Shown: piece after piece, positions 1-64,000 of the stretch
Numbering within the stretch: the stretch's first letter is position 1
Layout of the letters: every line of letters begins with the position of its first letter
Assembly: GCA_016699385.1 (NCBI GenBank)
Contig: CP064974.1
Coordinates: forward strand, 67,242-131,241
From: Candidatus Moraniibacteriota bacterium
GTDB lineage: Bacteria; Patescibacteriota; Minisyncoccia; Moranbacterales; UBA1568
DNA length: 64,000 nucleotides
Direction of reading: 5' to 3'
Translations under genes and position numbers: made by a program
The notes under the pieces: model-generated
The model's database searches: none
Seen by the model: the letters and a program-made list of their open reading frames with translations, nothing else
What the model was told of the DNA's origin: nothing

Positions 1-1545
1 AATGTTGGTATTGGTACGGCGACGCCTGTCACTGGACTCGAGCTCTATAGCTCTGCGGCGAGTGATCGAATTTTCACGATTACTTCCAACACAACAACAA
101 ATGATCCTCTTATAAAATTCCGCACGGCAGCTACCTCTCTCGCAGTGAAGTTCTCCATCGGTGTCGATACTTCCGATAGCGATACCTTCAAGATTGACTC
201 CAATGACGGTCTCAGTACCTCGCCGGACTTCAAGATTGACTCGACTGGTGTGACAACTATTGCCAATGCCCGTCTCGGTGCGCAGAGTTTACCGGAGGAT
301 GGAGGTATTCTCTCTTGGCTTGATATGTCGGTGACCAGTTCATCGGTATCGGGAACAGTGGAAAGCTATAGTGCACAGATTGATAGCAACCCGGTTCTTA
401 CGGTGTATGCGGAAAGTGATGGATCGGGTGGTATTCAGAATCAAGGAGTTGGTATTGGCACCACGACGCCAGCATATATGCTTGACGTGCTTGCTTCTGG
501 CACCGGTGTTATTGCTCGATTTAACAGCAATAATAGTACGGGCTGTACGCTTGCGACCGGAGGTACGATAAGCTGTTCCTCTGATAGTCGATTGAAGAAG
601 AATATTCATTCAACAACATTGGGACTTGAGACGCTTCTTGCTCTTCGGCCAGTGGAATACAATTGGAATTATCAATCTGATGGCGATATGAAGAGCTTCG
701 GGTTTATTGCGCAGGAAGTTGGCGCACTTATTCCTGAACTCGTGAGAACGGATGATAGCGGATATCTCCAGCTGAACACTATTGGTCTCGTCCCTATTTT
801 GGCAAAGGCTCTTCAGGAAGAGAACACCAAAGTGACGACACTCGGCGCGAATGTCAGTGCGACCTCTCTCAAAACCACCGCAAATGCAACAACGCTTGCG
901 AGTTTGCAGTCATCAGTGGACGAGCAATTGACAGTTGTATCTGAAACGGAGAATGGTTTCGAAGTTCGTCTCGCGAGCCTTGAAGAAAAGGCGATAGATA
1001 CAACAGCGCTTTCGATCAAGGTGACAGATCTCGAATCCGCTGTGTCACTCCTACAAAGTTCGAACCAAGTGCTGCTCGATTTCTACAATTCATTGTCACT
1101 CGGCAATGTCCTGGTCAAGAATGCAGATGGCAATCTCGATCTTTCAAATGGAAAGATTCGCGCGAAGGAGCTCTCGACGGGTGCGCTCGCTATCGAGATT
1201 GTGGATGAAGAGGCGCCGACAATCGGCTCAGCAACACTTTTCCCGAAAGCGGTTGACAAGAAGGGAGAAAAGGATGCTGACGGCAATGATATTGCCGATG
1301 GATTTGATGATGTGTCAGGAGATTCTATGGAAGATCCGGATGTCTTGGCACGCAATGGGAAGCAGATAATCGTCAAAACAAAAGCGGTCAGTGTTGGATC
1401 GCGCATCTTCCTTACGCCCAAGCAGGCAATTGCCGAGCCACTTGCAGTCACTGATATTTCAGAAGGGGAGGGATTCACTGTTGAAATGAAAAATGAAACC
1501 TCTGAAGAAATCCCATTTGACTGGATCGTCGTGGAAGAGAAGTAA
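1..1545 (+). CDS. Tail-fibre-like surface protein with a C-terminal intramolecular chaperone (Peptidase S74) domain, then a coiled-coil and an acidic C-terminal region. The 5' end is truncated by the window.
   Basis: Frame 1 is open from nt 1 with no stop, so the gene starts upstream. The motif SDSRLKKNI...LRPVEYNWNY...FGFIAQEV...LVPILAKALQE matches the Ser-Lys autoproteolytic chaperone domain of phage tail spikes and endosialidases. Upstream repeats such as FKIDSxDG are fibre-like. Confidence 0.6.
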   Translation, partial: NVGIGTATPVTGLELYSSAASDRIFTITSNTTTNDPLIKFRTAATSLAVKFSIGVDTSDSDTFKIDSNDGLSTSPDFKIDSTGVTTIANARLGAQSLPEDGGILSWLDMSVTSSSVSGTVESYSAQIDSNPVLTVYAESDGSGGIQNQGVGIGTTTPAYMLDVLASGTGVIARFNSNNSTGCTLATGGTISCSSDSRLKKNIHSTTLGLETLLALRPVEYNWNYQSDGDMKSFGFIAQEVGALIPELVRTDDSGYLQLNTIGLVPILAKALQEENTKVTTLGANVSATSLKTTANATTLASLQSSVDEQLTVVSETENGFEVRLASLEEKAIDTTALSIKVTDLESAVSLLQSSNQVLLDFYNSLSLGNVLVKNADGNLDLSNGKIRAKELSTGALAIEIVDEEAPTIGSATLFPKAVDKKGEKDADGNDIADGFDDVSGDSMEDPDVLARNGKQIIVKTKAVSVGSRIFLTPKQAIAEPLAVTDISEGEGFTVEMKNETSEEIPFDWIVVEEK

Positions 1546-1788
1546 GGGAGAGAGGGAACAGCTTATAGGTGTTAGCTTATAGTTTTTAGGGAAAAGCGAG
1601 TATGGCGGTTTCTTCTGCAATGCAAAGAGCGGTGGTTTCGGTACCCTTGAACATTTCGGAAGGATGATGTTGCAGGATTCGAAAAGATTTTCTTCAATTT
1701 CTTCGTATCGCCTATGGATCCGGAGCGGAGCTTGAGACACAACTCGAAATTTCATTTCGTTTGAATCTAATCGAAAAAGGGGAATACC

Positions 1789-1815
1789 AAAAAACGGCTT
1801 CTCTTCTTGGAGAAG
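1789..1815 (-). terminator. Weak candidate rho-independent terminator for the minus-strand gene ending at 1945.
   Basis: 6-bp stem cttctc/gagaag with loop ttcttg. On the minus strand it is followed by a T-run (complement of ccaaaaaacgg). Confidence 0.3.
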
Positions 1816-1944
1816 TTATGAAAATGCTCAATTCTATGATTTCCAAACTGAGCAAAAAGTAGCCCGAAACCAGCTTTTAGCTTCTCGGTTTTAGCTTAGA
1901 GTTTCCTGTATCTCCTAAAAGCTAACAGCTATAAACTCTTGTTC

Positions 1945-2400
1945 CTACAACCCCGCCCCCTGCACCTGCCAATAGAAGTTTGAACACGTTGTATCCCGAC
2001 ACCCACACTTCCATCCACCACCTTGGATACTGCAGGTCATCCCGACAAAGTAGGCAGGGTCTATGGCACTTGCAGTCGAGATATCGGTATCGGTAATGGA
2101 AGCGGTGATACTTCCTTGGCACCATTCTCCATTGAGGGCACCGGTACAGGTGCCGGTAAACTGATGCCAGTCAGCAATACCGGGGTCATAGTAGTAGCCT
2201 TTGGTATACACGATCCTCGTCGAGTCACCGGTTTGTCCGAGAGTCGCTTGAATGGTATGGGAATCGGATGATGAGCAACTCGCATTGATGAGATTTGTGC
2301 TTGTTTGGAAGGCGTCGTATGGAGCTCCGTAACCGTTGTAGGCGGATTGGGAGAAGTTGGTAGTGGTGACAGTGTTGCAGGGGGAGAAGGTGTCGGTTCC
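1945..2400. repeat. Inverted-repeat copy A (3' end of gene 1945..4425). The distal core of about 300 bp is near-identical to 9945..10248.
   Basis: The reverse complement of 1945-2030 matches 10170-10248 almost base-for-base (ctacaaccccgccccctgcacctgccaatagaagtttgaacacg...). The encoded C-termini are identical from CTGALNGEWCQGSIT onward. Confidence 0.8.
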
Positions 2401-4425
2401 GCCTTGGGTGAGTGGCGTATTCATATCGGTTTGAATTTCCGTCTGCGTCAATGCTTTGTTGTAGATGCGGACATCGTCCACACTCCCGTTAAAAGCGCCG
2501 CTCGTGTATTCGGCATTCCCTCCGATTCTTACGGGGAAGTTGTTGGTTGAGAGGGTTTGCGTGAAACTTGCTTGCGCGTCGATGTTTCCGTCCACGTAGA
2601 GCTTCTTGGTTGTTCCGTCATACACGATAGCAACATGATGCCACGCGTCGTTTGCGACATTCGCGGTTCCTTGGAGATCATTGGCGCTTGGAGAGAAAGA
2701 GTTGAAGTCAAGCGTATTCGTTGACGCATAACGGGTGAGACTCCAGGAAGAATCTCCTTTGGAAACGAGTGCTGCCCAGGCGCTTCCGAAAGAAGCGGTT
2801 TTCATCCAGAGGGAGACGGTGAAATTGTTGGTGAAATCGAAGTCGGATTCATTGGGGATGCTTACGTAGGAATTGGCATTTCCGGAGAAAGAGATGCCAC
2901 TTCCGGTTTTGCCAGAAGACCACGTGGCATTGGAGAGCGTGCCGGTATGATTGTGTCCGGAGATATCGGAAGAGGTGGTGCCGGTTCCTTCATCGAAGTT
3001 GAGTCCGAGGAGGAGGTTTTGGGAGATGGGGGGCGGAGTGGTGACGGTGAGTACGAGAGTGGCCGTTCCGGTACCCGCCGCGTTGGTGGCGCGAATGGTG
3101 ATATTAGTCGTACCGGTTGTAGAAGGAGTGCCGGAGATAACGCCGGTATTCGTATTGACGGACGCCCATGCGGGGAGTCCGGTTGCATTGTAGGAAGTCG
3201 GTGTGTTGCTTGCCGTGATTTGGTAGGAAAAGGCGGAACCGGTGGTAGCCGAAGCGGTGAGGGGGCTCGTGATAACGGGAGTGGCGAGCGGTTGGGTCTT
3301 TGCGCTTACCACATTGGTCCAACCAGAGACATTCCCTGCCGCGTCACTCGCGCGGACACGATAGCTGTAGTCGGTATTCGGGGAGAGTCCGGTATTATTC
3401 ACAAATGGTGAGGTAGCGGGAGTACCGACCGTAGCAAACGAAGCGTCGGGACAGGCGGCGGGGAGACCGGTACAACGCTGGACCGTATAGCCGGTTACGC
3501 CGACATCGTCCGTGGCGGCGGTCCAGGTGACGGTAATAGAAGTAGAATTGGTGGCGTTCGCGGCGACACTCGTGCCAGTGGGCCATGCGGGAGGAGTGGT
3601 ATCGCTCCCTCCAGGGGTATTTGAAATAACCACATTATCATAGTAGACACTATACGGAGACCCTCCATAAAACTGGTTCCATCCTCCAAGGCAGATATAG
3701 TCAAAATAGAGGGAATTGCTATTGTCTCGGTTGGTAATACCCGTCAATCCAATAACCTTGACATTGTCGTACCAGACCTCATAAATAGCGTTTGTCTGAC
3801 TGTTGTCGTTATACTTCATATGGAGTTCCCATGTATGCCAATTACCATCCATGGCATTTATAGGACCAGGCTTGGTTCCGGTAACTGTTCCCCCACAACT
3901 GCTTGATCCCGCATAGGTTACAATTGATGCTGTGTCGCGAGTAGTTCCTGAACAGCCGTAGCTTAGTTGGTCAAATATATTGGTTTGATACGTAGTGGCT
4001 GTGGTAGTATTTGCATAGTTAGTTCCATTTCTTATGCCAAATAACTTTAAAAACTTTGTTCCACCAACACAACTTCCTGAACCACAATCAAACTTAAAGT
4101 TAAATTTAATATCTAGCTCTTGTGTATTAGCAGGCGCATCCCAATTATGCCAACGATCTCCACAGCTATTTGAATCACAGTTATAGATAATCTTTAGAGC
4201 ATTTGAACCATCCGGACCAGCTCCAACCGCAATAGAAGATGTCGACCCGGCGCTCCACCCATGATTATTGACTGAATCGGTATAATTGAAATTATCTTGA
4301 AAAAGAACGGCCGCCTGAGCGATACTCATATCTGCAAAGAGGAAAAAGCTGAACACGAAAATAAGCCCGCTCTTCTTGAAGGATGGCAAACAAAATCGAC
4401 GAGAAACAACAGGTTTTTTAATCAT
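1945..4425 (-). CDS. Large secreted multidomain surface protein: signal peptide, N-terminal Cys-rich jelly-roll domain, fibronectin-III domain, LamG (concanavalin-like) domain and a conserved Cys-rich C-terminal module.
   Basis: 826-aa ORF with N-terminal hydrophobic signal MIKKPVVSRRFCLPSFKKSGLIFVFSFFLFADMSIAQA. FN3-like block ...ITVTWTAATDDVGVTGYTVQRC...YSYRVRASDAAGN. LamG_3-like block LLLGLNFDEGTGTTSSDISGHNHTGTL...VDDVRIYNKALTQTEIQ. C-terminus ...CTGALNGEWCQGS...GGGWKCGCRDTTCSNFYWQVQGAGL is shared with two paralogs. Confidence 0.8.
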   Translation of the reverse strand: MIKKPVVSRRFCLPSFKKSGLIFVFSFFLFADMSIAQAAVLFQDNFNYTDSVNNHGWSAGSTSSIAVGAGPDGSNALKIIYNCDSNSCGDRWHNWDAPANTQELDIKFNFKFDCGSGSCVGGTKFLKLFGIRNGTNYANTTTATTYQTNIFDQLSYGCSGTTRDTASIVTYAGSSSCGGTVTGTKPGPINAMDGNWHTWELHMKYNDNSQTNAIYEVWYDNVKVIGLTGITNRDNSNSLYFDYICLGGWNQFYGGSPYSVYYDNVVISNTPGGSDTTPPAWPTGTSVAANATNSTSITVTWTAATDDVGVTGYTVQRCTGLPAACPDASFATVGTPATSPFVNNTGLSPNTDYSYRVRASDAAGNVSGWTNVVSAKTQPLATPVITSPLTASATTGSAFSYQITASNTPTSYNATGLPAWASVNTNTGVISGTPSTTGTTNITIRATNAAGTGTATLVLTVTTPPPISQNLLLGLNFDEGTGTTSSDISGHNHTGTLSNATWSSGKTGSGISFSGNANSYVSIPNESDFDFTNNFTVSLWMKTASFGSAWAALVSKGDSSWSLTRYASTNTLDFNSFSPSANDLQGTANVANDAWHHVAIVYDGTTKKLYVDGNIDAQASFTQTLSTNNFPVRIGGNAEYTSGAFNGSVDDVRIYNKALTQTEIQTDMNTPLTQGGTDTFSPCNTVTTTNFSQSAYNGYGAPYDAFQTSTNLINASCSSSDSHTIQATLGQTGDSTRIVYTKGYYYDPGIADWHQFTGTCTGALNGEWCQGSITASITDTDISTASAIDPAYFVGMTCSIQGGGWKCGCRDTTCSNFYWQVQGAGL

Positions 4426-4460
4426 AGAATCGCTTTATTTTATCTGAATAACATTCACTT

Positions 4461-5936
4461 TTATTTTCCCCTATTATACAGTTCCACTACTTCCGTCGCA
4501 GAGAGCGTCCGATTATAGAGGCGGACATCATCGATTTTTCCATAAAAACTGTATGAATCATAAGCTTCCCCCATGTTTAACGGTAAGTTATCAGTAATTG
4601 GAGTATACGCACTTGCACCACCATTATCAGTTTGTGGCACACCATTAACATACATCACTATGGTGTTTGAGCTATCTTTGTATGTTGCCACAATGTGATA
4701 CCACTCGTTTGTATTCACAATAGGCTGTGTAGTGGTAAGTTCATCGCGATAGGTTGGTCCGGTACTTGCAAATCCAAAATCCACATCGAGGTTGTCAGAT
4801 CCCGCATTGTAGAGATAGAGAAAGTAATTATTAGGTTTTCCGAAAATAAGCACGTATTGAGATGATGCTGGAAATGAATCCAAGCTCACCCACGCCGACA
4901 TAGATATTTCTCCGGTCGTTATGTCGAGACTTGTCGAATCTGCAACATCAATCCCAGTCCCATCAAAACTCAAAGCCTGTCCCAATTTCCCAATCACAGC
5001 AGAGGAGGCGGTGAGACCCACGGCATCCCCATGATTCCCTTTGCCGCTCACATCTTTGATCTCGTTACTCGTATCGCCCCAAATCACATCTGGTCCATCA
5101 AACGTCCAGTGTCCCACGAGTCCCGTATCAACCGGATCTCCCGGAACGGTGGTCTGATAGAGTCTTTTCACTGCATCTTCGGAGAGGGCTTTGCCATAGA
5201 GTCTGACATCGTCAATCTTCCCATCAAAAGGCACGCCCGCATCACTCTCGGCGCCGATACGGAAGGCATTCGCATTGGCGAGAGAATTGATGGCGGCGGT
5301 GGAGGTGGTGGTACTTCCATCGAGGCTGCCATCGAGATAGAGATACATCCCTGTGTTGTCATTCCAGACGGCGGCGAAGTGGTGCCAGCCGGTTGCGCTC
5401 AAATTGGTTGCACCGGTTGCGGAATAGGTATCGGTCCCGTCGGAAATTTCGAAATTGAGATAGTCATTGCCGGCATTGTTGTCGACCCAGACGACATAGC
5501 CCGCATTGGTGGTTTGGTCGGTTTTCTTGGCGACAATGGTGTGATCGGCGGCAAAGGTATCGCGATTGAACCAGCCGACGATAGTGAAGTCCGCGCCATC
5601 AACAAAGTCGAGAATGCCGCTTGCGGGATCAGCGATGGAGAGGTATTGTCCGCTTCCGGAGAAATCGAGAGAATAGGCGCCGATTTGCCCCGTAGTCCAA
5701 CTTGGAGAACCGGTCATGGCGAGTGTATTTCCGTTTCCACTGCTGTCAGTTGCGTTGGTGCCGGAGCCGTCATCGAGTTTCCAGTAGCCCAAGATGCCTT
5801 GGGAGAGGCGGTTTTCGATGGGGGCGTTTACGGTTTTGCTCGCTTCGGAGTTGAAGTCGTAGGTAAGTCCCACTGTTCCCGCGACAAAGAGAGCAATGAA
5901 GAACCACTGTGTTGCGCGGAGGAGGGAGATACGCAT
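4461..5936 (-). CDS. Membrane-anchored protein with two tandem LamG_3 (concanavalin A-like lectin/glucanase) domains.
   Basis: The ORF reaches 6038, but the likely start is the Met of MRISLLRATQWFFIALFVAGTVGLTY (a signal anchor) at about 5936. Two repeats match the LamG_3 signature: GYWKLDDGSGTNATDSSGNGNTL...DDVRLYGKALSEDAV and LVGHWTFDGPDV...DDVRLYNRTLSATEV. It is a paralog of 23794..25197. Confidence 0.75.
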   Translation of the reverse strand: MRISLLRATQWFFIALFVAGTVGLTYDFNSEASKTVNAPIENRLSQGILGYWKLDDGSGTNATDSSGNGNTLAMTGSPSWTTGQIGAYSLDFSGSGQYLSIADPASGILDFVDGADFTIVGWFNRDTFAADHTIVAKKTDQTTNAGYVVWVDNNAGNDYLNFEISDGTDTYSATGATNLSATGWHHFAAVWNDNTGMYLYLDGSLDGSTTTSTAAINSLANANAFRIGAESDAGVPFDGKIDDVRLYGKALSEDAVKRLYQTTVPGDPVDTGLVGHWTFDGPDVIWGDTSNEIKDVSGKGNHGDAVGLTASSAVIGKLGQALSFDGTGIDVADSTSLDITTGEISMSAWVSLDSFPASSQYVLIFGKPNNYFLYLYNAGSDNLDVDFGFASTGPTYRDELTTTQPIVNTNEWYHIVATYKDSSNTIVMYVNGVPQTDNGGASAYTPITDNLPLNMGEAYDSYSFYGKIDDVRLYNRTLSATEVVELYNRGK

Positions 5937-6055
5937 AAGCGAGGTTTTATTTGTAGACAGTATATCATGCCGGGACACAAATCTAGATGTATCACACCCT
6001 CTTTGAGACAAAAACCGTGCTATAATTCTCTCATCCATTCCTCATTCTTCCCTCC

Positions 6056-7396
6056 ATGCCTGCGCGCTTCTTCACCTGGATCATTATCCTCTTCTCCCTC
6101 ACCGTGGGAGCGGTTCTTTGGTGGCGACTTCAGGGGAAAAATCAAGGTCAAGCCGCAGAAACGATGAATGCGACGGTTCCAGGACCAACATCCTCCATTC
6201 TTGTCGGGCACTGGACACTTGATGGGAACGATGTTGTCTGGGGCGATACGACCAGTGAAATCAAAGACGTCTCGGGGTATGCGAAACACGGCGACTCTTC
6301 AAATCTCACAGCAGGAAGCGCAGTGGTAGGGCGAATTGGTCAGGGACTCCTTTTTAATGGAAGTAGCGACTCCATCTCTCTCGGCAATGTCTACAACGGC
6401 GTGAAAACCGTTTCCTTCTGGGCAAAGCCAAACTCAACAACACAGCCCTTTATTGATTTGAATGGCACAGCGACAATCAATATGACGTCCAGCACGGTAG
6501 CGGCGAATAACTTTACCAGTCCGACAATCTATGTGGATGGAACGGCAACCAGCACCTTTCCCAACACCAACTGGCATCATATCACTGTGACGACTGGAAC
6601 TAGCATTAATGCGAGCGCAGCATATTTGGGAAAAATCGCGAGCAGCTATTTCGGTGGTATATTAGATGACCTACGATTCTACTCAACTGAACTCTCTGCG
6701 ACGCAGGTTGCCGATCTCTACAGAAGTAGCGGCGCGAAGCAAACCATCAACTTCGGCATGGAAGGCACCTTGACCGATGGGCTCGTCGGGCACTGGACGA
6801 TGGACGGAAATGACGTCATCTGGGGCGATTCGAGTAGTGAGGTGAAGGATCGAAGCGGGAACGGCAACGACGGGGATGCCGTGGGTCTCACTGCTTCCTC
6901 CGCCGTGATTGGCAAATTGGGGCAGGGGTTGAGTTTTGATGGGACGAGTGATGAGATTAGTGTCCTCGGTCCGACCATTACCAATACCCATTCTTTCGTC
7001 GCATGGATTAAGCCGTCTGGAAATCTCGGAGGGTACAATTCGTTAGTGGAAAGTGACACTACCTTTATAGGCGTTTACCTTCAGGATAGTAGCAGTTCTC
7101 AATGTTCCTTTGTTCAAACTCTTAATTTCTACTATTCAAGTACAAGTCATTGCAGTAACACAGAAATTACGGATGATATCTGGACGCATGTCGCAGTGAT
7201 AAATAATGCAGGATCTGTCACTTTTTACGTAAATGGTGCCCCTGCCGGAACGGCGACAAGTGCTCCGGGTTACACTGCCGGAATGATCGGGAATGGGAAC
7301 TCCACCTCTTTTAAGGGTTCTCTCGACGATGTCCGCATGTATAACCGGGCACTTTCTGTAACCGAAGTGACTAATTTGTATACCATAGGGAAATAG
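6056..7396 (+). CDS. Membrane-anchored protein with two tandem LamG_3 domains.
   Basis: N-terminal TM segment MPARFFTWIIILFSLTVGAVLWW. Two repeats start LVGHWT(L/M)DGNDV(V/I)WGD and end DD(L/V)R(F/M)Y...LS.T(Q/E)V. It is divergently transcribed from 4461..5936. Confidence 0.75.
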   Translation: MPARFFTWIIILFSLTVGAVLWWRLQGKNQGQAAETMNATVPGPTSSILVGHWTLDGNDVVWGDTTSEIKDVSGYAKHGDSSNLTAGSAVVGRIGQGLLFNGSSDSISLGNVYNGVKTVSFWAKPNSTTQPFIDLNGTATINMTSSTVAANNFTSPTIYVDGTATSTFPNTNWHHITVTTGTSINASAAYLGKIASSYFGGILDDLRFYSTELSATQVADLYRSSGAKQTINFGMEGTLTDGLVGHWTMDGNDVIWGDSSSEVKDRSGNGNDGDAVGLTASSAVIGKLGQGLSFDGTSDEISVLGPTITNTHSFVAWIKPSGNLGGYNSLVESDTTFIGVYLQDSSSSQCSFVQTLNFYYSSTSHCSNTEITDDIWTHVAVINNAGSVTFYVNGAPAGTATSAPGYTAGMIGNGNSTSFKGSLDDVRMYNRALSVTEVTNLYTIGK

Positions 7397-7464
7397 TATT
7401 CACCTCCCATTTTTTTGCTATGCTTCTTTTGTGGTATTCTTAAAAAAATCTCAACCAAAAAACC

Positions 7465-10248
7465 ATGAAACAAAATTTGCTTGCATTCACGCTCTCTTCG
7501 ATTGGACTATTTTTCTTCCTTCTTCCTGCGCATGTTTATGCCGCTCAGACAACAGGTGGCGTCAACTGGCTTGATCCACTTGGGTATCAAAAGCCGGCAT
7601 TTTATCCGATCACGGTACCGGATGAAGCTACCGTGACAAACAAATATTATGTTGATATGAGTTCGGGCTCTGGAAGTGCGTGCTCTTCTTCAAGTCCCTG
7701 TGCCAATATTGACAATGTAATTGGAAAACCAGGTACAACTGGCGGGCCGGCCTATGTGTACGTTCGTGGCACGGGCAATCTTTCGCTCTATAATGATTCC
7801 TTCTACGGATCCGCAGGGAATGAAATCGTTATCAAGCCGTGGGGTACAGCGACCGCAACTTTTACTAGCAATTCAAACACCAATAGCTCCAATGTGCATC
7901 ACCTCATATTTGATGGTGGCTCGAATTTGGGAATTCGATTTCAATCCTCCGCTGGACAGTACTCCTTGCATGTTCTCTCGAATGATACGACGATTTATCG
8001 GACACAAAGTTTGTGTTCAGGATCTGGTGCGCTCTTGTTTTCTGTTGGCGATAGCAAGGTAAACTCAAATGTTGCATTTATCAATAATGAAGGTTATGGC
8101 TGTACATCTACTAATGATCAGGTAAGTTTTGTGTATGCTGGCCCGGGGGGTGGAGGCGGTTACTCAAACTTGAAAATACTCAATAATATTATTCGTGATA
8201 TGGGTGGTGAGGGTATTGAAATCAATCCTCGTGTTACTTCGAATAACCTCGAAATTACAGGAAACGCGATTCATAATATTGGGAAAGTTACTTGCTCTAC
8301 GGCATGGAACTGCCGTCCCGGTATTACTATGAGCGTACAGAGTGGTGGTGGTAACAATGGAACGGTTATTAAAAACAACCTCATCTGGGACACAGGTTCT
8401 GGTTGCGTGTGGGATAGGGGTGGAGGTACTCCCCGACCACTTATCGTGAACAATACATGCTACGATTATGCTAAGATTGGTAGTGACCCTTGGCCGAATG
8501 GCATTGCTGGGTATTCCGGCCCTGGAACAGCAACTGTATCGAACAATATCATTTACGCTCCAAACGGAACGAATCCACTGGATGGTACCTATGCGGGGAC
8601 CAACAACCTTTGTGGCTCCGGCAAATCCTGTGGCTCCTCCAGTCAAGCATGGAGTGCTAGCACGTTTCTCTCAACGAACGAAAACACATCGAACTTTCTT
8701 CAGATAGGTATAAATTCTACAGCCAAAGATACTGGCATAACCATAGCGAGTGTCACAAATGATTATGCCGATAATACTCGCCCTGTTGGCTCTGGCTGGG
8801 ATATCGGCGCTTACGAATACGGTACCTCCACTCCCGACACCACCTCCCCCACCTCTCCCACCACTCTCGCCGCAAACGCCACCAGTGCCTCGAGTATCAC
8901 CGTCACGTGGAATCCAGCAACCGACCCCACTACCGAGGGGCAGGCAACATCGGGCATCACTGGATACCTCATCGAACGCTGTACCGGACTCTCGTGTTCC
9001 ACCTTCACCCAAGTGGGAACTCCCACTTCCAACAGCTACTCCGACACCGGTCTCACTGCCACAACTCTCTACCGCTATCGCGTACGAGCAAACGATGGAG
9101 CCGGCAACAATTCTTCCTACTCAAACATTGTTTCCGCCACCACCCCCCAAGCCCCTCCTTCTCCCACCTTCGTCTCCGAATACGAAACTCCCTGGAATAC
9201 GAGTACCTCTCCCAAGACAACGAGTACTTTCAATGTTCAGTCAGGCGACATCCTCGTCGCCTATGCCGTGAATGAAAACTCCGGAAGTGTCATCACGACT
9301 CCTCCCACAGGAACCCTCTCCGGTACCTGGACACTCAAGCAAACGATTGCCGCCAGTAACGCCACCTACCTCCGTCTCTGGACGATGAGTGTCGCAACAA
9401 GCCAAACCAATGTGAATGTTGTCTTCACGAACGCGGGAGGCAACTTTGGAGGAGACGTCCTCCACTTCCGAAACGCGAGTAGTGTCGGTGTGACCGCCCA
9501 AGCCAACAGTGCGACCGGAAACCCAACCCTCACACTAAACGGCGTCAGTGAAAACTCATCCATCATCATGGTAAACGGAGACTGGAGTGCGAAGACTGGA
9601 GCAAGAACCTACAATACCACCCAAGCTGGATCCTTCACAGAAACCTCTGCCTATGCCGACGGATCAAGCTATGGAGTCGAAGCGGGCTACTACGAAAATG
9701 CCGGAACAGCAGGAAACAAAACAATTGGAATCTCTGCCCCAACCGGTATGTCTTGGTCACTCGCCGCAGTAGAAGTGAAAGGGAGTGGAACACCATCAAG
9801 TTCCTTCTCCTCCTGCTCCACTATCACTCCCGCCACCTTCCCAGGGAGTACCTACACCGGCTATGGTGCTCCCTATGATGTCTTTGCGAGTAATACTCCT
9901 CTCATAGCAACAGAGTGTAGCAGTGGTGATACCCATACCCTCAAAGCAACACTCGGCATTACGGGAGACACTACTCGAATCGTCTATACCAAAGGCTACT
10001 ACTATGACCCCGGTATTGCTGACTGGCATCAGTTTACCGGTACCTGTACCGGTGCTCTCAACGGAGAATGGTGCCAAGGAAGTATCACGACTTCCATCAC
10101 CGATACCGATATCTCAACCGCGAGTGCCACAGACCCTGCCTACCTTGTGGGGATGACCTGCTCGGTGCAGGGTGGCGGGTGGAAGTGTGGGTGTCGGGAT
10201 ACGGCGTGTTCAAACTTCTATTGGCAGGTGCAGGGGGCGGGGTTGTAG
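7465..10248 (+). CDS. Giant secreted surface protein: signal peptide, right-handed parallel beta-helix (pectate-lyase/NosD-like) region, DIGAYEY linker, FN3 domain, beta-sandwich region and the conserved Cys-rich C-terminal module.
   Basis: Signal peptide MKQNLLAFTLSSIGLFFFLLPAHVYAAQ. Beta-helix repeats NNIIRDMGGEGIEINPRV...ITGNAIHNIG...IKNNLIWDTGSG...SNNIIYAP. RPVGSGWDIGAYEY linker. FN3 block ITVTWNPATDP...YRYRVRANDGAGN. The C-terminal 100 aa are identical or near-identical to gene 1945..4425. Confidence 0.8.
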   Translation: MKQNLLAFTLSSIGLFFFLLPAHVYAAQTTGGVNWLDPLGYQKPAFYPITVPDEATVTNKYYVDMSSGSGSACSSSSPCANIDNVIGKPGTTGGPAYVYVRGTGNLSLYNDSFYGSAGNEIVIKPWGTATATFTSNSNTNSSNVHHLIFDGGSNLGIRFQSSAGQYSLHVLSNDTTIYRTQSLCSGSGALLFSVGDSKVNSNVAFINNEGYGCTSTNDQVSFVYAGPGGGGGYSNLKILNNIIRDMGGEGIEINPRVTSNNLEITGNAIHNIGKVTCSTAWNCRPGITMSVQSGGGNNGTVIKNNLIWDTGSGCVWDRGGGTPRPLIVNNTCYDYAKIGSDPWPNGIAGYSGPGTATVSNNIIYAPNGTNPLDGTYAGTNNLCGSGKSCGSSSQAWSASTFLSTNENTSNFLQIGINSTAKDTGITIASVTNDYADNTRPVGSGWDIGAYEYGTSTPDTTSPTSPTTLAANATSASSITVTWNPATDPTTEGQATSGITGYLIERCTGLSCSTFTQVGTPTSNSYSDTGLTATTLYRYRVRANDGAGNNSSYSNIVSATTPQAPPSPTFVSEYETPWNTSTSPKTTSTFNVQSGDILVAYAVNENSGSVITTPPTGTLSGTWTLKQTIAASNATYLRLWTMSVATSQTNVNVVFTNAGGNFGGDVLHFRNASSVGVTAQANSATGNPTLTLNGVSENSSIIMVNGDWSAKTGARTYNTTQAGSFTETSAYADGSSYGVEAGYYENAGTAGNKTIGISAPTGMSWSLAAVEVKGSGTPSSSFSSCSTITPATFPGSTYTGYGAPYDVFASNTPLIATECSSGDTHTLKATLGITGDTTRIVYTKGYYYDPGIADWHQFTGTCTGALNGEWCQGSITTSITDTDISTASATDPAYLVGMTCSVQGGGWKCGCRDTACSNFYWQVQGAGL
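9795..10248. repeat. Inverted-repeat copy B (3' end of gene 7465..10248).
   Basis: See copy A. A third, more diverged copy (about 70% protein identity) ends gene 25238..28267 at 27815..28267. Confidence 0.8.
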
Positions 10249-10292
10249 GGTGAGGGGTGGTGGATAATTTCCAATGAGCTGAGGTCTGAGTA

Positions 10293-10301
10293 TGGTATAC
10301 T
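10293..10301 (+). promoter_or_regulatory. Candidate extended -10 promoter element (TGgTATACT) upstream of 10336..12243.
   Basis: tatggtatact lies about 35 nt upstream of the ATG. The same TGGTATACT motif recurs upstream of ftsA (43600s). Confidence 0.3.
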
Positions 10302-10335
10302 AAAGGAAGTATTTTTTGTGTGACAAGATTGTAGT

Positions 10336-12243
10336 ATGAGTATACAGGATCTCGAAGAACAACTTCATAAACATGATGGCGAAGTTCGCGAACCATCTCG
10401 GACAAGTGAATTCGATCCGGGGCATGTTGCAGATGATGCCAAAAATGCACTTGAGCAAACGAGTGGGTGGCGCATGGTACGCAATCGGTTTTTTGCTGAT
10501 CGGGCAAAGACGATTCGTCTCGGAGTGCTTGCCATTGGAGGTATAGCGTTCATTGCGCTTCTTGTAGGAACATTTGTTCGTATTCGGCAGTCTTTATTTT
10601 CGCAAGATCGCGTCACGGTTTCTGTTATGGGTCCGAGCAATGTGAATAGTTCAGATGTAACCGATTTTGTTATTTCTTATGAGAATGCCAATCGTTCGAG
10701 GCTTGCGGATGCGGAGCTCATTGTTTCTTATCCGCCGAACTTTGTTCCAGAGGGGAATGCCAGTATCTTCCGAAATGATGCCTCGTCGAGCATTGTGACG
10801 CTCGGAGATATCGCTCCTTTTGGAAAAAACAGCCTTGATTTTTCAGGGAAATTCTACGGATCCAAGGATTCGATTGCGTATATTCGCGCCGAGCTTCGTT
10901 ATCGACCGAGCAATGTGCAGAGTCGATTTTCTGTATCAGGACAGAAAAGCGTCAATTTGCGGAGCGCTTCTCTTGCTGTCGAATTGGAGGCTCCGCTTTC
11001 GGTGTCGCCTTCGGGGGAAGTGACATATCTGGTAAATTATGAAAATACGAGTGATGCGACACTTGCGAATGTTCGTATGAAGGCAACGCTTCCGTCGGGC
11101 TTTTCCTTGAAAGATGCTGATCCGAAACCATCGGAGGGAGAAGTCGTATGGTATCTCGGGAGTATTGCTTCGGGCGAACGAGGGAAAATTCGCCTCACAG
11201 GGAATATGAATGGTGTGCCTAACGAGACCAAAACGGTACGGGTTGAATTTGGTACTTTCCAAGGAGACAACACCTTTTTTTCCTACAGCAATGCCGAACG
11301 AACGACGCGCATTGTGTCAGCGCCTTTTAGTATTCGACAATCTTTGAATGGTGCAGTACCGAAGGCGGTGAATCCTGGCGATCTTCTCAGATATACAATA
11401 GCGTATCGCAACGACAGTGAAATAGCGCTTCGGGAGGTAATCGTCACTGTGGAATTGGAAGGGGACGCGTTGGACTTTTCTCGGCTTCGTCCGGAGAAAG
11501 GCGCTTATGATAGTCTCCGAAAGGTGATTACGTGGAAGGCATCCGATGTAAAACAGCTTGGAAATCTCGTGCCGAATGCCTCAGGCGAAATCGAATTCAA
11601 TGTGCCAGTTCGAGATGACCTGGTGCCGCAGAGTACTCTGACAAAAGATTTCCAAATAAAGACGACGGCAAAAATTGAAAGTCCTGATGTCCCCAATCCT
11701 GCAGGTGCCAACAAAATCATTGCAACAGACACCATGTGGGCGAAAGTAAATTCGCGCCTTCTTCTGGAAACAGCTGGGTATTACAACGACGGAGCGCTCC
11801 CGAATACCGGACCGATTCCTCCGAGAGTGGGTCAAAATACGACCTATACACTGCATTGGTCGCTTTCGAATACGACCAATAATGTGACAAATGCAGAGGT
11901 GTCGGCAGATCTTCCAACAGGCGTCACGTGGACGGGGAATACGTTTCCAGATGCAGAAAAAATTTCCTACAATGAACGAACTAATAAGATTGTGTGGAAT
12001 GTCGGCAGTCTTGGTGTGGGCGAGGGCATATTCTCACCGAAGCGCACGGTTGCTTTCCAGGTATCGATTCGCCCGGAAGTGAATCAACTCAATATATCGC
12101 CGACATTGCTTGAAGTATCGTCAGCAAAAGCAACAGACGTCTTTACGAATGAGACGATTCAGTCGGGAACATCAGAAAAAACAATAGGTCTCCGTGAGGA
12201 TGCATCTCTTCCGCCAAATGGCTACAAGGTGGTGGGAGAATAG
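10336..12243 (+). CDS. Single-pass membrane protein whose extracellular region is built from repeated DUF11/CARDB-like beta-sandwich domains.
   Basis: TM helix LGVLAIGGIAFIALLVGTFV near the N-terminus. Four or more degenerate repeats of the type (V/L)xYxIxYxNxS...L(A/R)xV...LPxG(V/F). Long clean ORF. Confidence 0.65.
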   Translation: MSIQDLEEQLHKHDGEVREPSRTSEFDPGHVADDAKNALEQTSGWRMVRNRFFADRAKTIRLGVLAIGGIAFIALLVGTFVRIRQSLFSQDRVTVSVMGPSNVNSSDVTDFVISYENANRSRLADAELIVSYPPNFVPEGNASIFRNDASSSIVTLGDIAPFGKNSLDFSGKFYGSKDSIAYIRAELRYRPSNVQSRFSVSGQKSVNLRSASLAVELEAPLSVSPSGEVTYLVNYENTSDATLANVRMKATLPSGFSLKDADPKPSEGEVVWYLGSIASGERGKIRLTGNMNGVPNETKTVRVEFGTFQGDNTFFSYSNAERTTRIVSAPFSIRQSLNGAVPKAVNPGDLLRYTIAYRNDSEIALREVIVTVELEGDALDFSRLRPEKGAYDSLRKVITWKASDVKQLGNLVPNASGEIEFNVPVRDDLVPQSTLTKDFQIKTTAKIESPDVPNPAGANKIIATDTMWAKVNSRLLLETAGYYNDGALPNTGPIPPRVGQNTTYTLHWSLSNTTNNVTNAEVSADLPTGVTWTGNTFPDAEKISYNERTNKIVWNVGSLGVGEGIFSPKRTVAFQVSIRPEVNQLNISPTLLEVSSAKATDVFTNETIQSGTSEKTIGLREDASLPPNGYKVVGE

Positions 12244-12289
12244 CTCATTGTGTCGAATTTCTCTTGACCATGTTTTTTGTTTTGGGTAG

Positions 12290-13456
<1,167 letters not shown>

Positions 13457-13483
13457 AACGAAATTTGTCGAGTATATGCGCAT

Positions 13484-13512
13484 TTGACAAATTTTGGCGG
13501 GGAGTTTATACT
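13484..13512 (+). promoter_or_regulatory. Consensus sigma70-type promoter (TTGACA, 17-nt spacer, TATACT) upstream of rpoB, giving a leader of about 300 nt.
   Basis: ttgacaaattttggcggggagtttatact. The leader contains the hairpin tggttcggtttccgaacca. Confidence 0.45.
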
Positions 13513-13812
13513 CTTAGGAAAGTCAGGAGAAAGGCGGACTCTTAGGGAATCATGATTGTGGACAGAAGCCCCTGGGATTCGCGTGGAGTGGTTCGGTTTC
13601 CGAACCAAAGAGGAAAAGATTGCCATGCAGGAAGAGGGAAGATATGATAGGAAGAGAAAGTGTACGAAGGGTCTTTTTCAAGCGAATGTCAACGCTTCTG
13701 TCTCGGAGATATAACAATTCATTGTAAGCGAGTCTAACTTCTCATCCGCTGCCGTCTTTCGGGAGAATTTTTTGTTCTTCTGCGAGGCGAGAGAAAGGAT
13801 GAGCGTCTTTCT

Positions 13813-16800
13813 ATGCCCAAAAAAGAAGAGGTCAGAAAAGAGGAGAAAGTGCTGAAGATTCGCGATTCGTTTCGATCGGGTTCATCTCTTTCGACACGGA
13901 AGTTCTTCAAGCGACGCATCATGGTGTCGCTTCCCAATCTTATCGATGTTTTGACAAGCTCGTACACGTGGTTTTGGGACAAGGGCTTCAAAGAATTGCT
14001 TGAAGAAGTAAATCCTATCCGCGACTTTACCAACAAAGATCTCGAGCTTCGTCTCGGTGAATACTATCTCGATGAGCCGAAATATGACGAAGTGACCGCC
14101 AAGGCAAAGAATATTTCCTATGAAGCGCCACTTCGTGCCAAGGCGACGCTTACCTTCAAGAAAACGGGCGAAGTGAAAGACCAAGAAATTTATCTTGGCG
14201 AATTCCCTATCATGACCGATCGGGGAACTTTTATCATAAATGGCGTTGAGCGCGTGGTCGTGAGTCAGCTTATCCGCTCTCCAGGCGCGTTCTTTACGAT
14301 GAATTATCAGAAGGGCAAGAAGCTCTTTGGTGCGAAGATTATTCCAAATCGCGGCGCCTGGCTCGAACTCGAAACCGATCTCGATGGGGTTATCTCTGCG
14401 AAAATAGACCGGAAGCGAAAGGTGCCAGTGACAGCGCTCCTGAAAGCATTTGGCTGCGGGAATGATGCGACGCTACGTGAACTGTTTGCAGGAACCGATA
14501 CTGGAGAAACGCACTATATCGAGGAAACACTCTCCAAGGATCCAACACGGACACAGGGTGAAGGCTACAAGGAAGTCTACAAACGACTTCGTCCGGGTGA
14601 CCTCGCAACTGAAGAGAACGCGAAGCAAATGATTGACTCGATGTTCTTCAACTATGAACGCTACGACTTTGGAAGTGTCGGGCGATATCGTCTCAATCAG
14701 CGACTCGAAACCAATCGTGAAGATCTCGAGGCAAATCGCGTCCTCAATGTTGATGACCTCGTCCTTATTATTCGCGAAATTATCAGGCTCAACAATGATC
14801 CGGAAGCGCGACCGGATGATATCGACCACCTCGGCAATCGTCGCGTGCGCGCTGTCGGTGAGCTCATTCAGAACAAATTACGTGTCGGACTCTACCGCAT
14901 GGTGAGGAATATCAAGGATCGCATGAGTACCTGTGATGTCGAGACCGTCATCCCGGGACAGCTCATCAATCCGCGTCCGGTTGCGGCGGCAGTGAAGGAA
15001 TTTTTCTCGAGTTCTCAGCTCTCGCAGTTCATGGATCAGGTGAATCCTCTCGCAGAGCTTGAACACAAGCGACGACTCTCAGCGATGGGTCCGGGCGGAC
15101 TCACTCGTGAGCGCGCGAGCTTTGAAGTGCGCGATGTTCACTCGTCGCACTATGGACGTATTTGTCCGGTGGAAACGCCGGAAGGTCCGAATATTGGACT
15201 CGTAGGTCATATGGCGACCTATGCACGCGTCAATGAATACGGATTCCTCGAGACACCGTATCTGCGCATTCAGAAAGATGTCTCAGTTGAGAATCCAAAA
15301 GAGCTTGAGGGAAGAATTCTCAATGAGTCGATAGCAGGAAGTGAAGTAGGTACACTGATTGATGAAGCGCTTGCCGGGAAAATTGCCAAAGAGCGAAAGA
15401 CTGGAACGATTCGCGTGAAGCCATTTATTACACTCACGATTGATTATCTCAATGCCATTGTCGAAGATCGAAAAATTATCGCACATGCTGGTATCGATAC
15501 CGATGAAAAGAACAATATCATAGAACCGCTTGTCGAGGCGCGTGTGAATGGCCACCCGGAAATGATTGAGACGGAGCGCATCGACTATGTAGACGTTTCT
15601 GTGAAGCAGTGTATTTCTGTAGCAACATCACTCATTCCATTTTTGGAACACGACGATGCAAACCGCGCTCTCATGGGTTCGAACATGCAACGTCAGGCTG
15701 TGTCTTGTGTGGTGCCAGATGCGCCACTTGTTGGAACAGGCATTGAGGACAAGGCAGCAGCAGATTCCGGACAGGTGATACTCGCTCGGCAGGATGGCGA
15801 AGTGATTGAAGTGGATGCGAGCCATGTTGTTGTGCGCGAAGAGGCGCCGGTCGGCTCGAAGAAAGCGCATTTTGATCGCTCCTACACACTCAAGAGTTTT
15901 GCGAAGTCAAACAATTTCACGAGCATGAACCAGGTGCCGCGCGTTGTGAAGGGGCAATCCCTCAAGCAAGGTGACCTCATTGCCGATGGCGCCTCGACTG
16001 ATCGTGGTGAATTGGCGCTCGGGCAAAATGTCGTTGTTGCCTTCGTGCCATGGCAGGGATACAACTTCGAAGATGCGATTATCATGTCGGAGCGATTGCT
16101 TCATGAAGATCGCTATAGTTCTATTCATATCGAAGACTTTTCGCTTGATGTGCGAGATACAAAGCTTGGTCCCGAAGTCGTGACGCGCGATATTCCCAAT
16201 ATCGGTGAAGACCGTCTCAAGAACCTCGATGAACAGGGTATCATCCGTATCGGTGCCGAAGTGTCTTCGGGCGATATTCTGGTTGGAAAAATTTCTCCGA
16301 AAGGTGAAGGTGACCTGACGGCAGAAGAGCGACTTCTTCGCGTGATATTCGGTGAGAAGTCGCGTGATGTGAAGGATTCTTCGCTCTATCTCCCGCACGG
16401 CGAACGTGGCAAGGTGGTTGATGTAAAAATCTTTTCCCGAGAACAGGGCGACAAACTTTCCATGGGCGTGTTCCAACAGGTGCAGGTCTCAGTGGCACAA
16501 CTTCGCAAGGTCTCAGTGGGAGACAAGTTCGCTGGTCGTCATGGAAACAAGGGTGTGGTTTCTCGCATTGCGCCGATTGAAGATATGCCATACCTCGAAG
16601 ATGGGACACCGGTTGATATGATTTTGAATCCGCTTGGTGTGGCGAGCCGTATGAATATCGGACAGATCTTGGAAACGCATCTCGGATGGGCGGCAAAGAA
16701 ACTTGGGTATACTGTGGCAACTCCGGCGCTCGATGGTGCGACGGAGATAGATATCAAGACCGAGCTTCGCAAGGCGGGACTTCCCGAAAACGGCAAGGTT

Positions 16801-17232
16801 CGACTTCGCGATGGGAAGTCGGGAGAATATTTCGACAATGAATCGACGGTTGGCGTCATGTATGTCATGAAACTCAATCACCTCATCGATGACAAACTTC
16901 ACATGCGTTCTATCGGACCGTACTCCTTGATTACTCAGCAGCCATTGGGCGGCAAGGCGCAGTTTGGCGGACAGCGCTTCGGAGAAATGGAAGTGTGGGC
17001 GCTCGAAGGATATGGTGCCGCGCATACACTTCAGGAAATGCTCACGATCAAATCAGACGATGTACTTGGTCGATCGAAAGCGTACGAATCTATCATCAAG
17101 GGCGAGCCTATCAAGAGTCCGAATATCCCCGCGTCATTCCATGTTTTGGTCAATGAATTGAAAGGTCTGTGTCTCAATGTTGAATTGGTTGGCGCAAAGC
17201 CGATAGTGTCCGAAGAGGATGACCATTCATAA
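13813..17232 (+). CDS. rpoB: DNA-directed RNA polymerase subunit beta.
   Basis: 1139-aa ORF with conserved RpoB blocks throughout (GTFIINGVERVVVSQL..., FMDQVNPLAELEHKRRLSAMGPGGL, GRHGNKGVVSRI, MNIGQILETHLGWAA). Confidence 0.97.
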   Translation: MPKKEEVRKEEKVLKIRDSFRSGSSLSTRKFFKRRIMVSLPNLIDVLTSSYTWFWDKGFKELLEEVNPIRDFTNKDLELRLGEYYLDEPKYDEVTAKAKNISYEAPLRAKATLTFKKTGEVKDQEIYLGEFPIMTDRGTFIINGVERVVVSQLIRSPGAFFTMNYQKGKKLFGAKIIPNRGAWLELETDLDGVISAKIDRKRKVPVTALLKAFGCGNDATLRELFAGTDTGETHYIEETLSKDPTRTQGEGYKEVYKRLRPGDLATEENAKQMIDSMFFNYERYDFGSVGRYRLNQRLETNREDLEANRVLNVDDLVLIIREIIRLNNDPEARPDDIDHLGNRRVRAVGELIQNKLRVGLYRMVRNIKDRMSTCDVETVIPGQLINPRPVAAAVKEFFSSSQLSQFMDQVNPLAELEHKRRLSAMGPGGLTRERASFEVRDVHSSHYGRICPVETPEGPNIGLVGHMATYARVNEYGFLETPYLRIQKDVSVENPKELEGRILNESIAGSEVGTLIDEALAGKIAKERKTGTIRVKPFITLTIDYLNAIVEDRKIIAHAGIDTDEKNNIIEPLVEARVNGHPEMIETERIDYVDVSVKQCISVATSLIPFLEHDDANRALMGSNMQRQAVSCVVPDAPLVGTGIEDKAAADSGQVILARQDGEVIEVDASHVVVREEAPVGSKKAHFDRSYTLKSFAKSNNFTSMNQVPRVVKGQSLKQGDLIADGASTDRGELALGQNVVVAFVPWQGYNFEDAIIMSERLLHEDRYSSIHIEDFSLDVRDTKLGPEVVTRDIPNIGEDRLKNLDEQGIIRIGAEVSSGDILVGKISPKGEGDLTAEERLLRVIFGEKSRDVKDSSLYLPHGERGKVVDVKIFSREQGDKLSMGVFQQVQVSVAQLRKVSVGDKFAGRHGNKGVVSRIAPIEDMPYLEDGTPVDMILNPLGVASRMNIGQILETHLGWAAKKLGYTVATPALDGATEIDIKTELRKAGLPENGKVRLRDGKSGEYFDNESTVGVMYVMKLNHLIDDKLHMRSIGPYSLITQQPLGGKAQFGGQRFGEMEVWALEGYGAAHTLQEMLTIKSDDVLGRSKAYESIIKGEPIKSPNIPASFHVLVNELKGLCLNVELVGAKPIVSEEDDHS

Positions 17233-17347
17233 GTGAAGGAACATCTCGATACGTACAAAAGAAAGAATCCATCGAGATGAATTGTTGAGTCGACACTGAT
17301 AAAAAATACGCAATTTCGTATTCTTCAACTCTAATTTTCCCAACACT

Positions 17348-20300
17348 ATGATGGAAGAAACTGGTACCACTAAAGTGAGTGATTTCGAGAGCGTTCGCCT
17401 GACGCTCGCTTCTCCCGAGCAAATGCTCGAGTGGTCGAGCGGGGAGGTGACGAAGCCCGAAACGATTAACTATCGCACGCAGCGCTACGAACTCGACGGA
17501 CTCTTCTGCGAGAAGATTTTTGGTCCGTCGAAGGACTGGGAGTGTTATTGTGGCAAGTATAAACGCGTGCGCTATAAGGGTATTGTCTGCGACAAGTGTG
17601 GCGTCGAGGTGACACGATCAGTAGTGCGCCGTGAGCGAATGGGGCATATCAAACTTGCCGCACCGGTTTCGCATATCTGGTTTTTGCGCGGTGTGCCGTC
17701 GAAAATCGGCTTGGCGCTCGGACTCTCTCCGCAGGAAGTGGAGAAAGTCGTGTATTTCTCTTCATACATTGTCACTTCTGTCAACGAGGAAGCGCGAGAA
17801 CAAGCAATCAATCAATTGGAGCGCGAGTACAAATCGAAGCAGGGTGATGTTCGAGAGGAATCTGGTACCACGAAGCATGTCGAAGAGGGACTTGATACGC
17901 TGAAGGATCAGTATCGCACCGCAAAAGAAGATATCAAGAGCATCGAACTCTTCCGGGTCTTGTCCGAAGTCGAGTATTTCAATCTTTCGACGCGATTCGG
18001 GCAGATGTTCACGGCGGGTATTGGCGCCGAGGCTATCCGAAAGGTATTGGAACAACTCGATATCGATCAGACGCTTGAGAGATTGAAAGAGGAACTCGAG
18101 GCGAATGGCATGAATGATGAGAAGAAAACACTTCAGCGACTGAAGCTCTTCCAGGGATTCAAAAAAGCAGGATTGAAACTCGAATGGATGCTTCCGACGA
18201 TGATTCCGGTTATTCCACCAGACCTTCGTCCGATGGTGGCGCTTGATGGAGGACGCTTTGCGACGTCCGATTTGAATGATCTCTATCGTCGTATTATCAA
18301 TCGCAATAATCGTCTTCGGAGACTCCTCTCAATTAATGCGCCCGAAGTTATTACGCGCAATGAGAAGCGTATGCTTCAGGAGGCGGTCGACGCGCTCTTC
18401 GACAATAGCGCACGACGCGGTCAGGCATCGACAGCCGCCTCGACTGGACAACGGCGACCACTTCGCTCGCTCGCCGATGCGCTCAAGGGAAAGCAAGGGC
18501 GATTCCGACAGAACCTTTTGGGAAAGCGTGTCGATTATTCCGGTCGGTCAGTTATTGTCGTGGGTCCACAGCTCAAGTTGCACCAGGCGGGATTGCCGAA
18601 GAAAATGGCACTCGAGCTCTTCAAGCCTTTCATCATTCACAAAATGATTGAGAAGGAATATGCCCACAATGTTCGTACTGCCGGGCGTATGGTGGACGCG
18701 GAGACCGAAGAAGCCTATGAAATCTTGGATGAGATTATCGAGCATCACTATGTGCTCTTGAACCGCGCTCCGACACTGCACCGATTGTCTATTCAGGCAT
18801 TCCAACCAGTCTTGATTGAAGGAAAGGCGATTCGTCTTCATCCGCTTGTTTGTTCGGCGTTCAATGCAGACTTCGATGGTGACCAGATGGCTGTGCATGT
18901 TCCGTTAACCGATGAGGCCCGTGCAGAAAGTGCCAATCTCATGTTGTCGTCAAAGAATCTCTTGAAGCCGGCATCCGGTGAACCAGTCGTGACGCCATCG
19001 CTTGATATGGTGCTCGGTATTTACTACTTGACGCACATCAAGAACGGCGCAAAGGGCGAGGGGAAGATATTGGGTTCCATGAAAGAAGGTGTCTATCTCT
19101 ATGACTCTGGATTGGCAGATGCGAATGCTCGCGTGAAGCTCTTGTTTAATGATGAAATCATCGAGACTTCAATTGGGCGAATTCTTCTGAATGATATTTT
19201 GCCGAAGTCGCTTCAATTTGTGAATGCAGAGATGACGAAGAAAGATCTCAAGGGTTTGGTGGCGCAGATACTCGCGACTGAAGGGAATGAACAAGCGGCG
19301 CTTTTTGCAGACCGTGTTAAGGATTTGGGTTTCCGCGCGGTATCACATTCCGGTATTAGTTGGGGCATGGACGACCTTGTTGTGCCACCCGCGAAGAAGG
19401 CGACTATCGAGGCAGCGGAGCGACAAATCGCCGAAGTGAAAGAGCAATACCAGATGGGACTCCTCACGAACGAGGAGCGTCGGAACCGGGTTATTGAAAT
19501 ATGGAATGCGACCAAGAATATCATTACTGAATTGGTCCGAGAGTCGATTGATAAAGACGGCCCAGTCTACTCCATGATTTATTCGAAGGCGCGCGGTACT
19601 GAGTCGGTTGTCGTGCAGATGACAGGTATGAAAGGACTCATGGCAGGTCCAACCGGAGAGACATTGGAACTCCCGGTGAAGAGCTCCTTCAAGGAAGGTT
19701 TCAATGTGCTGGAATACTTCATTTCGACGCACGGCGCGCGAAAGGGTATGGCAGATATTGCGCTTCGTACAGCGACAGCTGGCTATCTGACCCGTCGACT
19801 CGTCGATGTGTCGCAAGACGTCATTGTACGCGAGGCGGACTGTGGTGATACCGAAGGAGCAACACTCTATCGCGAAGACAGCGATGGTGTCGGCGTTTCC
19901 TTCGCCTCTCGTGTTGAGGGTCGTGTGTCGCTCGAGCAAATCAAAACTGAAGCAGGAAAGATTCTCGTGAAGAAGGGTGAGCTCATTACAAAAATGCAGG
20001 CGCAGGAAATTGAGCGTCGCGAGCTGCCGAAAGTGCATATTCGAAGCGTTGTCACGTGCCGGACGCGTCGAGGTGTCTGTCAGCGATGCTATGGCGTCGA
20101 CTTGGGACGAGCATCGCTCGTACAAGAGGGACAGGCGGTTGGTATCGTTGCCGCACAGGCAATTGGTGAGCCGGGAACACAGCTTACGATGCGTACCTTC
20201 CACATTGGAGGTGTCGCCGGATCGGATATCACGCAGGGACTCCCTCGCGTTCAAGAAATTTTTGAAGCTCGTCAGCCGAAGGGGGAGGCGATTATTTCGG

Positions 20301-20974
20301 AAGTGGATGGGAAGGTTATTTCTATCCTCAGTGAAAGTTCTAAGACGATTTCTATCAAAATAGAAACGGCGGATGGTGAAATGAAAGAATACCTCGTACC
20401 CACAGGGAGTGGCATCCGTGTTGAGAAGGGGGATCTCATTGCAAAAGGACAATCACTCATTGAGGGAAGTCTCGACCTTCGAAAGCTCTTCGAAGTCATG
20501 GGACGCGAAGCGCTGCATCGCTACATTCTTCGAGAGATTCAGGAGATTTACGCCTCCCAAGGTGAAGGTATTAATGACAAACATATTGAAGTCATTATTC
20601 GACAGATGCTCTCGCGTATTCGCATCTTGGATTCCGGTGATGCTGATATTCTCCCGGGTGATATTGTCGAGAAAGATCAATTCGAAGAGGCAAATGAGGA
20701 AGCGGTTGCTACAAACGGGAAGCCCGCTATTGGCGAACAACTCCTCTTGGGCATTACCAAGGTGGCGCTTTCGACTGAGTCTTTCCTTTCCTCGGCATCG
20801 TTCCAGGAAACGGCGCGAGTGCTCATCAATGCTGCCGTCACTGGTCGTGCTGACAAGCTCCGTGGTCTCAAGGAGAATGTGATTATTGGGCGATTGATTC
20901 CTGCGGGAACTGGCTTCTTGGAACGCCGGTCAGCGTCAGTGTCAGCTTCTCCCGCAGTGTCTCCTGAGGCGTAA
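17348..20974 (+). CDS. rpoC: DNA-directed RNA polymerase subunit beta'.
   Basis: 1208-aa ORF with a Zn-finger CYCGKYKRVRYKGIVCDKCGVEV, the catalytic NADFDGDQMAVHVP motif and trigger-loop and clamp blocks. Confidence 0.97.
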   Translation: MMEETGTTKVSDFESVRLTLASPEQMLEWSSGEVTKPETINYRTQRYELDGLFCEKIFGPSKDWECYCGKYKRVRYKGIVCDKCGVEVTRSVVRRERMGHIKLAAPVSHIWFLRGVPSKIGLALGLSPQEVEKVVYFSSYIVTSVNEEAREQAINQLEREYKSKQGDVREESGTTKHVEEGLDTLKDQYRTAKEDIKSIELFRVLSEVEYFNLSTRFGQMFTAGIGAEAIRKVLEQLDIDQTLERLKEELEANGMNDEKKTLQRLKLFQGFKKAGLKLEWMLPTMIPVIPPDLRPMVALDGGRFATSDLNDLYRRIINRNNRLRRLLSINAPEVITRNEKRMLQEAVDALFDNSARRGQASTAASTGQRRPLRSLADALKGKQGRFRQNLLGKRVDYSGRSVIVVGPQLKLHQAGLPKKMALELFKPFIIHKMIEKEYAHNVRTAGRMVDAETEEAYEILDEIIEHHYVLLNRAPTLHRLSIQAFQPVLIEGKAIRLHPLVCSAFNADFDGDQMAVHVPLTDEARAESANLMLSSKNLLKPASGEPVVTPSLDMVLGIYYLTHIKNGAKGEGKILGSMKEGVYLYDSGLADANARVKLLFNDEIIETSIGRILLNDILPKSLQFVNAEMTKKDLKGLVAQILATEGNEQAALFADRVKDLGFRAVSHSGISWGMDDLVVPPAKKATIEAAERQIAEVKEQYQMGLLTNEERRNRVIEIWNATKNIITELVRESIDKDGPVYSMIYSKARGTESVVVQMTGMKGLMAGPTGETLELPVKSSFKEGFNVLEYFISTHGARKGMADIALRTATAGYLTRRLVDVSQDVIVREADCGDTEGATLYREDSDGVGVSFASRVEGRVSLEQIKTEAGKILVKKGELITKMQAQEIERRELPKVHIRSVVTCRTRRGVCQRCYGVDLGRASLVQEGQAVGIVAAQAIGEPGTQLTMRTFHIGGVAGSDITQGLPRVQEIFEARQPKGEAIISEVDGKVISILSESSKTISIKIETADGEMKEYLVPTGSGIRVEKGDLIAKGQSLIEGSLDLRKLFEVMGREALHRYILREIQEIYASQGEGINDKHIEVIIRQMLSRIRILDSGDADILPGDIVEKDQFEEANEEAVATNGKPAIGEQLLLGITKVALSTESFLSSASFQETARVLINAAVTGRADKLRGLKENVIIGRLIPAGTGFLERRSASVSASPAVSPEA

Positions 20975-21012
20975 GCTTTTTGGAGAGCTGTTTGTGAAAT
21001 GCTAGCGAGAAA

Positions 21013-21041
21013 ACAGCCCCGGAATATCGGGGCTGTTTTTG
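21013..21041 (+). terminator. Rho-independent terminator after rpoC.
   Basis: 9-bp GC-rich stem acagccccg/cggggctgt with loop gaatat, followed by ttttt. Confidence 0.65.
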
Positions 21042-21102
21042 TATGGGAAGAAAATGATTTTCACAAGACTTGGAGTATCGCTTTCCTTTTCTGCTCAGGA
21101 TT

Positions 21103-21111
21103 TGGTATAAT
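21103..21111 (+). promoter_or_regulatory. Extended -10 element (TGgTATAAT) only about 8 nt upstream of the ftsK ATG, which would make ftsK a candidate leaderless mRNA.
   Basis: ggatttggtataataccttattATG. No Shine-Dalgarno sequence is present. Confidence 0.35.
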
Positions 21112-21119
21112 ACCTTATT

Positions 21120-23681
21120 ATGGGAAGAAAAAAGAAAACAAAAGAAGTATCTCAACCCGATCTGGAGGATGATGACCGAGCGGAGTCGCCAGGTATTCTT
21201 CATCACGACGTGAAGCGGAGTATTGCCGCAGTCTTTCTTTTTACGCTGGGCATTCTTTTCGCACTTGGATTTTTCAAGAGTGCGGGAATTCTGGGGACAT
21301 TCTTTGATCGTGTAGCAGGACTTGGTCTGGGGTGGGGAAAGTGGATTTTCCCATTCCTCTTATTTCTTGCTGGTATCTTCCTGTTTCGTCGTCGGACAAG
21401 CTCGTGGTCGGACGCAGTGAAGCTCGGGGGGCTTTCAATTGCATTTTTGAGTTTCTTGGGGTTTCTTCATTCACTTCAGAGTGGCGATTTGGCGCAGCTT
21501 GCAGTGAGTGGTCGTGGTGGAGGATATATCGGTTTTGGGCTTGCATCTCTTTTTGGAAAACTTGCAGGGACACTCGGTGGCACGATTTTGTTTGTCGCAC
21601 TCTTCCTTATCGGTACGATTGCGGCGTTCAATTTCTCATTGCTACGATTTTCAGATTCGCTCAGTGAATGGACGAAACGGCGAGATCTGAACGACGTGAC
21701 TTCCGATGATGAGGCAGAATCTGAGAAGACATCAGGTGACGGTACGACTGTAAGTGAATCAATACCACAAGATTCTCATGGAGTTGATGTGCCAATTGTT
21801 GACCCGATTGTCACTGAGAAGGAGAAGCTCGAGCAAGAGAATATCAAACGTATTCATTTCCCGCAAGAGAATGAAAAGAATGTAGAAGGAAGAAATGCCG
21901 AGGCACAGAAACATGCGGAACTTGCGTCGGTGCCTGCCTATTTTCTCTCGGGCGAACGAAAGCCATTTGTGGTAACCCCTCGCCGATCTTCGCGGAAGCG
22001 GACATTTTGGCAATTGCCGACATCAGATCTCTTGGATACGTCGAGCGAGGAGGGATTTGGAGGGGATACGGAGGCACGTGCGGAGATTATTCGACAGACA
22101 TTGGAGAATTTCGGCATTCCTGTCGTGCATCATGCGACTATGGTTGGTCCAACCGTGACGCAGTATATGTTCAGTCCCGCCGGTGGCGTCAAACTCTCTC
22201 GCATCACGACGCTGTCAGACAATCTCGCACTCGCTATGGAGGCGCCTTCTATTCGTATACAGGCGCCAATTCCCGGGAAGGCGCTCATCGGTATCGAGGT
22301 GCCCAATCAGGTGCAAGCAATTGTTCGACTTCGGAATATTTTGGAAAGCCAAGCCTTCTTGAAACGAAGCTCTGCGCTGACCGTGGCACTTGGGAAGGAT
22401 GTGCATGGTGACTACGCTGTCGCCGACATCGGGAAGATGCCGCACCTCTTAGTTGCGGGGACTACGCGAAGCGGGAAGAGCGTTTTTATCAATGCGCTTC
22501 TTTTGTCGCTGCTCTATCAAAATGCACCGGATGATCTTCGTCTCATTCTCATCGATCCGAAGCGCGTGGAACTCTCGCTCTACAATGGTATCCCGCACCT
22601 TATCACCGATGTTATCGTTGAGCCAAAGAAAGTAGTGAATGCGCTCCGCTCTATGGTGGGTGAAATGGACCGTCGATACAAGCTTCTTGAGCAGGTAGGG
22701 TCTCGAGATATCGAATCCTATCATGTGCGGTGTGCTCGCGGAGAGAGGCGAACAGTGCCTCTGCCGGGTGGTGGATCGCGCGAGGAAGATCTGCCCAAGC
22801 TCCCGTATATTGTCATCGTAATCGATGAAATGGCGGACCTCATGATGTCGCATGGGCGCGAGGTGGAAGGAGTTATCGTGCGCCTCGCGCAGATGGCGCG
22901 CGCGGTGGGCATTCACTTGGTACTTGCAACACAGCGCCCGAGTGTTGAGGTTATCACGGGGCTTATTAAAGCAAATATCGTGACGCGCATTGCCTTCCAG
23001 GTGGCGACGCAGATTGACTCGCGCACGATTCTCGATCAGGGTGGTGCGGAGAAGCTCATTGGACAGGGCGACATGCTTTTTACAACGGCTGGATATCCTC
23101 AGCCACGGCGAATCCAGGGACCATTTGTGTCCGAAGACGAGGTACGCAATGTTGTTGAATTTATCCGAGAGCAAAAACTCGCTGCCGGCTTCGAAGAATC
23201 GATTGATGGAGAAATTTCCACAAGCTCTCCTATACGTGAGCGAGAGTTTGCGCTTCCTTCGCTTCCTCGTGCGGATGGCAATCTCGAAGCGGCGCCGGTT
23301 GGTCCTGACGCTGAATCATTTTCGCATCCGGAGAAACTCTCCGATGGCATTGTCTTTTCGCTTGATGATGCGTCTTCATTGGAAGAAGATCAGGATCCTC
23401 GATATGAGGAAGCGCGACAGGTGGTGCTCGAATTTCGCCAAGCATCCACGTCATTTCTTCAGCGGCGCATGGGACTTGGGTATTCTCGAGCAGCAAAGAT
23501 TATCGATTGTCTCGAGAAAGCCGGCGTCGTCGGTCCCAAGGATGGCTCCAAACCTCGAGAGATCCTTGCTTCAAGTGGCACCCCTGCCAATGTTTCATCT
23601 CCCATTGATTCTTCAGTATCCGACTCGGATGATGAGGATTTGCCAACGGAGAGTGCTCAAGATGACAAGTGGCAGGTATAG
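21120..23681 (+). CDS. ftsK: DNA translocase FtsK/SpoIIIE.
   Basis: N-terminal multi-TM region. Motor domain with Walker A GTTRSGKS and Walker B VIVIDEMADL. The block LATQRPSVEVITGLIKANI. C-terminal winged-helix gamma domain (FLQRRMGLGYSRAAKIIDCLEKAGVVG). Confidence 0.9.
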   Translation: MGRKKKTKEVSQPDLEDDDRAESPGILHHDVKRSIAAVFLFTLGILFALGFFKSAGILGTFFDRVAGLGLGWGKWIFPFLLFLAGIFLFRRRTSSWSDAVKLGGLSIAFLSFLGFLHSLQSGDLAQLAVSGRGGGYIGFGLASLFGKLAGTLGGTILFVALFLIGTIAAFNFSLLRFSDSLSEWTKRRDLNDVTSDDEAESEKTSGDGTTVSESIPQDSHGVDVPIVDPIVTEKEKLEQENIKRIHFPQENEKNVEGRNAEAQKHAELASVPAYFLSGERKPFVVTPRRSSRKRTFWQLPTSDLLDTSSEEGFGGDTEARAEIIRQTLENFGIPVVHHATMVGPTVTQYMFSPAGGVKLSRITTLSDNLALAMEAPSIRIQAPIPGKALIGIEVPNQVQAIVRLRNILESQAFLKRSSALTVALGKDVHGDYAVADIGKMPHLLVAGTTRSGKSVFINALLLSLLYQNAPDDLRLILIDPKRVELSLYNGIPHLITDVIVEPKKVVNALRSMVGEMDRRYKLLEQVGSRDIESYHVRCARGERRTVPLPGGGSREEDLPKLPYIVIVIDEMADLMMSHGREVEGVIVRLAQMARAVGIHLVLATQRPSVEVITGLIKANIVTRIAFQVATQIDSRTILDQGGAEKLIGQGDMLFTTAGYPQPRRIQGPFVSEDEVRNVVEFIREQKLAAGFEESIDGEISTSSPIREREFALPSLPRADGNLEAAPVGPDAESFSHPEKLSDGIVFSLDDASSLEEDQDPRYEEARQVVLEFRQASTSFLQRRMGLGYSRAAKIIDCLEKAGVVGPKDGSKPREILASSGTPANVSSPIDSSVSDSDDEDLPTESAQDDKWQV

Positions 23682-23793
23682 ATACCGAGAATCTCTTGTG
23701 AGATCAAGAAATTTTCTTGGATGATGGGTATTGAATTGTTCCAGTGCAATTCATTACCACCTGGATCCGTTACACGTACTAGCCACCCCCTTT

Positions 23794-25197
23794 ATGAAAC
23801 TCTCCCTCACACATTTCCTCCAGTGGGGCGGCATCGCTGCCGTGCTGCTTGTTGTCGTCGGACTCAACTACGATTTCGAATCCAAAGCCGGCATGCAGCT
23901 CAATGGTTCTGTCGAGAGCTCGCTCTCCCAAGGGATGCGCGGCTACTGGAAACTCGATGACGGCTCCGGCACCAATGCGACCGACAGTAGTGGAAATGCA
24001 AACACTCTCGCCATGACTGGCTCTCCCACCTGGAGTGCCGGACAAATCGGTCCATACATGCTCGACTTCTCCGGAAGCGGACAATACCTCTCCGTCGCCG
24101 ATCCCGCAAGCGGTGTCCTCGACTTTGCCAATGGAGCCGACTTCTCTCTCACGGGCTGGTTCAATCGAGACACTTTCACCGCCGACCACACCATCGTCGC
24201 CAAGAAAACCGACCAAGCTACCAATGCCGGCTATGTCGTCTGGATAGATGCCTCTACCGATACGGTCAACTTCGAAATTTCTGATGGTACCTATACCTAC
24301 GAAGCAGACTCTACCACAACATTCACATCAACCGGTTGGCATCACTTCACTGCCGTCTGGGATGATAGTCGTGGTGCCTCTGTCTATATTGATGGAGGAC
24401 TCAATGGAAGCACAGAAACCTCTACCAGTAGTATAGGAGACCTCTCGAATGCCAATGCCTTCCGTATCGGAGCCGAATCCGACGCCGGAGTTCCTTTTGA
24501 TGGCAAGCTCGATGATATCCGCGTCTATGGCTACGCTCTCTCTGCTGACGAAGTAAAGAAGCTCTACAATACCACGAGCCCCGCCCAACCCGTCGACACC
24601 TCCTTGGTCGGGCACTGGACGTTTGATGGTCCGGATATTCAGGGGAGTACCGCAATAGACAGGAGTAGCTTCGGGAACAATGGGACGATAACGGGAGCGG
24701 TACCGGTGAAGGGGAAATTGGGCCAGGGGATGGGGTTTGATGGGACGGGGGATTATGTTGAAACAAATTCAACCATTCCTGCTTCTGGAGCATTCTCCAT
24801 AAGTGCGTGGATCAATATGAAACAAATAAACGATCTCCCCTCAATTGTTAATACGAGCAACTCGATTTTTTATTATAGTTCTTATGTCAGTCGTCTTTAC
24901 TGGACGAACAATAACTACTCTACAAGAGTAGGAGGATCTTCCGCTTTAAATATCAATCAGTGGTATTTTGTGGTGGTTGTAAATAACAGTGATGACACGG
25001 CAACATTATACATAAACGGTACACAAGACGGGACAGCCAATCAAGCCGCGGGCTCAAGACTAGCAGGAGGAGAAATTTGTATAGGTGCTCGTTCTGATGG
25101 CCTGAAGCCTTTTAATGGGATCATTGACGATGTTCGCTTCTACAACCGCGCCCTCTCCGCAAGCGAAATCACCAACTTCTACAACATGGGGCGGTAA
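23794..25197 (+). CDS. Membrane-anchored protein with two tandem LamG_3 domains; paralog of 4461..5936.
   Basis: The likely start is the Met of MKLSLTHFLQWGGIAAVLLVVVGLNY (signal anchor); the ORF reaches back to 23731. Motifs GYWKLDDGSGTNATDSSGNANTL and LVGHWTFDGPDI. It is about 70% identical to the 4461..5936 product. Confidence 0.75.
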   Translation: MKLSLTHFLQWGGIAAVLLVVVGLNYDFESKAGMQLNGSVESSLSQGMRGYWKLDDGSGTNATDSSGNANTLAMTGSPTWSAGQIGPYMLDFSGSGQYLSVADPASGVLDFANGADFSLTGWFNRDTFTADHTIVAKKTDQATNAGYVVWIDASTDTVNFEISDGTYTYEADSTTTFTSTGWHHFTAVWDDSRGASVYIDGGLNGSTETSTSSIGDLSNANAFRIGAESDAGVPFDGKLDDIRVYGYALSADEVKKLYNTTSPAQPVDTSLVGHWTFDGPDIQGSTAIDRSSFGNNGTITGAVPVKGKLGQGMGFDGTGDYVETNSTIPASGAFSISAWINMKQINDLPSIVNTSNSIFYYSSYVSRLYWTNNNYSTRVGGSSALNINQWYFVVVVNNSDDTATLYINGTQDGTANQAAGSRLAGGEICIGARSDGLKPFNGIIDDVRFYNRALSASEITNFYNMGR

Positions 25198-25237
25198 AAC
25201 AATTAGCCGACCCTGGACGGAAAATAATTTTTTTCTT

Positions 25238-28200
25238 ATGCAGTACGTCATTCATAGTTTGGTTGGGAGTAGGATTGGTTCGTTCTGTTTTTTGGTAGCG
25301 GTTTTTGTTTTCGGCGCGGCGGTTGTTTTTCCAGGAAAGGCGGAAGCAGCGACGTACTATGTGTCGAAAACAGGTGCAGATAGCAATCCCGGCACATCGC
25401 AGCAGCCGTGGCTGACTATAACCAAAGCGGCAAATACCATGGTCAGCGGTGATACAGCGCTGGTGGCTGCTGGGACATATAACGAGACCGTGCGAACGGT
25501 ACGCCACGGAAGCGTAGGAAATAGAATCACATTTCGAGCAAATGGGATTGCCAAAGGAAGCAAATTCTTTATTGATCATAATTATGTAACTGTAGAAGGG
25601 TTCAGTTTATCGGGATTTGGCGCGGTTGAGTCAATCGGTGACTATTGCGAAATCTCCAGTAACACATTTACGAACGGTGGGATTTTTTTTCCTCCGAATA
25701 GAGACCAAAAAGCGGACTATTGCGTTATCCGTGGCAATACCATTACCGTACCAACGCCGCAGGGAGCGGATTTCCCCACGATCATGATCTATGGCGATAA
25801 TAATCTTATAGAGAATAACGAGATTGGACCCGGCTATGATGTTGACTCATTCCGTCCGTTCGGATCAAACAATATCATAAGAAACAACTATATCCATGAC
25901 ATTTCTTACTCGCCGGGAAGTGCGGCGCACATAGACGTACTTCAATTCTACGGCATCAACGGTGATACCGTATATAATTTGCTATTTGAGAAAAACAGAG
26001 TCGCTAATTCTCAAGGACAAATGTGGATGACGGAGGTCCAAGGTGCAACCACCCTGAGTGACGTAATTATCCGCAACAATTTATTTTATAATGTTTCACA
26101 AAACGCTTATATAGGCGTCCCTAATTTTGAGGTATATAACAATACCTTTGTGAATACAGGGGTTATTTCGGTGCAAAAGGATTCGTACAAGATGAATGGC
26201 ATAAATGCCAAAATAAAGAACAATATCTTCATTACAAGTAAAGATGCTAATGCATCTTATGTTTATAACTTCATTGTTGCAAGCGGGGGGCCTAACCCGC
26301 AGGCAGATTACAACTGCGTAGCCTCCAATAGCTACAATACGATTACGTCTTTTTCAGAAGCAAACGGAATCAATGGGTGCAACCCTTTATTTGTTGATCG
26401 CTCCACTGGTGACTTCCGTCTCTCGACTGGCAGTCCAGCAATTGATTCGGGGGCGAGTCTTACCGTTAACGACGATATTACTGGGTTAACGCGTCCAGTA
26501 GGGGCTGGGTGGGACATCGGCGCCTACGAATACACTTCCGGCACCCCCCTCGACCCCGACACCACTTCTCCCACTTCTCCCACCGGCCTCGCCGCAAACG
26601 CCACGAGCCAATCGAGCATCACCGTCTCCTGGACCGCCTCGACCGATCCGATAGTCGCGGGACAGACCACCTCAGGTATTTCCAATTACATCGTCGAGCG
26701 CTGCCAAGGCTCCGGTTGTTCCACCTTCACCCAAGTCGGCACTCCGACCACCTCTCCCTTCGTCGACTCCGGCCTCACGCCAAACACCTTTTACAACTAT
26801 CACGTCCGCGCGACCGATGCCGCCGGGAATCTCTCCGGCTGGTCCAATGTGGTCGGTGCGACGACCCAAGCTCCTGATACGCAAGCGCCCACAGCTCCGA
26901 GCAATCTCCAAACCTCCGTCGTCTCATCCTCCAACATCAACCTCGCCTGGACGGCAAGCACAGACAATGTCGCCGTCACCAATTACACCGTCGAACGCTG
27001 CTCCGGAACTTCCTGCACCACCTTCACCCAAATCGCCACTCCAACGACCAACTCCTACTCCGACGCCGGTCTTACGGGAACGACGACCTACCGTTACCGA
27101 GTCCTCGCAACCGATGCCGCCAACAACACTTCCCCCTACTCGAATATTTCTTCCGCCACGACCCCCGTTGCGCCTCCCGTCTCCCAGTATCTCCAGGCGG
27201 GCTACAACTTTGCCGAAGGCACCGGCACCACCACCCAAGACATCTCCGGTCACAACCACACCGGTACTCTCTCCAATACCACCTGGTCGACGAGCGGCAA
27301 ATACGGAAACGCTCTCGACTTTAACGGAACGAGCAGCTCTGTCGGTATTGGAAACTGGAACATTCCCGGAAGCGCCATCACCCTAAGCGCCTGGGTACGG
27401 GCGGACGACTGGAAGACGGACGATGTCCGCATCCTCTCCAAAGCAACCGACAGTACCGAACAGGGTCATACCTGGATGCTCTCCGATTCCAATAGTCTCC
27501 TCCGCTTCCGCCTCAAAACCGGTGGCACAACCACAACCCTCGTTGCAACGAGCGGCACTCTCCAAACAAATGTCTGGACTCATGTCGCCGCGGTCTATGA
27601 CGGAAGCACGATGACACTCTACAAAGACGGACTCGAAGTCGGAAGCCAAGCCAAAACCGGCACCATCGATCAAAACACCGCCAACATTTCAATCGGAGCA
27701 AATCCCGAAGGCTCCAACTCCTTTGACGGTACGATAGACGATGTCCGCATCTACAACAAGGCGCTCACGCAATCAGAAATCCAAACCGATATGAATACCC
27801 CGCTCACCCAAGGAGGAAGCGGAACCCAAGTTTGCAACACCGTGACGACCGCGAACTTCTCCGATGCCGCTTACAACAGTTACGGCGCGCCTTTCGATGC
27901 GTTTCAAACGAGTACGAATCTGATGAATGCACTGTGCACCAGCGCCGACACGCATACCATCACGTTCACGACCGGAGTAACGGGAGACACCGCGAGAATC
28001 GTCTACACCAAAGGCTACTGGTACGATGCAATAGGAAGCGCCTGGCGACAATACACCGGCACCTGCACGGGAGCGCTCAATGGCGAGTGGTGCCAAGGCT
28101 CCGTCTCCGCGACGATCACGGATGCCAATGTCTCCACTTCCGGGACGGGCTCACCCACCTACCTGGTCGGGATGACCTGCAGTGTGCAGGGAGGTGGGTG

Positions 28201-28267
28201 GAAGTGCGGGTGTCGGGATACGGCGTGTGCGAGTTTCAACTGGCAGGTGCAAGGGGGAGGGATGTAG
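25238..28267 (+). CDS. Giant secreted surface protein: signal peptide, right-handed beta-helix, DIGAYEY linker, two FN3 domains, a LamG domain and the conserved Cys-rich C-terminal module.
   Basis: The likely start is MQYVIHSLVGSRIGSFCFLVAVFVFGAAVVFPGKAEA; the ORF reaches back to 25115 and overlaps the upstream gene. ATYYVSKTGADSNPGT...GDTALVAAGTYNETV is a typical beta-helix N-terminus. RPVGAGWDIGAYEY linker. Tandem FN3 domains. LamG block YLQAGYNFAEGTGTTTQDISGHNHTGTL...DDVRIYNKALTQSEIQ. C-terminus ...CTGALNGEWCQGS...GGGWKCGCRDTACASFNWQVQGGGM. Confidence 0.8.
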   Translation: MQYVIHSLVGSRIGSFCFLVAVFVFGAAVVFPGKAEAATYYVSKTGADSNPGTSQQPWLTITKAANTMVSGDTALVAAGTYNETVRTVRHGSVGNRITFRANGIAKGSKFFIDHNYVTVEGFSLSGFGAVESIGDYCEISSNTFTNGGIFFPPNRDQKADYCVIRGNTITVPTPQGADFPTIMIYGDNNLIENNEIGPGYDVDSFRPFGSNNIIRNNYIHDISYSPGSAAHIDVLQFYGINGDTVYNLLFEKNRVANSQGQMWMTEVQGATTLSDVIIRNNLFYNVSQNAYIGVPNFEVYNNTFVNTGVISVQKDSYKMNGINAKIKNNIFITSKDANASYVYNFIVASGGPNPQADYNCVASNSYNTITSFSEANGINGCNPLFVDRSTGDFRLSTGSPAIDSGASLTVNDDITGLTRPVGAGWDIGAYEYTSGTPLDPDTTSPTSPTGLAANATSQSSITVSWTASTDPIVAGQTTSGISNYIVERCQGSGCSTFTQVGTPTTSPFVDSGLTPNTFYNYHVRATDAAGNLSGWSNVVGATTQAPDTQAPTAPSNLQTSVVSSSNINLAWTASTDNVAVTNYTVERCSGTSCTTFTQIATPTTNSYSDAGLTGTTTYRYRVLATDAANNTSPYSNISSATTPVAPPVSQYLQAGYNFAEGTGTTTQDISGHNHTGTLSNTTWSTSGKYGNALDFNGTSSSVGIGNWNIPGSAITLSAWVRADDWKTDDVRILSKATDSTEQGHTWMLSDSNSLLRFRLKTGGTTTTLVATSGTLQTNVWTHVAAVYDGSTMTLYKDGLEVGSQAKTGTIDQNTANISIGANPEGSNSFDGTIDDVRIYNKALTQSEIQTDMNTPLTQGGSGTQVCNTVTTANFSDAAYNSYGAPFDAFQTSTNLMNALCTSADTHTITFTTGVTGDTARIVYTKGYWYDAIGSAWRQYTGTCTGALNGEWCQGSVSATITDANVSTSGTGSPTYLVGMTCSVQGGGWKCGCRDTACASFNWQVQGGGM

Positions 28268-28356
28268 ACGTGTGGAAGTGTGCACGCCCGTATCGTTCCT
28301 TCGCAAGGCGGGGTTGCGGGCAGGGGAAGGAGAGTGTATTCATATTGTTGAACTTT

Positions 28357-29535
28357 ATGAAAAATGAGATGTTGGAAACGTATATAGTGAGTCAAGTCCG
28401 AAGTGGGGTGAGAAAAGCCGATATTCAGGAAATGTTGCTCGCGGTCGGGTGGTCGGAAGAGGATGTGGACGCGGCGTATGCGCGAGCGCTTATTGCGGCG
28501 GGCGTGCCAGTTCCGGAGGGAATAGGGAAGGCGCTCGCAGCGAAGAAGGCTTCGACGGTTGACATTATGATTGGTTTCTTCTCATTCATTTTGCTGGGCA
28601 TTATCGTGTCAGCGCTCGGCTCGCTCTTTTTTGAAATAATCAATCGGTACTTCCCAGATACTGTTGTAAATGCTGGACTTGGATCAGTTGTCTCGTCGGA
28701 TGCGGTGCACTACTCGATGGCAGCGCTTTTTGTCGGGACTCCTTTGTACTTCTTCGCGATTCGTTTGTGGTTTCGTCGGTTTCGCGAAGATGATGCTCGC
28801 GCAGAATCTCGCCTGACTAAGTGGGTGACCTATCTCGTCCTTTTAATTGCTGCTGTCACGATTGTTGGTGACTTCATTGCGATTCTCTACACGTTTCTTC
28901 AGGGGGAAATCAGTGTGCGATTTTTCCTCAAGGCGATCGTGATTTTTGGAATTTCTGGAATGGTGTTTGGCTTTTATTTTCTGGAGAGGAAGAAGATTCA
29001 GTACAAGCACGATATTTCTCGGCAGGTATTCCAATCGTTTGGATGGGGACTTCTCGGCGCTGTTGTACTTGGAATCATACTGGGATTTCTGGCAGTTGGC
29101 TCTCCAGCTCTGGAGAGGAATCGAACATTTGATGCGCGTCGCGCGAGTGATTTGGAGAGGCTCGCGGGGTGTATACGTGGCTATGCGCAAGACTTTTCTC
29201 GTTTGCCGAAGGCACTTTCGGATTTGAAGCAGTCGAGCCAATATGGATATTGTTTGTCATTGGGAGATCCTGAGACGGGAGAGCCCTATGAGTATCGTGC
29301 TGTGAAAGGTTTCGCTTTGTTGCAAGATGGGAGTGAGGCACAGTTTGAATTGTGCGCGGTCTTCTCCTTGGAATCGAAGGGAGATGAGGCAATGACTCGT
29401 CAGGTGTCGTACGATGTTCCGATGGGCGCCTCTGGAGGCAAATGGGCTATGCACACATCTGGGAGGAACTGTACATCTGAGACAGTTATCTTGAATCGAA
29501 GTGCTCAGCCTTCTCCAATGAAGCCTTCGTATTGA
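28357..29535 (+). CDS. Polytopic membrane protein with an N-terminal soluble domain and a C-terminal pilin/pseudopilin-like segment.
   Basis: In-frame ATG (MKNEMLETYIV) just after the upstream stop. About 6 hydrophobic helices. After the last helix, ERNRTFDARRASDLERLAGCIRGYAQDFSRLPKALSDL resembles the conserved DARRxSDL..I..AL..Y region that follows the N-terminal helix of type IV pilins in CPR and Gram-positive bacteria. Confidence 0.55.
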   Translation: MKNEMLETYIVSQVRSGVRKADIQEMLLAVGWSEEDVDAAYARALIAAGVPVPEGIGKALAAKKASTVDIMIGFFSFILLGIIVSALGSLFFEIINRYFPDTVVNAGLGSVVSSDAVHYSMAALFVGTPLYFFAIRLWFRRFREDDARAESRLTKWVTYLVLLIAAVTIVGDFIAILYTFLQGEISVRFFLKAIVIFGISGMVFGFYFLERKKIQYKHDISRQVFQSFGWGLLGAVVLGIILGFLAVGSPALERNRTFDARRASDLERLAGCIRGYAQDFSRLPKALSDLKQSSQYGYCLSLGDPETGEPYEYRAVKGFALLQDGSEAQFELCAVFSLESKGDEAMTRQVSYDVPMGASGGKWAMHTSGRNCTSETVILNRSAQPSPMKPSY

Positions 29536-29687
29536 CAGAAGGGCTCAGTATGGTACGCTGGAAAAACAACCGAAAAGGCCTTTCTTGCTCCGCCTCGGGG
29601 TTTCCCTGAGGATATGGGCGGGACTCGAGACTTTACAGTCCGTGGCGCCTTTTTGCGTTGCGGGCTTTTTGTTTTTAATACGACCGT

Positions 29688-30176
29688 ATGATGGAATACG
29701 AGATATTGTATCTTGTGGGAGAGTCGAAGAAGGCGCAGCTTGATACCATCAAGAAAAGCGTTGAGGACGCGATTGTTGCGGCGGGCGGAGAGATGCAAGA
29801 GGGAGAATTTGTTGATGAGCGCCGGATGGAATATCCGATTAAGGGCGAGTCTCGAGGGACATATATTGCCAAGCGCTTTACAGTGAAAGAGGGTGCGGGT
29901 GATATTCCTGCAGAGGTGACGAAAACGATATCGTTCGACAAGAATATACTGCGATTTATGGTCGTGCGCGCTGAGGAATTGCCGACACTCGAAGAATCTC
30001 AGGAGCGAGTGCGACATACTCCGGACACGAGACGGAAACCTCAGGGGCGATATATTTCGAGTCGTCAGCGCCCCCCTCAGAGCGTGGCACCTGCTGTTGT
30101 GAAGCCGGAATCGGCAGCATCAGCATTGTCTGATACAGAGATAGACAAGAAGCTTGGTGAGGTTTTGGATATTTAA
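29688..30176 (+). CDS. rpsF: 30S ribosomal protein S6 with a C-terminal extension.
   Basis: YEILYLV...RMEYPIKGESRGTYIAKRF...ILRFMVVR matches the S6 core. It sits in the canonical rpsF-ssb-rpsR context. Confidence 0.85.
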   Translation: MMEYEILYLVGESKKAQLDTIKKSVEDAIVAAGGEMQEGEFVDERRMEYPIKGESRGTYIAKRFTVKEGAGDIPAEVTKTISFDKNILRFMVVRAEELPTLEESQERVRHTPDTRRKPQGRYISSRQRPPQSVAPAVVKPESAASALSDTEIDKKLGEVLDI

Positions 30177-30193
30177 TTCTTTTCCTCTCGCTT

Positions 30194-30685
30194 ATGAATG
30201 TGAACAAGGCGATTTTGGTAGGAAGGCTGACGCGTGATCCCGAGACGAGGACGACGCCGAGTGGACAGACCGTGGCGACAATCGGACTCGCGACCAGTCA
30301 CCGATGGAGCGACAAGAGTGGACAGAAGCAAGAAAAGACCGAATTTCACACCATCATTCTTTGGGGTCGGACAGCAGAAGTAGCGGCGCAGTATCTGACA
30401 AAGGGTCAGGAGGCTTATTTTGAAGGTCGGATTCAGACGAGAAGCTATACCGGGAAAGACGGAGTTGAACGAAAAGTGACAGAAATCGTTGCAGAAAACA
30501 TGCAGCTTGGAAGTCGCCCAATGGGGCAAGGCGGCGGATCTTCGCGATCAGAATCCACTCCGGCATCGCGTCCAACAGGCCAGAATCAGCCAAAATCTAC
30601 GCCAACTGCCACAGATGATGATATTCCGACTATCAATCTCGATGATGAGAAAGAGGAGATAAAGATCGAGGATGTCCCATTCTGA
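30194..30685 (+). CDS. ssb: Single-stranded DNA-binding protein.
   Basis: OB-fold N-terminus MNVNKAILVGRLTRDPETR...TEFHTIILWGR, a Gly/Gln-rich linker and the acidic C-terminal tail DDDIPF. Confidence 0.9.
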   Translation: MNVNKAILVGRLTRDPETRTTPSGQTVATIGLATSHRWSDKSGQKQEKTEFHTIILWGRTAEVAAQYLTKGQEAYFEGRIQTRSYTGKDGVERKVTEIVAENMQLGSRPMGQGGGSSRSESTPASRPTGQNQPKSTPTATDDDIPTINLDDEKEEIKIEDVPF

Positions 30686-30764
30686 TTTTCAGGAACGACA
30701 ATTTCACTTTTATAGGAATACTGAAAGAGAAAGTTTCTTCAGAAGTGGTGATTCCTTTTAATTT

Positions 30765-30995
30765 ATGCAAATAACTATGAGTACTATGCAGACCAGCGAA
30801 CAGGAACAGGCAATGCGAAAGAAACTCGAAGCACTCGATTACAAAGATGCGCACTTCCTTCGGCGATTTCTCAATTCGCAGGGAAAAATTTATCCGCCAA
30901 AGAAATTTGGATTGACCGTCAAGGAACAACGACACCTCTCTGTCGCGATTAAGCGCGCGCGATACATGGCGCTCGTCCCATATGTTATCCAGTAA
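30765..30995 (+). CDS. rpsR: 30S ribosomal protein S18.
   Basis: LDYKDAHFLRRFLNSQGKIYPPKKFGLTVKEQRHLSVAIKRARYMALVPY matches the S18 signature. The start codon is ambiguous among three nearby ATGs. Confidence 0.85.
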   Translation: MQITMSTMQTSEQEQAMRKKLEALDYKDAHFLRRFLNSQGKIYPPKKFGLTVKEQRHLSVAIKRARYMALVPYVIQ

Positions 30996-31006
30996 TAGCT
31001 GTTCGT

Positions 31007-31564
31007 ATGCTGAATATCAGTGATATCAAAACCGGAAAGAAAATTGTGGTGGAGGGCGACCCCTACGCCGTGCTCTATCATGAACATTCAAAGACGGGTC
31101 GTGCGGGCGCTGTCTTGCGGACCCGCCTCAAGAATCTTCGGACGGGTGCTGTGCTAGAACGGACATTTCAGGGATCGGACAAAGTGGATGAGGCAGATGT
31201 TGCGAAGTCTAAAGCGCAGTACCTATACAAGGAGGGGAATTCGTATGCTTTCATGGATATGGAGTCATATGATCAGGTATCTCTGTCGACAGAGACGCTT
31301 TCTGGCGCAGAGCGATATCTCGTTGAAGGGATAGAGGTGACGCTTCTGCAGTTTGAAGGGACGCCGCTCACTATCGAGCTTCCGCCGAAGGTGACGCTGA
31401 CAGTTGTCGATGCGCCTCCGGGCATAAAAGGGGACAGTGTTTCTTCTGGCGACAAGCTTGTGAAGCTCGAAACCGGACTCGAGGTGACGACGCCACTTTT
31501 TGTCAAAGAGGGCGATCGAATACTGGTAAATACTGATCGTGGTACCTATGTGTCTCGCGCATAA
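31007..31564 (+). CDS. efp: Elongation factor P.
   Basis: Full-length similarity to EF-P (KIVVEGDPYAVLYHEHSKTGRAGAVLRTRLKNLRTG...TLTVVDAPPGIKGDSVSSGDKLVKLETGLEVTTPLFV...TDRGTYVSRA). Confidence 0.9.
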   Translation: MLNISDIKTGKKIVVEGDPYAVLYHEHSKTGRAGAVLRTRLKNLRTGAVLERTFQGSDKVDEADVAKSKAQYLYKEGNSYAFMDMESYDQVSLSTETLSGAERYLVEGIEVTLLQFEGTPLTIELPPKVTLTVVDAPPGIKGDSVSSGDKLVKLETGLEVTTPLFVKEGDRILVNTDRGTYVSRA

Positions 31565-31693
31565 GAGCGCCTGTCTTGCATGAGGCAGATGTTTGAGAGC
31601 GCGAGTTATTTTGTTTGCGTACACTCGAGTTTTTGGCTATACTGAAGACTGGAGAGGGGAGGAGTTCCTTTGTTTTCTTGACGGCAGAGCGAT

Positions 31694-32083
31694 ATGAAAT
31701 GGGCGCTTGTTTTGTGGGGACTGGTCTTGAGTACGATTCTCTCAGCTCTTGCGTGGGGAGCAGTGCTTTTTTTCGTGAGCCCAGAAAACGCCACTGGATT
31801 CGAATGGGCACTTTTCTTACTCTCACTTCTGCTCGTTCTTACGGGTACCTGTTCTCTCGGCATTCTCTTGCTGCGACGAATGTTATTTGGGATTGACTGG
31901 GCATTGATGCGTGTCGGCACGAGTGTTCGTCAAGGCTTGTTTCTTGCGATATTTTTCGTGGGAGCACTCCTCCTTGTGCGTGCTGGGTGGTTTGTCTGGT
32001 GGGATGCAATGCTTCTCTTTGGTTTCCTGTTTCTTGTCGATCTCTTTTTCCTTCGGAAGTTTCGGGTAAAGAAATCGGAATGA
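31694..32083 (+). CDS. Hypothetical small membrane protein with 3-4 TM helices.
   Basis: 129-aa ORF that is strongly hydrophobic. A ggaggag RBS-like element lies upstream. Confidence 0.5.
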   Translation: MKWALVLWGLVLSTILSALAWGAVLFFVSPENATGFEWALFLLSLLLVLTGTCSLGILLLRRMLFGIDWALMRVGTSVRQGLFLAIFFVGALLLVRAGWFVWWDAMLLFGFLFLVDLFFLRKFRVKKSE

Positions 32084-32100
32084 GTTTTCACTATACGTAG

Positions 32101-34341
<2,241 letters not shown>

Positions 34342-34353
34342 AGTGAGATAATA

Positions 34354-34382
34354 TTGACAGTTATTAATTTATGCTGTATAAA
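34354..34382 (+). promoter_or_regulatory. Candidate sigma70 promoter (TTGACA, 17-nt spacer, TATAAA) upstream of 34531..35115.
   Basis: ttgacagttattaatttatgctgtataaa. Confidence 0.4.
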
Positions 34383-34530
34383 ATATATAGGTGCGATTTC
34401 GGTATCTTTCTCGAATCAAGAGAAAGTGAGTGTTTTCGGTTTTTGTTGCGTACCTTAAATTTTTTGGGAGGGCGGAAATAATCGAGAAGGTAAGGAGAAG
34501 CGTTCTTTGCTATCAGAAAGGAGCAAGAAG

Positions 34531-35115
34531 ATGGCTGAAAAATCCGAATTTGAAAAGTGTTTTCCTGTGATTAGTGAAGAAGTCCTGTCATCTCCATGGC
34601 AGGGGAAGTCTCGAGAAACGCTGCAACCAATCGACGTGGATATTTGGGAGGTTCTTGATATGGCTGGCACTCCGAATGTATTCATCCGCTTCGGAAGTGG
34701 TCAATCACTATCGCTGCTTTCGATACAGGCTGCAATTGGAAATGTCGACGATGCGCTGAAACTTCTGAAAATGGGCGCCTTTGTGGATTCGACTGCGCTT
34801 GAATATTGGCTTATAGCGGGAGAGGAGCTTGCTCAAGCGATGTATTCCTCATGTTGTGCGCAGCTTCTTCGGCAGGAACTTCAGCAGAGAGGCTTTGCTA
34901 TAGAAGACACGGAGACCCTGAAGCAGTACATTGAAATACTCTCCAAGTTTCGCATGAAAGGGGATGAAAACCTCCTCATCTCAAAGCTGAGTCGAGGATT
35001 TATTGGCGACCTGTGCACGGATTACGAGAGAGTAGTCGCCTGTGCGTTTCGGAAGGATTTTCGCTTGCTCGCCGGATACCTTCTCGAGGTTTTGAGGGAG
35101 AATGGTCCGCGGTGA
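34531..35115 (+). CDS. Hypothetical protein, possibly with a degenerate ankyrin-like repeat.
   Basis: The ATG of MAEKSEFEK is preceded by a strong aaaggag RBS with a 7-nt spacer. I recognise no homology. Confidence 0.55.
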   Translation: MAEKSEFEKCFPVISEEVLSSPWQGKSRETLQPIDVDIWEVLDMAGTPNVFIRFGSGQSLSLLSIQAAIGNVDDALKLLKMGAFVDSTALEYWLIAGEELAQAMYSSCCAQLLRQELQQRGFAIEDTETLKQYIEILSKFRMKGDENLLISKLSRGFIGDLCTDYERVVACAFRKDFRLLAGYLLEVLRENGPR

Positions 35116-35144
35116 GCTGAGGTGAAAGGAGTGGGAAAATTCGA

Positions 35145-35180
35145 ACCGGCATCAATTGTGTTGATGCCGGTTTTTCTTTT
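35145..35180 (+). terminator. Rho-independent terminator.
   Basis: Stem accggcatcaa/ttgatgccggt with loop ttgtg, followed by tttttctttt. Confidence 0.65.
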
Positions 35181-35300
35181 GCGTATAAACGGGGGAGTGA
35201 ATTATTTCCGGAAGCGGGCGAGATTGAATTTGCTTAGGATATTGCCGCCGCCTTGACCTTGTCTGGGCTTTCATGCTACGCTTTTTGGGCAGGGAATCCT

Positions 35301-35329
35301 TTGCTCTCCCGGTTCTTTTCTCCTATACT
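35301..35329 (+). promoter_or_regulatory. Candidate promoter (TTGCTC, 17-nt spacer, TATACT) placed so that transcription would start at or near the ATG at 35336, which suggests a leaderless mRNA.
   Basis: ttgctctcccggttcttttctcctatact cgatgt ATG. Confidence 0.35.
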
Positions 35330-35335
35330 CGATGT

Positions 35336-35656
35336 ATGAATGGGTCAATCGGAAATCTGAAGTCACTCGCAAAGTGCCCAGTGTGTAACAAAAAATACAC
35401 GCCCGCTGTTGTGACGCCGCTTGCCGAGAATGATACTCGCTCGACGGTGCATATTTCGTGCCCGTCATGTGGTGTCTCGAGTATCCTTTTTGTATCGATG
35501 AATCAGTGGGGCGTTGCAAGTGTCGGCGTGCTTACGGATCTCGGAGGAGAGGAGTCCAAGAAGCATTTCGGGCAGGAAGTTGTCTCGACTGATCAGGCAC
35601 TTGATGCCTATATCTTCTTCAAGGAGCGAGCGGGGCATTTGAGTGATATATTGTAA
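35336..35656 (+). CDS. Small zinc-ribbon protein with two CPxC pairs; function unknown.
   Basis: MNGSIGNLKSLAKCPVCNKK...HISCPSCGV. The ORF continues upstream to 35273, but the promoter position favours 35336. Confidence 0.5.
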   Translation: MNGSIGNLKSLAKCPVCNKKYTPAVVTPLAENDTRSTVHISCPSCGVSSILFVSMNQWGVASVGVLTDLGGEESKKHFGQEVVSTDQALDAYIFFKERAGHLSDIL

Positions 35657-35749
35657 CGAGTATTTTGGAGAGAACTGATTCCCTCTGGACTTTGATGATT
35701 TGGATAGATTTTTTTTATTTTTCCGGTCAGTCTTTTTTGAAATGCATTT

Positions 35750-36418
35750 ATGAGCGCATCAATACAACTCTCAGTCGATAAGCGGGTAAAGGATGAATCG
35801 ACGCTGTCAAGTATCCGAAAAAACGGACGAATTCCTGCCATACTCTATGGACATGGGAATGCGCCTCAGATGCTGACGGTCCCCTCTCTTGAGTTTTCAC
35901 GTGCTTACAAGGAGGCTGGCGAAAACACCATCGTCGAGCTCTCACTTCCAAAGGGAAAGTCGATCAATACGCTTATCTACGATGTGCAACTTGATCCTTT
36001 GTCAGGAAATATTCTTCACGCAGATTTTTATCAAGTGCGCATGGATGAAAAGGTGGAAGCACATGTGCCGCTCGAATTTGTCGGTGAATCACTCGCAGTT
36101 CGCGGGTCTGGTGGTATTCTTGTGAAGGCGCTCGATGAAGTGGAGGTCTCGTGTCTTCCGGGAAGTATTCCCCATGAATTCTCTATCGATATTTCCGTAC
36201 TTGCTACATTTGATGATCAGATTCACGTTTCTGACATTGTTGTTCCAGAAGGTGTCGAGATGCTGAGTGATCAGGATACCGTTGTGGCGCTCGTTGAACG
36301 TCCGAGAACAGATGAAGAAATGGCATCACTTGAAACAAAGGTGGAAGCCGACGTCAACAAAGTGGAAGGTGTTGTGAAGAAAGAGGCAACTCCGGGTGCC
36401 GAGAAGAATCCCGAATAA
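35750..36418 (+). CDS. rplY: 50S ribosomal protein L25 / general stress protein Ctc.
   Basis: RKNGRIPAILYGHG...NTLIYDVQLDPLSGNILHADFYQV and a C-terminal Ctc-type domain with an acidic tail. Confidence 0.85.
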   Translation: MSASIQLSVDKRVKDESTLSSIRKNGRIPAILYGHGNAPQMLTVPSLEFSRAYKEAGENTIVELSLPKGKSINTLIYDVQLDPLSGNILHADFYQVRMDEKVEAHVPLEFVGESLAVRGSGGILVKALDEVEVSCLPGSIPHEFSIDISVLATFDDQIHVSDIVVPEGVEMLSDQDTVVALVERPRTDEEMASLETKVEADVNKVEGVVKKEATPGAEKNPE

Positions 36419-36447
36419 GTCATTTGTTGATATTTTCTGACAGAAAA

Positions 36448-36477
36448 AGGAGTCCGTATTGACAGACTCCTTTTTTT
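36448..36477. terminator. Bidirectional-looking rho-independent terminator after rplY.
   Basis: aaaaaggagtc-cgtattgaca-gactcctttttttct: a 7-8 bp stem flanked by an A-run and a T-run. Confidence 0.6.
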
Positions 36478-36733
36478 CTGCTACTTTGGGATATTGGAAA
36501 GGAAAGAGCGACTCTGTATATGTTCTTCTCTCCGCTCTTTGGCGTCTGAGGCTCCGCCCGCAGTACCATTCGAGGACTATCCCTCCTTAGGTCCCCGAAG
36601 GTTGCGCTTCCCACGTCTTCGGACAAAAGGAAACGGCTGCGGACGGAACCCTATGCGCCAATACAAAACAGCCCTGTGTCCCACAAAGGACATGAGGTTG
36701 TTTTGTTTTTTTGGGAGATTTTTGAGTAATACT

Positions 36734-37291
36734 TCAACCTCTTGCTTCTATCCAAGTTTGAAGTCTCTCGGTAATGTTTGGGAATATTTTTTCGATAGCG
36801 GCGTATTCATCTGCAGAAAATGGTTCGAGTACGAATGCTGCAGTGTCTTTTTGGGAGTTTTCGATGGTTCTCTCCTCGGGGTTTTTGATGCCGATTCGGA
36901 AGCGGAAAAACTCTTTGGTATTGAGTGCGCCGATGATGTCTTCGACGCCATTGTGTCCGGCGGATCGGGAATCGAATGATTCGCGGACTTCCCCAAGGGG
37001 AATATCGAGGTCGTCGTGGATGACGGCGATATGATTCGATTCGATTTTGTAGAACCGGGAAATTTTTTGTACGGCATCTCCGGAGCGATTCATGAATGTG
37101 CGTGGACGAGCGAGTAGGATTTTCTCCGTGTCGATTCTTCCTTCGGAACATTCCGCTCGAAAGGATGCATTGTCTCGGAAGGGTGGGAAGTTCCATTCTT
37201 GTCGGATGTATTCGAGATAAGAAAATCCGATATTGTGTCGTGTGTCGAGATATTTCTTTCCAGGATTGCCGAGACCGATTATGAGATGCAT
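36734..37291 (-). CDS. pth: Peptidyl-tRNA hydrolase.
   Basis: MHLIIGLGNPGKKYLDTRHNIGF...RPRTFMNRSG...HDDLDIPLG are canonical Pth motifs. Confidence 0.9.
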   Translation of the reverse strand: MHLIIGLGNPGKKYLDTRHNIGFSYLEYIRQEWNFPPFRDNASFRAECSEGRIDTEKILLARPRTFMNRSGDAVQKISRFYKIESNHIAVIHDDLDIPLGEVRESFDSRSAGHNGVEDIIGALNTKEFFRFRIGIKNPEERTIENSQKDTAAFVLEPFSADEYAAIEKIFPNITERLQTWIEARG

Positions 37292-37345
37292 AGGTGTGAG
37301 AGATGAAGAAATTAGAGGGAGAAAATACGGTATATGTGATGGCGG

Positions 37346-39070
37346 TTATTTTTCTCTTGATGTGAGAGCGGTATCGATTTGCTTCTGGTAAGCAGGATCT
37401 TTCTCGGCATTCTGAATGTCGTCCATGGTATCTTCTTCGAATGAGAGGCGTTTGGCAATATCATTCCCGAGGAAGATGAGTATACTGCTGTCATCACTCT
37501 CATTAAATGAGATACCGGCAGGAGGATTATTTGGGTCAGCTATGCGGAGGGAGAGTTTTGTGGCAATTTCGTCAGTTGTGTAAACAGCCTCTGTGCCACC
37601 GCGGCGGAAGATGATGCTGGTATCGAGCGGGGCGCCGCCTCTCGGTGGCAAATCTTCTGTTGAATGCGTTGTCGACGCTATGTGTACATGCTGTATGTGC
37701 AAATTTTCACTGAGGAATCGAGCGACTCGTGCGCTGAGTGTTGGCGTATCTGACTGGTTGATGAGGGTGACATGAGCATCCTCTGCCTCAATAGCTTCTT
37801 GTCGAGCCTTGAGCTTGTCGAGGTCGAAGATATCGCGAGCAAGCTCTCGTGTTTCGCTCCAGTCTCCTGTACGAGGGAGCAAAATAAACATAGCTACTGG
37901 ACCAACGGGAACATGGGAGACTCGAAGGAGACTGTCTTTTTTCCAAGCATCAACGACGGCAGTTGCAATGTTTGTTGTGTCGAAGTCATCGGCAAGTCCG
38001 ATGAGGCTCTGCATATTTTCTAGGGAGAGATCGGTACGAATGTGGTCTCCAAGTGTATTAATGATATTTGAAACGGCAAAGGGGTTGAAGAGTATCTTGA
38101 GAGAGAATGCCTTTTTCTTTAAAGCCGAGAGAATAGCTTGTTGGCGTTTGGCGCGTCCGAAGTCGCCTTCTGGGTCACTGTGTCGTTCGCGCACATACTT
38201 GAGAGCGGTCGCGCCATCGAGGTCTTGCCAGCCCTTGTTGATGGAGAATGTTTCATAGCTGTAATTTGGTCCGGGGAATCTGGAGTCGAAGAGGTCTTGC
38301 TCGACATAGATGCTGACACCGCCGACCAGGTTTACGATGTTAATGAATCCATCGTAGTCGAGTGTTGCAAAGGCGTGTATGGGGAGTCCGATGATGTTTG
38401 AGACAGCTTGCTTTATCGTTTCGGCGCTAGCTTTGTTGTTTTGGTCTATTTGATAGAGAGCATTTAGTTTGGTGAAAGTATGTGTTCCGGGTATTTCGAC
38501 GTAGAGATCGCGAGGGAGTGAGAGAAGGGCAATCCTTTTTCGAGAGAAATCAAAACTAGCAATCATGATAGTGTCGGTGAGATTTTGTCCGGCGGTTTTT
38601 TCGTTTGCTTTTCCAAGGAGAAGGATATTTGTGCGTCCGTCACTCTCGCCAGGGAGAGGCAATCTCTCACGATGAAGAATGGGAGTGAGGAGTGATGTTG
38701 CACCATGAATCGTATCGGAAAGTGCTGTGTTCTCTTGTGTCTCTTGTGGACTGATGCTCATAGATCTTGTAGCTCCACCGACTTTCCAAGAGAGATATCC
38801 GAGCGTGGAAATGGCAGTCAGTGTGAAGAGTACGAATGTCCAAACAAGAAATCGCAGAAGCGTTTTGCGGCGTCGAGGTGGACATTGCTTGCGTATGTTC
38901 GCGGTATTTCGCGGACCATGAAAGCGATTACTCGAAGGAAGGACTCTCTCGAAATGCTTTGGGAGAGCGGTATGCGTAATGCTGGGAGCGGGGCGTGTGT
39001 TCCTTTGTGGGGAAATTTTTTTGCGAAGGCTATCCATGGAAATATTTCTGTATAAGTGTTGTCTTGCCAA
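37346..39070 (-). CDS. LytR-CpsA-Psr (LCP) family cell-envelope polymer transferase with an N-terminal TM anchor.
   Basis: TNILLLGKANEKTAGQNLTDTIMIASFD...IALLSLPRDLYVEIPG...KLNALY matches the LCP core. TM helix LLRFLVWTFVLFTLTAISTLGYL. Confidence 0.8.
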   Translation of the reverse strand: MARQHLYRNISMDSLRKKISPQRNTRPAPSITHTALPKHFERVLPSSNRFHGPRNTANIRKQCPPRRRKTLLRFLVWTFVLFTLTAISTLGYLSWKVGGATRSMSISPQETQENTALSDTIHGATSLLTPILHRERLPLPGESDGRTNILLLGKANEKTAGQNLTDTIMIASFDFSRKRIALLSLPRDLYVEIPGTHTFTKLNALYQIDQNNKASAETIKQAVSNIIGLPIHAFATLDYDGFINIVNLVGGVSIYVEQDLFDSRFPGPNYSYETFSINKGWQDLDGATALKYVRERHSDPEGDFGRAKRQQAILSALKKKAFSLKILFNPFAVSNIINTLGDHIRTDLSLENMQSLIGLADDFDTTNIATAVVDAWKKDSLLRVSHVPVGPVAMFILLPRTGDWSETRELARDIFDLDKLKARQEAIEAEDAHVTLINQSDTPTLSARVARFLSENLHIQHVHIASTTHSTEDLPPRGGAPLDTSIIFRRGGTEAVYTTDEIATKLSLRIADPNNPPAGISFNESDDSSILIFLGNDIAKRLSFEEDTMDDIQNAEKDPAYQKQIDTALTSREK

Positions 39071-39221
39071 GCGTCGAATGCGCGTGATATTCTGTGAAGG
39101 TTAGCTTGTGTATTCGGAGATTGACTCTTTCCAAGAGCTCTTCCAACGGGGAAAAAGAATTTTTATAGAGAGCGCTGAAGGAGTTCCAGATGCGCATCGC
39201 CCAATCCATTGAAAGCACTGT

Positions 39222-39875
39222 ATGAACGATATCGAACCGTCTCGCTCCAAAAATACCGATTCGTATCAAGAGACATTTGATGACGAAGAAGTCTATGGCG
39301 TTGGGCGATTTCTGTGGGAAATCGTGAAAATCGTTATTCTTGCGCTGATTATCATTATACCTGTCCGCGCCTTCTTCTTCCAGCCGTTTTTTGTACAGGG
39401 ATCAAGCATGGAACCGAATTTCCATGATGGAGAATATCTCGTTGTTGGTGAGTTTGGTTACAAAGAGACGAGTGTCGGATTTGGCGGGACAAATTTGTTG
39501 AATGTGATGCCGTTTAAGGAATTGCATCGCGGCGATGCCGTGGTCTTTCGTCCGCCAGGTATCACCGGACAGTTTTTTATTAAGCGAGTCGTCGGACTGC
39601 CGGGCGAGACGATAGAGATTAACAATTCTCACATCATTATCAAAAATGCGCAGGCTCCGGGAGGATTCGTTCTCAATGAGCGAACATACCTTCTGCCATC
39701 CGTAGAGACGACAGGGGATAGGGTATTGACGCTTGGTGACAATGAATACTTCCTTTTGGGCGACAATCGTACAGCAAGCAAGGACTCTCGTGCCTTCGGC
39801 CCTGTTTCAAAAGATCGTATTACCGGCAAAGTGATGTTGCGTGCGTGGCCGTTTAGTCGTCTCACTTTTTTCTAA
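39222..39875 (+). CDS. lepB: Signal peptidase I.
   Basis: S26 boxes are present: GSSMEPNF (catalytic Ser), GDAVVFRPP, IKRVVGLPGETIE (catalytic Lys) and LGDNRTASKDSRAFGPV. Confidence 0.85.
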   Translation: MNDIEPSRSKNTDSYQETFDDEEVYGVGRFLWEIVKIVILALIIIIPVRAFFFQPFFVQGSSMEPNFHDGEYLVVGEFGYKETSVGFGGTNLLNVMPFKELHRGDAVVFRPPGITGQFFIKRVVGLPGETIEINNSHIIIKNAQAPGGFVLNERTYLLPSVETTGDRVLTLGDNEYFLLGDNRTASKDSRAFGPVSKDRITGKVMLRAWPFSRLTFF

Positions 39876-39887
39876 ACCTCCTTAACT

Positions 39888-41288
39888 ATGTCATCCACTG
39901 AATCTTCACTAAAAGAATCTTCGAAGAAAAAATCAGCTCCCGAGAAGAAATCAGTCGCCACAAAGGAACAGAAAGAACCATTGCTTTTGCAAACGCTTCG
40001 CGGTATGCGAGATATTCTTCCCGATGAACAGCCGTATTGGGAGCGAATCCGTCGACTTCTTGCGAGCGCCTGTCAGGAATTCGGCTTTCAGCGAATTGAT
40101 ACTCCGATTGCCGAGTATGCGAATCTTTTCATTCGCTCTATCGGAACGGGGACGGATGTTATTGATAAAGAAATCTATCTCTTTGAAACGCGTGGTGGTG
40201 ATAAGGCAGCCCTTCGACCAGAATTGACTGCAAGCATTGCTCGCGCCTACATCGAGCATGGCATGCAGTCCTTGCCGAAACCGGTGAAGCTTTTTTCAAC
40301 AGGACCACTCTTCCGATATGACCGACCACAGGAGGGGCGCTATCGCGAGCATTGGCAGGCGAATTTTGATATTTTCGGCGAATCGGATGCCATTCTTGAT
40401 GCGCAGGTGTTCCAGATTGCGGCTCGAATCTTGACGCAGCTGGGACTCAAGAATATCGAGTTCCAAGTAAATAGCATCGGGACACTGGAAGGTCGGAAAG
40501 AATACCGGAAAATTTTGGTGCGGTATCTCGAGTCTCAACGACATAAGCTGTGTCAGAATTGCAAGGATCGTCTTCTCTTGAACCCGCTCCGCGTTCTCGA
40601 CTGCAAGGAGGATAAGTGTGTGCAAGTGACGGCAAATGCTCCTCAGTCGGCGGACTATCTTGATGCGGATTCGCGTGAGCATTTCAAACTTCTTTTGGAA
40701 TATCTTGACGAGTTGGAACTGCCGTATGTTGTGAATCCGCGATTGGTGCGCGGACTCGACTACTATACAAAGACCGTATTCGAAATTTATTCGACAAGCA
40801 CTGAACGAAATGGGAAGAAAGCATCTCTTGGCGGTGGCGGTCGCTATGATGGACTCATTAAATCACTTGGTGGTGAGCAGACGCCGGCAATTGGTTTTGC
40901 GCTCGGCATGGATCGGTTGGTTCTTGAGATGATACGACTCGGCGGCAAGCCCTATCGAGAATCGCGACCCAAGGTGTTTCTTGCGCAGCTTGGCGATTGC
41001 GCCAAGAAGAAAAGCCTTCGAGTGTTCTCGGATCTTCAAAAAAATGACATACTTGTGGCAGAGAGTTTCGGGCGAGGGAATCTCAAGGCGCAGCTTCGTG
41101 CAGCTAATCGTGTTGCCGCCGAAATCACGGTTATTATTGGGCAGAAGGAAGCTCTTGATGGAACGGCGATCGTCAAAGATATGGTAAGTGGCACACAAGA
41201 AATGGTACGACAAGACAAACTCGTTGGCGCGATCAAAAAAATCCTCAAAGGCAATGTGCAAATAAATCACAATGGGAATGGGAAATAG
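39888..41288 (+). CDS. hisS: Histidine--tRNA ligase.
   Basis: Class II aaRS motifs and HisRS signatures (LRGMRDILPDE, LFSTGPLFRYDRPQEGRYREHWQ, GGGGRYDGL) plus a C-terminal anticodon-binding domain. Confidence 0.95.
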   Translation: MSSTESSLKESSKKKSAPEKKSVATKEQKEPLLLQTLRGMRDILPDEQPYWERIRRLLASACQEFGFQRIDTPIAEYANLFIRSIGTGTDVIDKEIYLFETRGGDKAALRPELTASIARAYIEHGMQSLPKPVKLFSTGPLFRYDRPQEGRYREHWQANFDIFGESDAILDAQVFQIAARILTQLGLKNIEFQVNSIGTLEGRKEYRKILVRYLESQRHKLCQNCKDRLLLNPLRVLDCKEDKCVQVTANAPQSADYLDADSREHFKLLLEYLDELELPYVVNPRLVRGLDYYTKTVFEIYSTSTERNGKKASLGGGGRYDGLIKSLGGEQTPAIGFALGMDRLVLEMIRLGGKPYRESRPKVFLAQLGDCAKKKSLRVFSDLQKNDILVAESFGRGNLKAQLRAANRVAAEITVIIGQKEALDGTAIVKDMVSGTQEMVRQDKLVGAIKKILKGNVQINHNGNGK

Positions 41289-41305
41289 CGTTCAATAAAT
41301 TTCAG

Positions 41306-41842
41306 ATGAATTGTATGGGATTCTTTTCGAGCGATACCGTGTTTACTGCGAAGGAAATGAAATATGAGAACTTCAAGTACAGCAAAGTAATGAAGGATCT
41401 TTTGGCTGACAAAGATATCGCCGATATTCTGGATAAGAAAGATGAAAGGAAAGTTTTCTATGACAAGATGAAAGAAGTGGCGACGCGGACTCCTGGTGGG
41501 AGGCTGACTCGAAATGGACTTCGTGAAGTTCTAGGCTATTTCAGAAGTGGCAAGGCAGCGAATATCAATGCCTGGAAAGAAGCTGTGCCACTTGCTCAAA
41601 AAATTGCAAAAAAACTTCTCCCAGCAGGCACTCGCCGGTATCTTTATCAGAAGGATTGGAGCAATGATGAAATGAGGCAAGGTTCTCCTCATGCGGATAT
41701 GTCTTCATCGAGGTATTCAATGTCAAAAAAAGCAACGGGTGTGTCTGGCGGATTAGATAGTGGAAAGTCAACTCCGAGATTGTCTCGGTTTACTCCGCCG
41801 AAATCAACTCCGAGAAGTGTGCCAATGAGCCCGAGATTTTAA
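41306..41842 (+). CDS. Hypothetical basic protein with a Ser/Pro-rich C-terminus.
   Basis: 178-aa ORF with no recognisable domain. The start codon is uncertain. Confidence 0.4.
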   Translation: MNCMGFFSSDTVFTAKEMKYENFKYSKVMKDLLADKDIADILDKKDERKVFYDKMKEVATRTPGGRLTRNGLREVLGYFRSGKAANINAWKEAVPLAQKIAKKLLPAGTRRYLYQKDWSNDEMRQGSPHADMSSSRYSMSKKATGVSGGLDSGKSTPRLSRFTPPKSTPRSVPMSPRF

Positions 41843-41873
41843 GGGGGTGAATTTTGAAAATAGCTTTCCTATT

Positions 41874-42221
41874 ATGTCGACTGTTTTTACCAAGATTATT
41901 GACAGGGAAATCCCGGCAGACATCCTCTACGAGGATAATGAGGTGATAGCATTTCGAGATATTCATCCACTCGCGCCGGTACATGTCTTGGTCATTCCGA
42001 AGCGAGAAATTTCTTCGATAAACGACCTCAATCCGGATGATGCTTTACTGGTGGGGAAAATGGTCATGGTTGCTCGCGATGTGGCGCGGCACTTGAATAT
42101 TTCCGAAAAAGGGTATAAACTGCTCTTTCGGGTGGGGAGGGATGGTGGACAGGAAATCCCGCATATTCACCTGCACCTTATCGGAGGGGCTCGCCTCCAT
42201 GAGGACATTCGCCTGGTTTGA
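41874..42221 (+). CDS. HIT-family (histidine triad) nucleotide hydrolase.
   Basis: Contains the histidine triad HIHLHLIGG and the upstream AFRDIHPLAPVHVLVIPK block. The ORF could instead start at a GTG at 41847. Confidence 0.8.
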   Translation: MSTVFTKIIDREIPADILYEDNEVIAFRDIHPLAPVHVLVIPKREISSINDLNPDDALLVGKMVMVARDVARHLNISEKGYKLLFRVGRDGGQEIPHIHLHLIGGARLHEDIRLV

Positions 42222-42340
42222 GAAAGATGAAATCTTTTTGTGTTTGGAGCTTTCGCCTATGGTGCTTTGGAAAGAATGTGCTGTAGCGCTATAGGCGAGA
42301 GCCTTCAGTGATGAGGGCTTTACGAAAGGAGGTTTTTGAT

Positions 42341-42595
42341 ATGATTCATATTCGCAAGAAAGATCGTGAAACGCCGGAAAGTATGATCCGGAGGTTTTCT
42401 CGTCGCGTTCAGCAAAGCGGTGTGCTTCAGCGTGTCCGAAAGAATCGATTCCGTCTCGAAGAAAAGAGTCGAACAAAGCGGCGCGAAGAAGCGCTCTACA
42501 AGGTCAAGATTCGTAAGGAAATTGATCGCCTGAAGAAACTTGGCAAATTCGATGATGAATCACTCCGTGAAGTTCGGAAGCGTCTCAATCGATAA
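42341..42595 (+). CDS. rpsU: 30S ribosomal protein S21.
   Basis: MIHIRKKDRETPESMIRRFSRRVQQSGVLQRVRKNRF...KRREE fits the S21 family. The ORF extends to 42308. Confidence 0.8.
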   Translation: MIHIRKKDRETPESMIRRFSRRVQQSGVLQRVRKNRFRLEEKSRTKRREEALYKVKIRKEIDRLKKLGKFDDESLREVRKRLNR

Positions 42596-42606
42596 CGTGC
42601 TTTTCT

Positions 42607-43062
42607 ATGACAAGGCTCATATCGGCAGTGCATGAAGATATGAAAGAAGCGATGCGCTCGGGCGATTCGTTTCGCCGTGATACGCTCCGCTTTCTCGAGA
42701 GCGCTCTCAAAAATGCGGCACTTGAGAAGCGAATGTCGCTTTCCGAATTGTCCGATGAAGATGTATTCGTTGTATTGCGACGGAGTGTTAAACAGCGTGA
42801 GGATAGCGCTCGGCAATACCGTGCTGGTAATCGGGATGAGCTTGCCGAGAAAGAAGAGCAAGAGAAATCGATTCTCGCTGCCTATTTACCGGTTGCACCA
42901 GATGAAAGTGTGATACGCGAGGCCGTTGAAAGAGCGATCGCGGAAACAGGGGCGACATCACGAAAGGATATGGGGAAAGTTATGGGACTAGTTATGAAGT
43001 CGCTCGCGAATGCCTCGGGGAATGATGTTCGCCGTATAACAGAGAATCTCCTAGGCTCGTAG
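42607..43062 (+). CDS. GatB/YqeY domain protein.
   Basis: Conserved rpsU-yqeY gene pair. MKEAMRSGD...LRFLESALKN...AAYLP matches the YqeY family. Confidence 0.8.
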   Translation: MTRLISAVHEDMKEAMRSGDSFRRDTLRFLESALKNAALEKRMSLSELSDEDVFVVLRRSVKQREDSARQYRAGNRDELAEKEEQEKSILAAYLPVAPDESVIREAVERAIAETGATSRKDMGKVMGLVMKSLANASGNDVRRITENLLGS

Positions 43063-43086
43063 TGTGCTTCCGTACAATCATATGAA

Positions 43087-43122
43087 ACGACACTGGCACT
43101 TCTGTGCCGGTGTCGTTTTTTA
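43087..43122 (+). terminator. Rho-independent terminator after yqeY.
   Basis: 13-bp stem acgacactggcac/gtgccggtgtcgt with loop ttct, followed by tttttt. Confidence 0.7.
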
Positions 43123-43217
43123 GTGACTTCTTCGTGAATAAAATGTTTGGGAATTTTTGGGACGCACGAAGTCGTGGTAATATTGAGTCAACGTAATATT
43201 TTGATTGAACGACTCCT

Positions 43218-43577
43218 ATGAATCGGACCGTGAGAAGTTTTTCGTTTGCGGCGAGGGGGTTTCGCTATGTGCTTCGCGGCGAGCGGAATTTTCAGATTGA
43301 ACTTTTTGTAGCAGGCGTCGTCATTCTGGGTATGCTTGTCTTCGACCTTTCCGTATTGGAGCGAGTGGCGCTTATTCTTTGTATTGCTTGGGTGCTGACG
43401 CTTGAATTGGTCAATACTGCCGTGGAACGAATTATGGATGTGTTGCAGCCACGCATTCATCCGTATGCTCGCATTATCAAAGATGTCATGGCGGCGGCGG
43501 TTTTGGTTTCTGCTGGAGGGGCGCTTTTGGTAGGACTTGCCATATTCATTCCAAGGATATTGAATATGTTTCTGTAG
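43218..43577 (+). CDS. dgkA: Diacylglycerol kinase (prokaryotic DgkA family).
   Basis: 3-TM protein with ERNFQIELFVAG...LELVNTAVERIMDV...IKDVMAAAVLVS matching DgkA motifs. Confidence 0.8.
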   Translation: MNRTVRSFSFAARGFRYVLRGERNFQIELFVAGVVILGMLVFDLSVLERVALILCIAWVLTLELVNTAVERIMDVLQPRIHPYARIIKDVMAAAVLVSAGGALLVGLAIFIPRILNMFL

Positions 43578-43603
43578 GCGCTCCTCGCATATCGTTTCAC
43601 GGT

Positions 43604-43616
43604 TGTGTGGTATACT
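43604..43616 (+). promoter_or_regulatory. Candidate extended -10 promoter (TGTGGTATACT) upstream of ftsA.
   Basis: gttgtgtggtatactatc, the same core as the element at 10293..10301. Confidence 0.3.
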
Positions 43617-43762
43617 ATCTCTGATAGACTGCGATGAACAAAATATATTTTTCGAATACGATGTTTTGAGTTCGTTTTTTTGAGTTTGTTTTTCACTTGT
43701 GCGTTCTCCATTAGTTTGTTTGCGAAAGTGTCTTTTGTTTTGGTTCCTCTCTTACTTTTCGT

Positions 43763-45010
43763 ATGGGAAAGAGTAGCTGTGTTGTCGGTCTTGATATCGG
43801 ATCCGGAACTATCCGGACCGTTATTGCCGTTCCGGGAAAAGACCGTGATATTCCCCGCGTGGTCGGCGTTGGATCGATGCCGTCTTCGGGTGTTCGGCGT
43901 GGGTCGGTCGTTGATATGGAAGGGGCGATTCGCGCGCTTCTCGAATCTATTTCACGTGCTGAAGGAATGGCGGGGTTTACCGTGGACCATGCCGTTGTCG
44001 CGCTCGGCGGGCATGAGGTGTTTTTTCGTGAAACAAGCGGCGTCGTTGCTGTCGGGAAGGCAGATGGCGAAGTGCTGGAGGATGATGTGAATCGTGTGCT
44101 TGAGCAAGCGAGGAATTCGGCAACACTCTCTCCGAATCAGGAAATTCTCCACATTATTCCCAAGCAGTATCGCCTCGATGATGAGAAAAACATCAAGGAT
44201 CCTCTGGGTATGAGTGGTGTTCGTCTCGAAGTAGCGGCACTTATCATCGGAGACGCTTCCCAACATACGAAGAATATCTCTCGAGTACTCGAACAAGCCA
44301 ATATATCACTTGAACAATTTGTTGTGGCGCCACTTGCCGCGTCGGAAGCGGTTCTCGGTGCGCGTGAGCGAGAGCTTGGTGTGGCGCTCGTTGATATCGG
44401 TGCCAACACAACGTCACTCGCTGTCTTTGAAGAGAGTGATTTGTTGCATGTGAAAATTCTGCCTATTGGATCGGGGCATATTACGAATGACATTGCTATT
44501 GGTTTGCGCACATCTATTGATGTCGCTGAAGAAGTGAAGCTTCGCTATGGAAGCGCACTTCCTGGCGATATCGATCATCGTGAAGATATCGATCTTGCGG
44601 AAATAAATAGCACAGAGGATGGTGCTGTCTCGCGTCGACATGTTGCGGAAATTATCGAAGCGCGCGTCGAAGAATTGTTTCATTATGTGGACGAAGAACT
44701 GAAGGCGATTGGTCGGTCGGGACTATTGCCGGCAGGAATCGTACTGACGGGTGGTGGAGCGAAGCTCCCTGGACTTGTCGATCTCGCCAAAGAAACGCTT
44801 CGATTGCCGGCGCAAATTGGCTATCCGAAACCACTCGGCGGCGTACTTGATCGTGTAGACGATCCGGAATTCGCGACAGCAATCGGTCTCATACTGTGGG
44901 CAGAGGCAAATACCGATCATGTCTCTGGACATTCATCTTGGATGGCTACTACGAAAGTTCATGATGTTGTGAGTCGAACAAAGAAATTTCTCGGAAAGTT
45001 TTTACCCTAG
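43763..45010 (+). CDS. ftsA: Cell division protein FtsA.
   Basis: Actin-fold motifs VVGLDIGSGTIRTVIA and GIVLTGGGAKLPGL; full-length FtsA similarity. Confidence 0.9.
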   Translation: MGKSSCVVGLDIGSGTIRTVIAVPGKDRDIPRVVGVGSMPSSGVRRGSVVDMEGAIRALLESISRAEGMAGFTVDHAVVALGGHEVFFRETSGVVAVGKADGEVLEDDVNRVLEQARNSATLSPNQEILHIIPKQYRLDDEKNIKDPLGMSGVRLEVAALIIGDASQHTKNISRVLEQANISLEQFVVAPLAASEAVLGARERELGVALVDIGANTTSLAVFEESDLLHVKILPIGSGHITNDIAIGLRTSIDVAEEVKLRYGSALPGDIDHREDIDLAEINSTEDGAVSRRHVAEIIEARVEELFHYVDEELKAIGRSGLLPAGIVLTGGGAKLPGLVDLAKETLRLPAQIGYPKPLGGVLDRVDDPEFATAIGLILWAEANTDHVSGHSSWMATTKVHDVVSRTKKFLGKFLP

Positions 45011-45097
45011 CTAGCTTCATATTTGGATTGGAATCCGGTGGCGATTTTGAGAAGTGTATCGCGTGGTATACTACTGGTGTCATTCTAATATTTTTCT

Positions 45098-45472
45098 ATG
45101 TTTTCTTTTCAATCTTTGCAATTTCTCTCACTTCCGAAGAGATTGCTTCTCGCCTTTGTTGTAGGTATTCCTCTTATTGTCTTCCTCTTTTTTCTTGCAC
45201 GAAGAGGCTCCCCGTCGAGTCCGACTCAAGATGTGGCGGAAGGGATAACTCCGGAATACACAATGTCTCTCAATCCGGCACTTTCGGAGCCTCAGGATAC
45301 GACGCAATCTGCAGATTCTTCAGCACTTGACTCGCTTCAATCGGGAGCACCTCTGGGCAATATCGAACAGCAATCTATCGATCTTGATCTCCTCCGAAAG
45401 AAGGTTGGGAAAAATGTGCTCTCCTCAACAGATGTTCAACAAATGGAACTCGATAGGAAAGTCATTCAATAA
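45098..45472 (+). CDS. Hypothetical small membrane-anchored protein.
   Basis: TM segment LLLAFVVGIPLIVFLFFLA. AT-rich region. The start is uncertain; an alternative lies at 45028. Confidence 0.35.
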   Translation: MFSFQSLQFLSLPKRLLLAFVVGIPLIVFLFFLARRGSPSSPTQDVAEGITPEYTMSLNPALSEPQDTTQSADSSALDSLQSGAPLGNIEQQSIDLDLLRKKVGKNVLSSTDVQQMELDRKVIQ

Positions 45473-45515
45473 TTAAATAGGAGCTGGTTTTTTTGGTGTT
45501 TTTAAAAAAATATAT

Positions 45516-46352
45516 ATGAGACACAAATCTTCATCTTCGAAGGTCGCGCAGTTCTTTCGAAAATCTTTGTTTGTTCTTGCAGTTCTCGTTGTTTCTGGAG
45601 GGGTAGTCTTTCTTGTTCGCCGAGGGAATGCGGATTCTGTTCCGGGATTTACTGCTTTTCAGGCAGCTGATATGGGCTCGAGAGCGGTTATTGAAGAAAT
45701 GAAGAATCTGAGTGAAGGTGATGCGATTACTCGTCTCAATGGAATTTGCGAAGACGGTATTATATCAGGAAAGAATTCTTCGGGAGAATATCAAGTGGTA
45801 TTCCGCGATAGCTCTGATCAGCCGATGGGTTGTTCGGAATCACTCGGTGACGTTGCCTCTATAGAGACAACAGGAATATTCGGCACGGAAAAGCGTATTG
45901 TTCGATCTGTGCTCGCACAGAGTACTCCGGCAGTGGATAGCAATGTCTATGTGACAACTGGATCTGAATCGCAGTACAAAAAAGGAGCGCTTGGTATAGG
46001 TGGATTGCTTAAAGCGTATTCCGGTATCAATGCAAGCGGTAATCGAGTGACAAATGTCGCGGCTCCGGCAAGCTCAAGCGATGTGGCAACAAAGGGGTAT
46101 GTGGATGCTGCAGGAGGCGGCGGCTCATGTAGTGGTGGAGTGAGTGGGGGGTGCACTGGGAGCTTTGGGTCACTGACTGGTGGGAGCATTCAGTCAGTGT
46201 GGGGAAAGGGATGCAAGGCAGTCTATGCTTCAGCGGTTAACTGTTCTGGTGCAGCAGATGCTTCGTATGAATGTGGTGAAGTTTATTCGACTGATGACAT
46301 CCAAGGATCTGCATCCTATAGAACTTTTTATTGTCTCTGTGCTCCCAGGTAG
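45516..46352 (+). CDS. Hypothetical membrane-anchored Cys/Gly-rich protein carrying a phage-fibre-like motif.
   Basis: N-terminal TM segment LFVLAVLVVSGGVVFLV. The motif GNRVTNVAAPASSSDVATKGYVDAAGG resembles a short motif that is recurrent in tail fibres. The C-terminal 90 aa contain 9 Cys in a Gly/Ser-rich context. Confidence 0.55.
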   Translation: MRHKSSSSKVAQFFRKSLFVLAVLVVSGGVVFLVRRGNADSVPGFTAFQAADMGSRAVIEEMKNLSEGDAITRLNGICEDGIISGKNSSGEYQVVFRDSSDQPMGCSESLGDVASIETTGIFGTEKRIVRSVLAQSTPAVDSNVYVTTGSESQYKKGALGIGGLLKAYSGINASGNRVTNVAAPASSSDVATKGYVDAAGGGGSCSGGVSGGCTGSFGSLTGGSIQSVWGKGCKAVYASAVNCSGAADASYECGEVYSTDDIQGSASYRTFYCLCAPR

Positions 46353-46459
46353 TCGAGTAACTCCCTCTGTTTCTTTGGAGGATGATTGGCAAATGAGTCT
46401 CTGTGATTCTTTTGACACTGCGTTTCTGTGGTGAAGAGGCTCTTTCTTTGGAATCGAGT

Positions 46460-47023
46460 ATGATACGGTTGCTTTGTTTGTTCTTTCTGTGCGTGCTTCT
46501 TTTTGGCGGAGTAGGCATCTTTGTTTGGAAAATGAAATTTTCGAACGTTGTTCCGGTATTAAATAATACGTGCCCGCACTCTCTCGAGACGAGGATTGTT
46601 CGAGGGGTTTCCATGGAGCCGCTATTCCTTCCGGGGGATACGATAAAAGTTTCTTTTGGATGGTATGCTTGTCATATTCCTGAGAGAGACGATAGTGTTC
46701 TCGCTTCTTTCCTTGGAAATGAATCGCCAATCTTAAAACGTATTCGAGGGATTCCTGACGACGCTTTCGGTGTGAGTATTCTTCCAGACGGAGAGGGCAT
46801 ATTCCTGGTGAATAATGAGACACTGAAGAACTCACTTGGTGTTCCATATCATCTTCCTCCTGTTCGAGCAGAGCTCTGGAAATCATACCAGGAGCAATTC
46901 CATGGGATTGTTCCACCTGATTCCTTTCTCATATTTGGAGAGGTGGCGACAGGTTCTTTGGATTCGTCACAATTTGGCTTTGTTGAGCGGAAAAATTTGT
47001 TGGGAAAGGTGTGGGGACGGTAG
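46460..47023 (+). CDS. Divergent S26-family (signal-peptidase-I-like) serine peptidase.
   Basis: The catalytic Ser box VRGVSMEP and Lys box ILKRIRGIPDD are present, but the canonical box E is degenerate. N-terminal TM segment. The ORF extends to a GTG at 46403. Confidence 0.6.
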   Translation: MIRLLCLFFLCVLLFGGVGIFVWKMKFSNVVPVLNNTCPHSLETRIVRGVSMEPLFLPGDTIKVSFGWYACHIPERDDSVLASFLGNESPILKRIRGIPDDAFGVSILPDGEGIFLVNNETLKNSLGVPYHLPPVRAELWKSYQEQFHGIVPPDSFLIFGEVATGSLDSSQFGFVERKNLLGKVWGR

Positions 47024-47311
47024 CATTTGAGCTTTTCTTGATTCTCTGATACACTGCGCGGTAGCGAGGGTCTTCTGGGGGCGACTCTTCTGCAGGATTC
47101 CAAAAAAAGATATACAAGCCAGTTTCCGAGAGTGTCCTCATGTGTGGAGTTTTCTCCGTATCTCGGGGGCACGTCCGGGCTGGCTTTTCTTGACACTGTT
47201 TTTTGCCTCGTGATAAAGTGGGGCATTCTCATGAAGTCCGTTTTTTTGTTTGCTCTCCTTCTGGGAGTTCAGGAAGTGTATTCTCTCTTTGCCTAAACCT
47301 CTTTCGTGCGT

Positions 47312-48652
47312 ATGGCTGAAATCAAACCGGCAATAGAAACCTTTGCAAAAATAAAAGTCGTGGGCGTTGGCGGATCGGGATGCAATGCCGTCTCGCGCAT
47401 GATCGAAGCGAAGATCAAGGGTGTTGAGTTTGTTGTTGTTAATACTGATGCGCAGGCGCTTCATCACTCGCGCGCGAGTGAAAAAATTCACATCGGAAAA
47501 AATCTGACCAAGGGGCTTGGCGCCGGTATGAATCCGGAAATCGGTCGGCAGGCGTCCGAAGAGAATCGTGATGAAATCCAGGAAGTCTTGAAGGGTGCCG
47601 ACATGGTGTTTGTCACCTGTGGTTTGGGTGGGGGAACCGGATCGGGTGCGGCGCCTATTGTCGCTGAGACTGCCAAGGAAATCGGCGCACTCACGGTTGG
47701 TGTGGTGACAAAGCCGTTTGCATTCGAGGGCGCCCAACGACGCGCGATTGCCGAAGAAGCACTTCGCAATATGCAGGAGCGCGTGGATGCACTGATTACA
47801 ATTCCAAATGACAAACTTCTTTCCATTATCGATCGAAAGACGACCCTCATCAATGCGTTTCGTATTGTGGATGACGTGCTTCGCCAGGGGGTGCAAGGCA
47901 TATCAGATCTTATTACCCGACCAGGTATCGTAAATGTCGACTTTGCCGATGTGCGTGCGATTATGGAGGATAGTGGTAGTGCACTTATGGGTATCGGTAT
48001 CGCCTCGGGTGAAAATCGTGCTATGGAAGCGGCAAAGGCGGCAATTAATAGCCCCTTGCTCGATCTTTCAATTGACGGTGCCAAGGGAGTCCTCTTCAAC
48101 ATCTCCGGATCGAGCGACGTCACGATGCTCGAAATTAATGAGGCGGCAAATATTATCACAGAAAACATCGATCCAAATGCCAAAGTCATTTTTGGTGCGG
48201 TTTCCGATGATCAGGTGAGGAAGGGTGAGGTGCAGATTACGGTTGTGGCGACCGGGTTTGATAACGGGCGGACGGTTGAGGATCCGTTCCGGAAGCTCTC
48301 TCGCGTCTCGGCAATGAAAGATGATCAACATGATAATCATCGGGATGTGCACGATGATCGTCGTGTTGTCCGTGAGACGGTTCCTGTCCGCGAGACTCCT
48401 GTAGCATCGACATCGTTTGAGTCAGTGGAGAGAACTTCTCAGCGAGAGGAATCAACTGATGAATTGACACAACCGACGGAAGATCCTAATGGAAGAATGT
48501 TTCCAACGCGGAAGCTGGAGCCAAAAATGATTATCGAAGAAAAGATAGCGCCTCGAACGACACCGATTCATGGTGATGCGAAGGATGACTTTTCTGATGA
48601 AGATGATTTGGAAGTCCCAGCTTTCATTCGGAGGAAAATGAAGAAGAACTGA
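47312..48652 (+). CDS. ftsZ: Cell division protein FtsZ.
   Basis: Tubulin signature GGGTGSG and [14 protein letters not shown]; a long disordered C-terminal linker ends in the conserved peptide [12 protein letters not shown]. Confidence 0.95.
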
Positions 48653-48661
48653 TTTCTGTCT

Positions 48662-50119
48662 ATGACGGCTTCGCGGGTATTTCGGATGGGGATGCTTTGT
48701 AGCATCGGAGGGACCGGAATCGGTCTCTTTTTTTCATGGTCTCTTGGTATAGCACTCTTTGTGTGTGCCGTGGCTATCGTTGGGATGACAGTATGGCATT
48801 TTGAAAGGTTTTTTGCTCTGGTAGCATGCGTGATTGTACTTCTTGTTTTGTTCTTTGGATCGTGGTTTCGAGCGTCGCAGGTTGTATCGAAATGGGAAAC
48901 ACTCCCAGACGCATCAGTGCATCTCGAACGCGCCATCATTATCGATCGAGTCAAGCAGACAGAGCATGCGAAGCAAGCACTTCTGAAGCCAATTTCGTGC
49001 GGAGAGAGTTCTTGTCCCTCGACTCGAGTGTTGGGCACCTTTCCTTCTTTTGCTGATATAGCCGATGGCGATGTGATTTCTCTCTCGTGTACCTTGGAGA
49101 GACCGACATCATTCACGTCGGACTTCGATTATCCGAAAGTGCTCGCAAAAGACGGCGTCGGCTCTATTTGTCGATTTCCAAAGGAATGGAAAAAAGAAGG
49201 GGTGTCAGGAAGTATCTTTGCTCGCATGATTCGGGAAACTCGTACGGTAGTGGAAACGGTATTGGAGCGGGCGATACCGGAGCCGGAATCTGGACTCGTG
49301 CTCGGACTGATAGTCGGTGGAGACGGGCGATTGTCGAAAGGTATTCAGGACGAGTTTTCTCGCACGGGTCTTTCGCATATCGTCGCTGTTTCCGGGTACA
49401 ATGTTTCGATTATCGCGGTCATATTCATAAACGCGCTTATTTTCTTTGGGCTGTATCGGCAACAGGCTTTTTGGGGCGCCCTTATTGGCATTGTGTTTTT
49501 TACGCTCCTTGTGGGTGCGCCAGCATCTGCGGTGCGGGCGGCGGTTATGGTTTCGGTGGCGCTTCTTGCGACGAGGATGGGCAGAGTGGGGAATCCGATA
49601 AACGGTATTCTCTTTGCGGCAGTTGGTATGCTGTGTATTAATCCGCTTCTTCTTCGATACGATATTGGCTTCCAGCTTTCTTTTGCGGCGACGCTTGGGA
49701 TTTTTCTTGTCACGCCATTTGCACTGCTTTCTCTCCGGGCGGGAGATGTCGTTGCTACGACTCTTGCTGCCGAGCTCTTCGTGTTGCCGATTATCCTGTT
49801 TCATTTTCATGCGCTTCCAGCACTTTCGCTCGCGGTCAATGTGCTCGTTCTTCCATTGGTGCCACTCGCGATGATATGTGGCGTGTTCGCATTTTGTTTC
49901 GGTGGAATACTTCCGTCACTTGCTGCAGTGTTTGGTTTTCCGGCATTTCTTGTTTCGCGTGCCATTCTTGAAATCATTCATTTCTTTGCCTCTCAACCAT
50001 TTGCTTCGGTTTCGGTGGCAAGCTTTGGCGTAGGGGCAGTAATTCTGTGGTATGGATGTATAGGCACGGCACTCGTCTTTCTTCGACGGAAATTCCCCAC
50101 AGCGTTGTCATTTAGATAG
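48662..50119 (+). CDS. comEC: ComEC/Rec2 DNA-uptake channel, membrane (competence) domain, encoded separately from the MBL domain.
   Basis: Competence-domain motifs GLVLGLIVGGDGRLSKGIQDEFSRTGLSHIVAVSGYNVSI and more than 8 TM helices. Confidence 0.8.
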   Translation: MTASRVFRMGMLCSIGGTGIGLFFSWSLGIALFVCAVAIVGMTVWHFERFFALVACVIVLLVLFFGSWFRASQVVSKWETLPDASVHLERAIIIDRVKQTEHAKQALLKPISCGESSCPSTRVLGTFPSFADIADGDVISLSCTLERPTSFTSDFDYPKVLAKDGVGSICRFPKEWKKEGVSGSIFARMIRETRTVVETVLERAIPEPESGLVLGLIVGGDGRLSKGIQDEFSRTGLSHIVAVSGYNVSIIAVIFINALIFFGLYRQQAFWGALIGIVFFTLLVGAPASAVRAAVMVSVALLATRMGRVGNPINGILFAAVGMLCINPLLLRYDIGFQLSFAATLGIFLVTPFALLSLRAGDVVATTLAAELFVLPIILFHFHALPALSLAVNVLVLPLVPLAMICGVFAFCFGGILPSLAAVFGFPAFLVSRAILEIIHFFASQPFASVSVASFGVGAVILWYGCIGTALVFLRRKFPTALSFR

Positions 50120-50150
50120 TTATCTCTGAATTTTTAGGTAAGAGTTTTCC

Positions 50151-50996
50151 ATGAAGGTTTCTACGAAAATAATCGGTCTTGTTGTCTTGATTGTCGGTGT
50201 TGCGACGATCTTTCTTGCGATTGTGATTGGTGTAAACGGAAGACCTCTCGCGCGGGTCGCATTTCTCAATATAGGACAAGGCGATGCGATACTTATCTCG
50301 TATGGTTCGAATCAGCTGCTTATTGATACAGGGAATGATAGTCGTGCCCTTCTTTCTGAATTGGGGCGACAGCTCTCTCCGTGGGATCGGACGATTGAAA
50401 TGGTATTGCTCACGCATCCGGATCAGGATCATGTCGGAGCATTTCCCGATTTGGTGTCTCGGTACAAGGTGGGGATTCTCCTTTCGGCGGAACTTCCCAA
50501 CACATCGGCGATTGGGCGGGCTATTCGGAAAGAAGTTGATGCGCATGGTATTCGAAGGATTGAACCTCGTGCAGGCTTCACCATCACCTTTGCTTCCGAC
50601 ATGCAAATCGAGACGCTTTTCCCGGGGAGGGATTTTGTGTCGGATCCGAAGAATACCAATGCGTCGAGTATTGTTGAACTCCTCCGTGTTGGGAAGGACA
50701 CATTTCTTTTTACGGGCGATCTCCCTCGGGAGGAAACCGTGCTTCCTGCGGTTGATATTCGCGTGCTCAAAGTGGCGCATCATGGGTCGAAATATTCGAC
50801 CAGCGATTCGTTCCTCGATCGTATGACGCCGGAAGAAGCGGTCATCTCAGTTGGCAAGAATTCCTATGGACATCCGGCAGAGGATGTTCTGACTCGTCTC
50901 TCAAATCATGCTATTCGCACGTTTCGTACCGATGTGTCGGGGACGATTCTCTATACGTGTCCGGTCTTGCCAGATGCTTCTTGTCAATCGCCGTGA
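50151..50996 (+). CDS. ComEC C-terminal metallo-beta-lactamase domain protein (second half of the split ComEC).
   Basis: MBL motifs FLNIGQGDAILI, LLTHPDQDHVG and VAHHGS. It follows the competence-domain gene by 31 nt. Confidence 0.8.
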   Translation: MKVSTKIIGLVVLIVGVATIFLAIVIGVNGRPLARVAFLNIGQGDAILISYGSNQLLIDTGNDSRALLSELGRQLSPWDRTIEMVLLTHPDQDHVGAFPDLVSRYKVGILLSAELPNTSAIGRAIRKEVDAHGIRRIEPRAGFTITFASDMQIETLFPGRDFVSDPKNTNASSIVELLRVGKDTFLFTGDLPREETVLPAVDIRVLKVAHHGSKYSTSDSFLDRMTPEEAVISVGKNSYGHPAEDVLTRLSNHAIRTFRTDVSGTILYTCPVLPDASCQSP

Positions 50997-51053
50997 GTTG
51001 TCGCTTTGACGAAACCTCTGTGGCTCGCTATGCTGAAGAAAAAGAAAACATCT

Positions 51054-51254
51054 ATGAAATTCAAAATAAAACAAAATCCTCGGGAAGAATTTTTTTGGGA
51101 GTTGGTCGCAGGGAATGGGGAGTTGATTTGTGCGAGCGAAGCCTATCAATCCAAGGAGTCTGCTGTGAAAGCTATCAATTTGGTGAAATTGGAGTCTGGA
51201 CGGGCAGAGATTGTTGATACGACGGTTATCTTTCGCCGAGCATCTGGTGGATGA
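51054..51254 (+). CDS. YegP/DUF1508 (UPF0339) family small protein.
   Basis: MKFKIKQNPREEFFWELVAGNGELICASEAYQSKESAVKAINLVK fits the DUF1508 repeat. The ORF extends to a non-ATG start at 51006. Confidence 0.55.
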   Translation: MKFKIKQNPREEFFWELVAGNGELICASEAYQSKESAVKAINLVKLESGRAEIVDTTVIFRRASGG

Positions 51255-51288
51255 AACGCGAAGAGCATATTCTTATTGATTTGGTATT

Positions 51289-51996
51289 ATGTCGACACTG
51301 GTTTTTGATATAGAGACAATCGGAGAGGATTTCGATACGCTTGATGAAACGACACAGAAGGTGTTGACACGATGGATTCGTGAGGATTCATTTAGCGACC
51401 AAGAATACCAATCGGCGCTTGAGGATGTGAAAAATAGTCTTGGTTTTTCGCCTTTGACCGGCGAGATTGTGGCAATCGGTATGCTCGATGTCGAACGAGG
51501 GAAGTCGGCGGTCTACTTCCAAGCGCCAGGCGAATCAACAGAACCGTTCGAAGAGAATGGCGTTATGTATAAGCCGATGGAAGAAGGAGAGATGATTGGA
51601 GAATTTTGGCGCGTTGCTGAGAAATACGATTCGTTTGTCACCTTCAATGGGCGAGGTTTTGACGTGCCGTTTCTTATGATGCGGTCGGCGGTTCATCAGA
51701 TTCGCCCGACGCGCGACCTGCTCTCAAATCGCTATCTTCCACTTCAGCGTGGCGCAAAGCATATCGATCTCATGGATCAGATGACATTCTATGGAGCGAC
51801 ACGTCGCCGACCGAGTTTGCATCTTGCGTGTCGCGCCTTTGGTATCCCGACACCAAAGGGCGAGGGAATCGATGGGGATAGTGTCACGAGATTTTTTCGC
51901 GAGAAGCGATTCAAAGATATTGCTCGGTACAATGTCCGCGATATCGAAGCAACCGGCGCACTCTATGGCTATTGGGATCAGTATTTGCGATTTTGA
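51289..51996 (+). CDS. Predicted RNase-H-fold 3'-5' exonuclease (PolB-exonuclease-like, DEDD-type).
   Basis: Exo I-like FDIETIGED at the N-terminus; downstream FNGRGFDVPFL and a Y...D motif. Confidence 0.55.
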   Translation: MSTLVFDIETIGEDFDTLDETTQKVLTRWIREDSFSDQEYQSALEDVKNSLGFSPLTGEIVAIGMLDVERGKSAVYFQAPGESTEPFEENGVMYKPMEEGEMIGEFWRVAEKYDSFVTFNGRGFDVPFLMMRSAVHQIRPTRDLLSNRYLPLQRGAKHIDLMDQMTFYGATRRRPSLHLACRAFGIPTPKGEGIDGDSVTRFFREKRFKDIARYNVRDIEATGALYGYWDQYLRF

Positions 51997-52072
51997 GTCG
52001 GAGACATTACAGACGCTTGATTCTTTCTGATTTTTCGGGTACTCTTTCTCAATAAGCCATTTTGTATTTTGT

Positions 52073-52681
52073 ATGGGAAATGCACAAAAAGAACGAACGT
52101 TGGTGATTATGAAGCCGGATGCGGTGCAACGATCGCTCATGGGAGAAATTCTCGGACGGTATGAACGTAGTGGTCTCAAGCTCGTCGCCATGAAAATGCT
52201 TATCCCGACGCCAGAAATGGCAACGGAGCACTACATGGTAGGCGGTGAGGAATGGCTCGAAAATGTTGGCAAGAAAGCATCTGCAGCGTATGAAAAGAAG
52301 GGCGAGAAATCCCCGTACGCAACGTTTCGCGAGAATGGCATGGCGATTCTTACGTCAAATGCGACCTATCTTTCTGCTGGACCGGTGGTTGCGATGGTGT
52401 GGGAGGGCAATGGCTCCGTGGGTATTGTCCGGAAGTTGACTGGAGCGACCGAGCCCTTTGGAAGTGATGTGGGGACGATTCGCGGTGACTTCACCGTGGA
52501 TTCGTATCAGCTTGCCGATACAGGCAATCGTTCTATCCGCAACCTTATTCACGCCTCTGGTGATCCGTCAGAAGCCGAGAAGGAGATTCCTATTTGGTTT
52601 GCCGAAAAAGAGCTTCTTTCTTACCGACATGTTCAGGAAGCGATTCTCTACGATGTGAACTTGGATGGGATTTTGGAGTAG
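52073..52681 (+). CDS. ndk: Nucleoside diphosphate kinase, long form with an internal insertion.
   Basis: TLVIMKPDAVQRSLMGEILGRYERSGLKLVAMKML...TIRGDF...NLIHASGDPSEAEKEIPIWF, with a roughly 60-aa insertion relative to the 140-aa enzymes. Confidence 0.9.
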   Translation: MGNAQKERTLVIMKPDAVQRSLMGEILGRYERSGLKLVAMKMLIPTPEMATEHYMVGGEEWLENVGKKASAAYEKKGEKSPYATFRENGMAILTSNATYLSAGPVVAMVWEGNGSVGIVRKLTGATEPFGSDVGTIRGDFTVDSYQLADTGNRSIRNLIHASGDPSEAEKEIPIWFAEKELLSYRHVQEAILYDVNLDGILE

Positions 52682-52710
52682 TTGAGTAGTGCTCAGTTGT
52701 ACTTTGCGAG

Positions 52711-52742
52711 ACCGATTTGCTTCTTCTGCAAATCGGTTTTTG
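52711..52742 (+). terminator. Rho-independent terminator after ndk.
   Basis: accgatttgc-ttcttct-gcaaatcggt followed by ttttgt. Confidence 0.65.
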
Positions 52743-52868
52743 TATAGGCTGATATTTATTTTGTGCTTATTGACACAAAGGCTATGATGCGCCATAGTCT
52801 GTGGCAGAGGGAATGTTCTTTGCTGAGAGGGAAATCAAAAGTCTTTATACTCGAACGGGAGGTGTAAA

Positions 52869-53102
52869 ATGTTGCATCCGTTGAAATGTTTGCCACCGCC
52901 AGCAATCGTTGTTGCGGACGTATTGGACCTCTCCGCAGCTGTGGTCCGCGGAAATAGTGGAGAAATTATCAGGACGGGTTCAAAGTGCGCCCAAAATGGA
53001 TTCCGAATCTCTCTCGGTGTTTCGTATGCGTTTTTTTGCGCGGTTTCCGTTATAGCTGGTTCTGTCGGATTGGCTCCGGAAACCTCCTCCAGGGAAGAAT
53101 AA
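52869..53102 (+). CDS. Candidate small protein (77 aa); function unknown.
   Basis: Strong RBS gggagg 6 nt before the ATG. A 10-bp stem terminator at 53134..53168 lies just downstream. Confidence 0.3.
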   Translation: MLHPLKCLPPPAIVVADVLDLSAAVVRGNSGEIIRTGSKCAQNGFRISLGVSYAFFCAVSVIAGSVGLAPETSSREE

Positions 53103-53133
53103 TCGTTTGATTCAATATTTCGTGGAGTATCTG

Positions 53134-53168
53134 AGGCAAGTCTGGTGAGACTTGCCTTCTTCTTTTCC
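53134..53168 (+). terminator. Rho-independent terminator.
   Basis: aggcaagtct-ggtg-agacttgcct followed by a T-rich run (tcttcttttcc). Confidence 0.55.
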
Positions 53169-53416
53169 TGCTTGACAACTGTTTCCGCTCAGGAGTAAAC
53201 TCTCACCATGACAACAGCGACGAACAATGTAATGTGTGCGGCAGGGTGGGGTCTTCTTGACCTGCGTTTCTTTGTGGGCGTCATTGCACGCAAGAAGCAC
53301 ATATATTCGTCGGGGTTGTCCTAAAGGAGGAGAAAGAAGCAAAGGAAAAAACACCCGACGAAATAAGTCGGGATTTTTGTTGATTTAACAATAGAAAACA
53401 TGTGGAGATTTCATAA

Positions 53417-53592
53417 TGGCTACTACTGCAGAACGTAGCGGAAAGTCTGCTGGTGAAGGTAATTACTGCCAGAGAAAACAAAGACCTTATTTTGTGGGTA
53501 TGCCGGAGTCATTCGAAATGCCTCCTAGGAAAAGAGTTGTCGTAGTGGAAGATGGTGCTTCTCACACGAAACACGTTTTTGTCCAAAGATAA
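53417..53592 (+). CDS. Candidate small protein (58 aa); below the ORF-track length cut-off.
   Basis: ATG preceded by ggag; MATTAERSGKSAGEGNYCQRKQRPYFVGMPESFEMPPRKRVVVVEDGASHTKHVFVQR. A second small ORF follows directly. Confidence 0.3.
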
Positions 53593-53608
53593 TGAGGAGT
53601 AACTCGAT

Positions 53609-53818
53609 ATGCTATTTCTGAATGATTCTGGTCTTTCGGGTGCGGGTATTGTGCGTTTTGAGGAAGCTGTATTGGATGTGTCACTTCAGCTTCTGAATGT
53701 TGAAGAACGTTTAAGGGATCCACGTACTCCGGAACATGAAAAAGGGTGTCTTCGTCGAAAGAAACGGGATATTGAATTCAAAATGGTTCAATTTCAAAGT
53801 GGCATGAACAATATCTGA
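53609..53818 (+). CDS. Candidate small protein (69 aa).
   Basis: Strong RBS gaggag 8 nt upstream of the ATG. It is followed by the terminator at 53873..53905. Confidence 0.35.
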   Translation: MLFLNDSGLSGAGIVRFEEAVLDVSLQLLNVEERLRDPRTPEHEKGCLRRKKRDIEFKMVQFQSGMNNI

Positions 53819-53872
53819 CGGTAGGAACACGAAAACAGCCTCTTAAATTTGAGGATGTAAAGAATGTGAAGA

Positions 53873-53905
53873 AGGCGATGCAAACATCATCGCCTTTTGA
53901 TTTTT
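53873..53905 (+). terminator. Rho-independent terminator.
   Basis: aggcgatg-caaaca-tcatcgcct followed by tttgattttt. Confidence 0.6.
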
Positions 53906-53953
53906 CTTTGGGGGCGTGATAGGTTATGTGGGAAGTCGATATTGTCTGTATAT

Positions 53954-54024
53954 CGGGCTGTAGTATACCGGTAGTACGCGTCCATGGGGTGGATGTAGAC
54001 CGGGTTCAATTCCCGGCAGCCCGA
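53954..54024 (+). tRNA. tRNA-Pro (anticodon GGG).
   Basis: Manual fold. 7-bp acceptor stem cgggctg/cagcccg with a C1:G72 pair and A73 discriminator, both hallmarks of bacterial tRNA-Pro. U8. D-stem gtat/gtac. Anticodon stem cgtcc/ggatg with loop a-t-GGG-g-t (U33, G37). T-arm ccggg-ttcaatt-cccgg. CCA is not encoded. Confidence 0.7.
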
Positions 54025-54081
54025 CAGGAAAAAATCTCCCGAGAGGGGAGATTTTTTGGTGCCGAGAGTTGGAGAAAAATT

Positions 54082-54513
54082 CTATTTTTTCTGCTCTGCG
54101 AGGAGATCCCGTATTTCCGTGAGAAGAAGTTCTTGTTTGGAAGGTTTCGGTGATGCAGAGGGAGTGTCTTTTCCTGCTGGGCGGAGGCGGTTGAGTTGTT
54201 TGATGAAAATGAAGACGGCGAATGCAGTGAGAGCGAAGCCGATGATATTGGTCAAGAAGAGTCCGTAGTTGAGTGTCGGTGCACCAGCTTTCTGGGCGGC
54301 TTCGAGTGTCTGGTAGTGGGTGCTCGAGAGGTTCCAGTAGAGTTCGGAGAAGTTTACCTTGTTGAGGACGAGTCCCATGGGTGGCATAAGAATATCCGAC
54401 ACAAGGGAAGTGACAATTTTGCCGAAAGCGGTTCCGATAATGACGCCGACAGCGAGGTCGATGACATTTCCTTTGATAGCAAATGATTTGAATTCTGCAA
54501 TAAACGACGCCAT
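54082..54513 (-). CDS. mscL: Large-conductance mechanosensitive channel.
   Basis: [45 protein letters not shown] matches the MscL TM1 signature. Two TM helices. Confidence 0.9.
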
Positions 54514-54538
54514 AGGACAGTCATTTCGTAGAAAGCGG

Positions 54539-54715
54539 CTATTTCTTGACCTTGGTAAGCGTGCGAATGGCTCGGGTGCTGAGTTTCACACGGACACCAC
54601 CAATCTTTTTGGACTGGAGGTTTATTTTGAACGTACGCCGGGTGGCGATATTCGAGTGACTTCGGGTGTTTCCGGAGGCGGTGCCGCGACCGGAGAAGGC
54701 GCATACTCTGCTCAT
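54539..54715 (-). CDS. rpmB: 50S ribosomal protein L28. Coordinates are hand-counted and may be off by 1 nt.
   Basis: 58-aa minus-strand [61 protein letters not shown], close to the E. coli L28 N-terminus [28 protein letters not shown].PNL. It is too short for the ORF track. Confidence 0.65.
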
Positions 54716-54815
54716 AATTGATTCGTTAGGAAAAGTATGATAGAAAAGGTATCATAGCGTTGGCATTCCGTCAACTTGACGCTGCTCTCTCTCGAGCCTT
54801 TCATTTTAGCTCCAA

Positions 54816-55553
54816 TTGTTGCTTATGTCACCCCAAGAACTAGTGCTCGTTGGATTCTATCTCGTTATTCTCCTCTACACGGTCATCATGCATGAAGTGG
54901 CACATGGTGTTATTGCGCTCTGGCTTGGTGATAGGACGGCGCAGTATTCTGGACGATTGACGCTCAATCCGGTTTCTCACATCGACATCATGGGATCGAT
55001 TGTGGTGCCGCTCATGATGTTTTTTACGACGGGTCTCGCCTTTGGTTGGGCGAAGCCGGTGCCATACAATCCCTACAATCTCAAGAATCAGAAATGGGGA
55101 CCGGTTGCCGTTGCTTTTGCTGGACCGGGTTCGAACTTCTTGCTTGCATTTATCGCGGCAATTATTGCCCATGTTCTTCCGGTGAGCCTTGCTGAGCGAC
55201 AGGATATTTTTTCCCGGTTCTTTGGCATTATCGGGCGCGTGGGAGAGTGGTCGGATCGGTGGGGTGGTTTTGCAGATGCAATCGCCGGGTCGCTTCCAGG
55301 GATATTTCTCGGGTTTCTTCTCATGGTGATTTTCTGGAATGTGCTACTTGGGGTTTTTAATATGGTGCCTATTCCTCCACTCGACGGTTCGAAGCTCTTG
55401 TATCCGCTTTTGTCACTTCGCCCCGAGACGGTAATCTTCCTTGAGCAGTATGGATTTGTCTTTCTGCTTCTCGTCATTTTCTCGCCGCTCGGACTCTTGA
55501 TTCAATGGCCACTGGGCATATTTCTCGACTTCTTCCTTAGTATCGCAGCGTGA
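54816..55553 (+). CDS. M50-family (site-2-protease-like) intramembrane zinc metalloprotease.
   Basis: HEVAHG (HExxH) lies in a TM helix, followed by the [13 protein letters not shown] motif. More than 5 TM helices and no PDZ domain. Confidence 0.75.
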
Positions 55554-55613
55554 AGATTTGGGTGTGGAAGAAATATCATTTTGCTTGCCGGAAGAGAATA
55601 TTCGTAGTGGCTG

Positions 55614-55642
55614 TTGACAAGAGGGGAAACTTCCCGTACTAT
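55614..55642 (+). promoter_or_regulatory. Consensus-like sigma70 promoter (TTGACA, 17-nt spacer, TACTAT) for the rpsL-rpsG-fusA operon.
   Basis: ttgacaagaggggaaacttcccgtactat. The spacer/-10 region overlaps a 7-bp hairpin (cttcccg/cgggaag). Confidence 0.45.
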
Positions 55643-55720
55643 CGGGAAGCAAGCGAGTTGTCGCTTTTTTGTTCGTATTGCTCTCATATTTTCATCTATT
55701 TGTCTTTAAGTTTTACTCCT

Positions 55721-56137
55721 GTGCCGACACTGAATCAGCTGGTCCGCCGTCCGCGGGTCTCATCCTCCAAGAAGTCAAAGTCGCCTGCGTTCGGGTTTGT
55801 AATGAATACCCTCAAGAACCACCCGACCAATTCGACGGGTCCATACAAACGAGGGGTGTGTCTCAAGGTGTCGACGACGACACCGAAGAAGCCAAACTCC
55901 GCGCTTCGGAAAATTGCTCGCGTTCGCCTTACCAATGGTATGGAAGTGACTGCATATATTCCCGGTATCGGACACAATTTGCAGGAGCACTCCATTGTGA
56001 TGATTCGCGGTGGACGAGTGAAAGATCTTCCAGGTGTGCGCTATCACATTGTGCGCGGCGTACTTGATGCTTCGGGTGTTGCCGATCGGAAGCGCAGTCG
56101 CTCGAAGTATGGAGCAAAACGTCCGAAGGAAGCATAA
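55721..56137 (+). CDS. rpsL: 30S ribosomal protein S12, with an insertion of about 13 aa near the N-terminus and a probable GTG start.
   Basis: (V)[11 protein letters not shown]...[71 protein letters not shown] is near-identical to bacterial S12. The upstream part of ORF 55550 looks like non-coding leader. Confidence 0.9.
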
Positions 56138-56263
56138 ACATCTCATACTTCTCCTCATCTCTTTTGCTAAATATATCGATAAGGTTTTTGCACGAAGTGA
56201 TGTTCGCTTTCTTGGAACATATTTTTATAAACCAGAGATTTACTCCTTGAATTTTTCTCGCTT

Positions 56264-56731
56264 ATGCCACGACGGAAACGACAATTTGATAAGACCTGGA
56301 AAGTTGATGCTCGCTATGGAAATCCATTAGTCGGGCATTTCATCGGTATGATTATGTGGGACGGTAAGAAAACCGTGGCAGAGCGGATTATTTACGATTC
56401 ATTCGAGATTATCCGCGAGCGAACCAAGAAGGGCGGACTCAATGTCTTCGAACAGGCAATCAAGAATGTTTCCCCACTCCTTGAACTCAAGAGCCGTCGC
56501 GTAGGAGGTGCCAACTATCAGGTGCCGATTCCAGTGTCCGGTGATCGCCGACAAATGCTCGCGATGCGTTGGCTTCGCGATGTGTGTCGCAAGAAAAAGG
56601 GCAAGCCGATGGCGGAGCGCTTCGCCGACGAATTTCTCGATGCTGCCAACAAAACCGGTCTTGCCATGAAGAAACGTGAAGATGTTCACCGCATGGCGGA
56701 AGCCAACAAAGCTTTTGCTCACTTCGCCTAA
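56264..56731 (+). CDS. rpsG: 30S ribosomal protein S7.
   Basis: MPRRKRQFDK...ANYQVPIPV...RWLRD matches the S7 family. Confidence 0.95.
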   Translation: MPRRKRQFDKTWKVDARYGNPLVGHFIGMIMWDGKKTVAERIIYDSFEIIRERTKKGGLNVFEQAIKNVSPLLELKSRRVGGANYQVPIPVSGDRRQMLAMRWLRDVCRKKKGKPMAERFADEFLDAANKTGLAMKKREDVHRMAEANKAFAHFA

Positions 56732-56792
56732 ACAATCTTCTCTCTTATAAATATCAACGAATGTATCTCTGAATCCTTAACATTCTCTTCGT

Positions 56793-58883
56793 ATGCCTCG
56801 CACGACACCGCTCAAAGACTATAGAAATATCGGAATTATTGCGCATATCGATGCAGGGAAGACAACCACTACCGAGCGCGTACTCTTCTATACGGGTATT
56901 ACGCACAAGATTGGTGAAGTTCATGAAGGTGAGGCAACAATGGACTGGATGGAGCAGGAGCGTGAGCGCGGTATTACGATTACGAGCGCGGCGACAACAT
57001 GCTATTGGAAGAAGCATCAGATTAATATCATCGATACGCCAGGACACGTCGATTTCACTGTTGAAGTGGAGCGGTCGCTTCGTGTGCTCGATGGAGGTGT
57101 TGTTGTTTTTGATGGCAAGGAAGGGGTTGAACCGCAATCGGAAACCGTGTGGCGACAGGCGGACAAGTACAGCGTGCCACGCATTTGTTTTATCAACAAA
57201 ATAGATAAAGAAGGGGCTGACTTCGAAGTAGCGCTCGCTTCTATCTGGAACCGACTGACACCAAATGCCGTCGCCATTCAATATCCGATTGGTGTTCGAT
57301 CGGACTTTTCCGGTATCGTGGACCTCATGGAAATGAAGGCGTACACGTTCGAGGGCGCTATGGGTGAGAAGATTGTTCCGATTGATATTCCGAGTGACAT
57401 GGCTGAGACGGTCAAAAAGTGGCGCGAAACCATGGTGGAGAAAATTTCCGAGACGGATGATATACTCATTGAAAAATTTTTGGGCGGTGAGGAGATTTCT
57501 GTTCCCGAACTCAAAGCGGCACTTCGAAAAGCAGTCATTTCAACGAAACTTATTCCCGTGCTTGTAGGAACAGCGTTGCGCAATAAGGGTGTGCAACTTG
57601 TTCTTGATGCAGTGGTGGACTATCTTCCTTCGCCTCTCGATATTCCTCCGGCGAAGGGAATCGACCCGAAGACTGGTGCAGAGATGGAAGTGAGAGTGGA
57701 AGACGGTGCCCCTTTTTCGGCGCTTGCTTTCAAGGTGGCGACAGACCCGTTCGTCGGACAACTCACCTTTTTCCGAGTGTACTCTGGTGTGGTGAAGGCG
57801 GGATCGTATGTGTTGAATTCTACCAAGGGTGAGAAAGAACGTATCGGGCGTATCTTGCAGATTCATGCGAATCATCGTGAAGAAATAGAGGAGCTCTATG
57901 CGGGTGGTATTGGTGCATTGGTTGGCATGAAGGCGACGACTACTGGCGATACGCTCTGTGATGCTGAGAGACCGGTAATCCTCGAGTCCATCACATTTCC
58001 AGAGCCGGTTATTGATATTGCGGTTGAGCCAAAGACCAAAGCAGACCAAGAAAAGATGGCACTTGCTCTCAAGAAGCTTGCCGAAGAAGATCCAACATTC
58101 CGTGTGCACACTGATGAAGAAAGTGGACAGACGATCCTTTCCGGTATGGGCGAATTGCATCTTGATATCATTGTCGACCGCATGCGCCGCGAGTTCAAGG
58201 TGGATGTGAATGTTGGTCGCCCGCAGGTTGCCTATCGTGAAACAATTAAGATGACAGCGGAAGCTGAGGGGAAATATATCAAACAATCCGGTGGTCGCGG
58301 ACAATATGGACACTGCTGGGTTCGTCTCGAACCTCAGGAAGCGGGGAAGGGCTATGAGTTTGCGAGTGAAGTAAAGGGTGGTGTTGTTCCGCAGGAATAT
58401 ATCAAGCCGATTGACAAGGGAATTCAAGAGGCCATGTTGAATGGTGTGCTTGCGGGCTATCCGGTCGTCGATGTAAAGGCAGTGGTGTACGATGGTTCCT
58501 CGCACGATGTCGACTCATCGGAAGCGGCGTTCAAGATTGCCGGTTCCCTCGCGTTCAAAGAAGCGATGCGTCGAGCGAAGCCGATTATTCTCGAACCAAT
58601 TATGAAGGTAGTGGTGATTACGCCGGAGGCATTTATGGGCGATGCGGTGGGTGATATCAATGCCAAGCGCGGTATTATCAAAGAAATGAATGATCGTGGA
58701 GAGGGCAATGCTCGTGTGAAAGAAATCAGTGCTGAGGTGCCACTCGCGTCAATGTTTGGCTATGCGACATCGTTGCGCTCTATGTCTCAGGGTCGCGCGA
58801 GTTCTTCGATGGAATTTAGTCACTATGCCGAGGTCCCTTCAAATGTCTCCCAAGAAATCATGGGCGGCGAGAAGAAGAAATAG
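56793..58883 (+). CDS. fusA: Elongation factor G.
   Basis: G-domain [19 protein letters not shown] and DTPGHVDF; full-length EF-G domains II-V. Confidence 0.97.
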
Positions 58884-58921
58884 GAAGAGCGTTCTGTATA
58901 CCTATCAAGTGTTTTGCAAAA

Positions 58922-58950
58922 AAATCCCGCTTTCTTGAGCGGGATTTTTG
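58922..58950. terminator. Bidirectional-looking rho-independent terminator after fusA.
   Basis: aaaaaa-atcccgct-ttcttg-agcgggat-ttttgt. Confidence 0.65.
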
Positions 58951-58980
58951 TAGCCGAAATACTTCCTTCTTTTTCAGTGC

Positions 58981-60288
58981 GTGCTATACTATGAGTTGAT
59001 GAATCAACTTTTTTTCCGCAGGCAGTGGCGGAGAACAATTTTTTCAGGAGTTTCTCTTTTGGCACTTCTTTTGAGTGCTGCTTTGCCGTATATGGCGATA
59101 GCACAAGATGATGCGGGGAATATCCAAGATGATATTCAAAAGTACGAGAAGCGACTTGAGGCAGCGACCAAGAAAAAGAAAACGCTCGAGCAGACTCTCA
59201 ATCAGGTAAATGTATCACTCAGTGTCGCGATAGCGGCGGTACAGAAGACGCAGGCGGCTATTCTCGATACAAAAGATTCGATTACACGTGCGGCACTGGA
59301 AATCGAACTCACAGATCAACAAATCACTTTGAAGCAAGCAGTGCTTGCTGATTTGGTGCGCGAGGCATATTTGCGAGGTGCTGAGTCACCGGCTGATATT
59401 GCTTTGGGAGGGGCAACGCTTTCGGAAATACTCGATACGTCGACGCAGTTCGCGACAATAGGTTCGCGCATCGGAAATATTCTCGATGATATGGAGCAAT
59501 TGAAAGCTGATCGTGAAACTGAGAAGGCATCGCTTGAAACGAAAAAGAAAGAGGCTGAAGCAGCGCTTGCCAAGAAGAATGCCGAGAAGGCAGTACTTGC
59601 ACAGAATCAGTCGGCAATTGCACAGGATGTTGCCGAACAAACGGCAACTGTAGAAGAGTTACAGAAGAAACTTGCTGAATTGGAAAGCGATTTGAATACA
59701 TTGACCGGGAAGTCGTATAATGCAAAAGATATTAAAGAAGCAGTAGAATTTGCAAGTGGTAAAACGGGCGTACCGAAGGGCGTGCTCTATGGGTTTCTCA
59801 AAATGGAGACGAATCTCGGTGTTAATACCGGGCAGTGCACGTACAAGGAAGTGGAGAATGTGGCGGTTGCGCGGTATAAGAAGTATGGATCGAAATATAA
59901 AGCATCTATTGCGCTCCTCTACAAGCGGCAGGATATTTTCTATACTCTTGTTGATGATTTGGGATACAGTAAGAATAAGAAAGTGTCGTGTTCGCCAAGT
60001 GGGTATATTGGACAGGGTGGTGCGATGGGGGTTTCGCAGTTTATGTCGGATGTGTGGCAGGGCTATTCATCGGAAGTAGCAGCGAAGACGGGACACAAAA
60101 CACCTGATCCGTGGAATTTGACCGATGGCGTGATGGCAATGGCAACTAAACTCCGCAAAGCAGGAGCGACATCCGATAAGGAGTCGGTTATTAAAGCGGC
60201 GTCTATAAATTATCTTGGCACCTTTTATAGTAACTATTACAATGGCATTGTCTATTGGTCGAAGAATTATAAAAAACTTTTCGATTGA
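58981..60288 (+). CDS. Secreted coiled-coil protein with a C-terminal MltB-like lytic transglycosylase domain (tentative).
   Basis: N-terminal signal or TM segment; about 200 aa of heptad-rich coiled coil. In the C-terminus, GVPKGVLYGFLKMETNLG resembles the catalytic Glu region of MltB-type transglycosylases (..WGVESNFG). Confidence 0.5.
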   Translation: MLYYELMNQLFFRRQWRRTIFSGVSLLALLLSAALPYMAIAQDDAGNIQDDIQKYEKRLEAATKKKKTLEQTLNQVNVSLSVAIAAVQKTQAAILDTKDSITRAALEIELTDQQITLKQAVLADLVREAYLRGAESPADIALGGATLSEILDTSTQFATIGSRIGNILDDMEQLKADRETEKASLETKKKEAEAALAKKNAEKAVLAQNQSAIAQDVAEQTATVEELQKKLAELESDLNTLTGKSYNAKDIKEAVEFASGKTGVPKGVLYGFLKMETNLGVNTGQCTYKEVENVAVARYKKYGSKYKASIALLYKRQDIFYTLVDDLGYSKNKKVSCSPSGYIGQGGAMGVSQFMSDVWQGYSSEVAAKTGHKTPDPWNLTDGVMAMATKLRKAGATSDKESVIKAASINYLGTFYSNYYNGIVYWSKNYKKLFD

Positions 60289-60332
60289 GATATTTTGATT
60301 GGAGAGGAGACTCTCGAGGAGTGAAAAAAAAC

Positions 60333-62093
60333 ATGAAAATAAAAAATCAACAACTCAAAGAATTTATTCTCGACTCTGACTTAGTGGCAGCGGAGTCTCT
60401 CGAGGGCGCGTTTCAAGAAGCAGAACGCTCAAAGACATCTCTTGGAGTGGTGCTTTTGAGCAAGAAATTGCTCTCTGAGACCGATCTTCAGAAACTCTAC
60501 GCGTATATTCTCGGCATTCCTTTTGTTGATCTTTCGAAGGAAGCCATTCCGACGGATATCCTTCATATTATTCCGGAACCCATTGCGAAGAAGTCACATG
60601 TTGTTGCCTTTGAGAAAGCGGGGACGAATCTCAAGGTGGCAATGCTTAATCCGGATGATTTGCAGACCATCGACTTTATCAAAAAGAAAACGGGTCTCAA
60701 GATTGTGCCGTGTCTGACGACCGAGGAGAGTATCAATCAGGTACTTCGTCAGTATGGGAAAAGTCTTAAAGCAGAGTTTGGTGATATTCTCAACGCAGAA
60801 AGTGTCGTTGGGGGAGAGTTTAGTGCTGATGTTGATCCGGAACAAAATCTCGAAAAGGTAGCGCAGGATATTCCGGTTATTCGCGTTGTTGACACGCTCA
60901 TCAAACATGCGATTTTGCAGTCGGCGAGTGATATTCATATTGAACCGGAGGAAAAGGAAGTGCACGTCCGCTATCGTATAGATGGTATTTTGCACGATGC
61001 TATGACATTGCCGCGAGACATTGCTGCTGGCATCGTCGCTCGTATCAAAGTCTTGTCTAATCTGAAACTCGACGAGCACCGTTTGCCTCAGGATGGTCGC
61101 TTCAAATTGGAGAGTGAGGAACAGCGTATTTCGTTTCGCGTGAGCATCCTCCCTGTTTTTGATGGTGAGAAAATCGTAATGCGTCTTCTCGATGAATCTT
61201 CAAAAGGTCTCACACTTGAGAAAATGGGCTTTGCTGGCGTTCCGTTGGAGATCGTACATCGCGAAATCAAGAAGCCAAACGGTATGGTTTTGGTAACGGG
61301 ACCGACCGGGAGTGGAAAAACGACGACACTGTACACCGTGATGGATATCTTAAATACGAATGAGGTGAATATCAGTACCGTTGAGGATCCGGTGGAGTAT
61401 CGTATGCCGCGCGTGAATCAAACGCAGGTGAATTCGAAGATTGGTATGACATTTGCAGCGGCGCTTCGCGCATTGTTACGTCAGGATCCGGATATCGTTA
61501 TGGTAGGAGAGATTCGCGATGAAGAGACGCTCGAAATCGCACTCCACGCGGCGATGACAGGGCATCTCGTGCTTTCGACGCTTCATACGAATGGTGCCGC
61601 CGCCGCGATTCCACGCATGATTGATATGGGAGCAGAGCCATTTCTCATCGCCTCGACGACCAATGTGGTGATTGCTCAGCGTCTCGTGCGTCGATTGTGT
61701 GTTGAGTGTCGTGAGGAATACCATATGAAGAAAGCTGAGTTGGCCACACTTGGAAAGACATTTAACCTCGAAGAGGTGATGGTGTCTCTGAAGAGAGAGG
61801 ATCAGATGAAAGAAAAGCTCTCAAATATTTCTGATTGGGAAAGTGTATCGTTTTTTCGCGCGAAGGGTTGCGATCAGTGTGGTGGTGAAGGCTATCATGG
61901 ACGAGTTGGTATCTACGAAGTCTTTGAAATGACGAGTGATATCCGTCGATTAGTAATGGAGTCGGCAACTTCGGAAGCGCTCGAAAAGGCGGCGCGAGAT
62001 GCTGGCATGCTCACCATGGTGGAAGATGGCTTTCTGAAAGCGATACTTGGTGCTACATCAGTTGAAGAAATTCTTCGTGTGACCAAGGAATAG
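60333..62093 (+). CDS. pilB: Type IV pilus / type II secretion assembly ATPase (GspE/PilB family).
   Basis: N-terminal GSPII_E_N domain. Walker A GPTGSGKTT, Asp box, Walker B IVMVGEIRD, His box LVLSTLHTN and a tetracysteine motif (CVECRE...CDQCGGEGY). An earlier in-frame Met at 60285 is possible. Confidence 0.9.
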   Translation: MKIKNQQLKEFILDSDLVAAESLEGAFQEAERSKTSLGVVLLSKKLLSETDLQKLYAYILGIPFVDLSKEAIPTDILHIIPEPIAKKSHVVAFEKAGTNLKVAMLNPDDLQTIDFIKKKTGLKIVPCLTTEESINQVLRQYGKSLKAEFGDILNAESVVGGEFSADVDPEQNLEKVAQDIPVIRVVDTLIKHAILQSASDIHIEPEEKEVHVRYRIDGILHDAMTLPRDIAAGIVARIKVLSNLKLDEHRLPQDGRFKLESEEQRISFRVSILPVFDGEKIVMRLLDESSKGLTLEKMGFAGVPLEIVHREIKKPNGMVLVTGPTGSGKTTTLYTVMDILNTNEVNISTVEDPVEYRMPRVNQTQVNSKIGMTFAAALRALLRQDPDIVMVGEIRDEETLEIALHAAMTGHLVLSTLHTNGAAAAIPRMIDMGAEPFLIASTTNVVIAQRLVRRLCVECREEYHMKKAELATLGKTFNLEEVMVSLKREDQMKEKLSNISDWESVSFFRAKGCDQCGGEGYHGRVGIYEVFEMTSDIRRLVMESATSEALEKAARDAGMLTMVEDGFLKAILGATSVEEILRVTKE

Positions 62094-62244
62094 CTCTTTT
62101 TGGATTCTTATTGAGATGTGGTAGAATCAATCATGCTCATTTTCTTGAGTAGGAATGTTCAGTTGTTCCCTATAAGAAAGAAGCGGTTTCGAAGGGTATT
62201 CGATGCTTCTTCTACGAAGATTCTAAGTTATTGTATTGTTTTCT

Positions 62245-64000
62245 ATGAACGAAGATACATCCATTCGATTTGGTGCTCGAAGTAGTGAATCGGTTCGACC
62301 AGCTACGGAATTTCCTGGGCGCCCGGCGTCTCCATTGCGGACGGGGATGCATAGTTTTCTTGGGCGAGGGGCAACTAGTGCTCCACCATCGGTCGATAAT
62401 GAGAGTGTGAAGGGCTCTTCTGCGCGCGCTTCGTGGATGGCAAAATTTTTGGATGGACTGGCAACAACAAGTCTCTTCATGATTTTCTTCGGTTTTCCGA
62501 TTTTTTTTCTCTCACTGACTCTTCAAGGAATTGTCTTTGAGAAACAAATATATTTCTATTTTTGGCTACTCTTGGGGCTTGTTGGATGGGTGTCAAAAGC
62601 CATCGTGACGGGTGAGCTTCGTATCCGACATACGCCGCTCGACATTCCAATCCTTCTCCTCTGGGCAACGGTGGGAATTTCTTGCTTTTTTTCAGTGGAC
62701 AAATGGCATAGTCTGTGGGGCTTTTTTGGCGACCCTTCGCGAGGATTTCTGAGTATGACAGCGCTCACTCTTTCATATTTCTTCATTACCAGTCACGTGA
62801 ATATGCGGCGCTTCCAGCTTCTACTGGTCGCTATTCTGCTTTCGGGAGTGCTCGTTGCCCTGTGGACAGCACTTGCATTTTTTGGCGTACAGTTCTTGCC
62901 GGGAGCATTGCTGAAGTATGCGCCACTTAGTCTCTTCGGCACTATGCGGTCGCTCACGCTTTTCTTTGGAATGATTTTGCCGATTTTCCTTATCGGTATT
63001 ATCGCGCTTTTTCAGTGGTTCAAAGAGAAGAACTGGGTGTTTTGGGTGGGTATCGTTTCGCTCTCAATTGGCATCTTTCTTGACTTGTACATTCTGATGG
63101 CGGTTTATGCGTTTAGTCCGTGGTTTCCTATTTTAGCTGGCGTGAGCTTTTTCCTTATTTATGTGCTCGCACAGGTCGTTCGATTGGGTGATCGGTTCAA
63201 TTGGATGCCGATGGCACTCTTTGTGCTGGTATTGATTTTTCTCATGATTGGCAATCAAGGAAACACATTTATTTCAAAGAAAACGACGATTCTTCCTGAA
63301 GTGGCACTCGACCAATCATCTTCTTGGATGATTACAAAGGATGCTCTCAAAGAACGCCTCATCGTTGGTTCGGGTCCGGCAACGTATGGTTATGATTTCT
63401 CTCTCTATAAACCAGATAGCCTGAACAAGGGTCTTCAAAGTAGCTTTCGGTTTTACCAGAGCGGGAATCTTTTCTTGGAAATGCTGACAACAATTGGAAT
63501 CGTAGGCGGATTCTTCTTTCTCATCTTTTTCTTGGTTTTTCTTGGTGTTGGATTTGTTGGGCTTTCTCGCGAAAAAGAGCGCAATAAGATATTTTCTCTG
63601 GGCATTTGGGCGTCGGCACTCATCTTCGTCGTGGCGATATTTCGGATGCCGATCGAGGGACCAATATTTGTCTACGGCTTACTTCTCCTTTTCCTTGCCA
63701 TACCAGTTCTCCTTGAGGAAAGTGGGCAGGGAGATGATTCGATTCGTCTCTCGCTAAAGGCGTCACCGAAATTCGCACTTGCTCTCGCATTTATTTTCAT
63801 GGTGGTGTCAGCTGGCGTTGCATTTCTCTTTGCATTTGTCGGAAAGGCATTTCTTGCGGATCTTCGTGCGGGGCAATCAAGTCGATTGGCAGCTGTTGAG
63901 GTGAATTCCGACGCGCTTTCACTGATGGCTCGTTCGCTCTCCCTCATGCCCTATGAAGGGCGATACTACGCAGCTCTCGGACAAATGTACATGTCGCTTG
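62245..64000 (+). CDS. Large polytopic membrane protein, 3' end truncated by the window; possibly O-antigen-ligase/PglL-like.
   Basis: The frame is open from the ATG at 62245 to the end of the window, more than 585 aa. At least 12 hydrophobic helices with large loops. It is not in the ORF track because no stop falls inside the window. The family assignment is an inference from topology and pilus-gene context only. Confidence 0.55.
   Translation, partial: MNEDTSIRFGARSSESVRPATEFPGRPASPLRTGMHSFLGRGATSAPPSVDNESVKGSSARASWMAKFLDGLATTSLFMIFFGFPIFFLSLTLQGIVFEKQIYFYFWLLLGLVGWVSKAIVTGELRIRHTPLDIPILLLWATVGISCFFSVDKWHSLWGFFGDPSRGFLSMTALTLSYFFITSHVNMRRFQLLLVAILLSGVLVALWTALAFFGVQFLPGALLKYAPLSLFGTMRSLTLFFGMILPIFLIGIIALFQWFKEKNWVFWVGIVSLSIGIFLDLYILMAVYAFSPWFPILAGVSFFLIYVLAQVVRLGDRFNWMPMALFVLVLIFLMIGNQGNTFISKKTTILPEVALDQSSSWMITKDALKERLIVGSGPATYGYDFSLYKPDSLNKGLQSSFRFYQSGNLFLEMLTTIGIVGGFFFLIFFLVFLGVGFVGLSREKERNKIFSLGIWASALIFVVAIFRMPIEGPIFVYGLLLLFLAIPVLLEESGQGDDSIRLSLKASPKFALALAFIFMVVSAGVAFLFAFVGKAFLADLRAGQSSRLAAVEVNSDALSLMARSLSLMPYEGRYYAALGQMYMSL

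Follow-up and report, generated by a model that had tools for sequence, protein, structure and literature searches.

On how CPR/Patescibacteria recognise their hosts or substrates and stay attached to them, the literature found goes no further than suggesting that their many ConA-like lectins might mediate attachment. A role in adhesion for the LamG proteins of Patescibacteria/DPANN has been put forward as speculation only (PMC12911398, PMC9563170). The stretch of Candidatus Moraniibacteriota DNA analysed here (64,000 nt; contig CP064974.1, positions 67,242 to 131,241; hereafter the window) encodes membrane proteins with tandem LamG domains next to large secreted proteins, and raises the question of whether these neighbours form a functional unit, and of what kind.

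Gene pairs in the window

Three pairs of a LamG-pair gene and a large-protein gene are present in the window, and in each the LamG-pair gene is co-oriented with its partner and lies directly 5′ of it. Gene B (4461..5936, minus strand, 491 aa) is followed after 35 nt by gene A (1945..4425, minus strand, 826 aa), gene C (6056..7396, plus strand, 446 aa) after 68 nt by gene D (7465..10248, plus strand, 927 aa), and gene E (23794..25197, plus strand, 467 aa) after 40 nt by gene F (25238..28267, plus strand, 1009 aa). The first two pairs are transcribed divergently, and the 119 bp spacer between the starts of B and C (5937..6055) is presumably the promoter site of both two-gene units. The initial annotation had recognised a real pairing but counted it twice; what it described as a first module comprises two divergently transcribed pairs, so that there are three pairings, not two, while its second module, on one strand with a 40 nt gap, corresponds to E and F as described. 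The chance of finding three out of three such co-oriented adjacencies among about 47 genes is roughly 8e-6 by an analytic estimate, a figure limited by the fact that the three pairs are paralogues and not independent events. Promoter and terminator scans, which themselves performed no better than on shuffled sequences, detected nothing resembling a terminator in any of the three gaps. Given the short gaps, the two genes of a unit are probably co-transcribed, and their products would act at the cell surface.

The third pair lies in the order DUF11, tgt, rpoB, rpoC, ftsK, E and F, DUF5671, rpsF, ssb, efp and gyrB, in agreement with the gene order reported initially (DUF11-tgt-rpoBC-ftsK, pair, rpsF). 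To describe the pairs as inserted between housekeeping genes is nevertheless misleading, as other genomes hold such pairs at the same positions; the sites are long-standing loci with contents that turn over.

A Peptidase_S74 (endosialidase-chaperone) protein (145..1545) adjoins the first pair, and ConA-like lectin genes have been reported in phages of Patescibacteriota (PMC12911398), both of which would fit a phage-derived host-recognition module, i.e., a prophage receptor-binding protein with an accessory gene. However, among 2.9 million viral contigs there were no relatives of the C-terminal Cys module of the large proteins (see below) and the LamG matches were faint, no viral structural match was obtained, and phage structural or integrase genes are absent around the pairs. 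With the viral-contig searches negative and housekeeping genes flanking the pairs in conserved synteny, a prophage origin was rejected and is highly improbable.

The tandem LamG proteins

The initial assignment of 4461..5936 and 6056..7396 to LamG-pair proteins holds, each encoding an N-terminal hydrophobic helix followed by two Laminin_G_3 domains (PF13385). B, C and E match this family in two stretches each, scoring 181.4, 100.7 and 182.4 bits where the cutoff is 27.6. In B, the hydrophobic anchor precedes a constant LamG1 domain (aa 44–264), a junction with the motif GKLGQALSF (aa 316–324), a variable LamG2 core (aa ~328–463) and a conserved tail. Protein E is 53% identical to B overall; at the DNA level their LamG1 regions share 73% identity, and their LamG2 regions are without similarity. 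Protein C is a divergent subtype: behind the anchor helix its LamG1 is shorter, its junction reads GKLGQGLSF and its LamG2 is variable. In self-blastn of the window, a stretch of 167 nt at the junction is 79% identical to the DNA of B. NCBI gene models from a Candidatus Moraniibacteriota contig of 1,111,322 bp have the same starts as B and E (491 aa and 467 aa, ‘LamG domain-containing protein’). B is identical to NCBI protein P0155, for which an exact-sequence look-up returned no record, and E corresponds to P0182.

Two assignments to known families were considered and rejected. A type IV pilin or pseudopilin with a grafted lectin module would carry a class III signal peptide (G/FTLxE), and this motif is absent from the N-termini (MRISLLRATQWFFIALF..., MPARFFTWIIILF... 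and MKLSLTHFLQWGGIAAV...), which also gave no match to N_methyl. The second candidate was TafC (NF052521), the tip subunit of haloarchaeal Tat-fimbriae, the LamG domain of which has been proposed to be adhesive (PMC11821415). The LamG part of this profile (positions ~150–370) was matched, with an E-value of 5e-25 for B, but the best score was 88.3 bits against a cutoff of 410 bits, the TafA-like N-terminal donor-strand domain was unmatched, and there is neither a Tat signal nor a taf gene nearby.

In fold, predicted extracytoplasmic location and type of organism, the proteins resemble the ConA-like lectin/LamG surface proteins of Patescibacteria/DPANN. The reports cited above consider those singly, however, and mention no seemingly obligate Cys-module partner, LamG1/LamG2 split or cassette exchange. 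The product of the first gene would be anchored in the membrane with its N-terminus inside, exposing two domains of the LamG type, a concanavalin-A-like lectin fold, to the exterior. A LamG fold by itself is no proof of lectin activity, and ligand binding is putative.

The secreted partners and their Cys module

Proteins A, D and F are large, although at 826–1009 aa the original label of ‘giant’ is generous, and the beta-helix/FN3/LamG architecture ascribed to them applies to F only, A having a weakly lyase-like jelly-roll N-terminus, and D being without LamG and with a beta-helix that is at most putative. Protein A (identical to database protein P0011) consists of a signal peptide, a weakly polysaccharide-lyase-like payload, FN3, He_PIG and LamG_3 domains, and the Cys module (aa 676–826). 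Its payload resembles a jelly-roll and gave no beta-helix signal; classification as a polysaccharide lyase is a lead only, with scores below cutoff for both PF14099 (23.9 against 29.9 bits) and PF21294 (21.0 against 27 bits).

In D, the signal peptide is followed by an unclassified all-beta payload, FN3, a conserved but unnamed middle domain (aa ~561–780) and the Cys module (aa 776–927). The payload, which has no Pfam or PDB match, ends in a choice-of-anchor-Q motif (choice_anch_Q, 27.6 bits, cutoff 25); in an AF2 model built from an alignment of eight sequences (pLDDT 46, pTM 0.46), short beta-strands alone are visible. Protein F has a signal peptide, a predicted right-handed beta-helix payload, two FN3 domains, LamG_3 and the Cys module. 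The payload carries a DUF1565 cap (24.6 bits, cutoff 20.3) and choice-of-anchor-Q, and its sequence matches in the PDB are a GH120 xylosidase (3vst, 2.5e-11), a rhamnogalacturonan lyase of PL9 (5olq) and a parallel beta-helix protein (9rx2). Judged by the first 350 aa, the pairs carry at least 11 payload classes, and most payload N-termini have no family match in Pfam and NCBIfam scans. Among the relatives, the match to PL14 is above the Pfam cutoff and that to pectate lyase is just under it. The surface lectin suggested initially is in line with prediction, which places both proteins of a pair outside the cytoplasm; their domains are of lectin fold and of carbohydrate-enzyme-like type.

The C-terminal Cys module, of 150 aa with eight cysteines, is confined to A, D and F in the window (three tblastn matches), which share it at 81% and 69% identity. 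It is confidently modelled as a beta-sandwich, matches no Pfam or NCBIfam family, known carbohydrate-binding modules and C-terminal sorting domains included, and has no match among PDB folds (best TM 0.35, E > 0.01). According to the model, it is an undescribed beta-sandwich domain, which would be disulfide-rich and form the constant C-terminal end of the second gene product. An exhaustive profile search placed its family at 808 representative clusters, where a word-index protein search had given 10 relatives, mostly fragments. At the DNA level, the Cys module of A (1944..2265) is an inverted repeat of that of D (9928..10249), and the two copies (87.6% identity over 322 nt, self-blastn of the window) enclose both divergent pairs. 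At another locus (L125), the C-termini of two large proteins are identical. From these identities, gene conversion within a locus is evident.

How the secreted proteins would be held at the cell is suggested by their ends. The signal peptides of A, D and F look cleavable, and no further anchor is visible in their sequences; D and F carry choice-of-anchor Q, which marks surface proteins whose C-terminus usually serves for sorting or anchoring; and LamG_3 directly adjoins the Cys module in A, F and two relatives (L013, L015). These features could be explained by docking, with the membrane LamG-pair protein serving as a receptor, LamG1 binding the Cys module, and LamG2 and the payload sharing a target. 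Against this, some Cys-module proteins have no LamG-pair neighbour (in CP064994.1, L010 and L125), and distant homologues carry the module at the N-terminus, beside GH26 (110 bits) or GH16 with CBM60, a position like that of a carbohydrate-binding module and unlike that of a docking tag. Docking is rather unlikely.

The general plan of these proteins, with signal peptide, catalytic-like domain, FN3 spacers and terminal beta-sandwich, is that of modular secreted CAZymes ending in carbohydrate-binding modules, and the GH26 and GH16+CBM60 domains of the distant relatives fit it as well. They differ in that the Cys module has no family or PDB fold match, its carbohydrate binding being putative, and in that ordinary CAZyme loci contain nothing like the dedicated lectin gene upstream.

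Conservation of the pairing

A tandem-LamG gene lies directly upstream of about 21 of the 29 close-clade Cys-module genes with usable upstream sequence, where pairing was counted as a co-oriented gene with at least two LamG domains as the immediate 5′ neighbour; many of these units are paralogues or orthologues, and the counts are not independent. The paired loci are the three of the window, two in L002, and those of L003, L006/L047, L008, L009, L011, L012, L013, L015/L060, L023, L040, L042, L046, L048, L049, L120 and the 716-aa gene of L125. L014 is also paired, with an rve insertion sequence between the two genes, the sole interruption found. The eight unpaired exceptions are L010, the 839-aa protein of L125 and six genes of the complete Moraniibacteriota genome CP064994.1. 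Of the seven Cys-module loci in that genome, six have a full gene model, and all six lack a LamG-pair gene upstream. The Cys-module family at large is independent of a LamG partner.

In the reciprocal direction, every metagenomic LamG-pair relative of at least 45% identity is followed by a signal-peptide protein, and this ends in a Cys module wherever the contig is long enough. LamGx3 proteins of 30–35% identity never have a secreted neighbour of the Cys-module type. The flanks vary by locus (ftsK/DUF5671, rpoB, recQ/parB, ftsA-like and others), and since the flanking genes differ, it is the pair that persists as a unit. The synteny test thus passed in both directions, and within the Moraniibacteriota-type clade the pairing is a conserved unit and not a chance adjacency, as had been proposed.

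Constant and variable regions

The main new finding is that the unit has a constant-variable-constant cassette structure extending over both genes. The constant parts are the transmembrane helix with LamG1 at one end and the FN3/Cys region at the other; between them lie the variable LamG2 core and payload. Averaged over 30 homologues, the top residue reaches a frequency of 0.78 in LamG1, compared with 0.33 for the core of LamG2. Between units, LamG1 identity ranges up to 99% and down to 23%, and LamG2 identity does not exceed 57%. The motif GKLGQ[AG][LM]xF occurs at the LamG1/LamG2 boundary in 21 of 21 LamG-pair proteins.

Near-identical genomes bear different cassettes at one site. In two syntenic genomes with flanks of 95–99% identity, no DNA similarity is left in precisely the interval from the junction to the Cys module, in both pairs. 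Comparing L002 with L042/L040, identity is 98.9% through rpoC, rpoB and LamG1, breaks off at about aa 336 of the LamG-pair protein, and returns at 89% in the Cys module and 94.6% beyond; the pattern is repeated at the other pair on these contigs. Similar breakpoints were seen in most other comparisons of units, and in the window against CP064989.1.

The two variable parts appear to be linked in some units. The three highest LamG2-core similarities (0.70, 0.53 and 0.39; median 0.10) belong to the units with the three highest payload similarities, a signal that comes from three unit pairs, and in two of these LamG1 is unrelated. Mantel/mirror-tree comparisons gave r of about 0 for LamG1 or LamG2 against the Cys module and for LamG2 core against payload, no correlation for payload against Cys module, and a weak correlation for LamG1 against payload (r = 0.23, p = 0.02). 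Since neither LamG domain correlates with the Cys module, a co-evolving cognate LamG-Cys pair was rejected as a supported claim. Docking would account for the missing co-divergence if LamG1 and the Cys module, as is possible, are inter-compatible among paralogues. The joint travel of LamG2 and payload could also be a passive result of their position between two recombination arms.

The variable C-terminal domain of the first gene and the variable N-terminal domain of the second adjoin each other, are exchanged as one and segregate together irrespective of LamG1, and a conserved motif marks the constant/variable junction, as in polymorphic toxin loci. Toxin-immunity and tail-fibre-chaperone pairs are likewise swapped as cassettes. 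By this likeness, LamG2 might bind its own payload as a guard or chaperone, inhibiting an envelope-degrading enzyme or aiding folding or export. It is improbable that it does so: for the lectin fold of LamG no role in inhibition or immunity is known, the partner, large and bearing a signal peptide, is unlike a small immunity protein, LamG2 and payload similarities are uncorrelated overall, and the LamG partner is absent for some of the large proteins.

The absent mirror-tree signal could also mean that the two genes are functionally uncoupled, their adjacency being a relic of the duplication of an ancestral two-gene block and the cassette pattern following the homology that permits recombination. 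Consistent with this, the constant parts are homologous in all units, and gene conversion within loci can be read from the A/D Cys modules and the L125 C-termini. Yet in several genomes and at least 11 payload classes the two genes stay adjacent and in the same orientation, most gaps being below ~150 nt, while the neighbouring genes are not kept and the one interruption found is an insertion sequence. With LamG1 diverged down to 23% identity, an unselected adjacency would be expected to have decayed, making an uncoupled relic fairly improbable.

Comparison with other cassette systems

Loci of the CDI-Rhs type have a constant N-terminal region, a junction motif and a variable C-terminal domain that is exchanged together with the next gene. 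The units described here share the sharp, motif-marked constant/variable junction (GKLGQxLxF) and the joint replacement of the end of the first gene and the adjoining part of the second. They differ in having no T5SS or T6SS context and in their second gene, the product of which is large, secreted and multidomain; this gene has a constant 3′ end of its own, which bounds the cassette on its second side. The likeness is an analogy of architecture and not homology. Membership of the polymorphic toxin-immunity systems was rejected, as no toxin, immunity or secretion-system domain came up in Pfam and NCBIfam scans. With the cassettes of phage tail fibres and their assembly chaperones, and with other receptor-binding loci that recombine, the units share a variable recognition domain swapped along with a neighbouring segment between conserved flanks, and lectin-like and beta-helix depolymerase-like domains; unlike these, they are chromosomal, in conserved synteny with housekeeping genes, have no viral homologues among the contigs and structures searched, and have a membrane-anchored upstream protein.

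Proposed function and significance

On balance, the two-gene unit is probably a variable surface module for glycan recognition and degradation that is diversified by cassette exchange. The first gene product would be the anchored LamG protein. The second would be exported by the Sec pathway and would carry a variable N-terminal payload (a polysaccharide-lyase-like jelly roll, a right-handed beta-helix, or an Ig/IPT-type or unclassified domain), FN3/Ig spacers and the constant Cys module. Homologous recombination in the conserved arms would exchange the middle block among paralogous loci as well as from strain to strain, diversifying what the surface recognises. The likeliest role would be to bind and cleave glycans at the cell surface, the target being a host envelope or a polymer substrate, with LamG2 and payload as a matched specificity pair and with retention by LamG1 and the transmembrane helix, possibly also by the Cys module. 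Contact between the two proteins, as in the adhesin with partner or chaperone proposed initially, is conceivable on this arrangement, and so is a part in host attachment.

The locus provides a testable object for the question of how these cells recognise their hosts or substrates: a defined gene pair, a motif-marked boundary, cassette differences, and an unannotated domain that is found with glycoside hydrolases and lyases. The constant arms could be used as primers or probes for surveying cassette diversity, and the host or substrate range of uncultured Moraniibacteria could be predicted from cassette types if it is LamG2 and payload that set specificity. Somewhat doubtfully, the units may represent a new polymorphic surface system of CPR bacteria, in which LamG2 and the catalytic or recognition head of the secreted partner, as a cognate pair, are swapped as one cassette via the LamG1 and Cys arms, and the Cys module is a new, CPR-specific family for glycan binding or anchoring. 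If so, a genome-reduced episymbiont would gain a switchable repertoire of host or substrate specificities, and the locus would be a host-range locus, similar in logic to phage tail-fibre cassettes or to the swapping of CDI toxin/immunity genes.

Gene pairs and domain content

Three tandem-LamG (LamG-pair) genes, B (4461..5936, − strand), C (6056..7396, +) and E (23794..25197, +), each encode an N-terminal hydrophobic helix and two Laminin_G_3 domains (Pfam scores of 181, 101 and 182 bits, respectively). In all three units the LamG-pair gene is directly followed by one large, co-oriented gene: A (1945..4425, −, 826 aa), D (7465..10248, +, 927 aa) and F (25238..28267, +, 1009 aa), with gaps of 35, 68 and 40 nt. 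A terminator scan found no terminator-like sites in any of these gaps. The large proteins carry cleavable-looking signal peptides (signal peptides and topology were assessed by eye and hydropathy) and a C-terminal cysteine-rich module (Cys module). The initial annotation treated the first four genes as a single module and saw the pairing twice; they are actually two divergent pairs (A←B and C→D), which brings the number of pairings to three. Its coordinates for B and E agree with the NCBI gene models, which are named LamG domain-containing proteins (Candidatus Moraniibacteriota MAG, 1.11-Mb contig), and the housekeeping context it described is correct: DUF11, tgt, rpoB, rpoC, ftsK, the E-F pair, a DUF5671 protein, rpsF, ssb, efp and gyrB. 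The database also holds a protein identical to A.

The secreted proteins differ in domain content. By profile scans, A has a weakly polysaccharide-lyase-like N-terminus (sub-threshold) followed by FN3, He_PIG and LamG_3 domains. F carries a DUF1565-type beta-helix, two FN3 domains and LamG_3, and its beta-helix matches the PDB sequences of a GH120 xylosidase, a PL9 rhamnogalacturonan lyase and a parallel beta-helix protein. D has FN3 and an unnamed middle domain, while its variable N-terminal part (payload) matches only a choice-of-anchor-Q motif and no family. The middle domain (9145..9810, aa ~561–780) has no Pfam or PDB sequence match, is 75–83% identical to segments of other large partners (L003, L002, L048, P0014, P0025 and P0032), and appears from these matches to be a further unannotated mobile domain. 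A 278-aa stand-alone homologue of the A payload (…LFQDNFNYTD…HGW…SSIAVGAGPD) is encoded at 2830..3666 of locus L045, after a LamGx4 gene and without the FN3 or Cys part.

Two other reading frames lie at the first double pair. A 466-aa protein (145..1545, +) has a Peptidase_S74 domain (endosialidase intramolecular chaperone) at aa 146–201 by Pfam, with no NCBIfam match, followed by coiled-coil-like sequence; it is a tail-fibre-like surface fibre that immediately adjoins the double pair. The 378-aa, low-complexity, Gly/Ile/Glu-rich ORF antisense to B (5031..6167, +) is almost certainly a shadow ORF and not a gene.

The Cys module

The C-terminal module of A, D and F is about 150 aa long with eight conserved cysteines (identity 81% for A-D and 69% for A-F), and tblastn against the 64 kb window gave exactly three copies. 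No Pfam or NCBIfam model covers it, and it is an undescribed domain family. An exhaustive profile search gave 808 representative clusters at E ≤ 1e-3 and 35 at E ≤ 1e-30. In distant members the module is either right behind the signal peptide or C-terminal, and is accompanied by GH26, GH16 with CBM60, PL14, Golvesin_C or Kelch domains (a pectate-lyase match was sub-threshold). AlphaFold, using a 42-sequence alignment, predicted an all-beta sandwich with very high confidence (pLDDT 97, pTM 0.90). Foldseek returned nothing significant for this model in PDB (best TM 0.35) or BFVD; CBM21 and beta-glucan-recognition domains are among the weak neighbours and serve only as leads. Given its companion domains and position, an accessory glycan-binding module would fit, and a surface-retention domain is possible.

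Conservation of the pairing in related genomes

If the pairing reflected chance adjacency, it should not recur in related genomes, and synteny was examined from both partners. In 185,579 species-representative genomes, a pattern scan located 37 Cys-module loci, mostly labelled Moraniibacteriota. Upstream partners were scored with home-made HMMs and our own ORF maps, setting aside contig-end and frameshift cases. In the close clade, a co-oriented gene with at least two LamG domains was directly upstream of ~21 of 29 Cys-module genes with usable upstream sequence, a tally that includes paralogues and orthologues, so that the counts are not independent. Among the paired units are the three window pairs, two on L002, and one between recQ and parB in the complete genome CP064989.1. 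The eight unpaired genes are L010, one of the two large partners at L125 (CP064989.1), and six of the seven Cys-module loci of the complete Moraniibacteriota genome CP064994.1 (L016–L022). None of the six CP064994.1 loci with a full gene model has an upstream LamG-pair gene, and the seventh (L022) is a partial match without a clear gene. The module thus functions without a LamG partner in that lineage.

The reciprocal metagenome scan with LamG-pair proteins gave 80 loci. For relatives of at least 45% identity, the next gene downstream encoded a signal-peptide protein in every case, and this partner ended in the Cys module unless cut by a contig end or frameshift (L040, L042, L046, L047, L048, L049, L060). 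The many LamGx3 proteins at these metagenome loci (~700 aa, 30–35% identity) never had a Cys-module-type secreted neighbour, and tended towards tandem arrays. Co-occurrence is therefore conserved within one clade, where the LamG-pair and Cys-module genes form a two-gene unit and not a chance adjacency; neither domain family shows it generally. Grouped by the first 350 aa, the secreted partners make up at least 11 classes, and the flanking genes vary between loci. Purely passive adjacency is unlikely, since the pair persists across these payload classes and neighbourhoods. The sole interruption seen between the two genes is in L014, which is syntenic with the E-F pair (DUF5671-efp-gyrB downstream in both), where an rve-family integrase (insertion sequence) at 6876..7751 lies exactly between them.

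The JGI contigs L001 and L002 (3300056827 / 3300056788) are frameshift-ridden, with rpoB and rpoC each in 2–3 ORFs and the large partners in four pieces, probably from assembly frameshifts; for this reason a word-index search gave only short 'stand-alone' Cys-module proteins. A few loci are labelled Bdellovibrionales or Burkholderiales (L011, L012, L013, L014 and others). As their LamG1 (first LamG domain) is up to 91% identical to that of Moraniibacteriota CP064989.1, these labels probably represent binning or naming errors. At L125, syntenic with the first double pair, the directly adjoining genes (73..5217) include type IV pilus genes, encoding PilB-like T2SSE, PilC-like T2SSF and an N_methyl pilin, as well as genes for a response regulator and a PAS histidine kinase.

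Cassette replacement between constant ends

The units have a constant-variable-constant anatomy. Across 30 aligned LamG-pair homologues, LamG1 has a mean top-residue frequency of 0.78 (entropy 0.85 bits), compared to 0.33 (2.67 bits) for the core of the second domain, LamG2, and the final ~28 residues are conserved again. Between units, identity reaches 99% in LamG1 and at most 57% in LamG2. The constant/variable boundary carries the motif GKLGQ[AG][LM]xF, found in 21 of 21 partner proteins. In the secreted proteins, conservation is highest in the Cys module (mean 73%).

The variable block has been replaced between near-identical genomes. This is clearest for L002 and L042/L040, syntenic contigs of closely related organisms, which share 98.9% DNA identity over rpoC and rpoB and as far as codon ~336 of the LamG-pair gene. 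Identity vanishes over LamG2, the intergenic gap and the entire payload, is back at 89% within the Cys module, and stands at 94.6% across four downstream genes. A second pair on these contigs, in the opposite orientation, shows exactly the same pattern. Breakpoints at LamG residue ~327–338 and the FN3/Cys end recur in the window paralogues and in most other unit pairs compared. Between the window and CP064989.1, the 77% identity of the DUF11-tgt-rpoB flank extends directly into the Cys module of D and ends there.

The LamG2 core co-segregates with the payload: the three cores most alike are those with the three payloads most alike (three unit pairs, two of which have unrelated LamG1 types). 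Globally, by contrast, LamG parts and Cys module did not co-diverge (Mantel r about 0).

A self-comparison of the window DNA shows an inverted repeat (1944..2265 and 9928..10249; 322 nt, 87.6% identity) composed of the Cys-module ends of A and D and flanking the ~8-kb double pair on both sides. The two large partners at L125 have identical C-termini. Cys modules are homogenised within a locus, which suggests gene conversion or a potential inversion.

Relationship to known systems and proposed mechanism

Within the Laminin_G_3 superfamily, the LamG-pair proteins are unexceptional. They are not pilins, and TafC was rejected (88 bits against a 410-bit cutoff, only the LamG region matching; PMC11821415). 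Viral searches were negative, making a phage origin unlikely. The literature found on Patescibacteria ConA-like lectins and DPANN LamG proteins presents them only as candidate adhesins (PMC12911398, PMC9563170), and it contains no description of the pair, of the Cys module or of the cassette structure. The closest architectural analogues are CDI/Rhs toxin-immunity and tail-fibre/chaperone loci, in which a variable domain is swapped together with the gene next to it at a conserved junction, but none of their defining components is present at the LamG/Cys-module loci. We rate the units as a recombining polymorphic surface locus, with lineage and parts not described before.

In the mechanism we propose, the two genes would be co-transcribed, the first giving an N-in membrane protein with LamG1 and LamG2 outside the cell, and the second a secreted protein. 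Together, the products would act at the cell surface as one unit in glycan recognition and, probably, cleavage. Specificity would be set by LamG2 and the payload, while the conserved parts may serve in anchoring or assembly and as homology arms for cassette exchange.

Follow-up and report, generated by a model that had tools for sequence, protein, structure and literature searches.

A cysteine-rich, predicted Ig-like module ending three large exported proteins belongs to an undescribed domain family centred on Patescibacteria and may attach its carriers to the cell envelope

Three large exported proteins encoded in the window, i.e. the whole 64-kb stretch of Candidatus Moraniibacteriota DNA analysed here, end in one and the same cysteine-rich module of 146 amino acids. 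Judged by sequence searches, this module belongs to a large unannotated and undescribed domain family centred on Patescibacteria/CPR. We read it tentatively, with slightly less than even confidence, as a non-covalent cell-envelope attachment module. The domain family is new, and it is of a known kind. Patescibacteria/CPR are mostly uncultivated and, to our knowledge, both the retention of proteins on their surface and their attachment to hosts are poorly understood. The domain is conserved, extracellular and present in many copies; with a high-confidence structural model and a profile at hand, it offers a concrete handle on these surface proteins.

Module copies and host genes

A preliminary description of this DNA had proposed that three giant genes of differing N-terminal architecture share a C-terminal module with eight invariant cysteines. 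Translation and tblastn confirmed the common ending (Table 1). With each module as query against the window, tblastn gave exactly three copies (E 1e-61 to 1e-80, identity 62-81%), the next best matches having E>0.6. Copies A and B are 80-81% identical, and copy C is 62-69% identical to these two. The claim about the cysteines was correct as well, as all eight (module positions 3, 37, 80, 89, 118, 127, 129 and 134) are common to the three copies; the cysteine columns spanned by all nine aligned sequences are invariant. The pattern WKCGC.D..C....WQ.Q, where '.' means any amino acid, is seen three times in the window against zero expected from shuffles. The module of the central gene had been placed at 9795-10248. 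Its end is exact, 10248 being the stop codon, but the onset of conservation lies at 9808-9814, some 13 nt downstream of the proposed start.

Table 1. Positions of the host genes, module copies, motifs and repeat arms in the window
Feature	Position	Strand	Description
Gene A	1945..4425	-	signal peptide, lyase-like jelly roll, FN3, He_PIG, LamG (517-665), module
Gene B	7465..10248	+	signal peptide, beta-helix, choice-of-anchor-Q segment (416-452), FN3 (464-557), ~190 aa unannotated, module
Gene C	25238..28267	+	signal peptide, DUF1565 beta-helix, choice-of-anchor-Q, 2 FN3, LamG, module
Module copy A	1948..2385	-	aa 681-826 (gene A product, 826 aa)
Module copy B	9808..10245	+	aa 782-927 (gene B product, 927 aa); 8 Cys
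Module copy C	27827..28264	+	last 146 aa of the product of gene C
Motif of copy A	1960-2013	-	
Motif of copy B	10180-10233	+	WKCGCRDTACSNFYWQVQ
Motif of copy C	28199-28252	+	
Inverted repeat / putative gene-conversion tract, left arm	1945..2265	-	3' end of gene A
Inverted repeat / putative gene-conversion tract, right arm	9928..10248	+	3' end of gene B

The different N-terminal architectures (jelly roll, beta-helix, FN3, LamG) were recovered by domain searches of the three genes. The general layout is a signal peptide followed by a head, an FN3 stalk and the module. The signal peptide of gene A looks cleavable (..SIAQA/AV), and the polysaccharide-lyase-like jelly roll behind it, a match below the Pfam cut-off, is the only enzyme-like match among the cargoes of the window. 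In gene B the signal peptide reads ..HVYA/AQ, and the beta-helix ends in the choice-of-anchor-Q segment. For gene C (..KAEA/AT) the longest open reading frame begins at 25115. The start at 25238 is more plausible, since 25115 overlaps the preceding gene and the ATG at 25238 leads straight into the signal peptide. An S74-domain protein is encoded nearby (145..1545). The 30 ORFs scanned in the 64 kb of the window include no T9SS machinery (PorU, PorV, SprA etc.).

Database searches

That the module is not a described domain, as had been suspected, was borne out: it has no match in Pfam, NCBIfam or PHROGs, and none in PDB by sequence or profile, where the best E-values (0.12-0.42) are noise. A word-index homolog search returned just close or few relatives with uninformative names, and a cluster look-up gave 'hypothetical protein' or no name. 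For the product of gene B, an exact-sequence look-up gave no record. The Pfam tag PF21164 (Dumpy DPY) on one relative was discarded, being outside the module and below threshold. In viral contigs, neither of two DNA patterns nor a scan guided by the profile gave a true module match, and therefore the reading as a phage receptor-binding protein was dropped. The motif WKCGC was not found in the relevant literature; keyword searches gave general statements on large cysteine-rich CPR surface proteins and nothing closer.

Structural model and cysteine pattern

The AlphaFold2 (AF2) model of copy B has a pLDDT of 92.6 and a pTM of 0.86. It is an Ig-like beta-sandwich of about 11 strands, of which the final one (140-144) forms the C-terminus. 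According to this model, the module is a folded domain and not a linear signal. Conserved family-wide are six cysteines (C3, C37, C118, C127, C129, C134), four tryptophans (W73, W88, W125, W139) and two glutamines (Q140, Q142). The loop P.GYGAPY[DN]VF is also conserved throughout the wider family. The module is acidic, with a pI of 4.3-4.6 (subfamily median 4.9), and has few charged residues.

The number of cysteines in family members is almost always even, 6 or 8. C80 and C89 are both present in 68 sequences and both missing in 73, with one exception, and C129 and C134, where lost, are lost as a pair. Because the counts are even and the cysteines are present or absent in pairs, the pattern fits an oxidised extracellular protein. 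From cysteine co-occurrence and strand register we infer the disulfide map C3-C37, C80-C89, C118-C127 and C129-C134, in which three core disulfides plus one accessory would stabilise the module.

Family size, position and the sorting-signal reading

The resulting profile, consisting of alignment A2 and a domain alignment of 143 sequences, recovers hundreds of cluster representatives. In an exhaustive profile search 762 of them passed E<=1e-3, and 212 the stricter limit of E<=1e-10. Scanning the GTDB species genomes for the motif revealed the module in 44 assemblies; the similarity is thus not confined to one genome, a possibility that the preliminary description had raised. Most of these assemblies are Patescibacteria/CPR MAGs, and a few are labelled Bdellovibrionales or Proteobacteria. 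The MAGs nearest to the window bear differing labels, namely Bdellovibrionales, Saccharibacteria and Peregrinibacteria. Up to nine copies are present in several genomes. The complete 1.05-Mb Moraniibacteriota genome CP064994.1 has nine ORF matches, and so has one Saccharibacteria MAG.

Whether the module is always found at the extreme C-terminus depends on how widely the family is drawn. In the close subfamily, whose hosts are large Sec-exported multi-domain proteins, this holds for every complete member, and the sequences end in ..WQ[VI]QGAG[LMQ]. It does not hold for the wider family, in which other positions are about as frequent: of the 154 sequences classified, 54 have the domain at the N-terminus and 8 have it internally, and in 28 it stands alone. 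In N-terminal members the domain directly follows a cleavable signal peptide, and true stand-alone members exist as small secreted proteins made of a signal peptide and the domain alone (P0142, on a 125-kb contig). Among the partners in the family are PL14, pectate lyase and other lyases, the glycosidases GH5, GH16 and GH26, and polysaccharide deacetylase, as well as M23, CHAP, SpoIID, LamG, CARDB, CAP and beta-helices. In some members the module is accompanied by a CBM6, CBM35, CBM60 or malectin domain.

The variable position and the diverse partners argue for an autonomous binding module and against the export or sorting signal of the T9SS CTD type that had been suggested earlier. In that reading the module would be a C-terminal secretion or sorting signal (T9SS CTD or sortase/exosortase type), read and possibly cleaved by dedicated machinery. 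The invariable C-terminal position in the close subfamily is in its favour, and so is the fold, as the T9SS CTD (Por_Secre_tail / TIGR04183) is likewise an Ig-like sandwich; it ends a variety of large secreted proteins at the very C-terminus and has many paralogs per genome. The module, however, is about 50% larger, is probably disulfide-bonded, has homologs that are often N-terminal or alone, and comes from lineages that are not Bacteroidota. Neither the module nor the three full proteins matched Por_Secre_tail / TIGR04183 (Pfam and NCBIfam, E<=1) or any other sorting-domain profile of these databases. An N-terminal Sec-type hydrophobic segment, which counts against a C-terminal signal, was found in all three window proteins and in 97 of the 133 family members tested. 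The last beta-strand is itself the C-terminus. Neither LPXTG nor a hydrophobic tail at the C-terminus was found in any member. In family members of 150 aa or more, the final 40 aa contain no hydrophobic 15-mer, and none of the reading frames of the window shows an LPXTG-like tail; the module proteins there end in ..WQVQGAGL. Furthermore, the gene content of the window suggests that the producer is a monoderm, with no outer membrane to traverse. The sorting-signal reading is already largely refuted, and we consider it very improbable.

Slightly less credible still, and in our estimate the least probable of all, is an intramolecular chaperone that folds or trimerises beta-helix cargo in the way of Peptidase_S74 of phage tailspikes. 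Two of the three cargoes contain a beta-helix and the S74-domain protein is close by, but the module has no similarity to S74, gene A and many family members lack a beta-helix, and the domain is also found N-terminally and alone. Both this reading and the sorting signal were rejected, each on the grounds given for it.

Homogenisation among paralogs

Sequence comparison indicates that within a genome the modules of paralogous proteins have been homogenised. Over 321 nt at their 3' ends, genes A and B are 87.5% identical, and in bins of 45 nt the identity is 80-98% over the last 270 nt against 40-67% over the first 180 nt of the module. All three modules of the MAG CAYQPQ01 are 97-99% identical, and the positional ortholog of gene C in this MAG bears a B-type module. 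In CP064994.1, three of the six full-length modules compared are 97-99% identical, on differing cargo.

A constant module on variable cargo, present in many copies and homogenised, is what co-evolution with one protein partner would be expected to give, and the fold is an Ig-like sandwich. The module could on this basis be a protein-protein docking or oligomerisation domain, bringing cargo into a protein scaffold (S-layer, pilus or cohesin-like receptor) or causing multimerisation; we regard this as distinctly unlikely.

Envelope attachment and related systems

The attachment reading given at the outset may be spelled out as follows. The proteins would be exported by Sec, after which the N-terminal signal peptide would be removed. 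The ligand of the module would be a constant envelope polymer, most probably a glycan associated with peptidoglycan in the wall of the producer itself. Binding to it would keep the FN3 stalk and the head, which varies (a beta-helix or lyase-like enzyme, a LamG lectin), exposed at the cell surface. In function the module would be akin to SLH, LysM, SH3b or CWB2, although neither its fold nor its sequence is related to theirs. The existence and fold class of the domain, the cysteine pattern, the size and spread of the family, and the position, partners, copy number and homogenisation of the module are observations. Three separate suppositions come on top of these: binding as such, a glycan as the ligand, and the location of this ligand on the producer's own envelope. 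A LytR-CpsA-Psr ligase is encoded in the window, and such ligases couple wall glycopolymers to peptidoglycan in monoderm bacteria; wall glycopolymers are therefore probably present in the producer.

One module type on cargoes of unrelated specificity, in multiple copies per genome, was counted in favour of attachment. The folded domain, the cysteine pattern, the breadth of the family, the homogenisation, the layout from signal peptide to module and the ligase were counted in its favour too, as were the choice-of-anchor-Q domains and the cleavable signal peptides of the module-bearing proteins. As with SLH, LysM, SH3b, CWB2 and GW, a constant module is joined to very different secreted cargoes, peptidoglycan hydrolases and glycosidases among them, at either end or alone, in many copies per genome and with no need for a covalent sorting motif. 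Unlike SLH, LysM, SH3b, CWB2 and PG_binding, the module has no Pfam or NCBIfam profile match, and it is a single, probably disulfide-bonded beta-sandwich as opposed to the helices of SLH, the beta-alpha-alpha-beta fold of LysM and the SH3 fold. It also usually occurs singly and not as tandem repeats.

Three observations count against attachment to the wall. The module is acidic and charge-poor, whereas the classical wall-binding modules with anionic polymers as targets are basic. Stand-alone versions have no cargo, and for these an anchor role is hard to explain. Finally, some family members come from MAGs that bear the label of a diderm group, Alpha- or Gammaproteobacteria. The concerted evolution that was counted in favour of attachment could equally stem from frequent recombination of cassettes.

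The main rival, somewhat unlikely in our view, is a target-binding domain, i.e. a new carbohydrate-binding module or adhesin tip that steers enzymes and lectins to a host, prey or substrate glycan. Between surface anchoring and a shared binding tip, both of which the preliminary description had offered, we favour anchoring. Like the carbohydrate-binding modules of CAZy, the module is a discrete beta-sandwich that in the wider family is joined to carbohydrate-active enzymes, and CBM56 (PDB 5t7a, 6a6c) and CBM6/35 are among the closest known systems. It has no membership in an existing CBM family by sequence or structure.

Large cysteine-rich extracellular proteins with signal peptides have been described from Peribacteria, with a proposed role in attachment and genes that vary between strains (PMC4736985). 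The CPR lineage, the large size, the extracellular location and the signal peptide are shared with the proteins studied here. The Peribacteria proteins, however, are cysteine-rich throughout (~7% Cys) and weakly similar to Myxococcus cysteine-rich repeats, and no discrete terminal domain such as this module was defined for them (PMC4736985).

The profile can be used for annotating a sizeable set of hypothetical secreted proteins and for flagging the displayed or secreted enzyme repertoire of genomes, and the module is small enough for expression and binding tests. If the ligand is the cell's own wall, the module would represent a new anchoring class; if it is a host glycan, the family would be an episymbiont-specific CBM or adhesin, likewise new. 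More speculatively, and we hold this to be doubtful, the domain could be the signature of a new Patescibacteria-centred non-covalent display system, in which a new class of wall anchor holds the host-facing enzymes and lectins of CPR episymbionts. If so, the module-bearing proteins of any CPR genome would amount to a list of its displayed host-interaction proteins, and the module would have been homogenised within genomes as it co-evolved with the wall polymer of its own lineage.

Choice-of-anchor Q, an NCBIfam name which we take to denote domains found with alternative C-terminal anchors, is present in two of the three cargoes. When inspected by eye, the three module-bearing proteins of the window have AxA-type cleavable signal peptides, and three LamG paralogs without the module have N-terminal signal-anchor-like transmembrane segments instead, a comparison of three against three.

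Occurrence of the module in the window

On translation, the ORFs of genes A, B and C all close with a common segment of about 146 aa, in line with the preliminary description, and end in ..WKCGCRDT.C..F.WQVQG.G[LM]*. With each module as tblastn query, the six frames of the whole window yielded exactly three copies (E 1e-61 to 1e-80) and no other match below E 0.6. The copies of A and B are 80-81% identical, those of A and C 69% and those of B and C 62-63%. Eight cysteines are common to all three copies, as had been noted, at module positions 3, 37, 80, 89, 118, 127, 129 and 134. The proposed consensus string and coordinates were essentially correct, except that the conserved part starts about 13 nt past 9795.

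The N-terminal architectures do differ, as seen in Pfam and NCBIfam scans. Gene A encodes a lyase-like jelly roll, FN3, He_PIG, LamG and the module; gene B a beta-helix closing in a 'choice-of-anchor Q' segment, FN3, about 190 unannotated aa and the module; and gene C a DUF1565 beta-helix, choice-of-anchor Q, two FN3, LamG and the module. At its N-terminus each product has a hydrophobic signal peptide, with an AxA-type site after it. In genes B and C alike, the choice-of-anchor Q match falls where the beta-helix ends, around a ..RPVGSGWDIGAYEY motif. The unannotated stretch between FN3 and module in gene B (residues ~590-780, window ~9230-9800) recurs directly upstream of the module in the relatives P0001 and P0004, and is probably a second undescribed domain; a region similar in appearance, judged without alignment, has the same position at locus L070.

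Features discussed in the text, in window coordinates unless a contig is named
Feature	Position	Strand	Remarks
Gene A	1945..4425	-	826 aa
Gene B	7465..10248	+	927 aa
Gene C	25115/25238..28267	+	1050/1009 aa
Module copy A	1948-2385	-	tblastn
Module copy B	9808-10245	+	tblastn
Module copy C	27827-28264	+	tblastn
choice_anch_Q, gene B	8710-8820		NCBIfam, 27.6 bits, cut-off 25
choice_anch_Q, gene C	26405-26533		NCBIfam, 43.7 bits, cut-off 25
Inverted repeat, left arm	1945-2265	-	3' end of gene A
Inverted repeat, right arm	9928-10248	+	3' end of gene B
LamG (Laminin_G_3) protein without module	4461-6038	-	
LamG (Laminin_G_3) protein without module	6056-7396	+	
LamG (Laminin_G_3) protein without module	23731-25197	+	
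Peptidase_S74 ORF	145-1545	+	domain residues 146-201; PHROG tail-fibre C-terminal matches, E down to 6e-17
LytR-CpsA-Psr family protein	37346-39070	-	adjoins signal peptidase I (39222-39875)
DUF5671 membrane protein, longest ORF	27832-29535	+	~430 nt overlap with end of gene C
Gene C positional ortholog	L048 (CAYQPQ010000009.1) 2-2575		compared with window 25238-28267

A previously unannotated domain family

The module had been described as unrecognised, and the searches against known families agree. Neither in isolation nor within the full proteins did the module region match Pfam-A (2025), PHROGs or NCBIfam r20, the last being NCBI's naming set of curated family models, in which curated C-terminal sorting-domain models are included. 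All PDB chain sequences, searched with phmmer and with a 34-sequence profile, gave noise only (E 0.12-0.42), and the literature search found no relevant paper containing the motif. The Peribacteria genome paper reports large Cys-rich extracellular proteins with a possible role in attachment, but defines no domain like the module (PMC4736985).

A genome-private duplicate is ruled out by homologues in other genomes. The six close relatives given by a word-index search have 61-83% identity in their aligned parts, and all end in ..WQIQGAG[MLQ]. An exhaustive HMMER profile search over 1.84 billion cluster representatives retrieved 762 proteins at E<=1e-3, 212 at E<=1e-10 and 35 at E<=1e-30. Re-scoring of 154 retrieved sequences separated two tiers. 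In the close subfamily (E<1e-50) the proteins have 470-1170 aa, of which the module takes up the final 146-160. A single exception to this strict end was found, locus L007 (JBPOHW010000005.1, 728-4039, minus strand), a close-subfamily member with a 57-aa extension past the usual stop after ..WQVQGAGQ. In the much larger distant tier (28-40% identity) the domain often lies at residues ~20-170, directly after the signal peptide. The proposed position at the extreme C-terminus holds for the close subfamily and not consistently for the distant tier. Among the 154 sequences the domain was C-terminal in 64, N-terminal in 54, internal in 8 and alone in 28, the last including some fragments. Genuine stand-alone forms consist of signal peptide and domain (e.g. 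P0054, P0056, P0127, P0142 and P0150), and P0142 is encoded on a 125-kb contig.

In an alignment of 143 domain sequences C37, C118, C127, C129 and C134 are conserved at 93-100% and C3 at 86%, together with W73, W88, W125, W139, Q140, Q142, G50, Y60, Y64 and an N-terminal loop, P.GYGAPY[DN]VF. Judged by these shared residues and loop, homology of the distant tier to the module is secure.

Predicted structure and disulfides

An AF2 model built from nine close sequences was mediocre (pLDDT 72), and one built from an alignment of 34 sequences of both tiers was confident (pLDDT 92.6, pTM 0.86, zero residues below 70). The predicted fold is all-beta, with about 11 strands, one short helix and an irregular first 30 residues; its last strand (140-144) stops two residues short of the C-terminus.

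Almost without exception a domain carries 6 or 8 cysteines. With a single exception, C80 and C89 occur together (68 sequences) or are missing together (73), and would therefore be paired, as an accessory staple that every member of the C-terminal subfamily has. One subgroup has lost both C129 and C134, and C118 and C127 are opposed across the 117-121/124-127 hairpin of the model, so that C3-C37 remains. We infer this map from Cys co-occurrence and the predicted hairpin, and not from coordinates.

Taxonomic distribution

One genome per GTDB species was scanned with a degenerate DNA pattern for WKCGC.D..C....WQ.Q, giving 85 loci in 44 assemblies. About 30 of the 44 are labelled as CPR (Saccharibacteria, Moraniibacteriota, Peribacteria/Peregrinibacteria, Gracilibacteria, Paceibacterota/Parcubacteria, Falkow-, Ryan-, Portnoy- and Giovannonibacteria); other labels are Bdellovibrionales or Pseudobdellovibrionaceae (6), Alphaproteobacteria, mostly Rhodospirillales (8), and Gammaproteobacteria (2). 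The complete Moraniibacteriota genome CP064994.1 (1.05 Mb) has at least 9 ORF matches, one Saccharibacteria MAG at least 9 copies and two further MAGs at least 6 each, these figures being minima, given the strictness of the pattern. The module represents a genuine, previously unannotated domain family, which is large, CPR-concentrated, multi-copy and confidently modelled.

The record labels are inconsistent. The MAG CAYQPQ01 ('uncultured Bdellovibrionales') shares syntenic stretches with the window at about 82% DNA identity, and the close relatives at L070 and L075 are labelled Saccharibacteria and Peregrinibacteria. The nearest relatives of the window (L048, L054 and L077 in CAYQPQ01, L037 in CAZJZN01, L070 in CAZIIR01 and L075 in CALMES01) show 75-84% DNA identity or modules 95-99% identical, and these labels clash with the CPR-like gene content of the window. 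The window carries DUF5671, LytR-CpsA-Psr, ComEC, PilB-type ATPase and signal peptidase I genes, almost all its housekeeping genes share one strand, and the 30 ORFs scanned include no outer-membrane genes. By gene content, as distinct from phylogenetic placement, the lineage reads as CPR-like and monoderm.

Exchange of modules within genomes

Genes A and B are 87.5% identical over the last 321 nt; in 45-nt bins, identity is 80-98% over the last 270 nt and falls to 40-67% in the module's first 180 nt. The resulting inverted repeat of about 320 bp brackets some 8 kb, with a breakpoint within the module near residue 60. It looks like recent gene conversion between paralogs, and could mediate inversion of the bracketed segment.

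The three modules of CAYQPQ01 are 97-99% identical, as are three of six full-length modules compared in CP064994.1, where their loci are scattered and their heads differ. The positional ortholog of gene C in CAYQPQ01 has the same downstream DUF5671, S6 and SSB genes and a related beta-helix; its module, however, is B-type (82% to B, only 60% to C). Together with the near-identical CAYQPQ01 modules, this points to concerted evolution or cassette swapping. Within genomes the module behaves like a cassette that can be exchanged and is homogenised.

Partner domains and function

Pfam scans of 106 distant and 29 close members left the cargo mostly unannotated. Annotated cargo comprised the polysaccharide lyases PL14, Polysacc_lyase, pectate lyase and RGL11, along with GH5, GH16, GH26 and polysaccharide deacetylase; the peptidoglycan hydrolases M23, CHAP and SpoIID; lectin or CBM domains (LamG, malectin, CBM6, CBM35, CBM60, Golvesin_C); and beta-helices, CARDB, CAP and FN3/Ig stalk domains. 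The close-subfamily layout is signal peptide, variable head, FN3 stalk (FN3 in 17 of the 29), optional LamG and module.

The export or sorting signal suggested in the preliminary description is very improbable. Strongly against it are the variable position of the domain, Sec signal peptides, a C-terminus predicted to be a structural strand, and the fact that no hydrophobic or LPXTG-type C-terminal tail and no sorting-model match was found.

On our analysis the module behaves as an autonomous binding module, directed either to the producer's own envelope or to a target glycan or host. We tentatively favour retention on the own envelope. The module is constant and homogenised on cargo of unrelated specificity, some of which carries a CBM of its own; the head-stalk-module order is like that of C-terminally anchored monoderm surface proteins; two cargoes contain a 'choice-of-anchor' domain; and the LytR-CpsA-Psr ligase suggests that wall glycopolymers are present and attached. 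Furthermore, the module-less LamG paralogs have a TM segment whereas module-bearing proteins have cleavable-looking signal peptides, a contrast of three versus three window proteins, drawn by eye. The acidic, CBM-like composition (pI 4.3-4.6, 42% S/T/G/N), the genuine stand-alone forms, the link to CAZymes and the MAGs labelled as diderm lineages speak against retention and for a CBM or adhesin for target glycans or the host, which is the less probable reading. A protein docking domain seems improbable, and an S74-like chaperone hardly credible.

The loop motif, conserved universally, hints at a ligand whose chemistry is shared by very different lineages; speculatively, peptidoglycan or a widespread wall glycan would fit. 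The module's closest analogues in function are CBMs and wall-binding modules of the SLH/LysM/SH3b type; sequence and specific fold set it apart from all of them. What is new here is the domain family; extracellular attachment or binding modules are a known type, and no new kind of system is implied. New domains without known function are common in CPR; this family stands out as a testable handle on CPR surface-protein display or host binding.

Neighbouring genes

The three module-less LamG proteins stop directly after LamG and carry N-terminal signal-anchor-like TM segments, not AxA signal peptides, a pattern complementary to that of the module-bearing genes. The LytR-CpsA-Psr gene lies on the minus strand, as few others do in a housekeeping block that is otherwise on the plus strand. 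The true start of the DUF5671 gene is probably downstream of 28267. Peptidase_S74 is the endosialidase intramolecular chaperone; the ORF at the start of the window continues for about 260 residues beyond this domain, which is unusual in a chromosomal gene beside surface-protein genes.
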